From NCBI GenBank assembly GCA_964247055.1, contig OZ176052.1, positions 7,378,001 to 7,442,000 of the forward strand: DNA of 64,000 nucleotides. The letters are read 5' to 3'. Positions 1 through 64,000 of this stretch are shown here, piece by piece. The notes under the pieces were generated by a model. That model worked only from the letters and a program-made list of their open reading frames with translations, had not been told where the DNA came from and did not search any database. Positions within the stretch are counted from its first letter, which is position 1, and each line of letters begins with the position of its first letter. This DNA comes from Paragordius varius. Taxonomy: Eukaryota > Animalia > Nematomorpha. The position numbers and the translations under genes were made by a program.

Positions 1-37
1 CAGACTTATCACGAATGTATGTTTTTTATACAAATAT

Positions 38-150
38 CTTACTGTCTTATGCTTACTGTCTTACTATCTTACTGTCTTACCGTCTTACTATCTTACTGTC
101 TTAACGTCTTACTATCTTTCTGTCTTACCGTCTTACTATCTTACTGACTT
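38..150. repeat. Minisatellite of 8-bp units (CTTACTGT/CTTACCGT/CTTACTAT) with a 24-bp higher-order period
   Basis: About 13 consecutive CTTAxxxT units read directly; a three-unit pattern recurs about four times. Confidence 0.9.
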
Positions 151-299
151 AAATTCACATCAGTCTATATCTTAGCGAAATTATATATGTCATGATTTTT
201 GGTTTAAAAATGTAATATGAATATTTATAATTTTAACCGCTATCCAAAGCAATCAGGTAATTACCATAAATATTAATAGGCCTAGACTTATTTTTGTTT

Positions 300-3200
300 T
301 AATTACACTAAACAAGCTATATAACGCTTTTTAAAAAAATCAACGAATCATATTCATAATATTGAAACCAAAATATATATTTTAACATAAAAAGCTAAAA
401 AATATCACGTAATACTTTATAACATTTTGGTCATTTTTATCAGTTGTGGGGATAATATCGTGGACTTTATTGGTGGAAAACTCAGGATCTGTCAGCAACT
501 TGTGATAATTTATGGATTCAAAATTAAGGATTATTGTTTCAAAGGTTAAATGCCTATTTATGTAACTATCACTATTGGCTGAGACAACAAAATTGGAATT
601 ATCCAACAGAAGTGAAAATCTTAATATTTCGCCTACGACCGTGCACACCTAAACATATAAATTGATAAATACAACTATAATAAAGTTAATTAATTAATAT
701 GTTTAATTAATTGTGATATAATAAAAATATAATTTGACACCCAATTATGGAATCAAATAGTGTGACATCTCCTTTATCCAGATTGTGGATATGTTATATC
801 TTAAATAGTAAAAATAAATAAAAATGCCTTTAATTATTTTAAAGATGATAATAAAAATTAAGAATCTTGTATAATTCTCATTGTAAAAACAGGATTAATT
901 GACGATTTTTATATTAAATAATAAAATCAAATAAACTGATATGTAATATAAAACTAATTAACTAGAGTAAGTAATACGAAATAATTTAATTTTACATTAT
1001 GGTTATTTTAAAATATAGATATCCGTTTCATATCAAAAAAATCTATTATATAATAGATTGAACTAAAAAATTTTAATGACACATCTAGGGTTGTGCCAAT
1101 TAGTCAATGACCTAGGGTCATGACCTAGGTCATGACCACGAAAAAAAATGACCTAGGTCAATTTTTTTTATTTTTTTAATTTTACCATTTTTGGGAAAAC
1201 AAAACCTTATATTATCTATATATGTATTATTTTGTTTTAAATATCATACGATACACATCTTTTCTTTACTTCCGAAATTATAATGAAATCAGCCTTGTGG
1301 AAATTTTTCGATCAAAAAAAATCAAGTTACTTGCAAGAAATGCAATTACACTATATATATTTAAATAAAAACCGAATGAAGAAACATCTAAAAGAAGTTC
1401 ATGAAATAAATTATATGACAGAGGGTGATGGTCGAAAGCAATCTAATCATTAAATTTTTTAATTAGTCTTAAAAATTTTTGTTTTTGAGAGAAATTAGCC
1501 AGAAACATTTAGCAAAATTTATTTTTACATCCTCAACTCTTAACATAGTTGAAAATAAACATTTACGGAGTTTCATTTATAGTTTAAATCTAATTATGCT
1601 ATTCCAAATAGAAAACAGATCAATTAATGACTAGATTCGTGTTATGAAGATATAAAAATAGAAGTTATTGGAATATGTAAAAATAATATTTCATTAATCG
1701 TCGATCCCTTTACCAATATTCGTAGGAAGCAAATTAATATTATTTATTGGCCAAGGATCTCAATCATTTTTTATGACACATCTTATCATAGTAAGACTGC
1801 CGAAAGTTTCTATAACATAATGGAACCAATAAAAGATATTCGAAATTTAAAAATTAATGCCATTGTGACCGATAATTCCAGCGAACTGAAGGCTGCTCAA
1901 AATTTGATTAATAAAGAAAATCCTAATATAATATGGCATAAATGCCAATGTCATATTTTAAATAATTTGATTAAAATATATATTAAACTTAATAAGATTA
2001 CTGAAATTTTAAATGTAGTGAGCACGATTATATATTAAATCTAATAAATCGTATAAAAAATTTTCAAGTATATATTTTTTTTGGCATCCTAAGTTAACGT
2101 TAAGTTCATGGACAAGGACTCGTTTTTACACAATCTAAATAATTAGAGCATAGGTTTCAATAAATCCATATTTTCTTCTTAGTCTTAGCTTTCTGTGATT
2201 TGAAACTTTCTATAAGTCTTTATGTATGTTTCCAGGAAAGATCGTCAATTTTAGAAATTTAAATTAATAGTATTGGTGAAAGTATAATTTTAAAAAAATA
2301 TATACTTTATGTAAAAACCTTTTTTATGTAATTAAATCAAGTATTTATGTATGTAGTTCTTTATTATTGGCAATAACATATGGTATGACCTAGGTCAGAC
2401 CCCCTTTTTCAAAAAAAGGGGGTCAAAATCACAACCCTAGACACATCTAACATATATATCTTTTACTCATTAATACCTTATTAAAATCTGACACTGTCGA
2501 AGCTTTCATTTCTCTCCAAGTTCGTATGTATAAGTTGATTGTTAAGACATAAATTTCATATAAACAATGTTTTCGTGTGTAAAGAAGTAAAAGCAATGAT
2601 GTAGGAGCATTGGTGAAATTCAAAACGGAATATTCTAAATTTATGGGGATAAAAATTGAATAAATTTCAATATTACGGTGGTAAATTAAAAGGGATAAAA
2701 ATTCAAATAAAAAGGTTTTAGTTTAGACACAAAAAGTATATATACCTTTTAAGTGCTTCAATGAAAAATAGTCTACGATTGTATTAACAACAAACATGAT
2801 AACATCAATGGCCTTTAACAATTTTTGTCCATTATTTTCCGTTTCTAAGTATTCCATAATCTAAACAAACGAATAATTTAATTGTAATAATTGTTACAAG
2901 TTGCTTCATTTATATATTTGAATCATATTATTTTATAGCGAGCACTGGACAGCATTTAATTTCGTCTTAAATGACTTGAATAAAATTGAAAGCGTTTTAT
3001 CGTTAATATCCGTCGATATTTATGGACCCAAAGACACAGCACAAATTGATAACAAAAGATAGTTCAATACCTTTTCAAAGTTTGAAGAATATGACGAACT
3101 GTGATATAATATACATTTCACAGCAAAGACTCCTGTATCGCTTTCCTCCAAAAATTTTTTAATAGATTGGTTCTAAAAATATATACATCATAATTTATAA

Positions 3201-6200
3201 ACTGCCTATATATATATATATATACTTTATAAACACCCATTATTTGGATTAATTGTATGATTATGGAAAATTCCATTTTTTAGTTCATTTATAAAAATCA
3301 TGTATAATGGACGACCATGTTAAAATTATGAAAATCAGGTAAAAAATTAAAATTATATGATTTAAATTTATTTACCCGAGGTAATTAGATATTTCATTAT
3401 AATTATATATAATATACCATTTTATTCTTTATACATAAAACAAAAAAGTTATACTTATACAAAATTAAAGTAACATTTTAGATATAAAAACAATTTTGGA
3501 ACATATTAGTAGATCGAGAAACGTGAATTTAATATGCAAATGCATTAAACTAATTATATTCCATTTCAACAAACACAAATTTTAGTTTTCTAATCGGTTC
3601 TTTAGTAAGTGATTTTCATGATTATTTTTAATTTATTTATAAACTTCAAATATTTTTAATCAAAATCGTTTATCATTAACGTTCGATGGCGCAGTCATAT
3701 TTATAACATAATGTCCATAAAACATTTTACGATCCTTATTCAAATAAAACTTTGGAGTATTTTTTTTTGTCCAGGATGTAAAACTTATTAAAATTCTTTA
3801 AAAATATAATTATTAAACATTATTTATGTGTATTATATTACTTAAAAACCATTTATTTTTTCAGTTTTTTAATTTAATAATTCGGAAAACTCCAAAATCC
3901 AATTAAATATAAGGGGCGAATTTTCAAAATCGAAAATTAACGAAAAACTCCTGCAAGATTATAAGTGAATGTACACAAAGTTAATTTAAATTATTTTTTT
4001 ATCCCCATATATTTGTGCCACTCTTTTTGCAGATTTTATATATGAAAAATTCGGCGACTAAAGGATCGAAGAATTTTATGATATTACATTTTTTAAAAAT
4101 ATCTTTTTTAATAAGGCGCCAAAAAGGCCATCAAACACATATGATCTGATCCAATATGGTGGCAAACTAAATTAATTATATGGTCTACTAGGTGAAAAGG
4201 TAAACTTGATTGCAAGGATATTGTACAATATCATAATCATCCAGAGCATTCTCAAGGTTATATTTTGAATTTAATTTGCTTTCCACATCAGCAAGAAGAT
4301 ATCTATGATTCTTTTCAATTAAAAAATATGAGTTAATTAAATTTTCAGGTTAAAACAAATAATTTTTACTTCATAGTGTGTATCCAAAGGTACTAATAGA
4401 TTAAATACAGGCCTGAGAATATGGATTTGAAGCAAACACAATTTTTCAACAATATCGGAATGCACGGGATATGGCTTAAAAAATGTCTATAGATAGATAA
4501 TTAAATATTTGTAAAAATATAAATTGATTTTATTTCGGAAAAGATAAATATAAATTACGACAAACCTTAACAATAACATGATTTATATCGGGTTGCATTG
4601 CCAATATTTTTTCAACGGTATCTAGGTGCTATACAAAATATTAGATACATAGTCATTTTCAGGATTAAAAACTTAAACTATTTGTATTTTTTAATAAAAT
4701 ATAATTATAAATAGCATGGCTTAAATTATATATTTAAAATTAACATAATATTATTAGAATATAATTACATTTTAGGGTATGTTATACTGTGAATTAGATA
4801 ACTACTTGAATAAAATACAGAGGCCTTGACTTTAATTTTAAACACTTATGAATAATCTGGGTAAAAATACATATGAAATTGTTAATAACATTATTTTAAA
4901 CTTTTAGAAAAATTCTTTTATAATCATATATCACTATTTTTAATATAGAAGAGTATTAAAAAGGGAAATCACGTATAATTAAAAAGCAAAATGATTTAAT
5001 ATGCAGTCTCATGCATAAGAGATAATATTCTTTTTTTTAAAATTTTACTTGAAAAAATCCCAAATATATTTATTTACCAAAAACAAAATGATTTTATTAA
5101 TTTTTAAACTCATTAGTTTATTTCACTTTTATTAAGTTTAACTTTAAAATTCAAATTGTTTAGCATCGATATAAGTAAAACAAATTACCATTTTTACGTC
5201 ATTATGATATATGGTATCAAGTAAAACCACCATAAAATTTAGCAAAGACAAATGCAACTCGTGTTCCATGCTAAATTATGTTATTATCAAAATAAACCTG
5301 TTAAAATATAATGTTAACATTGGGGGTAGATTGATTGATTGAATAAACGAGAAGTTGCATCTTAAAAAAATAAAATAAACATTTAATTAATTAATACGCA
5401 TTGAAATAGTAATTTGTATTTAAAAGTGATGGTATACGAAAAACAAATAATTTACTCATTGCTAGATAATTAACAAAATTATCAAAATGTTTTTTTAACA
5501 AAAATCTTAATACAATTGATGTGTTAAATATCACATAATTTACAAACAAAAATTAAATACTACATAATGTCATCTTATAAATATAAAAGGAAATACAATG
5601 GAATGATGGCTGACAAAAAGTTAAATATGCGGGTACAAACTTGTCCGTGATATATTATTTGCAAATTATTCAAAATATCGATAATCTAAAACTATTATTA
5701 TATTACAGACTTTGGGTATGTACTCTTCAAGATTAGAGACATCTAGAGCCTCGGTTGTAAGCATGTTATGTAAACAAAATATAAGCTCAGACAATATATT
5801 TAGTTTTGTGTTTCTAACATGTATAATAAATTACTCGTCGGATATATCTAATTTTCGAAAATCTAAAAAATAATTAAAAGCTTTTAGTAGAGAATTAAGT
5901 CCATTGTTTTCAATAAATATTTCATTAAAATATGAGTCTTTGGTATGGCGATTAAATATTAAGAGCTTTTCACTAAACTCTTTTCCGTTAAATAAATCGC
6001 TAACAGCATTTATAACATAATAATTTGATGTCGTTTTCAGTCCGAGCTTATTTAATGTTTCTGCATATAGGCTGCTTTTGCAAGCAAACTCTTTCTCGGT
6101 AGTAAGATTGGATAATATTTGGATGATGTCATTACAAATTCGATACTAAAAGAATTATATAGGATATACAGGCGAAGTTTGGATATGGATAATAGCATTA

Positions 6201-6433
6201 TCTTTTATTTCCTTGAAATTCTAATTTGTATGATAAAAAAACCTTATTGGTTATAAACGTTCCATTGTCACTCACAAGGGCATATTTTTGGTAATCAGGT
6301 AAATTCCACCTACAAATTAATATTTTAACTACTTTTCACAAATAATTTTAAGTAAGAATAAGGGATCGCTGGTTGTGGGAACTGAAATATTTTGTGAAAC
6401 TAACCCGTCTTTTTTAACAACTAATTTGAGCAT
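300..6433 (-). CDS. ELMO: Divergent ELMO/CED-12 family protein, multi-exon, 3' end probably outside window
   Basis: ATG at 6433. Splicing GT-AG introns at 6310-6332, 6221-6242, 6146-6169, 5814-5834 and 5686-5710 gives an open frame MLKLVVKKDG...ICEKWNLPDYQKYALVSDNGTFITNKNFKEIKDNAIIHIQTSP...YFNEIFIENNGLNSLL, resembling the ELMO N-terminus (W-x-L...YAL...ITE-x-N-x-x-EIKNG-x-IL-x-L-x-x-SP; F-x-x-EFI-x-x-x-G). Later exons give EESDTGVFAVKCILY (about 3150) and INLYIRTWREMKASTVSDFNK (2477-2540), matching ELMO TWKEMRATSEDFNK, joined in phase 0 to VCTVVGEILR (648, ORF 382-648). Exons between about 5600 and 3300 are only partly resolved. Confidence 0.72.
1086..2439 (+). mobile_element. Internally deleted hAT DNA transposon inside an ELMO intron
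   Basis: TIRs TAGGGTTGTG (1086) and CACAACCCTA (2430-2439); perfect 8-bp TSD GACACATC at 1078-1085 and 2440-2447; transposase remnants (WKFF...CKKC BED-finger-like; AIVTDNSSE...KCQCHILNNL in ORF 1820-2038; SWTRTRF); subterminal palindromes TGACCTAGGTCA. Confidence 0.92.
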
Positions 6434-6484
6434 GCTTTTTATAAATATGTTTTTAGGAACATCGGTTATTTCACATGATTTTGG

Positions 6485-7100
6485 CTTTCATAAGTTGCTA
6501 TAACACTGATACAACGCCTTCATTTCAGTCCTTTGAGTAAAATTGGGGTGGTTGGATATCCTTCATGAAAAAATATAGAATAATTTAAAACCATTGCAAA
6601 AGTTTGCACTTATACAACATTAATCCGAAAGATTAAAAAAGTGATTCAAATATACTTCAAATCAGTTATTCAGAGGTAAAACCCAAAGGTAATAATCTAG
6701 CCAACAGGACATTCTTTATAAGTTAAATATAGTAATTATGCAAATATACCATTTTTTCTGTTTATTGAATAAACTTAATTTTAGCCTTTTAATCAATTAA
6801 ACACGATATTTTTTCAAAACTAAATTATTTTTAGAAATCTTACCTTATTTATACAATATTTATTAGGATAGAAGCATCAATTTAAATTAAAACTGCTTTC
6901 AGTAGTTTTTTAAAAATATCAACTTAAATATAGTTTGAGGATTTAGATATACTAATTTAAATTAAAGTGATAAACATTTTAAAGTTAGGGAGAGTGATCG
7001 ATTACATTATTTTGACACTTAACTATTTAAAACAGATTGCTCAGCAATCAAAACTAATTTTTTTTAGTAATATTTAAAAAATTGTTACGAATTCTAACAA
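6485..7100 (+). pseudogene. Degenerate copy A of an unidentified coding family (paralog of 24950-25813)
   Basis: Nucleotide and peptide similarity to ORF 25430-25813: GATACAAC..TTCATTTCA...AAATTGGGGT; TIAKVCT vs TMAKVCI; EVKPKGNNL vs KVKSKRKNL; downstream DLDILI vs YLDISI. Stops and frameshifts present. Confidence 0.65.
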
Positions 7101-7265
7101 ACACCATAGAAAAATACATTTTGGGGTATCTGTGCCAGATCTCATCTAATAAATTATTTTAAATTTGTCTAAGTATAATTATTAAGAACTTAGCTTAGTA
7201 ATTGGATAAATCGCTTTTTCTATATCTTTCAGGATCTAAAATTTATAGTGCAACTTAAGTTATAA

Positions 7266-8350
7266 CAGTGGTATTCGCCAAAATATTTTCACGTGCCAAT
7301 GAAATATCTATGTCCTGAGGACCGTCTACCATATAATATCTAAATATTAGATATCTGTTAAATATAAACATATCTAAATAAGTCCAAAAATTTTTGCGGG
7401 TCAAAGCAGCAAAAATATTTCATGGCCTTTTAATTTATATAATAAAAATATTTTTATACAAAATTTCACGATTTTAAATACGTTTTCATTGGCCAACATT
7501 CCGTCGTCTATATGAACTGTCAAGCGATTTCTCAAAGTATTTTTGGCATTCATTTTGATATGCCGCCTCTAATATATAAGTTGAAGAAAAGTGAGGCTAA
7601 CTTGGGCCCATTTATATTTTCATATTATTTGGCACATCTTGCTAAAACTTAATATATTTTTCTTCTTTGTGATTGTCGTTAAATGCTGATAATTTTGAGT
7701 CTTTTTTGAAATCAATAAAATTCTCAAGTGCATGACTAAATCCAAATTGCATAAGTTGCTTAATATTTGTTAATCTATATGCCACGGATTTTCAACGAGT
7801 TTTAGGCATTTTATATTTAATTCCTTAAATCTGGAGTGCATCTCATTCAATAATGTTAAATGATTATCTATAACTGAATTCCATGTTATTTCATTTCTTG
7901 AGTCTGAGAATCAAAAATACAAATATGTTTAATAAAATTATATGTTATTATTTTTACTCAAAAAAATATATGATTTGCAAACTGAGTAATAATTGTCTCC
8001 TTGATTTGTGTTGAAAACATTGATATTATTAATAATAATGACAAATGATTGAACCAATCATTTGTTATTAATGATATCTTTGTAAAACTTTTGGTTCTCT
8101 TTTATAAATTATATTAATTTATTAATTAAGGCAAAATCTATTTGCTCAGCCTTAATCATCTTACGGCAGTGTACAAAAGTGTATCTTTAAGTTCACTTTG
8201 GATATCTTTAAAATATTTTCGAATCTATGGTAGAATCTATCACGGATGTAGTTAACTATATCGACAACCGTTTTAATACTGAATTGAGTTCATAATCTTT
8301 TACATGCGACACTTATACTTTGCTGATGGATAAAACAATAAATGGTTAAA
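7266..8350 (-). mobile_element. Degenerate hAT (Buster/Charlie-like) transposase remnant
   Basis: Minus-strand peptides VVDIVNYIR, LLYTAVR*L (cf. LL-x-HTEVRWL), HL-x-x-L...SRF...VENPW, FSSTYILE..., KNTLRNRL; TIR-like CAGTGGTATTC at 7266. Other end not found. Confidence 0.7.
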
Positions 8351-8719
8351 GGTTTGTTTTGTTTTAAAAAGAAAAAAGTCCCTTATTAAGCCATGAAAGG
8401 ACAACCATTTTTATAATTGAGACCAATTTTTATATAGAAATACCATTATTAATAAAAAATTCTAACTATATAGAGAAAATCATTACCTTTCGTGCTATTG
8501 TTCACCGGTAAAAATTTTAGATATTCCTCGCCTATTGTTTTGTCATTATTTGGTGAATTTTGTAATGCACAGTTTTTATAATTTAAAGACAAACGAATAT
8601 TTAAATCAAAATTCTGAAGTGATAAAAATTTTCAGCATCATTTAATTATATAAAAAGGTGTGCACTCCTCTGAGTATCAGTCATGTACTCTTTTCTGATA
8701 CCTTTTCCTTCTTCTTTAA

Positions 8720-9140
8720 AATGTTTGAAAAAGTATGCATTTGAAAAATATTTTTAGTTGATATAAATTAGCATATATTTAAAATTTTCATCGCGCACCC
8801 GGCATTTTTGTGTTGATTTTAAGAGGACCCCATTTTAGAACAAAAAATTTGGGCTTTTGGAGGCCACATCTAAAAATTATAATTTTTAAAAAAATATTGC
8901 TTTTTTATATACAGTTTATGATATATTTTAGTGATATTTTTTGGAATGAAACCGCTTTCACCACAAAAAATTTTATTAAATAATGTACGCAAATTTTGCC
9001 ATTTTTTGATATAGAGCTTTTACCACAAAAGTGTAAATAATTTCTTGAACTCGTAAAGCCAAAACCCAAAGCAAGATGATAATCCTTATACATTTTCCTA
9101 TCAATATATATGTATATATATATTTTATCAGGTTATTTTT
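8720..9140 (+). repeat. Unclassified dispersed repeat, copy 1
   Basis: Shares AAAAAGTATGCATTT, GGAGGCCACATCTAAAAAT, TTACCACAAAAGTGTA and ATGATAATCCT.ATACA with 49060-49400. Confidence 0.75.
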
Positions 9141-9777
9141 TGGTGGACATTGTGAAATGAATCGCTTTTATATTTCTGATAAAAGTAAAAATACATTACC
9201 TGAAAAAATTAATTTTATTAATATTATCAACAAAGATACCAACATTTATCAAAAATTTTAAAAAAATTGATGTCTAGTATTGTATTATTACACTGGTCTA
9301 TCCAAAAATAAGTAAGTCACAAAGGCACTTAAAATAATAAAGTTTTATTTATACATACATACATTTTTTGAATAAAAATTCCATCTATTTAATTAATTTT
9401 AATAATAAATATTTAGAGAAGTAGGTAAAGAAATAATTATATTATAAATATGGATGGTATTGCTACAGTGGAGGTCGACTTTTTGCAATATTGTAAAAAA
9501 ACATCTCCATAAATTTTCAATTTTTTGTTATAATGTTGAGTTCTGCCAAGGTTGCATATTTTAATGTATGAAAAAATTCCGGTAACAATAAATAAATAAA
9601 ACTTATTTGGAATATAAGTGAAAACATTCATTAAAGATATAAGATAGGATACGAAACCCCTCGATAGTAATCGAAGACTCGTTTCGTGCTTGTTAAAACT
9701 TATCCGTATGACACGACTATTTGACCTGAGGTCACATAGAAATTTAGTATTATATATACCATTTCCCAGTAAAAAAA

Positions 9778-9945
9778 CGTTTTCCCAGTCAATCGAAATA
9801 TTTTCCCAATCAATCTAAACGTTTTCCCAGTCAATCGAAACATTTTCCAGTCAATCGAAACGTTTTCCCAGTCAATCGAAACATTTTACCAGTCAATAAA
9901 AACATTTTCCCAATCAATAAAAACGTTTTCCCAGTCAATAAAAAC
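9778..9945. repeat. Tandem array of about 8 x 21-bp units (ACGTTTTCCCAGTCAATCGAA)
   Basis: Read directly; units are contiguous with no spacers. Confidence 0.9.
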
Positions 9946-10311
9946 GGTTTTATTTTTGATGATAAATATTAAAACAAGATATAAAAATAACTTTTAACCA
10001 TTATCAGCGTAATATTAATATATTATTTTTTTAAAAAATATAAATTATTGAATGACAATTTTTCTTACTATATTCCAGTGCACAATTATTAATGACTTAT
10101 CCTTTAAAAGTTATATTTTTGGAATTTGAGATGTTTTTAAGATAATATTGTTTATTTTATTGATGGTTCGCATTAATATTTGCGGCTAACTTAAAAAATT
10201 TATAGTTACGGATGAAATAATAACAATAAAAATATACAATTTTTATCTCAAAGGTCATTTAACACTTCTTGGATCTTAACATAAATTTTACCCTAATTTT
10301 ATATTATTAAT

Positions 10312-10611
10312 CATATGGTCCATCGGGGGCTTAACGCGGCCTTCCCAGTATCTTTGTGCGGCTCGCGAAAAATTTGAAAATACATATGCAAATACCCACA
10401 AATCTTAGTTATATTCATATTTCTTACACTATTATTCTGAATGAGTCTATTAAATTGGTAACGAATTAAAAAAATTGTTATAGCGTGTTTGTATTTTACA
10501 GTCTTATGTCTAATTGAAAAATTATGTGAATGCCCGTATATATTTCGAATGCCGAACGGTGTGCTTTTTGAGTTAAAAATGCGGCCCGCGAAGGTTGGTT
10601 GGACACCCTTG
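10312..10611. mobile_element. hAT (Buster-like) MITE, degenerate copy
   Basis: Ends GCGGCCCGCGAAGG..GTTGGACACCCTTG, like the copies at 16473-16774 and 54887-55189; left TIR and TSD decayed. Confidence 0.6.
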
Positions 10612-13118
10612 TTTTAGTCAAATATCCTTTTTATTAAATATTTTTAAATCAAAAACATTTTTATCAAAAAAATTTTTGTTTAGATAATTTTCCGAGAGTA
10701 TTTTTATCGACAGGCTGTTTTGAAACGTTTCGCAAATATTAATGCGAAACATCAATAAATTAAAAAATATTTTCTTAAAAACGTCTTAAATTCCAAAAAT
10801 ATGACTTTTAAAGAATAAGTCATTAAGTGCACTGGAATATAATTGGAAAAATTGTCATTAAATAATTGTTTTTATAAAAAATAATATCCTTTCGATTGAC
10901 TGGGAAAACGTTTTTTTGACTGGGAAATGGTATATATATATATATATATATATATATTATGTATTTAACTTTGCTGTTTTGGTATAAATGCAGTCGGTAA
11001 TATCTAATTGATTTCAATGGCATAAACGATACTAAAGTGAACGAATAAACACTTAGGTTTTCACTAAGCATCTTATTATAATTGTATCATAAAAATAATA
11101 AGCATTCTTTTTTACATTAAAGATAAATATAATTTGTGATTTGTAATTATATAATAATTTAGGGAATAGTTGTTTTCGTATATAAAAATTAAAAAGAGAA
11201 TTATTATTAGAACATAGAAATAAAAACTGAAAGTGAAAATATGGAGTGATATATGAAAACTCCAGGTCAAATAGTTGTGTCGTACGGCTCGCTAAAAAGT
11301 ATAAATTAATCTGCGATTATTATATTTTCAGATATACACCCGACAAAAATTTTTAGGCAACATTGATCACAGAGAATTTTACATTTATATAAACCATTTC
11401 TTAAATTACTATTAAAAATATTATTCTTAATATTTGTCGGCTGGACTTCAAAATTATTATTCATAAAATTAATTTTTTACACATATAATGACGGTTATGG
11501 GGCTATTAAGATAACGATAACCAAAAAAATAAGTTAAACAATATATATACGCCATTTATGCAAATGATCCGAATGCGAACAGCTGAATATCAATATTATC
11601 TTTGGTTCTGTACTTACGGACATATACAAAATGTTTATTTCGTGGTTAAGTGATATGATGCATCACTATACCATAAATCTGATTTAAAATTATTTATTTA
11701 TATGGGGCACAATACAAATTAAATCACAAAATATCATCTTGTGTGCTCACATAAAAGCTGTTATTAAAAAATTAACCTCTTTACGCTTTCACTGCAAATA
11801 TTCGTAAAACCTCTTACATTATAAATTCAGCTTTGCATTTCCATTCTCTCTTAAAGATTTCGAAAATCCCCCTTAATAATAAATTATGTTTTGGGCCTAA
11901 TCAACTCACAATGTATATTTGTTTCATAGCTATCTTTTTCTTTCTAGACTTTGAATTAATTTTTACTTTGAAATAAATTAAAAGTAATTTTTAATTTTAA
12001 GTGGATATGATGAAAAAAGCATTCGCTTATACCATTTACACTTCAAATTTACGCTTGAACAATTCATCACCCTCGAACAATGTTAGTTGTGTTTTTTAAG
12101 TAAATATTACCTATATTTTTTTTATAATTTTAAAAAAAGAAATTTCGTTTGTAATTGAAATAATACTGAAAAAATAATAACATAAAGATGTATTTTATTT
12201 TAATAATAATCTCGGGAAAAGTATATTAAAACACGGTTCTTTAAAACAAATTTGCAATAATATTTTATATATATACACAAAATGTTAACAAAAATAACAA
12301 ATTTGAGTAATAAAATTGAATATAAACTGTGCATAAAAGAATTATTTAATCTGACGTAAATTTAGGCTAGAAACACAAAAATTATTTTAAGATTGAATTT
12401 TAAATTGAGTAGTAGGTAAAAGTTAAAAAATTACAATTCAAAATGCAAAAAAATTAAGCAGTATAGATATTTTAGTATCCCGCAAATATAAACCATGTCT
12501 GACTGTTGAATAAAAACACTTTTCTTTATAATAATCCGATGCCGCTAAAATATTTTTAACCTTGAAATTTATATATTTAGTTAAAAAATAATTTTAATTT
12601 ATGATTAATGGGAACAGTGTTATATGATTGCTATATCGGCGACATAGACAAATTAGTGTTTTTATGATACCGTGGATATGCAATTTCTTATATGATAAAA
12701 ACTATTATTTTTAAATGTGGAATTTTGATTAATGGTTTATGAAAGTGTAAGAAATTATTTATAAAAAATTAAAGTGTAGAGTCAAATTGGTAAAAAAATT
12801 ATACACTAATCTGTATGACCATAACTTAAGTTATTTCTGGCGCTATATAGCCCGTAATAATAAAGAATGCCCTCTATTCCAAAGCCACACATATTCTCTT
12901 TTGATAAATATTTCAAAGAAAAAATCTTATTCATATTTTCCCAAACCAAATTAATTTCAGTCCATATTAAATTTATTTTGTGAGACAAAAACTATTGCAA
13001 ACAGCATAGTAAAAGACAAAATATGACAATCTGGAAAAAAAGGAATAATAAAATTGAAATATGAAAAAAAAAACAAAAATATATGTGATTGCATCAAGAA
13101 ATATCGCGACAATAATAA

Positions 13119-16100
13119 TTATGAATTCTGCACACGAATCTTTATAAAAGGCTGGATGGATGTAACATCAAGTAACGGGAACAAACTTTCTTTCATTTTC
13201 TCTAAAAACTCATTCATCACGTGGTCTTGAGTCACGCTCACCCCACCATTGTTTTCACTTTCAAAGTTTTTTTCAGATGTGTTATATTGTATTGTTGTTT
13301 TTGCATTATCAGTTTGACTTAAATATAGGGTTAGGAATTGGAGTAGATCCTAAATGATACATTACCCAAAAAATAAATGTAAGGGTAAATTAAAAAACCT
13401 ATGCAATTCGACACATAAAAATAAATAGAAAAAAAATATGCATTTACATTTCTAATCGTGTCATTTCTATAAATATTATTTTAATTAAGTTTAAATTACT
13501 TAACTATCGTTAATATTTATGTATATAATTAACCCTAATTTTGATTCCAAAATGATATTTTAATTGCAAAAAATATTTTAATATTATGATACCTCTCTTA
13601 ATTTATCATAGTTTAGGCTTGAAGCATTTATATAATATTTATTATCATTATTGTTAATATTATTGCATGATTTCAAATCAAAATGAGATGTTTTATTTTC
13701 CCCGCTAAGATTAAATTGCTTGCAATGATTTTTAAAGTTTTCTTTTGAGAATTTTTCTATCCCATTGAGAGTTTTGATGAGTGCACGATAAAAAGTCTCA
13801 TCTGTCATTTCACTGTTAATATTGTCGCTATTGATTTTATTTAGGGTTTTATACAATCCATAACCTAAAATATATATATAACTAAATGTTAATATAAAAA
13901 AATTTTTGGATTTAAAACCTCTTTTATCATAAAAACTATATAAATATATTTGCATTAATTTTTATAATACTGGAAATAAGGTTTAAAATTTAATCTTATT
14001 TAAAAAAGATTACCTAACATTAATTCTTTAAAATAAATCCACAGTTTATAATTATAATTTTAAAACATTATTAAAATAATAAGTATAAAGCAATTATATG
14101 AATATATACCAGCCATAAATCGATAAATTTTCTGCACGAGAGAGCCAAAGTCCTCAGTATTCATATCATTTTCATTTTTGATGGCATTTAGAACAAAAGT
14201 GTGCAATAATTTAACCAAAAAGCGTAAATATGAATGTTTAAATGCGTCAATATTGGTTTTTAAAGTTTCTAAGTGTTCAGCTCCCAAAACATATGTCGAG
14301 GAATCAAAAGAAATGGCAGAAAATGCTCTTTCCAAAATCACATGTAAATCAGTTTGCAGAGGTGTATATATTTGGGATTTTTCAAAGCACATAAGTAGGG
14401 GTAAACATCTGAAAATTGTTTATAATAAATAATGGTTTTAGCAAATAATATATATTAATAAAATACACATGTTCCGAATCTCAAAATAAATGAAAAATTG
14501 GATGATAAATACGGTTGGTTTAAATAGTTATACATGTAGTCATGAATGTACTTAGGACAGTAAAATGATTTTTAATTTATCTTTACCACGTTATACAAAT
14601 CGAATAAAAAATAATCCTTTTAATCTTAAAAATGATTTTTTAAAAAAACATTTTTTGTTTTATTGTTTATATATATACTATTTACGATATGATTGCTTCA
14701 TTTAATTCTAATTAATATCATTACAATAAATATTTATTGAGGTTTTATTTTACCGAATATTACCTAATTTATTAGCGGTCGACCACCAATTGTTATTTTA
14801 CCCTAACAATAACATAAATGTATGATGTTTTATAAATATTATTTTATACAGTATAATGTAAATGGTGAAGAAAAAATAAAAAAATATATAAAAAATTTAT
14901 CACGTTTAACATAGTAACCTACCTTTCAAGTATAAAATCATTGAATTCGCCAATTTCTTTGCGCAAAATAGCATCTGTAATATTTTTTTCAACATTTACG
15001 CTCAAATTATTTTGGCTTTCTACTTTAGAACTTTTATCCACATCCTCTAAATTATGTTTATTTTCAAAGTCTCCAATGTTATCCATTTTTTCAAATAAAA
15101 CAGCTAATGCCTTTTCCCGATTACCATAACTGGCTGCAAAATGGGCCAAAAAAGTGAGCCAACATTCAATTAGTTGGCTTATTTCTAGTAATCCAGTTTG
15201 CCAAAATGTGATTTGATTTAAAAATAACTGCTGTGTTGTATTGCCCGAGGTTTTTCCATCAAGATTTTGGCAAATTTTTGTGCATTCATTTGAATTCAGC
15301 AGATCCATTTGTGAATTTGTTATATCATTTTTGCCCAAGGGAAAGGCTGAATAATAGTTGTGTTCTAAAACCATTTTCATGCACTTCAAAGGACGGACCA
15401 TATGGAAGAGTTTAGGTGTACCTTAAAATGATAAAAATAATAACAAATATATATGGATTTTATATCTATAAACTAAAATAATTCGGATTTAAAAAAGATG
15501 CATAAAAGATAGATATTAAAATAGAAAAATATATATATAAGGAAAACAATCATATTTTGTTTAAAACCTAATAAATAATAACTAAACAAATTATAAATTT
15601 AAAAATAATATTGAAATAAATTTAAAATATTTATATATTATTTTTATATATATTGATTTTTTAGGATCTGTAATAAATAGAAAAAAAACCCTTCCGAATT
15701 TCAACTTGGAAAGCATAATAATGAACGGTAAAATCGTATATATTTTGATTGAAAGTGCAATTAACCAATAATGGTTGAAGGAACCAATTCGCAATCATGA
15801 TCGGTTGACTAGTCTAAAAAAAATATTAATTTATTTCATAAATTATAGTAAAATTTTGGGGGCATTTTAACATTTATTTAATATTATATATGTTCAATTA
15901 TAAATTTCAGATTATATTCAAGATATAATCCAAAAAGTTTAAAATTTCTTTAGATATTAGTTAAATATCTTATTTTTCTAGTTTTTAAATTAGATTTACA
16001 AATACATTTATTAATTGATCAGATTCCACCATTTGACCATTGGCTGTAGGAACTTTTGTGTTATTACTATTTTCGATATTATTAGCCGGTTTACGATTCT

Positions 16101-19100
16101 TCTCTAAATATGAATATGAATAAATCATTCACAGTATGCTTCTTTAATGGTTGCTTATTTCAAAATATAGTTGGGCCATTTGCAACACAGGACTGTATGG
16201 ATAAAGGAAAGAAAATAATTGTTTATTCAACAGTTGATTTTTCCATACACTACTGTGTTACAAATTGCCCTATACTATAGTGTGAAATAAAATAAGCAAC
16301 CATTAAAATGCATACTGTAATATCTCTTACCAAAATTGTGTATATGTAAACGATGTATTTTTATAACTTGTTAATAAATTTAAAATATATATCTACAAAA
16401 TAATATTCAAAAAAACGAATATTAATTATTATTTTAACTACAATAAAAAACAAGTATTTATATATTTTATATCAGAGGTATCCAACACAATTGGCTTTAC
16501 GGGCAGCATTTTCGTTTCGAAAAACCAGCGAGCCGCATTCGAAAAATATATGGACATTCACGAATATTTATTAGACTATAAACATTAGATTGTAAAAACT
16601 ACTATTTATTTTTGCTATGCTAATTTTCATTGCTAAAACTCAGAAAAAATTATCCAGAAAATTTGAAGAAAATTAATATTAATTGGATTTCTTAAAATTT
16701 TGTAATTGAAAAATCTCGCGGGCAGCAGAAATTTTTTGAATGGCCTTATGCGGGCCGAGTGTTGGACACCCATGTTTTAAATGCTCATGAAGTTAATGTA
16801 AGTCAAATTTATATTATTGTCTTGTTACAAAAGCAAATAATTTAATATTCATTAAAATATATAATTAAAATTTAATAATTAATAATTTCACCTTCTTCCG
16901 TATCTTTTTTCTTCTTTGAAGCCTTTGTCACAGATTCCTTACCATTTACTTCGATTTCGGGATTTTTATCATTAGTATTTTTTGTGATAATTATTTTGGA
17001 TATAAAATCAATATTGGCCAAATTTTCGGAGTTTTCAAAATTATCACATTTGGTAGTGTTGTTATTATTATTAATTTTTTCATCCATCAAATGAGTATAC
17101 AAATTAATTTGATCTTTAATTTCATTAGAGTATTTAGTATAATTATCATTTAAAGCTGATGATTTTAAATCATTTTTTTCTGAATTTTGAGATTTTAATA
17201 AATTTACTTTTTCCAATGCATTATCATGTAAAGCAAGATAGGTCTATATTATCAAAAAGATAATAATATATATATATATATATATTTATTTATTTATGGA
17301 TTTACCAATAAATTAGAAATGTATTTTTACCTTTTTAAAAATATAGAGTATCCAACAAGTTATTAACTTACATATAATTAGCTAAATAAAAAGCAATCGC
17401 TTTCGATCAAAAATCGATCATAAACAAATTTAAAATTTCGTTTTAAAAATAAAATACTGTGGAAAAGTTTTAAAAGAATATAAATTTACTTAATAAAATT
17501 TATTTTCAATAGCAAAGAACTAATAAATTAATTATAATAAAAAATTATGAGTGAAGTCATAGAATTAGATTATACCTTAATAGCTATGGTAGACATGGCT
17601 AATAAATATTTTATATTTCGGTGCTGAGTCACTGAACCATACTGAAAGAGTTGATCCAATTTTTGTAAATTTCTATAATAATAATTAAACAATTTAGGTC
17701 AAATATAATTTAGGATCTATTTATGGATAAAAGATTAATATATATTGAAAAGGTATATTCAAAAAATAATTATTATTAAATTTATTTTAAATTTAATAAA
17801 TTTATTTATATAGTTTTTGAAATATGCGCAATAATAATATATTCAATGATTTCGCTTTCTCATTTAAACTATATTTATGGGATGAAATAAAAATATATTT
17901 AATAATCACTTAAATAAGAGATGTATAAATTTTATGTTTAAATCTAAAAACTGAATAATTGATAATGTTTTAAAAAACATAATTATCATTCATCATGTTA
18001 ATTTTTTACAATAATTCATAGAAAACATAAGGTAAAAAAAAGTGATTATATTTGTATAAATTAAAAAAATGGAAACTCAATTTGTTTGCATATTCCTTCA
18101 AATAATCCTTTTCATTTTTAGAAAATTATTTAATCGATAATAATTTTAAAAGGTTTCGACACAAAAGTTATTTACATGTATAAAACCTATTTATATATAT
18201 ATATATATATATATACAAAATTTTATTATAAATAATCCTTTTTTTTCAAGCATCACACATAAATTAAAAACATATTGTAAGAATGATTTTATTAGCAAAC
18301 ATATTTTATTTTGGGCAATAAAACTTAACCTAAAATTTATAATATAGGTATATTTGAAAAAAAATAAAAACAAAATATTTGACGTAAAAACTATTTAACA
18401 AACCTTTTCTTTTCCGTTTGCCCTGAAGGCTCATCAGGTAAATTTCCATTTTCTAATGGTTTGCTTCCATCATTTTCTCCCTTTATATTTTCGTTTTTTA
18501 ATTCCATCACAGTTTTATGAAAACCGCGAAAACCTGAACTAATAGGTAGCAAAATAGTAAGAGGTGATGCTACAGCTGCTTTAGAATTTATTTCTGAATT
18601 TATTGATTCCGTATAGTTGTTTATGGGATTAAACTCCATGTTATCACAATAAACCATGTTAAAACTTGCCAGGATAGTTTTAACATAAGTTATGAGTGTC
18701 ATTTTACGTGGACAATAGGTGTGATAATCAAATTCATCTTCAGACATTTCTTTCAGAATCTAAGATACGCAGTACGGTAAAAAAATAAAATTATATATTA
18801 AAGGTAAAAACTCAAAAAAAATTCCATAAAGACAGCCATACTTGTTAAAAACTTGATTTTTCTAAATATAATTGTGTTATTACAATATGTATTTTAATGG
18901 TTGCTTATTTCACACTATAGTAGGGCAATTCGCAACATAGTAGTATACGAAAAAATATGTAACCATCAAAGCGCATACTGTAATTTACTCCTTATTTATT
19001 GTCCATGCCAAAACGATGAGGTTAAGTTTAAAAATTATGGTTGTCTTTTATAAAAATATTCTTTTTATTATTATTTTCGATTATAGAATAACCAAACAAT

Positions 19101-22100
19101 CTTTAAAAAAATAATCGTTTTATCAAAATTAAAAGGACCAATGAGAAAAGTATATAGAATACAAAATATCTAAAAAACGGAAAAAAATAACTGGTTTTGT
19201 AAAACTTTTTTTAAACAAAAATAAATGGTAAAAAAATTTAAATGTGGTATATTAATTCATTTTTATATAAAAATAATAGTTACCTACATTATTGGCCAAA
19301 TAAATAAACTATTTAATAAACGTATAAACTTATTTAACCATTAAATTATTATTAATTGTACCTCCCTTTCTACAAACCATCAAAAATATCAAATTTTTAA
19401 AATTTAAAACGTAAAAATCACAATAAAAAGTTTTATAAAATTAAAATTATAAAATACAATTGTAATATATTTTAAATTAGAATAACTTTTACCTTGTACA
19501 TTGAGTGACATGTTTTAAGGATATTTTCTACATCTCCCATGCTATAATATGTCTTTAAAAGGCTTAACAAAAACCACAAAGCTTGAAACTCTGTTAAATC
19601 TAAGAACGGGTCTACATTTTCCTATAAAGGCACAAATAAATCAACTTGATCAAATATAATAAAAATTCATATATATAATATGAAGCCCGGCATTAATTTT
19701 AAAATTAAAATATATTTTTTTTCAAAAATGTTTTATATAAAAAAAAATATGCAAAAAATTACAACAAAACTTTATATAAATAAATATATATGTATAGTTT
19801 AACTACTGTAATTAAAATGATTTAAACTATTAAAAATATAATAAAAAAAATAAATCCAAGCAAAACTTTAGTAAATTTGCCCAAAATATTTTTTGCTGTT
19901 TCGGGTAGATAAGCTTTGAGCGCACACTTTCCAGCCAAACAGTTTAAATATCTAATATAAAGAAATGAATTAATTAATCATTATTTAATTATATTTTTAT
20001 ATATTTATTCGGCATTAAGTCCCAAATGTTTAAATGTTACCTATCAATTACATAAATAAAAAATATTTGTAAAATTAGTTTTAAAATTTGTTTTTTCAAT
20101 ATACCGATCTGCTGTGTCAAGAGATTGAGCTTTATTAGCATATACATAGGCTTGAACGTAATTTCCATTTTTCTATTCAAAAAAACCAATAAGCAAAATG
20201 ATTTAAATGTTTAAAAAAATTATAGAATAAACATAATTTAATTTGCTAAGTGTGATTTATGTGTGTTCATAGTTATTAATAGAGATAAAATAAACCACTA
20301 TTAAACGTCTAAATTCTCAACTTTATAATATTAACTTAAAAATAAAAATTATTAAAAACTGAGGAAACTTTTTATAATCCACGTATAATACTTAGGTAAA
20401 AAGCCATAATAATGTTTGAAACCTCGCTATTATCACCTTCAATTTTATCCAAAAATTTGACCAAAGATGTAGTTTAAGTTAACATAAACAAAGCCTTATA
20501 TTTATTACAAAATTCATTAAACGCAATTCATTTTAAAGCTATAACCATTTCTCAAAAAGGAAAAAATTTAAAAATAAATAAATATACTCTATAAATTTTA
20601 GCACGATCCACGTATAAATCTATGAGAGTAGGTGTATGCATAAGAGCTTCTCCATTGTAAAACAGAGCAAGCCGAAATTGCCCCATTTGGGTGTAATGTC
20701 TTGAAAGTAAAATAGTTAACCATAAAGTATAGCTCGGCGAATAGATAGATGAAGTTTTATTTTCAATATCTAATTCCGACATCTTTAATGCTGAGTATAT
20801 AGAATAAATGTTTGATTTTTGGATATAAAACAAGAAAAAAAACATACATATTCAATAGCGCAGTTATGATATTAAGGCAAATAATAAATAAAAACTCTTT
20901 ATTTTTCTTATAGTATAATTATTAATGAAATTCATACTTTCGATATGTTCATCATTATTGTTTTGTTCCGTTTCTTCATTTTCCAATTTTTTCAAATTTT
21001 CTAAATCCTTCTTACTTTCCGTTTCAATATTTTTAATTCCATTTTGTTTTTGATCTTCCAACAATAGCTGATGCAATAAGTGTTCAAAAAACCAAATTTT
21101 ATTATTCCTGACATCATTAATATTTTTATTATCACAATAATCCCCAAAACAGTTATGATAAATAGGTTCTTTCACAAGTTTAAATAAACTGGGTGTTCCC
21201 TTAACCAAATGTTTGTGGAGAAACGTTTTAAACAAAGTTTCAAATTGCATGTGGTGTTGTTTGTCGGAACTTTGTGCGGCTGATTTTATTGGCTCAGATC
21301 TTTGAGAATGATCAGCTGTTTTCGGTTCAGGCTCTGTAGAAAGACTTAAAAAGCATAGCGGTTTAATTTGGGCCATTAGGGCTTTAGGATTCATAGTTAA
21401 TGCTTTAGTGTATATCATTACACGCTCTTTAACGCTCAAATCTTGAAATGAATAAAGAATTAATTTATTTTTGAATTTTTAATTAAATATTAGATAAATT
21501 AAAAATTAGAATATTATATATTTATAAGTGCATAAAAACGGTTATTTAGTTAAAAATCTTGTAATAGTTTGAAAGAATGAAATAATAATATTTGAATATG
21601 GAGAATAAATATATATTTACGAACATAATTCTTTAATCATTTTTTTTCTCGAAAAAATCATAAATATAAATCAAACACTTAGGATATCTCAAAATTTAAA
21701 CAAAAATTGGAAAAAAAAATTCCAAAAATAAATTAAATAAAATATAAAAAAGGCATTTTAATAAGATATAAAAAACTTGTGTTATACCTCGACCAGACAT
21801 GACATTCAAAGTGTATTCCATTAGATTGTAATACAAGGCATTTTCTTGGTTTCGCATCAAAAGATTGGTTAAAGTTTTTAGCGCTTGTGGATATAGATGG
21901 AGTTTTAATTGCAAATATGCTAAATAATAAAAAAATAATTTAAACGGATTCGGAATCATAAAATTCCGTAAAATAATGATATATTATACGAAAATAAAAC
22001 TTAAAATTAAACTAAAAATACAAAGTTATGTGTTAATACATCGTTAATATTTGTAGTTTTTTTAGTTAAGTTTTAGTTTATAATAAACATAATACTCATA

Positions 22101-24692
22101 ATATTAGGTTATGCCATAAAGATATAATATTTTAATGATGAATAATATTGACTCGAAAAAACATAATTTATTTTTATGGTAAATTTAAATTGTTATAGGG
22201 TTAATTTTAATTCAAGGATTTGAATTGTGATAGGGTAAATTAAGATGTAAATGATATAAAACATAATAGGTCCAGGTAGAAATTTCATTTTAAAATTAAA
22301 AATGTTACATATATATAATAATACATTATGAATAATATATATTTGTAGTTTTTCCGTAATCCTTGCCAGATACATATAGAGCAAAGAGCTATATAATTGG
22401 CTTGAGAAAATTTTTTTCGTTTTTTCTTAAACATGGATTTTGCTGTTTATATTATATTATTTGACAATATTAATGAAAAATAACAATGGATAGTTATTCA
22501 CAGTGTATTTATTAAGGCAAATCTCATTAAACATACCTCGACTCTCTTGTACAAATAATTGATCCAACATAAGAGCGTTTGATTGAAACAAAGGGGATGA
22601 TGGTTTTTGATCAGAGCTATTAACCTCTTTCCCATCTAATTCGTTAAGAGCCTCTTGATATTTCCCAGCTAAAATTAGAACCCAAATTTTGAATTGAAGT
22701 AATTCACTCATTTCATAAGCATTAGTTTTGGCTAAATCTGGTATCTGATGTTTTAGATGAAATATATTAAAAAAAAATTAATTTTTATAAAGCATATATT
22801 TGAAAATGATTGTATAAAATTTTGGTAAATTTTTCTTATTTTTTTTATAAAACATTGAAAAAAATAAAGATTTAATATAATATACTCAAACAGTTAAAAG
22901 TGTCTAGCTCCGTTTTTATCATAATTTAAGGAACAAATAAATATAAATAAAACGAAAAACATTTAATACTAATTAAATATATATGAAATTAAAACAACTT
23001 ACATTTTGTGTATTAATAAATTCTGTTATAATGCGTAAGCACATTTCAAGGTTTCCAACAAAATTTTCACTCAACGCTAAATTAATCCACGCGGTTTGCT
23101 GGCCAGGTCTTTGCCGAAATAATGTATATCGAATTTCCTGTGGATAAATTATTTGAAAAACAGATTAAAAAAATTTTAAAAATAAATAGAAACTAAATGT
23201 TTAAGCCTGATAAAAACATCTGATTGGGTGTAATACAAACCCAAAAATATTTTATAATCTTATTGGAAAAAAAATTAATCAAATGTTACATTAAATTTAA
23301 AAATACATTTTATATGAATGCCAATTTTGTATTAAAAAAATTTTAATTTGTTAATATAATAATTATGTGGAATCATGAACAAAATTGCGAAAAAGAGTCA
23401 TTTTATAACTTTAATGGTAAAAATAGTAAAAAATATTTAATGATACAATTTTTAAAAATATATGAAAAATACTTTATAGCTTTCAAGATCCCGTAAATGA
23501 AGTTGAATTTTAGCCAAATCTTTCAAAACTTCAAATTCTTTCTAAAATTATGAGAATTAATTATCAAATATATTTAAATTTAAATATGCCATTCAAATTA
23601 TTAAAATTAAATTTTTGAATTTTTTATTCAAAAAAAAACAAATATAAAATTACAATAAAATTAATTTGCTTTTATTGTTAAACAATAAATATAATATTTA
23701 AAATAGTAGAAAAAATATAATTATATGATTAAATTTGTGTTAGGTGTTGCTATATGATAAGTTAAATCCAAATATTATTAAATAAACTTCATCGAGTTTC
23801 AAAGCTTGCCTATAACATTTTATAGCCTCCTTATATTTCCTTTCATGCAATTGCAAGGTACCATATACGTTCCAGCCTAGAAATCAAAAAAATTAATTAA
23901 ACAAAACAAATTAAAATTCAAAATAAAAATTTAAATAATAAAATAAAAATAACAAATATAAAATAAATAAATAAATAAAATTTCTAAAATCAGAAAAAAG
24001 TTAGAAATAAAAAATATACTAACGATATTTAGGTTATTTATAAAATATCTTAAACGGTATATTAATTTTAACCATCCAACTCTGTTTCTAACGTGTTCGA
24101 TATCAAATTATTTAAAAATACTATTTAATAAAATTTTTTGCCAAATTTGATAATGTTAATAAATTTTATATAAAATATTGGTAAAATTATGAATTAAATT
24201 ATAATTTTAAAATATGTCTTACATAAAAATAATAACAAAAATATTAAAAAAAATTTGCTTACACATTTGACTTTTAACATCCATTTTAAGTCCTTTATGC
24301 ACGCATTCAAGAGCTTCTTCACGTTTTCCCAAACAATTGAGTAACAATCCTTTCATAGCCCAGGTTTCTGAATAGGAAATTAATTTTAACAATTAATAAA
24401 TTTATCAATAAAAATATATAATTAAAATCTGAAATTATTTATATGTTGGATAATTACATATAAAATACCTCCATGATCCACACATTTGGGGTTTGATAAA
24501 ATTTGTTTGACAAATTTAAGACCGTTTTTAAATTGTTTTTGCTCATAACATTTCTATTTTATAAAATAAATTATATTGATTTAATTTATAGCAAATAGGC
24601 ATTTTTGTTGCAATTACCAGCAATCGTTTAAATAAAGTTTGTTCTCTGGAAGGCAAACCATGTCCAGGTTGGTTTTTAGGAATGGTAGACAT
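13119..24692 (-). CDS. NAA15: N-alpha-acetyltransferase 15/16 (NatA auxiliary subunit, TPR), about 22 exons, about 1400 aa by my estimate
   Basis: Spliced frame [25 protein letters not shown]|[28 protein letters not shown]|[19 protein letters not shown]...|WNVYGTLQ...[13 protein letters not shown]|...[17 protein letters not shown]|...AQSLDTADR|YLNC...|...EFQALWF...|[15 protein letters not shown]...|...[11 protein letters not shown], collinear with NAA15. GT-AG junction phases that I checked are consistent; stop TAA at 13119-13121. Confidence 0.93.
16132..16317. mobile_element. Tc1/mariner-like palindromic MITE in NAA15 intron
   Basis: CAGTATGC..TTTAATGGTTGCTTATTT ... AAATAAGCAACCATTAAAATGCATACTG|TA; related shorter copy at 18883-18980. 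Confidence 0.7.
16473..16774. mobile_element. hAT (Buster-like) MITE in NAA15 intron
   Basis: TIRs CAGAGGTATCCAACAC / GTGTTGGACACCCATG; TSD TTTTATAT vs TTTTAAAT (7/8, with the central TA typical of Buster targets). Confidence 0.8.
18883..18980. mobile_element. Tc1/mariner-like MITE, short copy
   Basis: TA|CAATATG..TTTTAATGGTTGCTTATTT...GCATACTG|TA; same family as 16132-16317. Confidence 0.65.
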
Positions 24693-24949
24693 ATGGATAA
24701 AAATGCAAAAGGTGCTCTAGATGTCCTTAACGCTATTTTGAATAAAAAATATGATTCTACTATACACTTTAAAAGGATATGTGTTTTTGATTTCAAAGCT
24801 AGAAAAATTAAACTTTGATTGGCTGATGTCACCATAATTGATTTTAGGTTACTGCTAATTCATAATACTTGAACTATCATTGGTTAAAACATAAAATATA
24901 ATTTAAAACTTATAACCCAGACGGTACTTTTTTTTATACATATTAAAAA

Positions 24950-25813
24950 CTTCTGGAAATATTTCATCGTGGAAATGCTTCCATGTTTTTTAAATAACTT
25001 TTCTAGAGATAGAAATGGAGTATTTAAAAGCGTTTTAACTTATCTTATGCCAAATATTCAATTAATCATCATAGTAGGTAGAAATCCAATGCTTTGGTTT
25101 AAGCATTTAAATGTCTTAATAGTTTAATTCCCTAAATCTGCCCATGTACATTGCAAACTATTTACCTATAATAAAGCTTTGTTAAAACTTCGATTGAAAT
25201 TGAGATATCTAAATACCACAGAGTATATTTGATATTTTTAAAAAACTAGTGAAAGAAACATCTGCCACAAATATAATTAGCCGTAATATCTAAAGAAAAT
25301 TTGAAAAATTATAATATCAAACTACTCCGACGTCATTTTTTACAACATCTTAGCTAAAATCCTGTATCAAGAATTAAAGCTCTTTTTAATTTAAATCATA
25401 TCTAACATTGTTAACAATTTAAAAAGGGGTTAATTTTGTATTGTTTTAAATATAACTATCTTGACTAAATTTTTACGTTTGGATTTTACCTTAAAATAAG
25501 TATTATCAAGTATTTGTTGAATAAATTTTTCGGTTATTAATGTATCAAATATGCAAACTTTTGCCATGGTTTCAATTCCATCCATATTTTTTGAAGATTC
25601 TATTTTAAACAGACTTGGGGTATCCAAACTACCCCAATTTGAATCGAAGAAGTGAAATGAATATGTTGTATCCCAAGTATTAAAGGAACTATGCCGTATC
25701 AAATAATGATCTAAAGTAAACTTTATTTTTTTAATACCGGTCGTGTCTAAATTACTACTGATGATGTAATTTTGGGAGTCAATGTTGAAGCGAATAATAT
25801 TTTTGTAGGGCAT
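24950..25813 (-). pseudogene. Copy B of unidentified coding family: intact 127-aa ORF (25430-25813) followed by stop-riddled coding-like sequence
   Basis: ORF contains SFHFFDSNWGSLDT...GIETMAKVCIF...LDNTYFKVKSKRKNL. Downstream sequence (e.g. KNIKYTLWYLDISISIEVL) is shared with copies A and D but carries many stops. Confidence 0.6.
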
Positions 25814-25959
25814 ATTCTATTTTAATTTTTTTACCCACATTTAGTTGTTGTGATTAGCCCTCTTATGGTCGAGTATTTATCCCGGGTCAGCGTGGCAGTT
25901 TATGGATAAATATGGTCGTAAGATGGGGTATATCTGTTGATCTTATTCTAAAGAGTTAA

Positions 25960-26200
25960 ATATTCATAAGTTGTTTATAATGCCTTAAAATATCAGTTGA
26001 TTAAATTTTTACGTTGACTTTTATCCAAAAAATATGTAATATCAAGTTTTTTAAAATCCATTTCTATTTCGGTATCAATGTTATATAATGCAAACATTTG
26101 TTATGGCTTCATCTGATCTATATTTTTAGAAATAATTGATTCTTAATAGGGGGACCCCATCCCAATTTAAATCGAAGGACAAATAAATATGTGAAGACAA
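25960..26200 (-). pseudogene. Copy C of unidentified coding family (degenerate, tandem to B)
   Basis: SFDLNW, AITNVCI and LDITYFLDKSQRKNLIN align with FFDSNW, TMAKVCI and LDNTYFKVKSKRKNLVK; stops and a frameshift. Confidence 0.55.
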
Positions 26201-26604
26201 CCAAATAAACTAAAGATGTTACCTTTCGTAGAAATCAGACATTTCCCTAAAACTTCGAAGAGTAGGGGCTATCTTTACGTTTTACCCTTGGTAATAAATT
26301 TTTTTATATATCTAATACGAATTTATTATTTATATTTATATAATACTAAAAAGCATGTATTTATATAGCTAGACTCTATTTAAACCCAAACTCCGAGTGC
26401 GACGTCTCGCTCTGATTCTAAGCATTGGGAGCGGTTAAGGAATTTTCAGATTGTAAAACAGAAGATTATTGAGGCTACAACCTTATATATGATATAATTT
26501 AAAAGTATAAAACGTTTTAATTTTTAACATTTTTTGTTAAATTTACCATATGCGTATAAAATATTATACGGTGACTTTTTAAAATTTTTACATTTAAAAT
26601 TCAA

Positions 26605-29600
26605 ATGAAGTATTCTATATCAATCGCTGATTATATTATTTTAATATTCTTTCTCATCATATCATGTTCTATTGGGATTGTTTATGCCATCAAAGACAGA
26701 AAAAAAACTAAATTAGACCATGCCTTTGTTGGTAATCGGTATTGCTTAAAATTATTTTAGGAAATTTAAACTTTTTCCAATCGCTTGTTCACTACTTGTC
26801 ACACAAATTTCAGCGATTCTTTTACTTGGAATGCCAGCGGAGTTTTATACTAGAGGTGCTCAATATTGGGTCTATATTATTGGGCAATGGTTGGGGGTAG
26901 TCGTTGCTCTATATATATTTATTCCAGTATTTTGTAATGTTGGGTCTCCGTCGTCTTTTACAGTATTATGATAATTTTATAAATAGTATATTCAAAAACG
27001 TTTTAAATCACCGATTTTAAGGAGTTACTATGCATTGACTTTTATGTTGACTCAAGTATTATTGTCACTTTATTAAATGCTATTTAGCTACTATACGCAT
27101 CTGTTGTTTTATTTGCTCCATGCTTAGCAATCAGTTTAAGTAATTTCATTTTTTTATATAAATTTATTTTGACAGTTGTACCCATTCCTATTACGAAACT
27201 TATATTAATCATTGGAGGAGTTTGTACTTTTTACACATCTATCGTAAGTTTTTTTCATCATATCTCTCTCTAATATATCATGCGACAATTTAACCCTAAA
27301 GCCATATTAACATTAAATTATAATAGATATATACAATAACCACGCTTTCATACATTATGAATTTTAAATGTACTATAATATATGTAAGATATCTGCTAAA
27401 TGTGGCATTAAGTTGTACAAAATTATAAATTTATAACAAGAAATTTTAAATATTCGGGATATATTAATATTGAAACCTTTTATAATTTGGGAGCTAAAGG
27501 TATTTTAGTTTGGTTTTTTTATCAAATTAGCTCTTATTTTTTACATAAAGGAAGTTTTTATTTGTTATTATGCTAGAAATTGCTTTAATATTTCGATTGA
27601 AATTGGGGTGTTTAAATACCCCAGACTATTATAAGATGTATATTTTTTAAAATAACTTCAGACAGAAACGGTTCCAATTTCTATTGCTTCTATCCTAATA
27701 AAAATTATAAAAACGCCGAAATATCCAACTAATATTTAGTAAAATACCATATCAAACTACTTCGACGCCATTTTTATTTTACAAAATTTTTGCAAATTAT
27801 CGTTTATTTAATTTTGAAGTCAAAATTAAAACTAATTCTTTGTTTAAAACATATTAAACATTGATAGAAACAGTAAAAGTGGTTTATTTTGTATTATTTT
27901 CAAATTTAGCTAATTCGCACGTGTCATGTTCACTAAGTTTTACCTCTGGGTTTTACCTTAAAATAAGTATTATTATATATTTTTGAAAGAATTTTTTTAT
28001 ATTTCGGTTTATTCATGGTTATATAAGTGCAAACTTTTGCCATGGTTTCAATTCCTTCCATATTTTTTGAAGTAATTAATTTTAAACAGGCCTGTGTATC
28101 CAAATAACCCAATTTGAATCGAAGGACTGAAATGAATGTGTTGTAACCACGTTAAACTCAAATATTAAAAACTTTAATGAAAAGGCTCATGATTAAAAAT
28201 AAAATTAGCGTTTTTGAAGCGAAAAATAATAATTATATTTAATTTTAAATTTTAATATTTCATATAGCAGTTAAATATAATTTAAACTTTTTATAATAAA
28301 TAACCCTTGGCAAATGTATATTCCTGATTACAATAATGTATTCATTTATATATTTTAAAAACAGTATATTTTGGTCAATTTACATTTATTGTTGGCCAAT
28401 TAGTAATACAGTAGCGTATAATATAAAGCAAATTTTATCCATATTTAATGTTTTAAGATAAAAAAAATTGTAGTTTCAACCATTTGTTGATATTCATACA
28501 CTACTGTATTGCTAATTGGGCAAAAATAATATGAATGAATTTCCTAACAAAAATTTTGATTTAACGTAATTTTAGTCCTTAAAATCTGCTTTGGCCACTT
28601 CAAAAGTTTTTAAATTAATTACCAAGTTATTAATGTTTTTATCTATAAATTTGGGATAAGAAATATAAATCTACAACGTTTAAAGAAGTTCAAAGTAAAA
28701 AATCTATTGTTTTTAATATGCTTTAAGTACTGCTTACCCTAATGTACGGTAATATTTTATATTGTTAGTTCGATTAATAGATTTATTTATTTATTTTACC
28801 CTTATATATTTTAATATTTTCATATTTGGGTTGTATAAAATTTTATGAGTACACTGTCCAATATAATTAATTTATACGATACGATAGCTAAATGGATCAT
28901 TTTGTAGGGTGGATTCAAAACTGTTATATTTACCGATGTGTTTCAATTCCTCATCATATTTATTTCCATCATCATCCTAATGATCAAAGTACATATTTTT
29001 TTATATAACCTCTTTTCTCCAAAATGTTACAAAATATCCATTTAAAGGCAAAACATAAAGGGTAAAAAACTATATTATTGTTACAATGTAAGAAAATAAA
29101 TTTTGATTATTGATATTTAGTTATTTCTACCTAAGATTTCTGTCTTATCAATATATATCTTTCTTTCTTATTTCGCAACCAAATAATGGGTTAAACGAAT
29201 GAAATTTAATTTTTTCAAAAAAAAATAATCTTTAGTTTTAATTCTAATTTCAATTTTATTGCAATTAAAGGGAGTGGGAGAAGTTGGAGGTTTATCCAAA
29301 GTTTACATGGTGGCTCGACAATTAGGACGAATGGAAAGCACATTTAAGTAACACTTTTTGTTTAACTGTACAATTTAAACAACTTTACTGCTGTTTGCTT
29401 GTTTTTGGGAAACATGTATTAACTTAAGATTTTCCTGTTTGCTATGATAAAATTGACAAACTTTAACTTTTTTTTCGCTATAATATCTGGTTAATTATGC
29501 TTTGTCAAGCAACACTTACTTTTTTAACCCTATACTACTAAAAGAAGTATATTATATGCATATAATTTTTTATGTCAATTTAAGAGTATGTGAATACCTT

Positions 29601-32261
29601 AATAAATTATAATGATGCAAATCAAATTTATACGCTGAGTATATATGCGTTTACATTAATTAATCTCAAATGGTCAATACCTTTGTGATAATTTATATTT
29701 ATCATATTTTAGTTTTGATCCTAACCCAACCATCTTTCAAAGTGTGTGGACAATATTTTTTGGGATATTTTTTCTGACTGTTCGGGCTTATGGGGTGTAT
29801 CAACCTTCTGTTCAAAGATATGTCGCTATGCCCTCCATTAAAAATGCACAAAAGTTAAATACAAATTTTAGAAAACATCCATATACTCACTGTTTATATT
29901 TCTTTAGTATGTAAAAACAGTGTTTTATTGAAAAAAAATTTAATCCAAAAATTATCGATACAATAGAAATATGATAAGATCTTAAAATGTATATTTAACA
30001 TTTTGAAGATATTTTTACAAATTTTGCGCTCTATACTAACACTTGTTAAAAATGTTCTTTACCATTACAATTTAATTCGATTGGAAAATATGCTCTTTAT
30101 AAATTTTAATTTATAGAAGTACATATATGGTATTACCTATGCAACTTTTATTGATATTTATACTTTCCTCGTTGGGGTTCATCATGTTGGCAGCTTATCA
30201 ATACTGTGATCCATTAACCCTCAAAATAATTGCCAAAAAAGATTTGGTAAAATTTATTACGCCCTTTATGATTTTATGCTAAAATCGATAAAATTATTAC
30301 ATTTCAAACACTTTTTTTAGTTTTAAGTCATGTTTATATTTAGGGCTTATAATTATCGATTATCGCTAAAATGTCCTTTTTAACCCTGTAATTAATCAGT
30401 TTTTTCGTCAATATTTTTTATACTTTTACTACGAATTGAATTAATCTTATTTGAACTATAGCTATTTACATATAAACATGACGTTATATATAAGCGCCCA
30501 TTAAAACAAATCTTTAAATATACATTTGTATTTGTAAATATTAAAAAATATTTTTTTATATTATTATGCAGTTACTTGCAATCTTCGCCCTACAATCCTT
30601 CAAAGATTTAAAAGGTCTCAACGGTTTATTCTTAGCTTGCCTTTTTAGCGGTTCACTGAGGTAAAAAAAATTAAATTTACGAATTTTTTATCCATAACTT
30701 AAATTCAAACTGAATTCACCTTTAATTTATTATTTTAACTGATTATGTCCAAAATATTTCTTTTTAATTAAAATAATTTCAAAAAATAATTAGGATATTT
30801 TTGTCAAATTTATGAAAATAAAGGTATTTTAAAAGAATATTTAAGGTTTAATTTTTCCGTATGCTTTAATATATTCTGATCCATTTTGTTTTTAAGACAC
30901 AAACAATCCATTCCAATCAAGATTTATAAAATTTTATAAAATTACTTAATTTTTAAAAATAAATGGTTAACATGAAAAAAATACACAACATATTGAATAC
31001 TTCATTTTTAAAGGAAAATATAATTTTTACCACCATATCTATATATATTATAGCACATTATCATCAAGTTTTAATTCTTTGGCCGCTGTGTGCTGGAAAG
31101 ATTTTTTGATTCCCTTAATGCCTTCAGTTATGGTGAAAGTTGGAAAAAATAAAGCATTATCCACCATACTTCCTGCTATCATAGGTTAATCTAATTTTCA
31201 AATATTCATTAATAAATAAGGATAAGGATGGGTATTATAAAAAAATGTATGAATTATAAGGTTTATTTTATTATATAATATTGATATTATTTGTTATCAA
31301 TTCCATTATAATTTTTTAGCTATGATATTTGGAATGCTTGTTATGGCTTTTGCTTTCCTAGCCCAAAATATTGAAGGAGTGTTAAATGTTTAGTTTTTTT
31401 TAATTCAAACAATATTTTTTATATATTCTTTGTTTTATAAATGCGAGTTATTCTTTTCTAACTATCAATTTATGAATAAATATAAAAAAATAGTTTTTAT
31501 AAACTTTTAATGCAATGGTAAATAATATTGTTTTATAAAAATTTATTATTAATAGCTCTACAATATATTTTGTAGGCTTCGTTAGGTGCTTTGGGTGTTT
31601 TTGGTGGGCAAGAACTTTCAATTTTTTTCTTGGGGATGTTTGTATCATGGGTCAATTATAAGGTAAGGTTACTGTAATTAATTTAGTTTTAAACTTGCGA
31701 CTACCTTTTTTATTTCACCCTCCCGAAATACAGTAAATATTTAAAATTTGTAGAAAAATGTAAAGGAATATATTAAATTATTTTAACTTTGTTTTTAATA
31801 ATAACCTATCGTATAGGGTAGCAAAATAAGGAATATGGATATTAATTGGCAACACACTCAATTATATAATAAAAATTAAATTTTATATTGCTTAAGGTTT
31901 AAAAAAGTAAAGCAGTATGTCGTCTTTATTTAAAAGTATATTTGTCTTTTGTTACCTTTTTTTATATAGTTAAATTTTAATTATATTTAGCGCTTAACAT
32001 TTTTTAAATAGATTGCATTTTGCAAAAATTTGATTTTTATATGTAATTTTCATACATTTCGCATTGAATAAAAAGGGCATGCTGGCAGGAAAATTTTGTG
32101 CCGATATTATTTGCATGCTTATCAATATGGGCTTCATGAAACATGCTAAACACATTGCACCACCTTATTTACCAATGCCCCCTCCTCAGATTTCTTCTAG
32201 TCACACAAATTTTTCAAGGTGCCTGTTTAATTTAAATCTGTGTAATATAAAATTTGAAATT

Positions 32262-32296
<35 letters not shown>

Positions 32297-33230
32297 TTGA
32301 ATTCGGATTGTTTTTATAAACTTATATTAATAAATCGAAATATGTTTTTATAAGTTTTATTTTCTGACATTTTTTGCAACACAATTTTCGCATTTAAAGG
32401 TAAAGTTTGCCTTTTTAATGCTTTAAAAATTCTCAGAATAATATATATATTAAAAAGCCAATTTTTTACATTTATTTTTATATAAATTATTTATTCACTC
32501 ACAGTGCCAATACTACATTGTTTTGTTCAGAATTGAATCGCCACATAATCAGTACTAATTTTACAATCTCACTACAAGCTTTTGCAAAGCAAAATGTGTC
32601 ACTCTCAAGTAAAATTTAGTTAAATATTAATAGCTTCAGATCTGATATAGAATATATATATATTTATTAATTTCACATAAATTAAAAATATAATAATAAT
32701 ACGGTTAAAAAATTTTTGAGTTTCATTAAAATTATTCGCACAAAATTTCGATCCATACATTACCAATTTATTCCGCTTATAAATATTTTTTATTGAATAT
32801 CAAGAGCAAATTTAAATATCGAATTAATTCGGTTAAAAGGAAAGGATTTTTTAAACATGATTCGACCACGAATTAAACTACCAGTGTTAAATATTTTTAA
32901 TATGGCGATATATTATTTTTTATTTATTTTGAATTAAAACGGAGTAATATGAAACAATATGTAGTATAATATGACGAAAAAATAATCTATTTTTTTCTTT
33001 TTTTAAAAATGATTATGTTTTTACACATATTTTTTGGCTAAATACTGATTAAATTACAAAATTTTATTTATATTTAAAAATGGTGTAACTAATTGCGATT
33101 TCGCCAAATATTTAACACTAAATTAATTTATTTTTAGCAACCTCTATAAATCCAATTGGTGATGGATTGGGTCCTTACCTCCTTTTGTAAGTTTAATTTA
33201 TACTAAAGTGTCTTTATCATATTAATTTTC

Positions 33231-33272
<42 letters not shown>

Positions 33273-33844
33273 TCATGTATTTTTAGTAAAATATATTCAA
33301 TATCATATCTGCTAATTACGCCAATCGGGTTCTTCCTATGTACACTTATAGCGCTAATTGTTAGTTGGCTTACCGGTAATGAATATTATGTTCTTTTATT
33401 GCTATGATAAATATTAATTAACATATAAGAATATTGTTACAAAAAATAATTTTTTGACAATCTTCATTTTAAACACACATCATCTCTGTTTGATGTGAAG
33501 TGTTTATTGATTCGTTAGAACATTTATTCACTTTAAATGACATATTTGCGTCATGTAAGATATTAAAAATGTTAAGTAGTTTGTAAAATTATGGATGAAA
33601 TAATTTAGAAATCATTATGTAAACCAAAGAAATTTAAGCTTGATCCCATTAACAAATATGTATAATAATCATTATTAAAAATCTTTTACCTATATCCATC
33701 CCCTAAAAATGTGATTTGAAAATTACTCTATTTGTATCCTTTAATTAAGGTTTATGTTATGTTATAATAGGTGGAACTAAAGATACCCAACTGAAATTTG
33801 ATAAAAAGCTTTTGATGCATCCATGGATTGTCAAAAATATTTGA
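26605..33844 (+). CDS. SLC5A sodium:solute symporter (SMVT/SMCT/NIS-like subfamily), multi-exon
   Basis: ATG 26605, stop TGA 33842-33844. Spliced motifs FPIACSLLVTQISAILLLGMPAEFYTRG, YIQKRF, GGFKTVIFTDVFQ, YGVYQPSVQRY, YCDPL, GLFLACLFSGSLSTLSSSFNSLAAV, KIYSISYL...IVSWLTG are typical of SLC5A5/6/8/12. Substrate not determinable. Confidence 0.9.
27450..28160 (-). pseudogene. Copy D of unidentified coding family, antisense within SLC5A intron 27244-28907
   Basis: SFQSFDSNW/..KNMEGIETMAKVCTY...NNTYFKVKPRGKT* plus downstream blocks ATCAAACTACT.CGACG.CATTTT and TTGAAATTG.G.T.T.TAAATACC.CAGA shared with 25190-25680. Confidence 0.7.
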
Positions 33845-34193
33845 TATTTTTATACATGTCAACTATGCATAATATTTATTATCTTATTTAGTAAATTGAA
33901 AAATATATTTATTTTAAGTTATGTTCCGCTAAGTGTTTTGTTGGTAATAGTGTGCGTTCATTAAAATGCATTCTTTACTTGTAGATATTATGCTTTAAAA
34001 TGTTGTCAATGGATCTCTTAACATTTCTATATCCTTACGTTTATTTTCAAATTACACTATTTATCGTGAAATTATTAGTTCATCCATTTATATTTTTATT
34101 TGTAACACATAAATAGTTTTTCGGGAATTTAAAGGTGCAAAATAAACATATAAAAACAGGAGTTTATGGCAGTCGTTTTTAGTAAACTTGATA

Positions 34194-37100
34194 TCAATAT
34201 GGTAAATCGAAATCCTCCGTAAATGGGTGACATAGTGGAAATGTTTTTGGAGCTTTAACCATTTGATCGAGCGTTCCAATCTTCAAAGCAATCGTCATTC
34301 CCCCAATCAAATGGAACCCAAGATGGCAATGGAAAAGCCAAAATCCTTGAAATACAATACAATTTTATTTAAAAATATTACTGAAGTTTTTTGTTTCTTA
34401 AATTAAAATTATTTTGGCCATAAAAATATAAAACCTGGGTTGTCAGCTTTGAATCTTATTACGCCATATCCACCCTCTGGAACAGTGAATACGTCTTTTA
34501 ATGGAGGATTTTTTACGTTTCTCTCTAACTCGCCTTTACGATCCAATTCTTTTACCTAATTATTAATTCTGATATAGATTATTTTATTAAAGTATTCGAA
34601 TAAGTAAGAAAATTTATACCATTAAATAAAACATTTATTTTACATAACCGAAATATATTTAAATCATATGAAATTTATTAGAATTTATGTTGGTTTAAAC
34701 GATTCGACGCAAAAATTTACTGCCAAAAATTTAAAAATGTTTAATTACCTCCTCCAAAGTTATGTTGTTACTGAGGCGAACTTGGCTTAATACGGCAAAT
34801 GCTGTCCCATGTAAATGAAAGGAATGAATGTTAAACCTACCATTACGTCCTAATAAGAATCATATAAATTTTGGCCGCTTTTTACATTAGTAAAACTATT
34901 ATAAGTTATGTAGGAGAGCTCAATCAATCTACCAGCAAAAATATACAGTATTTGTCCTATTTATTAATCTATTATTCCATAGCAATCACAAATAAAACCT
35001 GCCTTTATATCTAGAATTTCATTTTTTTCAAAAGATTAACAACCATACATATGTGTTTAATCATAAATCCGATTTATAAGGTATATTACACAAAAAATTG
35101 ATTAAAATATTTAAATCATTTTTTCATAATACCTTCATCTACTACCACGAATTCTATGACATCTCCAAACTGTATATCATACTTTTGAATACATTTACAT
35201 TTTTGGCTACCATTCAAACAGTGGGCATGTGTCGTTTCCACATTGCAAAACAGAGACGAGTCCACATCTTCGAATTGCGTTAATAAGGGTGCAGGGGGAG
35301 GATCAAACGTTATATTGTTAATATTTGGTGTAGCTAATGTTAAAAAAATCATAATTAAATGTTTTGCACGGAGTTTAAAATTTAACATTTATAAAAAAAT
35401 TATTAAAACTATATTTACAAAAATAATAATATTTTTATTTGATAAGGAGTGTGTTATAGGGATAATTTTTAATCATGATATAGAATTATTCTAGTATTAA
35501 AGTATAACGATATAATTTCTTTTTACACCATAAGACAATATTTATATTCAGGGAACAAAGCTAAACTCTTGGGCTAATGCCTAAATTTTTGTAACTATTA
35601 TTAGAGTATAATTAGGAAAAGTTTTAAAATCATGAATCTTATAAATTTCTGATTAAATTTAGAAACAAAATTTATTATTAAAATATATATTTGATAACAG
35701 ACTATCCACATACAAATATCTAATAACAAAGGATATCAAATACAACATATGGGCGCTTTGAATTTGGTTTCCCAGTCATAACCAATCAATTGATATATAA
35801 TATATAAATTTTAAAAGAAATTAAAAATAGTTAATAAATAAAATGTATTTCTGTATCCATGAAATATATTTGACAATCGCATGCTCAGGGCTGAGATTAA
35901 CAATGGAAAAATTGTGGGGGAACAGGATTACAATTTTGACAATGCGAATCAGTTATCCAATTTAAACAATTTGCTATTTATACTATTAACATTATATAAA
36001 ACGCAGTTAAATGAAAATTTTATAAAAATTTGAAATCTGAGAATATGTTGTAATTGAATTTATTTTTAATTTCATCAATTCTTTCGTTATTTATAAATGC
36101 TAATAATATTTTGATATATAATTAAGGTGACCAGACAGACGTCCCGCTTTAAGGTGACCAGACGTCCCGCTTTTTCACACTTTGTCCCGCGTCCCGCTAC
36201 GTTTTTAAAATGTCCCGCTTTTTCACGATTATATAAAAAAAAAATTTTTTTAATACAAATAAATTTTTTTTATCCGTTTAAATTTTTTATCATTAAATAT
36301 CTTTAAATTCTATTCAATTTTAAATTAAATTTTTTATTTTTAAATTAAAAATATTTATTTTTTTCAAATTTATATAATATGACTATACACCTACTACTAC
36401 TGTCATCATTACCAAAACCCAAGTTAATACCACAAATCTCTAGATTAAAAGACAAATTGATCGGTACCTTACACGTTTATTCCAGAAAATTAAGGTAATA
36501 TAATATTTATTATACTAATAGTAGTTAATATATATGAGCACAAAAGGAGGTTGTAAATTCAACGATGAATTAATGAAAGATTTTCCTTTTATCAAAAAAA
36601 ACGAAGAATGAATCATCTGTTAAATGTCTTATAAGCGAGGGGGAATTCACCCTAGCACATGGCGGCAAGCATGATATTACAAAGCATATGGAAACACAGA
36701 AACATAAAAATTTTTTAGATATGGCGGCATCATCTTACAAAATGAGCGATTTTTTTCGAAAAACCGCTTTTGGAGAGGAAGAAAAGAATTTGGCATTAGC
36801 TGAGGGCGTGTTATCTTTTCACGCCGTTAATCACAATCATTTCTTTAGATCTATGGACTGTACCTCACAAGTTATTCGCACGTTATTCCATAAAAAATTT
36901 ACATGTGCCCGTACAAAGGCTGAAGCCATTGTGTGCCACGTCCTTTCGCCACATGCATTTTCTGAAATACAAAAAGATTTGCTGAAAATTAATTTCTTAT
37001 CCCTATACTCTGATGCATCAAATCACCATAAACAAATTTATTTCCCACTTTAATAGGATATATTGATTCAGAAACCGGAGTAAAAACTAATTTAGATTTA

Positions 37101-40100
37101 ATTTCTATACCCGGTGAAAATTCCGAAATAATATTTACTTCAATAATGCATATGCTAGAAAAAAATTTAAAAGACAAAATTATCGCATATTGCGCTGACA
37201 ACACCAATACGAACTTTGGCGGAAAAGCAAGGAGGGGAACAAAAAATATTTTTCATAAATTAAGAGATAATCCTAATCAAAACATTATTGGCGTTGGGTG
37301 TGCAGCGCATATAATACACAACGCTATTCAAACAGCTGCTGATTTGTTACCCCTAGATGTGGAAAATGTAGTTGTTAAAATATATTCCTATTTTTATATA
37401 TACACGGTACGTGTTGAAACGCTTAAAAAATTCTGTGAAAATGCAGAAGTTCAATATCAAAAAATGCTTAGATAATGTAAAACTCGTTGGTTGGCTTTTA
37501 TGCCAGCTATCGAAAGAATTTTAAAAATGTATGATCCTTTAAAATCGTTTTTTATCACAGGACAAATGTCCTACAACTTTAAAAAAGTTTTTTTGAAAGT
37601 GATTCTTCAAAAATATGGTTAGAATTCTTACATAATCAAGCTTCTCTCTTTCAAAATGTTAAATTTATAGAAGGTGACATAATTTCAGCTATCGAAGTAG
37701 CCAATGAAGTTAGTAACCTAAAATTCCAATGTCAAGAACGGTTAGAAAATAATTTTATACCATTAACCATCCGCAATATAATAAATAATTTAAAAAAACA
37801 AGGTAAATTGCCAAGATATCCGTACCATATAAAAACGTTTTATACAAACTGTAAAGAATATTTGGAAGACTGGACGACGCAATTTAATGTAATTGATCAT
37901 TTTCATTGGATAACATTAAAATCAGAATTTAAGTGTTTGTTCAAAAATCATTTGATTATATCTGCTCCCAAAAATTCTCAAAAAGTAATATTCTGAAGTA
38001 TCATTAGTTAAAAGATAGATTAATAATGAAAAACTTAAATTATGTACAAAAGAAAAATATACAGTAGAAAAGAAATGGTTGAAAAAATTTCATCATTTTG
38101 AAGCCAACTATATTACATACAATAATATTTTAAAAATTGTGGAATTCGCACTATCTTTACCTGGAACCAACGCTGTTACTGAGCGCGTTTTTTCCACAGT
38201 AAATCAGGTGTGGATTACGGAAAATCAAATTTAAATGTTGAAACTTTAAAGGCCGTTTTATCTGTCAAATATAATTTGACAAATTCTTGTGAAGACTTTT
38301 ACAATATTTTAAAAAATGATGACAATCTGCTAAAACGCATTCACTCAAGCAAAAAATATACCAGAGAATAAAATATTTTCTTTAAAGTTTTTGTGTTAAA
38401 AAATAAACAAAATTACTTAAAATATTGTATAAGTCTTCATAATTTGTCAAATTATATTTGAACACATATAATGGCTTTTATTCAACATTTAAATTTAATT
38501 CGGTGTCCTTACTTAATTTACTGTGGAAAAACGCGTTCAATAGCAGTGGTTCAGGTAAAGATAATGCAAATTCTACAATTAAAATATTATTGTATAGAAC
38601 ATAATTTGTTTAAAAATTATTTTAACCATTTCTACGTATTTTTTTCTGTTGCCCATAATATAAGTTTTCATTCAATATATTTATTTAATAATGAGACTTC
38701 ATAAAAAAGTGTCATTGTGCACCGTCTTGTCTTCCAAATAATCGTTTCTGTTTGGATAAAACATTTTTATATTTTGGCTATTCATTGAGCCTTGTTTTTC
38801 TGGATGCTTTAGGTAATGATATAAAATTATTTTCTAACCTTTTTTGACTTGGAATTTTGACCTTTGTCCTGTGATAAAAAATAGGATTCTAGGAGATCAC
38901 ATTTTTATAAATATTTCAATCGCTGGCAAAAGAGCTAACCAACAGTTCTACAATATCCAAGCATTTTAACATCTATATTTTCCACATCCAGGGGTAACAA
39001 ATCAGTAGCTATTTGAATAGCGTTGTGTATCTGCCAATAATGTTTTGATTAAGATTATTCGCTAAATTATTAAAAATATTTTTTGGATTGCTTCTTGCAT
39101 CACCCAGTACAATTTGTGATGATTTCGTCTTTATTATTTTTTTCTAGAATATTACAATCACTTCACCCTTTGTTCGTGCACATGTAAATTTATTGAATAA
39201 GGTACAAACAACCTGTAAGGAACAAATTTTTTTATATTTATAATGTATTTGTGTTAAAAATAAATAAATATTACAATAAATTTTTTGTATAAAAATTTTT
39301 GGTTGTACCTCCAATGAACCCCCCCCCTCCCCCCTTCTCAGATTTGTCCCGCATTTTTCTTCAAAAAATCTGGTCACCTTATATATAATATATAAATTTT
39401 AAAAGAAATTAAAAATAGTTAATAAATAAAATGTATTTCTGTATCCATAAAATATTTGACAATCGCATGCTCAGGGCTGAGATTAACAATGGAAGAATTA
39501 TGGAGGATAGGATTACAATTTTGACAATGCGAATCAGTTATCGGAGCGACTCTACCAACAAAACAAATTAAAACAATTTGCTATTTATACTATTAACATT
39601 ATATAAAACTCAGAATTCAGTTAAAATTTGAAATCTCAGAATTTTTTGCATATTGAATTTTTATTTTTAAATTTATCAATTCTTTCGTTATTTATGATGC
39701 TAATAATACTATTGGTGATTTTATTTAATATTGCTTTTTTTCGATTGGGGTATGATGTTTATAACCACGAATTACTGCATACATAGATAACTTTTATTTT
39801 AAAATTTCGCTGGAAAAAATTTCTCTGTTACATACATATTGTTAAAATAAGGAAATCGAATATCTTTAAAAGTATGATTTATAAACATACGATTTCCAAC
39901 AGCACTATCCACAAACAAATAAAATTTGTGGTCCACATACTCCAAATTTAATTCATCATCCATAGTTGATCTTAAATCGCTTGTTTTAACATAGTTTGAA
40001 TTTGTACTGTAATCCGGTAAAAAGGAAGGATTATAAATCTAAAAATATAATTGAAGGAAGCGCTAATTATATAAGTTGTTTTTTTTGAAAAGTAATTAAA

Positions 40101-43100
40101 GCTAAGGGTAGGAGTACCAAATTATTTGTGGGTTTTGGTATACTTTTTTGAGAATTGTACTGTTTTATTCGATCAAGTAAATCAGAGACTGATACTTCAA
40201 AATCAGTGTATACTAAAAATGATTCTCCCCTCGCAGTAACACCATCCTCTTTGCATTCCCCAAAACCTTCCCAATTCAATTTAAACAAACTATAATCTGT
40301 GTGTCTTGCGATACGTTCCTTAGCCCATTGATTTGGAATTAATTGAATATCATATCTGTAAATGTGTAAAGATTGGCTAAGCAAAAATGTTATAAAATTA
40401 TGAAGTTTCCATAAATAATTTATTTTCACCAAATATTTGTAAAAATTTGGTTATTTGTTTTTAAAGAATCCAGAAGGATGATGTGTATAAGTATATCATT
40501 TCATAAATATAACTTTCTTTTTTACTGATATGGATAATGAAGGGATGCTCTCGGGTTAATAAATTAAATTTAAACGCAAAAACTATAAAAACATAACAAA
40601 CAACATTATCTAATGATTATTTTATATAAAAAATTTCAACGGTCATATGAAGTTGAGGAAAACATTACATCTAGATTTGAAAATCAAAATTTATGACTAT
40701 TGAACTTTAAAACTAACTTAGTCTGCATGATTCCGCCAATGTTATCATCTATTAAAAAAATGTATAAGTTTGTTTTCATTTATACATTTATAATACATCC
40801 AACAAAATTTGAACGATACCTTTTTATTAATTTTTTTGCGTAGTTAAAAAATACATATTTTGGGGAGTAAATTTATAAAGTTATACATTCAAAAATTTTA
40901 CAAATATTTAAAAGTGTATATTTTGATTTAAAATTGGAGACGAATTTATATCAAGCTACCCTAGTTAGGCAGCCTCTTTCGAGTTTTTTTAACTATACCT
41001 AGGATAATGTTAATAAAAATTTCGCAATATGATGCAGCTAGCTATAATAATGTCCAAAACAAAGAATCAAACTATGAGAAAGTTTTGAGTCGATGAGTGA
41101 CCGGCATCTGTCTAGAACATATTGCGATGCATATACATATCGCTTTGATTTGTGTCCCATATAATGTTATTACAATCTCTATTGTCTTTCCAAACATTTA
41201 TGAAATAAAATTTTTATGAATTCAACCAAGATGCTACGGGTTTATATTGGTTTTTATAAGTTTGCCACAGTTTTATTATTTATCGGAATAAGGGCGCTAT
41301 ATATGGTACGAAATGGTTTTAAACCATAAATATTTTACCAAAATTGAGACGGATATAAGCTCTGGAAAAGTCAATGATGCTCCTTAATTTTACTTTTGTT
41401 TTATATGAACTCAATACTCATTTGTTTATTGTTGATTTTATATAAATCTTTCGGCACATAGCATGTTTAAAACTTTAAGCTAAAAATTACCGTTCGGCCG
41501 CATGAAAGATCAATGTTCCTATTTCAACACCAGCAACAGGATACCCGTCTCCTTTAACAATGCGCAGGCTATGCCCATCTACATTCAGGCTAACCGGGCA
41601 AAACATGAATCCATTGTATATGACTCGAATTGTATAGGGTGCAGAGCCATAAAATCGGGTTCTTGGAAAAACTGTGATAAATGGTGGGGACTTTGGCAAA
41701 ATACCATTTCTCCCATTTAATAACAGCGTGGGAGGGGGATCGGAATCGCCACCTTGTGGCCCAAAGTATGGGAGGATTCGCTTTGGAGCCCAGTCTGCCA
41801 GCATTATCGCAGCATTTTGATCAAGATCAAACGGAATTCTTGGTTCGAACCCAAGCCTTTCCCGTATAATGAGTTCGCCGGCAACACCTATTATTCATTA
41901 AATATATAAATTATTATTTAACGGACAAAACGCAAAAACTAAAAAACAAATATTTTGCAAAAAAGGCATCCATATAACCCTGAGTTTCCACAAAGAAACT
42001 GTATAATTACAATTTATTGTTATTTAATTGAGTTTATTACCAATATATATCTATAATCCCCTTTGGCAGTCCAAAATGATTTATATAAAATCAAATAAGC
42101 TGCCTTTTAAAAAAAAATATTTGTCGTTTATTTATAACGTTTTGTCCGTATAATTTCATTTTTTACTATATGTCACAAGATATATGTGGAATAATTAATT
42201 CATAAATTATACGGAAAATTCAAGATAATTTGCAATAATCAAATGGCATAAAATACAATACCATCCTCTCGTAAAAACCCTGAATGGGCATGCCAAAAAG
42301 TCGTTCCCGGAGGATACGCTTTAAATTTGTAACGGAAGGAGGAACCATAGGCAATAGGACACTGGGTTACATATGCTACTCCGTCCATAAACGGTGTTTC
42401 CACATGATGTATACCGTGCCAATGTATTGATATGGCTTCTTGGCTTTTTAGATTGTTGATAACATTTACGACTATAATGTCGTTTTCACAAACCTAACAT
42501 GCGTGCATGATTGTCGTTAACAAATATTTTAACAAAATTTAAACGTTTTTTTGATCATCTATTTTGCTATTATGAGTTTTGCTCTAAACAATAATTTAGT
42601 ACATACATTCTTTGAATCCAAAATATTATGTGTAAATTAAATACCCTAATGGGTGGACCAGGCATTTGATTATTAACGGCTAAAACTGTGCGGAACCCAC
42701 CGTCGGCAGCAATACATCCAGGGAGATAACAATCTTCTTGAATGCGCGGACAAGATTTACAAAATCTTGGGGACATGGTTACTTGTAATTCAACCACGAA
42801 CTTGTATTGGCAAATCATCGGATTTTGCCATTCTTGACACGATCTGTCACAAGGATGTCTAGATCCCCGATTAATTGTTTCATTTACAGGACCACCATAC
42901 CCCTGAGATTGAATAACTAGGAGAAAATTTATTTAATTAAAGTTGAAATATTGATATATTTATATAATATAGATAAGTGGCTGAAGGAAGCTAAGTATAT
43001 AAAAATTTATTATTTTAAAAACTAAACTTTAATATTTTATTTGAATTATGATTGATTTCCTAACAAATTTATTAAAAATCTATAAAGAAAACTGATTTCT

Positions 43101-43423
43101 TAAATGAAAATGGTAGGATTCTCTAAAAAAGAAGGTTAGGGTCATGTAACTAAAACAAATTATCCAGCCTACATCAACCCTTTCCGAAATCTCCCCCATA
43201 AAAATAAAGGCAACTGGTAATATTTTGATCTAACGACGAGGGTGATCGTTATTTGATATAAAAGCGTTGGCATTCGTATGGTACACTAAGTACTCAAATG
43301 GGGAAATTTAACAAATTTATTTGGATATATGATTAACTTTACGAATTTTTTATAATTTTGTATGTTTTAATTGTAAGGATTACCTCTAAAACAGACCCAA
43401 AGGATAGCAAAGAATAGAAACAT
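34194..43423 (-). CDS. Secreted multicopper oxidase (animal laccase/MCO type with Cys-rich N-terminus)
   Basis: Signal-like exon [13 protein letters not shown] (43423-43384); HPCDRSC...CKSCP...[12 protein letters not shown]...[10 protein letters not shown]|VCEND; copper motifs IHWHG, FWHAHS, HSFHLHG, DNPG|[16 protein letters not shown]; stop TGA 34194-34196. The junction across 39840-35330 is not fully resolved. Confidence 0.92.
35791..36122. repeat. About 320-bp tandem duplication unit; second unit (36112-36122 plus 39382-39700) is split by the hAT
   Basis: 35794-36110 and 39382-39700 are near-identical direct repeats with small indels. Confidence 0.85.
36123..39381 (+). mobile_element. Defective hAT (Blackjack-like) transposon in laccase intron
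   Basis: TIRs TAAGGTGACCAGA / TCTGGTCACCTTA; perfect 8-bp TSD TATATAAT (36115-36122, 39382-39389); transposase about 36530-38370 with [55 protein letters not shown], broken by frameshifts and stops. Confidence 0.93.
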
Positions 43424-44591
43424 ACTATACAAATTTTTTTCTATTATTTTATAAAAATATTTAATGATGAGATTAAATTTTATCATAAATATTTAATACC
43501 TGTCTCAAACTTATCACAAACAATTTTGTCACAATTGTCCTTCAACCGTTTAATCTATTAATTGAATGTAAAACTTTATGTTTTTAGAATGATTTATATT
43601 TAACTTGCTAATATATTGCATATAATAAATTACAGATAATATTCAATGTATAATAAAAGAAAATTAATTGGCCATTATTAATAACATGATATAATATATT
43701 AAAAATGTTAGCTAACCTTTTGACAAAAATGGAAATAGTTTAACACTGAGTCTCATCTAAGGTGTTTATGTGATTAATATTAGGCAACGTCCTTATTATT
43801 GTAAAATTTAAACGAACATTATATAAATTAATTAACATCTATTTTTGTTACAAATTAAATTTTTTATAAAAACCTGTAAATTACACTGCGTCCAAGAATT
43901 ATCTATATTCTGATGGATGAATGTATCAGAATTTTCATGGTACTTTGAGTTTTAGGGCTCACGAGTTGCACCTTTTGTGGTAATTGCTGGATATCGAATG
44001 GCAATATTAGCACACATTATGTTTGATAAAAAAATTTTGGTACAAGCTTTATGCTTTATTTCAAAAAATATAATTTAAATATACGATATACCATATTTAT
44101 AAAGCAAAACAATATTTTTATAAAATCCTAATTTTTAGATGTAGGCCCGAAAGTCCCAAGTTTGTATTCCCTTACTAAAATGAGCTAATTCTCTTAAAAT
44201 AAACGGAAAAATCCGATATTTAACGTATAATTTTTATTATATGGTAAACTATGGCATCGAAAAAACATACTTTTGAAAAAATGCATATTTTGTTAAAAAT
44301 ATAATTTTTAGCAAAATTTGTTAAGGCGTATTTTATATTATTTTCAGGAAAGATAAAACATCATAAAAACGCTTTAAGCCAGTTTGGTTCTCATTCCACC
44401 AAATTTAAAAAAATTCTTGCTCCCTCCCCCCCCCACCCCCTTTCTTTCCAAAAAAACCTTCAATTTATTTTTAGTTTTATTTTTTATTGAACCAAGGCTG
44501 AGAATCCAGTTTGACTTAATCCATAAGGTGTCAAAATATGTAAGTTATTTTGAAATATTTTTGGATACAGGTTATGTGCTTTTATATAAAA

Positions 44592-45787
44592 TCGTGCTGC
44601 TACGCAGCCCGAGGAAGTCCTTCGGACTTCTGGGGGGGGGGGGGGGGGTTCGAAGTTTGGATTTGAATGGGTCTACCGTTTTTCCTGTAGATCACAAAGC
44701 CAGCATTTTCCATTTTTATAAATATATAGATTACCATAAATGATGTTTTAATATCCATATATCTTTTAACATGCTATACATATGATAGATACTCTTTACT
44801 CAGCAGCTATCATCAAAGAAACGCTTGACTAAAATTTTTGCCTTTTAACAGGCAATACGAAAAATCTTTCTCGAATTTTTACAGTCTCATACCGTGGGCA
44901 AAAAAATACAATCAAAAAAATATTTTTGTGGACTTTGTTTTTTTTGAAAAAAATGGCATTTTACGGGGGGAGCGGGTAAAAAGAGGGCCTAAATCAAAAA
45001 AGTGACTCGACTATGTTCGGCGCAATCGAAAATAAGTAAACCAAAATCATATTTGAAATTGAATGGTCCAACACGTTCTCCAAAAAATTGACTTAACCCA
45101 TTTTTCACACGGGGTGGGCCCAAACTGGGGACCTAATTCCAAAAAAGGGCGAAGCTATTGTCGGGGCATTCATTAATGATTATATTTTTTCGATGTTTGG
45201 ATTTGAATGGGTTCACCGGTTTTCCGGAAACAGATCACAAAGTTATATGAAAAATCAGTTTTTAGCGGGTAGCTCCTTACCCAGCAGCTATCATCAAATA
45301 AACGGTGGACTAAAATTTTTGCCTTTTAACAGGGAATACGTGGAATCTTTATTGAATTTTTACGGTCTCATACCTAAGGCGAAAAATCGATTTAAAAAAT
45401 TATTTCTGTGGACTTTGTTTTTTGAAAAAAATGGCATTTTACGGGGGGAGCGGGTAAAAAGAGGGCCTAAATCAAAAAAGTGGCTCGGCTATGTTCGGCG
45501 CAATCGAAAATAAGTAAACAAAAATCATATTTGAAATTGAATGGCCCAACACGTTCTCCGGAAAATTGTCTCAAAAACACGATTTTGTGGACTTCTGTTT
45601 TCAAAAAAAACCCGTTTTTCATACGGGGTGGGCCCGAACTGGGGGCCTATTTAAAAAAAAGGGCGAAGCTATTGTCGGGACATTTATTAATGATTATATT
45701 TTTTCGATATTTGGATTTGATTGGGTCTACCGGTTTTCCTGTACCAGATCACAAAGCCAGCATTTTCCATTTTTATAAATATATAGA
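44592..45787 (-). mobile_element. Non-autonomous Helitron, composite copy R1 (3' CTAG missing)
   Basis: Reverse complement of 58914-60120 at high identity; A|TCTATATATTTATAAAA 5' end at 45787, internal second 5' end at 44730, two about 514-bp internal units, terminal hairpins present. Confidence 0.8.
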
Positions 45788-45839
45788 TTTCTCGATATTA
45801 AGATTAGCAAATTGATTAATTAATTGAATCATATTCACA

Positions 45840-45970
45840 GTTTAATGCCTCTTCCTGCACTTCTATCGGAAGAGTGTGATTGCATCAAACTGTAAATGGA
45901 TTTATTGTTAAGTTAACTGACCATTCAGATAAAGGTTTGGAAAGTGCAAATTCCTCCACAAAAATTAATT
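45840..45970 (-). mobile_element. Possible short Buster-type hAT transposase remnant
   Basis: EEF...EW...INPFTV*..LPIEVQEEAL resembles the W-x-x-NPF...LP...QEEL stretch of Buster/Charlie transposases; short and weak. Confidence 0.3.
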
Positions 45971-46402
45971 ACTAAATAATAAATGAATGATTGGATAATG
46001 GACTTGTAGGTCCAATCAAAGATCGGAAACTGAACGAATTAAAAAAATATGTTTGAATATTTTGCATAATAATTATAGCTTTTTAATGCTGTTTTATTTT
46101 TTTTATATGATAGTACGTATTAAGAACCAGTAAAATAAATAGTTAAATACACTATGTGTGAATTTAACAATCTAACAATGATCACTTCTCAATATTGTAA
46201 CTTAGTATCTAAATTACAGTGAGTAAGTATATATTGCTAGAATGTTATTAATTATTGCAAAATAGATGCAGAAAAGATTATTATTGGCTAATAATAGTAA
46301 AAAGTGAAAAAATAACTATAAGCTAATAATACCCTTTGTTGTATATGTTATTTAGTAATAATAAATAACTTTCTAGCAATGTATACTTACTCAAACTGTA
46401 AA

Positions 46403-47109
46403 TCCTATATATTTATAAAAATGGAAAATGCTGGCTTTGTGATATGGTACAGGAAAACCGGTAGACCCATTCAAATCCAAACTTCGAAAAAATATAATCA
46501 TAAATAAATGTACCGACAATAGCTTCGCCCTTTTTTGGAATTAGGTCCCAAGTTCGGGCCTACCCCGTGTGAAAAATGGGTTAAGTCAATTTTTTGGAAA
46601 ACGTGTTGGACCATTTATATTCAAATATGATTTTTGTTTACTTATTTTTGATCGCGCTGAACATATTCTACTCACTTTTTTGATTTAGGCCCTCTTTTTA
46701 CCCGCTACCCCCGTAAAATGCCATTTTTTTCAAAAAAAACAAAGTCCACAAAAAATTTTTTGATTGTATTTTTTTGCCCAAGGTATGAGCCTGTAAAAAT
46801 TTGATAAGGATTTTTCGTATTCCCTGTTAAAAGGTAAAAATTTTAGTCAAGCGTTTCTTTGATGATAGCTGCTAACTAAGGAGTTTCTATCATATGTATA
46901 AATATTTTTTTAAATCTTTTTTCCCCTAAGTAAACAATAAATGTATGAATGCACCGTTGTAAAATTCCTATGAGATCCTATCTATTAGATATTGTTTCGA
47001 AATAATCCACATATGTGGATCATTTTATTGTTACTTTTTTCACATAACCCCCCCTCCAGAAGTCCGAAGGACTTCTATGGGCTGCGTAGCAGCACGAGAT
47101 TTACGCTAG
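46403..47109 (+). mobile_element. Non-autonomous Helitron R2a
   Basis: 5' TCCTATATATTTATAAAA; 3' hairpins AGAAGTCC-GAA-GGACTTCT and GCTGC-GTA-GCAGC followed 12 nt later by CTAG|T. Confidence 0.85.
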
Positions 47110-47112
47110 TAA

Positions 47113-48159
47113 TCTATATATTTATAAAAATGGAAAATGCTGGCTTTGTGATCTGGTTCAGGAAAAACGGTAGACCCATTCAAATCCAAACCTCGAAAAT
47201 ATATAATCATTAATGAATGCCCCGACAATAGCTTCGCCCTTTTTTTGTAATAGGCCCCCAGTTCGGGCCCACCCCGTATAAAAAACGGGTTTTTTTTGAA
47301 AACACAAGTTCACAAAAATCGTGTCTTTGAGGCAATTTTCCGGAAAACGTGTTGGTCGATTTCAAATATGATTTTTTTCACTTGTTTTCGATTGCTCCGA
47401 ACATATTCGGCTTACTTTTTAAATTTAGGCTCTCTTTTTACCCGCTCCCTCCGTAAAATGCCATTTTTTTCAAAAAAACTAAATAATTTTTTGCTTAGAG
47501 TATGAGACCGTTATAATTGAATGAAGATTCCAGCTATTCCCTGTTAAAAGGCAAAAATTTTAGTCAGGCGTTTCTTTGATGATAGCTGCTGGGTAAGGAG
47601 CTACCCGCGAAAAACTGATTATTCATGTAACTTTGTGATCTGTTTCCGGAAAACCGGTGAACCCATTCAAATCCAAACATCGAAAAAATTTAATCATTAA
47701 TGAAGGCCCCGACAATAGCTTCGCCCTTTTTTGGAATTAGGTCCCCAGTTTGGGCCTACCCCGTGTGAAAAATGGGTTAGGTCAATTTTTTGGAGAACGT
47801 GTTGGACCATTAAATTTCAAATATGATTTTAGTTTACATATTTTTGATCGCGCTTAACATAGTCGACTTACTTTTTTGATTTAGGCCCCCTTTTTACCCA
47901 TACCCCTGTAAAATGCCATTTTTTTCAAAAAAAAACAAAGTCCGCAAAAATAATTTTTTGATTGTATTTTTTTGCCCAAGGTATGAGACTGTAAAAATTA
48001 GCTGCTGGGTAAGGAGCTACCCGCGAAAAACTGATTTTTCATGTAACTTTGTGATATGGTACCGGAAAACCGGTAGACCCAATAAAATCCAAACTTCGAA
48101 CCCCCCCAGAAGTCCGAAGGGCTTCCTCGGGCTGCGTAGCAGCACGAGATTTACGCTAG
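47113..48159 (+). mobile_element. Non-autonomous Helitron R2b, head-to-tail with R2a
   Basis: A|TCTATATATTTATAAAA ... GCTGCGTAGCAGCACGAGATTTACGCTAG|T; two about 490-bp internal units. Confidence 0.88.
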
Positions 48160-49059
48160 TATTAAATAAATCTTTCAAATAATATTAAACATTATGCTTA
48201 ATAACATGTATTTAACACTTCATGACCTTCGGGTAGTTTTATTTCCCGAAGCGATTATATATTAAAAAATCTTAAAAAAATTTAAGGTATTAGACCGAAT
48301 TTAAATTCTTCTTCACCACTTTTAGGCGCATTAAATTAAAGAGTAAACTTGATAAAAAATCCTCATCTCAAACTTTTTCGCCGACATTTTTTAATCGATA
48401 ACACAATATGCAAATTTATTTATGATTGGAAAATGTAAATAATTAACTTTAGTAAGCTTTCAGGGTGCATTTAACCGAAAAATTGATATATTATTGATTT
48501 TAAAATTAGCTGTTTACTTCAATCGTGTTTTGGGGTTGTTCCAATTTTCGGTTCTAGACGTCACAAAACTTTAAAAAATATATGTTTTTTAATACAAGAG
48601 AACATTGGATTTTCAATAATTACTTTCAAAACAGTAGTTTTTTACAAGATTGAGCTCAGGGATTTAAAACTAACCCAATATGTCATTGCGGACAAAAAAG
48701 TGAAAAGGTAGTGTTAAGATAGTTCCTCCATATCCCCCTAGATATTTTACGCCCTCCTAAAGAACGTTACCCCCCTTTTGGTAATACTGCTTTAAGCCAT
48801 TATAAAAAACTTTTTTTATATAATTTAATGGTGCTGATGATTTCTATCTTAAATTTAAAAATTCGCTTTTCAATTTGAGTGAATTTCGTAGAAAAACTAT
48901 TATATTTAACATAAATTTAAAAACTAACAAATATTTTAATGTGAAATAGTGACAGAAATGTTAATAATATAGCAAAGGGTTTTTAAAATCACAAAGTGTT
49001 TTATACCATTTCCATCATGTCTTAAAACAATTTGTTGCGCTTCTTACTAAAAATAAAAT

Positions 49060-49870
49060 TTTTAAAAAAGTATGCATTTCAATTTTTATAAAAAATATTT
49101 TTCGAAATCTGGAAGTGTGTTTTTTAAGGACCTAATTTTTTAGAAAAACAAAAAAATTTGGAGCTTTGGAGGCCACATCTAAAAATCAAATATTTTAAAA
49201 AATATTTTATACGTAGTTTATGAAATATTATGGTGATATTTTTTGACGCAGTTAGCCTTCTCCAAAAAAATTTTATTAAAAATTCTTTTAAATGCAGTTA
49301 CCACAAAAGTGTACTACACTTATATTACTCGTACGGGCCAAACCAAATCACCATGATAATCCTGATACAGTTTCTTATCGATATATTTATCTATATATTT
49401 ATACCACCGGATTTTAAACGTGGTTTATATAAAAATTTATTAATTATATATTTAGATGTTTTTTTACCGTTTTTACCATGCTTAAAATACCATGAAAAAC
49501 CGTTCATCAATTTGCTAAAAATTAAATTTTTAACCATGTATGCATTTTATCAAAAAAATTTTTATATCATTTCTATTATCACAAAATTTTGGCATTTTTG
49601 TCTTTAATACGAGCCCATATTATAAGAGGCAAAAATTAAAGACTTTCGGGCCCACATCTAAAATTTTATTTATATATTATACTGTTTTGCTTTTAAATTC
49701 TACATCTTTTTTTGGAATTTTAGCATTCATCGAAATTTCATTGAGCGTAACTTACCCAAATTGCGGTTTTTTATATGGAACAATTAAATGATAATAATTC
49801 GTAAAGATTAAAAGTAAAACCAAAATACCATAAAAATCCTTATACATTTGTTTATCTTAATAATTTATTT
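49060..49870 (+). repeat. Unclassified dispersed repeat, copy 2 (49060-49400) plus a partial tandem copy (about 49620-49860)
   Basis: Homologous to 8720-9140; CCACATCTAAAA and ATCCTTATACATTT motifs recur. Confidence 0.65.
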
Positions 49871-52800
49871 TATTTGATATCTATATATTTCCGATTTTTT
49901 TCACTTGTACAATGTTTTAAGAAAATATCATTGTGCGTGTACAGAACAATTAAAACACTCTAATATGTGTTCATATAAAATGTTAAAACCATTACCTTTT
50001 TGATGTAGTTTTATATAAAAGAGCAATTTCTAAATATCTTAAATTAAAGCTATGCCTAATTTGCATTTGCTCTTTAGTGTTTTGAATGTAAAATTGTAAA
50101 AAACATCACCTTATATGCCGCTATATTTATTTGAACTTTTATAAATCGCTAGTGCAACCAGCAAATAAATGCATATTATGGATCCCTGGATGTAAATAAT
50201 AAATTAAATAGTTTCAGGCTACATTTTATCAGCAAAAACTAGATATTTGATTTTCTATTTGTTTCAATTGTGTTTGGAGCTGTCCCAATTTTAAATTTTA
50301 TAAGTTACCAAAATGTAAAAATATAAGCTTTTATATCTTATATATATAAGAAATTTTATGATAATTAAATTTTAGCTAAAATAACTTTTAAAAGTAGTTT
50401 ATTTATAAAATTAAGCTCTTGTATATAAAATTTCCCCAAAATGTAAACAAAAAGTCAAAAGTGTTAAATTAACGAGTTTTCTTGTCATCTTACAAATTTA
50501 AATCTTAGTTTAAAATTATGATATTCATACATTCATAAAAAAATTTACACATTTTAAATTTCTACCTTTTACACATTTTTTAAATCCAGAATTCTATAAT
50601 TATCGGTAAAATATTTTTAATATATATTTTTGGAATATTTATATATGGATTATATAAATACCTTAGATAAATTAACTGTAAATTAAGTTTGACTTTTTGG
50701 CCAAAACCATTTAAATATTTAAAATTTTATATACTTTTTATATTTCTGAGAAAACCAACATAAGTATAATAATATCCGGCGCCAGTTGATATTTATGGTT
50801 TTTATATTGAATAATTTTAATTATTTTTTTACTAATTAATGATAGTAAATATTACAATACATTTATTTGTAAATCTTATCCCCTTCTGCTTTGTCCGTCA
50901 TAAAAAAGGAACAATTAAAAATTGATTAAATCTTTATTGAATGATTTTTAAATTTTAGTCAATGATTTTTTTAAAATTAACAATACTACTACTAATATTA
51001 TGTATTCCATCAACAGAGGTTATTATATTTTTAATTTATTATTTTTGAATTTCGTTGATGATATTATTTATAGTTGCAAAAAATCTTTACAGAACAGATT
51101 AATTTTTCATTGTTTTATCAAATATTTTTAAAATTATATTTAAACGTAATATTAGAAACAACTTTTTAAACTATAATTATTCACTTAACTTTTAATGTAA
51201 AATATCTATTTTTTATGAATAAAAAATTGATTGACCAAGATTTATATAATAAATGAACAATAGATTAAAATAAAAAGGTATATAATATTATTTGTTAGGT
51301 GTTATATGATTACTTTTCCAAAAGTTTGTTGCATCTATTGTTAATATATATCGTGTCGCGACAATTGTCGCCAATTCTATTTGGCTTTATCCTCTCCACT
51401 CTTCTCTTATTTCAGGTGGTCAAACAATGTATATATTGTATATACATTGTTTCTTAAGTAAATATAATCTTATCAATTTATTTCTTTAACGTACACACAT
51501 TATCTGATATTATAATTGTTGTTCAGATAAAAATGTATACATATAGCATAAAATTAGTAATATCTGTCAAGATATTTACAATTTTTATTAGAAAGGACGG
51601 GGTTTGGGGAGGCTGAATCGTATAAATTTGTTGTTTGTTTTTAAGAATTAAATTAATATCTGTTTTTAAATTTAGTAAATATATATTGATCATTATTCTT
51701 GGGAACATAGATGTATAAAAATAGCAAATTTTAACGTTAACGGCAATTATAAACGTAAAATTTTTCAATTTTTGTACTGCCTTTTAAATTTTAGATACAA
51801 TTAAAGCTTTCAATAATTTTTTGCGTGATAAATCTCTCCTACATTGATTTATAAACAATTGTTTCATTTAGGTTATTAACTATGATACACAAATATAATG
51901 TAAAAAAAAGAGGGGAACTATAAATTTTGGATGAATGCGATAGCGTCACTCTTCTCTCAAGGGGGCGCGACAGACTTTGTCCTTTTTTCAACCATTAAAA
52001 TCATTTTTTTCTTTTTGCGTGCTTGCGACATGAAAAATTGCATACGACCCCAGCTTTATTTTTAGATAGATTTTTAATCACATTTTTTTGGATAGTTTTT
52101 GTACACTCGTTTAGCATACTTTTTTAAATTTATAAACGTTATGTTAGGGATCGAACATGGAAGCATTGTTAGAAATATTGAGGTTTTATTGATTAAGAAT
52201 AGTCTAATATCTATGTGTGTTATATCATTTATTTGTTCATTTTTTTATAAAAAATGAAAATGGTTTGATTTTTAGCCTATCCTAATATTTATGCTTTCAA
52301 ATGAAATGCTATCATATAGGTGATCTTTAAGCATAATTTAAAAAAGCTATCATCAAGTCGTTGATCAGGCGGAAAATAGTCGTTTCAAGAAATGTCTTAA
52401 TTTTAAACTATATTGTAATTCCGTAATATAATGATAATTTTGCATAATATATAGAAAAATAAACTGAAAACATGATGTGATTTATAACCTTTGATAATAG
52501 CACTCATAGTTTAGTTTTGTTCTCGTGGTTTGGGGTTTTCACTTAACAATTTCACACATACTGTACTTTTGGGTATACATTCAGTGGGTAATATAAAATC
52601 AAAATGAATATTTTTTATTAAAACATTATCGATAAATACATATATTATTTTAAAATCGGTTTATTTTAATTACAATTTATACTATATGATTAATATGTGA
52701 GTGGTATTTTGCACCATATAAATAAATAATCATCTTTAGTTATATACATGAATCTTTTACAGTACCACAAACCACAGTATATTCATATTTTATCTGTTGC

Positions 52801-54886
52801 GCATATTTGTGGCGCTTCAATAATTTATTATTCGGTTAACTCATAAAAACTATGATTTTATTATATGGTTTGGATTTCTTGTAGATTTGTTGAATATAAA
52901 TAATGATAATTTTTTTCATATTTTTTATGGTTTTTTAATCTATGCCAAAAAAAGGTATATTATTTTTGTGGAAGCGAAGATTATTCAATTTTTTTATTAC
53001 ATTCCACATATGTCAAATTTAGTTTTACTCATGGTTCGGTAAAAATTATTTTATGATTTAAAATGTTTTGTGATTTTGCCAACAATACAGAGATATATAT
53101 AATAATTTAACAAAAATTGCATTTTTTTTCAAAATTTGTCTTTTTATTCTAGATGATATGATCAAATTTTGATTTGTGGCTTATGCAATTATTTAATTTA
53201 ACAACGCCTTAAAAAAAGCATTTTAGAGTTCTTTATCGATTGCTAAGTTAAGCCTCAAAGATTTAATTAAATGAGTCTTTACTTGCTATTTAACACATGG
53301 CGTACGATTTTGCAAAAGAAATTTTAAGAAAAAAATATTAAAATATCAACCAAATAGTTATCGTGAAAATCTTGAATTAAAACCAAATTTATTAAGCCAA
53401 AGTCCCGTCTTTTTACCGACATTTTAAATTAACTAACTTAAAGTTAGCTGTAAAATATTACAATATATAATTAATTTTAAACACGCAAAAATGTTCATTA
53501 CAGATTTTTTTAAAATTTAATTTTATTAAACTATATATTTAGCCGCCAAAGGTAATATGTAAGATTGACATGAAATCGATGTTTGGAATTTGTAATTCTC
53601 AAGATTCCCTGATCTTTTGATAATACATAATTCAATATTAGTATGCACCATCATGATTTGTACCATATAATCATGCTAATAAAAGGGGTCATTATTTTAA
53701 ATCATGCATGGTTCATTTATAGCGAAAACGTCTTAAAAGTATTATTTTGAACAACTTTTATATGTACATATAAAACAAGTATAAGGACGATTTAATGCTA
53801 GATATATACAGTATAATAATCAAGATTGTGTTTGTATAAATCATATGGGGGATATTATTAGCTAATTATTTTATGAATAATTCATGGGGTGCCACCACAC
53901 CAAATCTTAACATTTCTGGGTAATCTTGTTTTAGAAAATTTCTAAATGTTGCATTTACATGTGTGATATAGTGAGCCTACTTTTTTGGCCATTATATAGA
54001 TTACATTTATATAAAAGGATTTTTTTTCATGTTTACATTAAAATTAGGTAATTTAAATCATATATACTATTATTGGTATATGGCATTACTGATTTAAAAT
54101 TGGACGTGTAGAATCAATACAATTTAAAGCGTTTTTTTTTGTTTTGAATTGCGTGCAATCCCAAAAGATTTATGACACACGTGTGAAGGGACAACTCTAA
54201 ATAATAGGATATTAAATTGCGAAGCATTTTACTTAAAAATATTGGCTTCTATTCTCGAAAAATTATTAATATAGCGATATAAATCTTTTAATACTGATTT
54301 ACCACACTTGGTCAAAAATCTCTTTAACTTTCAAAATAATTTAAATTTTAATTCTGTAAAGTTAAGCTAAATTATCAACTCAATATACAGTGACGTATAG
54401 TAAAAAACTATAAACGCTCCAAATTCAACAATTTTTCCCATACTTTAACATTGATTTTGTTCATTTAATTTTGGACAAGTTTTTTCGATACCATTCACTA
54501 CTGTATAGTGTTAAATTAATTTTACTCGTTCATTTCGTATAATTTTTTTGAGGTAGATGGATTTCTAGAAACATTGTTAGCTATAAATAAGCATAATAAT
54601 CCCTTGAGAATTTGTATGTGATTAAAAAATAATTTTTTGTGTTAGTTTGTTAAGAAATAAGTTTTTTCTCTCATTTATTTGAGCAAACTAATCAAAAAAG
54701 TTGTTTTATTTATTACTAAATTTGTCCTTACTTGGAAGAACACACATTCATATTGATTTATTATTCTAATTAAGAATATATCCCTGAAGCCTAAAAAATT
54801 TTGGAATGATTTTAAAATATTATTATTATTATTTGTTCGAAAATGTGCAATAGATTTTCTAGATAATATATAGAATTGGTTTAAAG

Positions 54887-55189
54887 CAGGGATGGTCTAC
54901 AAGCGGCCAGCGAACAAATTAAAATCCCCAATTTACAAAAACATGCTTTACAAGATTATAGTAAAATTGATCTTTTTTAGACATATTTTTGCTACTAAGT
55001 CTATTCAAATATCAAGCACGAGAAAAAATTGTTACATACCGTTTTCATTTTGCAGTCGTAGTTTGTAATCTAAGTAATAATTTATGAATGCCCATATATA
55101 TATATATATATATATATTTGAAATGCGGCCCGCCTAAATTTTTTAGCTAAAAATTCGGCCTGCGAAGCCATTTGTGTTGGACAGCCCTG
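54887..55189. mobile_element. hAT (Buster-like) MITE
   Basis: CAGGGATGGTCTAC ... GTTGGACAGCCCTG; TSD GTTTAAAG vs GTTGAAAG (7/8); internal GCGGCCCGC motif. Confidence 0.78.
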
Positions 55190-56474
55190 GTTGAAAGTTT
55201 AAACTAACCGAAAGTGTCGATTTAATATATATAAATCTCGGCCAAAAACTTTATTATGTATTGATCGACCTTAAACCAGGGATTCCAATTTTCTTTCGGA
55301 ACTAAGGACAATAGATTGACAATAAATGCTATTAGTGTATATGTAAAATTTTAATAAATTTCTTCTAACAAATTTGTTAATTATTTCTTTTTTTCTAAAA
55401 GCTATAAGTAGCTTACATAAAAACCATAATATTACAGCAATTAATCATATTTCCCATTACTTTACTAACTTACTAATTAATTTTTTGTTTTGTAATATGG
55501 TATTATATTACTTTTAACTGTGTACTCACTTATTATTATTATTATTATATGAGAGGTCAGTTTCATTATTTATTATATTATTATATTTTTAACCATTCCG
55601 CACATTCCTCCAGTATCAATATATAATGTTTGTGTGTTAAATGGCGAATCATTTTTTTCTAGAGTCATTAACCCCATATGTAATTTATATTGATAATAAT
55701 ATATTTTTGAATCAAACTATATCATCATATATTTTAACTAACAGATTAAATTGTAGGTTTAAGATTAATCATTATAGAGAATATTTCAAAAAATCTAAAT
55801 TTATTATTTGTAAATGGTGAAAAGTGGTATTAAGTTAAATTTTTTTATATGTAAATTTTTAACTAAGACGTATGCATAAACTTTATTATCCTATCTTTAA
55901 TAGATACATACTTATTTTTTTTACTTTTTAGCGGTGTTTCGGTTTAATTCTTTAATGTTTCAAAAAGATTTTTATAAAAAATTGTTAAATTTTGCTTCTG
56001 CATACCTGACAACATGAAATTCTTAAGGCTTAAATTTATAAAGTAATATGATAATGAATAAACATAAATTTTATTAAAAATTGCCAGCTAGCTTTTCTTA
56101 TTATAAAGGGATCTTAATTTGTTAACCAATGCAACTGTTTTTCGCATCTTATTGTCAAATATTCTTTTTGTTATGTATAGTAAATTTATTCCATCTTCTG
56201 GAAATTAAAATGCGTCTTACTTCATCTTACAGATAACATTTTTAATTAAATTAATTTTAATTTTTATGTGCATTAATATAAATACGTAATTTAACATTCA
56301 TTGGTGAATAGACAAGAAAACAATTGTGATTTGAACAAATTTTAACTCTATTAACCAATTTTGGTTCCATTATAACCATTATAATACATGGTAGTTCACT
56401 ATATTAACATGTGTAAAAGGTTTTTATATATGTGCTATAAAGTAAATTAATTAAATTAAAACATTCTTTATTTA

Positions 56475-56638
56475 CAGTAGCATATGACATAAAACATAAT
56501 TAGTCCATAAAAGAATAAAAAATGGTTTTTTTTAAAAAAAGCCTAGTTGTATATGCACTTCATAATATCCCCTTGTTTTTTTTTAAAAAAACATTTTTCA
56601 TTTTATGGACTAATATTGTTTTATGCCATACGCTACTG
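56475..56638. mobile_element. Tc1/mariner-like palindromic MITE
   Basis: TA|CAGTAGCATATGACATAAAAC..ATTAGTCCATAAAA ... TTTTATGGACTAAT..GTTTTATGCCATACGCTACTG|TA. Confidence 0.8.
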
Positions 56639-57379
56639 TATACCATACAATTCATTTAATATATAATAACTAATAATATCATGTCCCTTTTACTAATCTC
56701 TTAATAAGATATATCATATTAGCACAAATTTTTTTTAATTTAATTAGATAATCCATTTATCGATCTTCCTATATATATCTATATATATGGATTTTATTTT
56801 TTTTCTTGTTTAAAAAGTATATTGTATACTATTGTAAATTTTTATTTAAAATATTTATATATATATATATATATATATCCATCGAAGGCGATGACAGGAA
56901 ATAGATATAAGTTTGTTGAATTAATTCTAATTAATATTCAAAATAAAGAAAGATCTTAAAAATGATAAATTAATTTTTTCTCATCATACTATATGTTTAA
57001 AAAATATAGCGATATCTAGTCTAAGAAATTCGATTAATAATATTGTACCTGTTAAAAGATACATTTTATTTATAATCTCCCTTTGTCTATCAGAGAGTTT
57101 GTAATATATCAATAATCCATAAAATATATTGTTTATGATTGATTTATCGATAATTTAATTTTTAAAATATATATTTAAATTTTAAATTCGAGGACCGTTT
57201 TTATACCATTAACATTCGAATTAAATAAAATTCGTCTTTTATCTAATATAACAAACACTTGTAACTTGTCATGTGATAAAAAAAATTGTTAAATTTTTTA
57301 CACTATATGTAAATTTGCCATTACAATATAGATTGTTTTTACAACACGAAAAAACAGCCTTCATTAAATTTTGCAAAGT

Positions 57380-58070
57380 TTAGTAGAATGGTTGAAATTT
57401 TTGGAATTGGCAAAATCATTCTATAATTCACCAAAGAATAATAATGTATAACATTCATTGTTAAATCCTTAATCCATATCTCATCCAAAAGCTTACTTAA
57501 CCAAACTCTTTAATCAATGAGAATTATTAATTAGGAGAAAACCTTGAGAACATTTTGAAAGCTTATGCAAAAAGCACCATTCAAAATTGTTTTATAATAT
57601 TTTTGAGTAATGTCCAAGCCTAAAATGGTAACTTTTCGCGTTAAAAGTCAAATTACGAATTATACATTTTTTTGTCCAATGAAGATCCATTGTTCCACGG
57701 ACCATTATGGTTGTGTTGAAACCAATTTCCACATTTATTAAAGTGGCCACAAGTTAGTTGTTGGAAAAATTATTTTTACAAAAATTCAGAAACTAACGAA
57801 TTATGGCTTCTTCGTTTTGTCGAAATGACCTAATTTATATTCAAATTTGGTATCACATTATTACATTCTTCTTTGGTGTTGTGTTAAAAAGTTGGTTTTT
57901 TCATCACACCATCACCAGTTATAACGGTTACTGTGTCAATGCTTTGGATAATCCTACAACCTTATGGCATGACCAAAAACAAAATGGCCAGTTTATTCAA
58001 AGAATAATACCTAATTCACCGAAGGAAGAAAATAAAGTTTTATCAGGTTTGCTTTTACTCTGTTATGTAT
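57380..58070 (+). mobile_element. Possible degraded BEL/Pao LTR-retrotransposon pol remnant
   Basis: One frame reads LFHGPLWL..KWP (cf. LWW-x-GP-x-WL...WP), WLLRF and *YLIHRRKKIK..C (cf. YWI-x-x-x-R-x-x-VK-x-x-x-x-x-C), with several stops; no LTRs seen. Confidence 0.35.
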
Positions 58071-58913
58071 ATAATTGGGACTTATATTAAAAAATAACAA
58101 TCTATCATATATAAATAACAATTATATCTTTTAGTTTATAATAATTATTTTCATAACCTTTGATTTAAGCAAAGTGGTTTTGTGAGAAAGAAGTGTATAA
58201 CCGTATTAAAATAAATTTCACTTTAAACTCTCATGTTGAATAAAATTGCCCATTTTTTGCCAACCAAAAAAAACGGAATATTTTATGAAAACCCATTTTT
58301 AGTACAAACATTACGCATTGGGAATTCAAATTTTTAGATAGTCTGTGTGCAATATTTAATTCATTTTTTATCGATTTCATGATCGTAGTTATGCGCTATT
58401 GTATGTGTTTAAAAATTTATTTTTATTTTATTAGACTTTTTCTTTTCTAGCAAGCATACACCTCTACTGCTTTAAATAGTTGCAATAAAGCGTGTCGGCA
58501 TTTTTAAAAACTTTTAAGGGATTATATATGTAATGGTGTTTATTGTGGTAAAGCATTTAATTTAATTTTATAATAAAACTTTATATATATATATATTAAA
58601 AAATTAAATTTCTTAGCTTCTGATCACAATTATAAGAACTACAAATTAATTTAAAGCTAATAATTTTTATTGTGTGTGCATTATTACATTATGTGTTATT
58701 TTTAATGTAATTTAACGCTCAATTAAATCTCATCTAATTTTTCCATAATATTAATATTTAATATTGGCAAACTGTTATTTGAAAAAAAATTATCACAGTG
58801 TGCTGAATTCATAATTTAATGGCGCTCTTAAAATAATTAAAGTTAATTACAGTAATTAATTAGGATGTGTTAATTTAACAATCTATTAAAATATTATTTC
58901 AGTATTTGCCACA

Positions 58914-60131
58914 TCTATATATTTATAAAAATGGAAAAATGCTGGCTTTGTGATCTGGTACAGGAAAACCGGTAGACCCAATCAAATCCAAATATCGAAA
59001 AAATATAATCATTAATAAATGTCCCGACAATAGCTTCGCCCTTTTTTTGAAATAGGCTCCCAGTTCGGGCCCACCCCGTATGAAAAACGGGTTTTTTTTG
59101 AAAACAGAAGTCCACAAAATCGTGTTTTTGAGACAATTTTCCGGAGTACGTGTTGGACCATTCAATTTCAAATATAATTTTTGTTTACTTATTTTCGATT
59201 GCGCCGAACATAGTCGAGCCACATTTTTGATTTAGGCCCTCTTTTTACCCGCTCCCCCCGTAAAATGCCATTTTTTTCAAAAAACAAAGTCCACAAAAAT
59301 AATTTTCTAAATCGATTTTTCGCCCTAGGTATGAGACCGTAAAAATTCAATAAAGATTCCACGTATTCCCTGTTAAAAGGCAAAAATTTTAGTCCACCGT
59401 TTATTTAATGATAGCTGCTGGGTAAGGAGCTACCCGCTAAAAACTGATTTTTCATATAACTTTGTGAACTGTTTCCGGAAAACCGGTGATCCCAATCAAA
59501 TCCAAATATCGAAAAAATATAATCATTAATGAATGCCCCGACAATAGCTTCGCCCTTTTTTGGAATTAGGTCCCCAGTTCGGGCCCACCCCGTGTGAAAA
59601 TTGGGTTAAGTCAATTTTTTGGAGAACGTGTTGGACCATTCAATTTCAAATATGAATTTTGTTTACTTATTTTTGATCGCGCTGAACATAGTCGAGTCAC
59701 TTTTTTGATTTAGGCCCTCTTTTTACCCGCTACCCCCGTAAAATGCCATTTTTTTTCAAAAAAAAAAACAAAGTCCACAAAAATATTTTTTTGATTGTAT
59801 TTTTTTGTCCACGGTATGAGACTGTAAAAATTCGAGAAAGATTTTTCGTATTGCCTGTTAAAAGGCAAAAATTTTAGTCAAGCGTTTCTTTGATGATAGA
59901 TGCTGAGTAAGGAGTATCTATCATATGCATAGCATGTTAAAAGATATATGGATATTAATACATTATTATCCTCATCTATATATTTATAAAAATGGAAAAT
60001 GCTGGCTTTGTGATCTGGTACAGGAAAAACGGTAGACCCATTCAAATCCAAACTTCGATCCCCCCCCTCCCCCCCCCCCAGAAGTCCGAAGGACTTCCTC
60101 GGGCTGCGTAGCAGCACGAGATTCACGCTAG
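58914..60131 (+). mobile_element. Non-autonomous Helitron, composite copy R3
   Basis: A|TC start at 58914, CTAG|T end at 60131, double terminal hairpin, two about 514-bp internal units, internal second 5' end at 59975. Confidence 0.88.
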
Positions 60132-60301
60132 TATTTTATAAAATTGAATATTCCTTAAAGAATGAATCATTTCATATAAAATATACTCAGTTTTTTTTCA
60201 AAAATGAAAATCCATAAAATCCTAAATAACGCTATCGTTATCTACTTTATTTAGGGATGGTTTAATTGTATGCCTAAATATTATTTCCTGTGTATGCTTT
60301 A

Positions 60302-63300
60302 GAAAACCTTAATGTGCCGACATTCACACCAAATGCCTTTTCAAATGTCTCTACAACTGTAATAACACTCTGGCCTGGTCGTCGGACCCCAATTGTCCTT
60401 GAATGTCCTTTCAAAAATTCAGAGATTAACACAACAATTTACGAATGGAACAAAGATGGCACAATATTGGAATCATCTTTTTTATTACGTTACGGGTTAT
60501 TATTTATAACCACAATAAGTTTATATATATACAATGTTTCACAGTTGTTTTCTTTATATACACTTGTTAAAAATTAGTGAACAAACTTTTTTTAATTATA
60601 TTAAGCAAGATTGATTTTAAGTTACGTGGTAGAATGACTAAATTTTCTATTGTTACTTTGTCGCATATCTCAAGAGTTATTAATATTATTATTTAACTGA
60701 ATATTACATGTTGAAATTACTAAAACAAATTGTTGATTAGTTGATGCATTTTATATATCCATTATAGGGGATTAAATATTTTCCTCAAATATACTTATTA
60801 TAATTTATTATTCATATTACATTGGCCAACTTTTCTTACAAATGCATTTACTAACCAATTTCCGTAAAAAGTTTTTTAGCATGCGATATTTAGGCTAAAT
60901 GAGACAAATTTTTTATTTGAGCTCATTAAAGTTTAGAACAAGCTTAAAACGATCTTGAATAAATTAGCGTTAAAACAACAAGTTTTTGGCCTTGTTGTAG
61001 CCGTTTAATAATTAAAAACTTTCTTTTTAAGTAATCTTTCGCAATCCTATGATTTATGGTAGTTAAATTTGTTTATGTAAATTGGTTAAACTCATAGGAT
61101 GAATGAAGTAAATTCGATTTTTATTAATAATTATTTTTAGTATGACGGTATCATCGGATGGATCACTATCGATAAAATTACCCAATATTCCCAATCAACT
61201 TTTGAGCCCATTGTCAGGGACATACAGTTGTTTCGTCTACTACAATAATTACAAAATTTTGGGCCCCCGATATAAATTAACCCAAATTGGTAAATTTTCA
61301 CAAATAGTTTTTCAGAGTATATAATATATATAATATAATTTATAGAATAAAAATTTAAAATTGCAATATATTTTATACATTTTTAGATATTGGACCGATA
61401 CTCAATCCTAACAAATTTTTAAATATTACCTCCAATATAAATCAAATGCTTAAGAATGATGCAGACACTTCATCATCAGTATTATATCCGATCTATTGCA
61501 TGGTTGATGTTAAGACTCAAATCCCAATTCAAACCTTTATTACAAGTAGTAATATTAATGATGGTGAAACATCGGATGATTTTCATATTTTGGATTCGCT
61601 TATCACCATAAAATGGTATGAAAAAACTTTACACGAACCTGATCACCTCCTTATTAACAACATTTATGATCTTAATTCCATTTCAAGTAAACAACGACCA
61701 CAGTTTATCACATCGACCGACAATTTCTATTATCATTATAAAGTTAATATGGATAAATTTAATACATTGGGTGGTATTTTGTTTGTTCCATCCATTTCCC
61801 ACAAAACTTATGCCTGCCATATTGAGTTTCAAGGGAAAATTGTCAAGAGCACTGGAATCTATATTCCATCATCTTTATCCATACCCGATACTGACCTGAC
61901 GCCACCAAGATTTTTGGTCCGACCAAATGATATCAAACTTTACATGCATGAAAGTAACATCAAACCATTGCTTATCTCGTTTTTAAGGGTAAACATGTAC
62001 AAAAAACAAGTCCTACATCATCAAATATCGTTGGCATGTCAAGTGACGGGAAACCCCGCACCCAATATAATATGGTTAAAGAATGGACTTGAATTACACG
62101 TGTATCGCATTGACCAAAATAATAATAATTACTCCGGCATAATAAACTCATCCAAATATGTTTCCTTTGAGGATATATCTAATTCCTTATCCGTCCTTTA
62201 TGTTAATCATATTGATGTCCATGATTCTGGTATTTATACGTGTCGGGCTAGCAATACAGAAGATTCAATTGATGCCACTGCTATGGTTAAAATATTTACG
62301 GCTCCCGTGTTATTGCACAAGCCACCAAATATTATTACCCTTGGGCCCAAAGAAGACGCCCTCCTGAATTGTATAGCGATTGGAAACCCTAGACCTCAAA
62401 TAACGTGGTATAAGAATGGGAAATCTATAATGTCTTTAGTGTCGGACACTACTGATGTTATTAGAGAATCAAAAAACGATGTAAACATTGATAATAGGAT
62501 AAATCCATTTTACTTGACGCAATACTATCAACAAATGTTTGCATTTCACTTCAATGATACCATTTTAGCCGGTATAAATTATTTGATAGAGCACACGGTT
62601 AGCAGTCGATTACATATTTTGGGTGCTGTGCCGAACGATGCAGGTATCTATCAATGTATGGTGCATGATAAAAGAGATGACAGATATACAATTGAAGATT
62701 CTATCATTTTCAGAGATCAAGCATTGACACACGTTGTATATAAAATTAACGCAAATGTAACACGCGCTAACGAACTTAAATCTTATAATGGGCCTCTAAT
62801 GTCTTTACATAGAGTAGTTAACCATAATACACCGATTCTAACTCTGTTAAAATCAACTAGCGATACTGTTTTGTTACAATGGTCTGTACCCCTTTTCATC
62901 CAAAATCTTTGTATATCATACGGCAGAGTGGGTAGTTCCAGTAACACTTTGAAATCCATTGCAAATCACACTGAATTGAGCGGACAAGTTTGGATAAAAC
63001 ATTTGGAACCTGATACGGAATATTCTTTTCAACTTTCAAGTATGAATGAAAAGTCTGAAAAATTGTTGTTGATGAACCTTAATACCACACGGGTATTCAT
63101 TAAAACACCAAAGCTTATCAGCAATCTTGTTTCTCATTCACCATCTTCATTACCTACTTTTGTTGATGAGCAACCAATCCCTACCAATCTAAAGGCGTGG
63201 CCAACATCCAGTACATCAATTAAAATTACTTGGGAACCACCAGTAATGTCAAACGCCCCGGATGAACAAAAATATATTTACACAGTTTACATAAAAAAGT

Positions 63301-64000
63301 TGGGAAGTGCCCTGGCTTACTATTACTTTTTATCCATGAATAAGCGGAAAATGTTGATGCAAAAATACCAACAGCACCTTCAACAACGGTATGGCCATGG
63401 AAATTTTGAGACACGAAAAATATTTGATGCTCTTGAAAGCAGTAGCGGTTCTTCTATCAAAAAAGAATATCGATATAAACGGACATCATATGACCTGTTA
63501 TACAATCAAAATCGAGGCGAAGGCGGACAATTGGCTTCCATTGATACAGACAATGGCCAAATAAATCATTTTCCCCTAATGGGGTCTCCTCCTTCAAACC
63601 CTACGCTCGATTATTTTGATGCTACGCCTAACCGTTTTGGTACATCTGGGGAAAACGTTAACTATTATGACGGTGGGGAGGAGTTACTGAATGGCGGTGA
63701 GAATGGAAATTCTCTAAATCCAGCCTCTGCGATACGTGATCCCACCACTGAACATCCCTCTCTACCTTTGGGAGAGTCGTCTTTTGATGCCGAAGAAGAA
63801 ATGATTAATGTACGAGCTTTGTGGTATCATCCGATGAATCTTGTTCCCTTCTCATACTATTCTGTTCGCGTTGAAGCACACATTTTGGATCCTTACTATG
63901 GGAATAGGTTTTACACACCTCCTTTTACTAGTTCAAATTACCAATCTGATATCACTTCTATTCGTTCGAAACATAAACAGGCCAAGGTTATTGTTCGCAC
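60302..64000 (+). CDS. DCC/neogenin/protogenin-like Ig-superfamily protein (4 Ig + FN3 domains), incomplete at both ends
   Basis: Exons about 60302-60495, 61141-61289 and 61387->64000 join in frame. Ig motifs LECP..YEWNKDG..GTYSC; LACQVTGNPAPNIIWLKNG..DSGIYTCRASN; LNCIAIGNPRPQITWYKNG..DAGIYQC; FN3 motifs VLLQWSVP..LEPDTEYSFQL and PTNLKA..STSIKITWEPP..NLVPFSYYSVRVEA. The last frame is open to the window edge, so it is absent from the ORF track. Confidence 0.8.

What the first reader, a model, noticed from the sequence alone, without database searches (positions are those of the whole stretch)
5686..6332. Five consecutive 21-25 nt GT-AG micro-introns in the ELMO gene
Introns of 23, 22, 24, 21 and 25 nt (6310-6332, 6221-6242, 6146-6169, 5814-5834, 5686-5710; a 27-nt one at 5271-5297) each restore an ELMO-like frame. 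The two whose length is a multiple of 3 (21 and 24 nt) contain in-frame TAA stops, as expected for real introns. Such sizes are far below typical animal minima and are known from only a few reduced animals (e.g. dicyemids, myxozoans). Here they coexist with 64 nt to several-kb introns in the same window, implying a spliceosome handling two very different size regimes.
Basis: partly seen in the sequence, partly recalled or inferred. Interest (0 to 1): 0.78.

Follow-up and report, generated by a model that had tools for sequence, protein, structure and literature searches.

The report
Tiny introns in a worm ELMO gene
The start of this animal's ELMO (cell-engulfment and motility) gene is very probably split by five real introns of only 21-25 bases plus a sixth of 27; they belong to a genome-wide class of tiny introns sitting beside normal and kilobase-long ones, in what is most likely a horsehair worm, a group for which I found no published report of such introns.

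Summary
All six GT-AG segments are at the stated coordinates on the minus strand (23, 22, 24, 21, 25 and 27 nt). Removing the first five joins six open pieces into 741 nt (247 codons) from the ATG at 6433.

- **Chance:** a chance fit is unlikely. Random inserts of the same lengths give a joint P of about 6e-7. All six segments end in TAG (P about 8e-4). They are more AT-rich than the exons (P = 0.0035).
- **ELMO identity:** it rests on one downstream exon (window 2471-2596) that matches the ELMO domain and ELMO1/ELMO2 structures. The 5' exons have no detectable relatives, so "ELMO-like frame" is unproven there.
- **In-frame stops:** these are expected by chance in this AT-rich DNA and are not evidence.
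- **RNA:** none could be found.
- **Same genome, BiP gene:** it needs a 23-nt and a 28-nt GT-AG intron to restore the invariant GIDLGTTYS-C-VGV motif.
- **Intron sizes:** of 55 profile-anchored introns in HSP70 and Ras genes, 12 are estimated at 19-31 nt, none at 32-45 and 43 at 46-3,214.
- **Spliceosome:** U1 and U2 snRNAs are canonical.
- **Organism:** mitochondrial coding palindromes point to Nematomorpha.

The scan has already found this intron class many times elsewhere in this genome, so this is one more instance.

The parts
6333..6433 (-). Exon 1, 101 nt, ATG at 6433-6431
   Evidence: Open frame from the ATG to the first donor
6310..6332 (-). Intron 1, 23 nt, GTAGTT...TTTGTAG, splits a codon after its second base (AA|G)
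   Evidence: one GT-AG solution; chance P = 0.13
6243..6309 (-). Exon 2, 67 nt
6221..6242 (-). Intron 2, 22 nt, GTTTTT...AATTAG. A second in-frame GT-AG solution exists, which I read as 31 nt
   Evidence: two GT-AG solutions; chance P = 0.21
6170..6220 (-). Exon 3, 51 nt
6146..6169 (-). Intron 3, 24 nt, GTATAT...TTTTAG, in-frame TAA and TAG
   Evidence: (chance P = 0.017)
5835..6145 (-). Exon 4, 311 nt. A 103-codon open frame in about 24% G+C DNA, single copy in the genome
   Evidence: Predicted all-helical at low confidence
5814..5834 (-). Intron 4, 21 nt, GTAATT...TGTTAG, in-frame TAA
   Evidence: (chance P = 0.006)
5711..5813 (-). Exon 5, 103 nt
5686..5710 (-). Intron 5, 25 nt, GTCTGT...TTTTAG
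   Evidence: chance P = 0.21
5597..5685 (-). Exon 6. The start is firm; the 3' end is inferred (donor GTATTTCC at 5596, alternative donor 18 nt upstream)
   Evidence: Read; phase worked out by hand; inference
5361..5596 (-). Intron 6, about 236 nt (or about 254), ordinary size, ends TTTTTAAG
   Evidence: Inferred. The micro-intron-only chain ends near 5578
5298..5360 (-). Exon 7, 63 nt (inferred)
   Evidence: Open frame
5271..5297 (-). Intron 7, 27 nt, GTTTAT...ATTTAG, in-frame TAA
   Evidence: Its flanking exons are less secure than those of introns 1-5
5189..5270 (-). Exon 8, 82 nt (inferred), followed by a long intron that starts GTAATTTG
2471..2596 (-). Exon encoding the end of the ELMO domain (LYIRTWREMKAS..DFNKVLM). 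This is the anchor for calling the gene ELMO
   Evidence: Pfam ELMO_CED12 positions 136-176, 22.7 bits. The four PDB matches are all ELMO2/ELMO1, residues 441-488, E = 0.0026-0.011

Best explanation
These are genuine U2-type (GT-AG) spliceosomal introns of 21-27 nt at the 5' end of a fast-evolving ELMO/CED-12 gene. They belong to a discrete micro-intron class of roughly 19-31 nt that this genome keeps alongside ordinary introns of 46-300 nt and 0.3-3 kb. The genome is most likely that of a horsehair worm (Nematomorpha).

Shown here:
- The segments are there, restore one frame, and do so far beyond chance.
- They share a T-rich TTTAG/TTAG end and an AT excess with micro-introns proven by homology in the same genome.
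- U1 and U2 snRNAs are canonical.

Inferred:
- Each intron is recognised as one unit (intron definition), with a minimal GTW donor, a branch adenosine about 8-12 nt before the 3' end, a pyrimidine run of 3-5 T, and TAG.
- A retained intron shifts the frame or meets a stop, so unspliced RNA would be cleared by nonsense-mediated decay.
- The 5' clustering (introns 1-5 of this gene) may reflect help from the cap-binding complex in recruiting U1 to weak cap-proximal donors. This last point is speculation.
For: - Coordinates and frame restoration.
- Chance controls: Markov maximum 399 nt against 741 nt observed. Random-insert joint P about 6e-7, and GT-AG is the only one of 16 matched pairs that solves all five junctions.
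- Properties not used to pick the segments: T at position -3 in 6 of 6 (background 0.304, so P about 8e-4), and G+C of 18% in the introns against 30% in the exons (Fisher P = 0.0035).
- Proof of the class in the same genome: in the BiP gene (L034), exon 1 aligns to GRP78 chain 3iuc_A residues 25-38 and exon 2 to residues 40-115. Residue 39 is the codon split by a 23-nt GT..TTTAG segment. Pfam HSP70 positions 13-87 and 93-436 flank a 28-nt GT..TTTAG segment.
- Size classes: of 55 profile-contiguous exon pairs in HSP70 and Ras genes, 12 are estimated at 19-31 nt, none at 32-45 and 43 at 46-3,214 nt. The estimator returned 28 for the 28-nt BiP intron.
- Canonical snRNAs.
- ELMO anchor on the same strand.
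Against: - No transcript of this gene could be found, so splicing is not observed.
- Exons 1-5 have no detectable homologue in Pfam, PDB, 5.8 billion clustered proteins or 1.84 billion representatives. Continuity of homology across these particular junctions is therefore untested.
- My ORF-only scans of 264 kb found no excess of GT-AG over control dinucleotides. The background from open frames in repeats was too high, so these scans were uninformative rather than contrary.
- A codon-usage score could not even distinguish exon 4.
- The donors are weak: by my hand count, 5 or 6 of 9 positions match the U1-complementary consensus.
- The 27-nt intron and exons 6-8 rest on open frames only.
Confidence: 0.85

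Rival explanations
1. The gene is a decayed ELMO pseudogene. The frame breaks are small indels, and the GT-AG ends are a chance fit.
For: No RNA was found, and the 5' exons have no homologues. In this AT-rich DNA a single junction finds a GT-AG solution by chance up to 21% of the time. Control dinucleotide pairs also build chains of 4-5 'introns' somewhere in 264 kb.
Against: The joint chance for all five junctions is about 6e-7. All six segments end in TAG (P about 8e-4) and are AT-enriched. A 103-codon open frame at about 24% G+C is not expected in a decayed gene. The same kind of segment is required in the essential BiP gene.
Confidence: 0.06
2. The introns are real, but some boundaries or exon assignments are wrong. 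Candidates are a larger second intron (which I read as 31 nt) in place of the 22-nt one, a different end for exon 6, or a 27-nt segment that is not an intron.
For: Junction 2 has two in-frame GT-AG solutions. Exons 6-8 and intron 6 are inferred from open frames only.
Against: Junctions 1, 3, 4 and 5 each have a single solution. The 22-nt choice matches the 22-29 nt cluster seen genome-wide.
Confidence: 0.3
3. The segments are removed by something other than the spliceosome, such as DNA elimination of the ciliate IES type or translational bypassing.
For: None found here. It is considered only because introns under 30 nt are so rare in animals.
Against: The segments have GT-AG ends with a T-rich YAG acceptor. 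U1 and U2 are canonical and multicopy. The same genes also carry ordinary introns.
Confidence: 0.01
4. The 5' exons and the downstream ELMO-domain exon belong to two different genes, so this is not 'the ELMO gene'.
For: Exons 1-5 match no ELMO model or structure. Exon 4 only looks like a generic helical or ARM-type repeat.
Against: The exons are on the same strand and in the right order, and the open pieces between 5600 and 2700 resemble ELMO's middle region by eye (the comparison is from memory and untested). ELMO proteins do carry an N-terminal helical-repeat region.
Confidence: 0.1

Closest known systems
Ultra-short introns of myxobolid myxozoans and Dicyema japonicum (PMC13644364, Mol Biol Evol 2026)
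   Same: These are GT-AG introns of about 20-30 nt in an animal. The donor is reduced to roughly GTa/GTw. There are A residues a few bases upstream of the 3' end. The U2 branch-binding sequence is canonical. The hosts are parasites.
   Different: In those groups the median intron is 22-27 nt, so nearly all introns are short. Here only about a fifth of the sampled introns are micro (12 of 55), and they share genes with introns of 46 nt to 3 kb. The paper describes acceptors reduced to bare AG in non-myxobolid myxozoans and Dicyema; here TTTAG/TTAG is kept (11 of 11 have T at -3). The words 'nematomorph' and 'gordi' do not occur in that paper's main text.
Bimodal, position-biased introns of neodermatan flatworms (Gyrodactylus salaris, Echinococcus; PMC4040987)
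   Same: There are two length classes within one genome. The short class dominates ordinal intron positions 1-2 and the long class dominates later positions. This matches ELMO introns 1-5 and BiP introns 1-2.
   Different: The flatworm short mode is about 32 nt or more (Gyrodactylus modes about 32 and 58). Here the short class is 19-31 nt, with a gap at 32-45. The phylum is also different.
Tiny introns of ciliates (Paramecium about 25 nt, Stentor 15-16 nt; PMC5014332, PMC9505925)
   Same: The sizes are similar, the termini are GT-AG, and a canonical snRNA set is retained.
   Different: Ciliates have essentially only tiny introns. In Paramecium, introns whose length is a multiple of 3 are enriched for stops above chance (from my own knowledge of the field). 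Here the stops are at chance level.
ELMO/CED-12 proteins (ELMO1, ELMO2; PDB 6idx, 6tgb)
   Same: One exon aligns to ELMO2 residues 441-479 and ELMO1 residues 444-482, including the TW.EM.A...DFNKV motif.
   Different: The rest of the protein is too divergent for a formal match. The PH domain was not located, because the gene runs off the window start.

Membership tests
U2-type GT-AG spliceosomal intron | GT at the 5' end and AG at the 3' end | tested here: met
   All six segments
U2-type GT-AG spliceosomal intron | Removal restores one continuous reading frame, beyond chance | tested here: met
   741-nt chain against a null maximum of 399 nt; joint P about 6e-7
U2-type GT-AG spliceosomal intron | Pyrimidine at -3 (YAG) with a short pyrimidine run | tested here: met
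   T at -3 in 6 of 6 ELMO introns and 11 of 11 overall; T at -4 in 9 of 11
U2-type GT-AG spliceosomal intron | Homology to relatives runs uninterrupted across the junction | tested here: inconclusive
   For ELMO, no relatives were detectable for exons 1-5. The feature is met for the BiP control in the same genome
U2-type GT-AG spliceosomal intron | Absent from the mature mRNA | not testable with these tools
   No transcript-derived protein or contig for this gene turned up
U2-type GT-AG spliceosomal intron | Branch-point adenosine paired with U2 | tested here: inconclusive
   U2 keeps GUAGUA. From the sequences, every intron has A residues at about -7 to -12, but in 80-90% A+T sequence this is not informative
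Animal ultra-short intron genomes (Dicyema / Myxobolidae type) | Introns under 30 nt exist | tested here: met
Animal ultra-short intron genomes (Dicyema / Myxobolidae type) | Short introns are the bulk of the genome's introns (median 22-27 nt) | tested here: not met
   12 of 55 sampled introns are 19-31 nt; 28 exceed 300 nt
Neodermatan-type bimodal, 5'-biased introns | Two separate length modes, with the short mode at the first ordinal positions | tested here: met
   A gap at 32-45 nt in 55 introns. ELMO introns 1-5 and BiP introns 1-2 are micro and later ones are longer
Neodermatan-type bimodal, 5'-biased introns | Short mode at about 32 nt or more | tested here: not met
   The short class here is 19-31 nt
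ELMO / CED-12 family | ELMO domain (Pfam PF04727) | tested here: inconclusive
   One exon scores 22.7 bits against a cut-off of 23.3, covering profile positions 136-176 only. It is backed by the four PDB matches, all ELMO1/2, E = 0.0026-0.011
ELMO / CED-12 family | N-terminal armadillo-like region (PF11841) and C-terminal PH domain (PF16457) | tested here: inconclusive
   PF11841 found nothing anywhere in the genome. The only PF16457 match is on another contig.
Nematomorpha (organism assignment) | Long zero-spacer palindromes embedded in mitochondrial protein-coding genes (PMC6649704) | tested here: met
   Palindromes of 262 bp and 194 bp lie inside the nad1 and atp6 reading frames of contig C44. 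G+C of 27% is close to the 26.9% of Gordionus. The 110.5-Mb assembly is smaller than the 200-300 Mb of published nematomorph genomes

The most novel reading that the evidence does not exclude
Horsehair worms would be a third, independent animal lineage with introns under 30 nt. Unlike dicyemids and myxobolids, they would keep these introns as a sharply separate class (about 19-31 nt, with nothing at 32-45) inside genes that also carry kilobase introns, and they would splice them with a fully canonical U1/U2 machinery. If so, one spliceosome handles both regimes in the same transcript. It would also mean that standard annotation and BUSCO settings, which in my understanding often do not model introns this short, mis-model many nematomorph genes. 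Part of the reported low completeness and the 'gene loss' in this phylum could then be an artefact.
Probability: 0.6. Interest if true: 0.72.

Novelty: new member of a known kind. Interest (0 to 1): 0.55.

Why it matters
A paper from September 2026 (PMC13644364) states that animal introns under 30 nt are known only from myxobolid myxozoans and Dicyema, and predicts that more lineages will turn up. This genome appears to be one, and it has a useful difference. Tiny and kilobase introns sit in the same genes, so the minimal requirements for splicing can be compared within one transcript and one spliceosome.

There is also a practical consequence. In my understanding, many gene finders and splice-aware aligners use minimum intron lengths above this size, and would then break these genes into frameshifted fragments. 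That could depress BUSCO scores (71.6% was reported for Gordionus) and inflate claims of gene loss in Nematomorpha. This is an inference and was not tested.

The ELMO case itself adds one more gene to a class that this scan has already flagged repeatedly in the same genome.

Tried and rejected
1. **Relatives of the 5' exons.** Pfam on exons 1, 2, 4 and 5, PDB phmmer on exons 4 and 2, a word search with exon 4 and the 1.84-billion representative search with exon 4 (two spurious repeat proteins) all failed. The N-terminal resemblance to ELMO1 that I see by eye comes from a remembered sequence and counts only as a lead.
2. **Other ELMO pieces.** The ORF at 3023-3172 and the ORF at 4340-4486 gave no ELMO match in the PDB. 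A word search with the ELMO-domain ORF was blank.
3. **Organism or RNA through proteins.** The 880-aa Ig/FN3 ORF gave only generic Ig hits. Ten exact-ORF look-ups were all absent from the collection.
4. **Structure.** The single-sequence AlphaFold model of exon 4 had pLDDT 45.6, too poor for a fold search. The protein-atlas hits were weak ARM/HEAT-type leads only.
5. **ORF-only genome tests on 264 kb.** I scanned adjacent-ORF junctions and multi-intron chains with GT-AG against control dinucleotides. There was no GT-AG excess. Open frames in repeats and transposons swamp the few true cases, so I rejected these as underpowered.
6. **Codon-usage likelihood.** The score is weak, and exon 4 itself is not distinguished.
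7. **Short exons of the neighbouring SLC5A gene.** Only its 67-aa exon is detectable (SSF positions 11-67; SMVT residues 68-126). The 23- and 45-aa exons are not.
8. **More genome.** Fetching stopped after 200 kb, so I could not read the 3' part of ELMO or the Ras loci.
9. **Joined model.** It was only translated inside scripts to check the frame.
Full report
**What is in the sequence**

On the minus strand an ATG at 6433 opens a frame that is broken five times within 750 nt. A sixth segment of 27 nt lies at 5297-5271. A dynamic-programming search was allowed to skip only GT..AG segments of 20-30 nt. It picks precisely these five and yields 741 open nucleotides, with pieces of 101, 67, 51, 311, 103 and 108 nt.

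**Is it more than chance?**

The local DNA is about 24-27% G+C, so by my estimate from base composition about one random codon in eleven is a stop.

- Chains from 3,000 Markov-random sequences never exceeded 399 nt.
- The stricter rival is a frameshifted pseudogene whose breaks happen to be bridged by GT-AG. To test it I kept the exons, replaced each segment by random sequence of the same length, and asked how often any frame-restoring GT-AG solution of 18-40 nt exists. The answers were 0.13, 0.21, 0.017, 0.006 and 0.21, giving a joint value of about 6e-7.
- Of 16 composition-matched dinucleotide pairs, only GT-AG solves all five junctions.
- Two properties played no part in choosing the segments. 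All six end in TAG (the background frequency of T before AG is 0.304, so P is about 8e-4). Their G+C is 18% against 30% in the flanking exons (Fisher P = 0.0035).
- The in-frame stops in the 21-, 24- and 27-nt segments are real. They occur in 47-61% of random segments of the same length and phase, so they are not evidence.
- Junction 2 has a second GT-AG solution, which I read as 31 nt.

**Is it the ELMO gene?**

About 3 kb downstream on the same strand, an exon at 2471-2596 matches the last 41 positions of Pfam ELMO_CED12. The score is 22.7 bits, just under the 23.3 cut-off. The open frame containing it has four PDB matches, all ELMO2 or ELMO1, covering residues 441-488 at E = 0.0026-0.011.

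Exons 1-5 themselves matched nothing:
- Pfam
- PDB
- the word-indexed protein collection
- the 1.84-billion representative library, which gave only two spurious repeat proteins

Exon 4 is single-copy in the genome. It is predicted helical at low confidence, and its nearest language-model neighbours are ARM/HEAT-type repeats. By eye, the translation across junctions 1-3 resembles the N-terminal domain of ELMO1. That comparison is with a sequence I remember, so it is a lead and not a test. Exons were searched one by one, by reference. "ELMO gene" is therefore reasonable for the locus, but "ELMO-like frame" is unproven for these exons.

**Does this genome really splice such introns?**

No RNA was reachable for this gene, so I looked for proof by homology elsewhere in the same assembly.

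- **BiP gene.** A six-frame HSP70 profile search found a BiP-type gene on contig C4. Its first exon ends ...GKAVGIDLGTTYS followed by TG. A segment GTTTATTAAAATATAATTTTTAG (23 nt) follows. The next exon begins with T and continues VGVHTNGQVQIIANDQGNRITPS.
- **Contiguity in solved structures.** On GRP78 chain 3iuc_A, exon 1 aligns to residues 25-38 and exon 2 to residues 40-115. Residue 39 is the split codon. On HSC70 chain 5aqm_A the same pattern is 8-21 and 23-97.
- **Second BiP intron.** A 28-nt GT..TTTAG segment separates Pfam HSP70 positions 13-87 from 93-436. The invariant HSP70 N-terminus cannot be read without removing these segments.
- **Size classes.** I used the exon-by-exon profile coordinates of HSP70 and Ras-family genes. 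Intron length was estimated as the genomic gap plus three times the profile overlap, and the estimator returns 28 for the 28-nt BiP intron. Among 55 profile-contiguous exon pairs, 12 fall at 19-31 nt, none at 32-45, 11 at 46-120, 4 at 121-300 and 28 at 301-3,214.

A discrete micro-intron class beside ordinary and long introns is therefore supported by my own sample.

**The rest of this gene and window**

- After exon 6 the ELMO gene needs an ordinary intron of about 236 nt, then the 27-nt one, then longer ones (inferred from open frames).
- The neighbouring SLC5A gene starts with GT-AG segments of 22, 24 and 32 nt. Its second exon matches the SSF family and the SMVT transporter. Its shorter exons are too small to test.

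**Machinery**

The genome has many U2 and U1 genes. The best U2 keeps the branch-binding GUAGUA, and the best U1 keeps the 5' ACUUACCUG. There is no sign of an unusual spliceosome. By my hand count the ELMO donors are weak, with 5 or 6 of 9 positions complementary to U1. Across 11 micro-introns the donor is GTA in 6, GTT in 4 and GTC in 1. The acceptor is (T)TTAG, with T at -3 in 11 of 11. Every intron has A residues about 7-12 nt from its 3' end, but that means little in sequence that is 80-90% A+T.

**Organism**

Protein searches did not reveal a close relative. The mitochondrial contig (C44) carries zero-spacer palindromes of 262 and 194 bp inside the nad1 and atp6 reading frames. This is the peculiarity described for Nematomorpha (PMC6649704). 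The 27% G+C is close to the 26.9% of Gordionus. The 110.5-Mb assembly is smaller than the 200-300 Mb of the published nematomorph genomes. It is probably another species.

**Literature**

- PMC13644364 (September 2026) surveyed 51 animal genomes and found introns under 30 nt only in myxobolids and Dicyema. The words 'nematomorph' and 'gordi' do not occur in its main text.
- The Gordionus genome preprint never uses the word intron.
- PMC4040987 describes flatworm genomes with bimodal introns, in which the short mode (about 32 nt in Gyrodactylus) dominates intron positions 1-2. This is the closest analogue of the positional pattern here.

**What failed**

- ORF-only scans of 264 kb showed no excess of GT-AG over control dinucleotide pairs. 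Open frames in repeats and transposons drown the few true cases, so these scans say nothing either way.
- A codon-usage score was too weak to use.

**Verdict**

The six segments are very probably real spliceosomal micro-introns (confidence 0.85). They are one instance of a class that earlier agents of this scan have already reported many times on other DNA of this genome. I have now anchored that class with an independent homology proof (BiP) and a small profile-based length survey. RNA evidence for this gene is still missing.

Noticed in passing
L034:1477-1499 and L034:1732-1759 (G000:C4:12482291-12482313 and 12482546-12482573): The BiP/GRP78 gene has a 23-nt and a 28-nt GT..TTTAG intron. The first splits the Cys codon of the invariant GIDLGTTYSCVGV motif. 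The third intron of the gene is about 69 nt.
   Followed up: yes
L027:53-314 and L027:4064-4257 (mitochondrial contig G000:C44): Zero-spacer palindromes of 262 bp (95% complementary) and 194 bp (99%) lie inside the nad1 and atp6 reading frames. A tandem array of 72-bp palindromic units sits at about 770-1472, just upstream of cox1.
   Followed up: partly
G000:C5:5361143-5361730 (+) and G000:C2:7964739-7965373 (-): Two Ras-family genes each appear to have three consecutive micro-introns, estimated at 22, 22 and 19 nt and at 29, 28 and 23 nt. The estimates come from profile coordinates only, because the DNA could not be fetched.
   Followed up: partly
G000:C3:257000-528000: Many of the 46 U2 snRNA matches cluster in this interval of contig C3, with scores from 178 down to 38 bits. 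It looks like an array of U2 genes and decayed copies.
   Followed up: no
window 26605-27248 (+): The SLC5A-type transporter gene starts with GT-AG segments of 22, 24 and 32 nt, and possibly one of 25. Only its 67-aa second exon could be matched to the family.
   Followed up: partly
window 61359 to L004:2023 (+): A single uninterrupted open frame of 1,555 codons encodes Ig and fibronectin-III domains in a noticeably G+C-richer stretch (about 37%). No close relative was found.
   Followed up: partly
window 44378-47502 and 58918-60214, both strands: There are several copies of a G+C-richer repeat with long overlapping open frames (motifs such as PVFHTGWARTG..KKGEAIVG.FINDYIFS). These contributed much of the background in the ORF-based tests.
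   Followed up: no
window 36577-38231 (+) and L015:261-701 (+): Open frames here resemble a hAT/ZBED-type transposase by eye (no family search was run on them), with a second related copy about 137 kb away.
   Followed up: no
window 9748-9994 (+): A tandem repeat is open in two frames and encodes reiterated FPVNRNIFPVN-like peptides.
   Followed up: no
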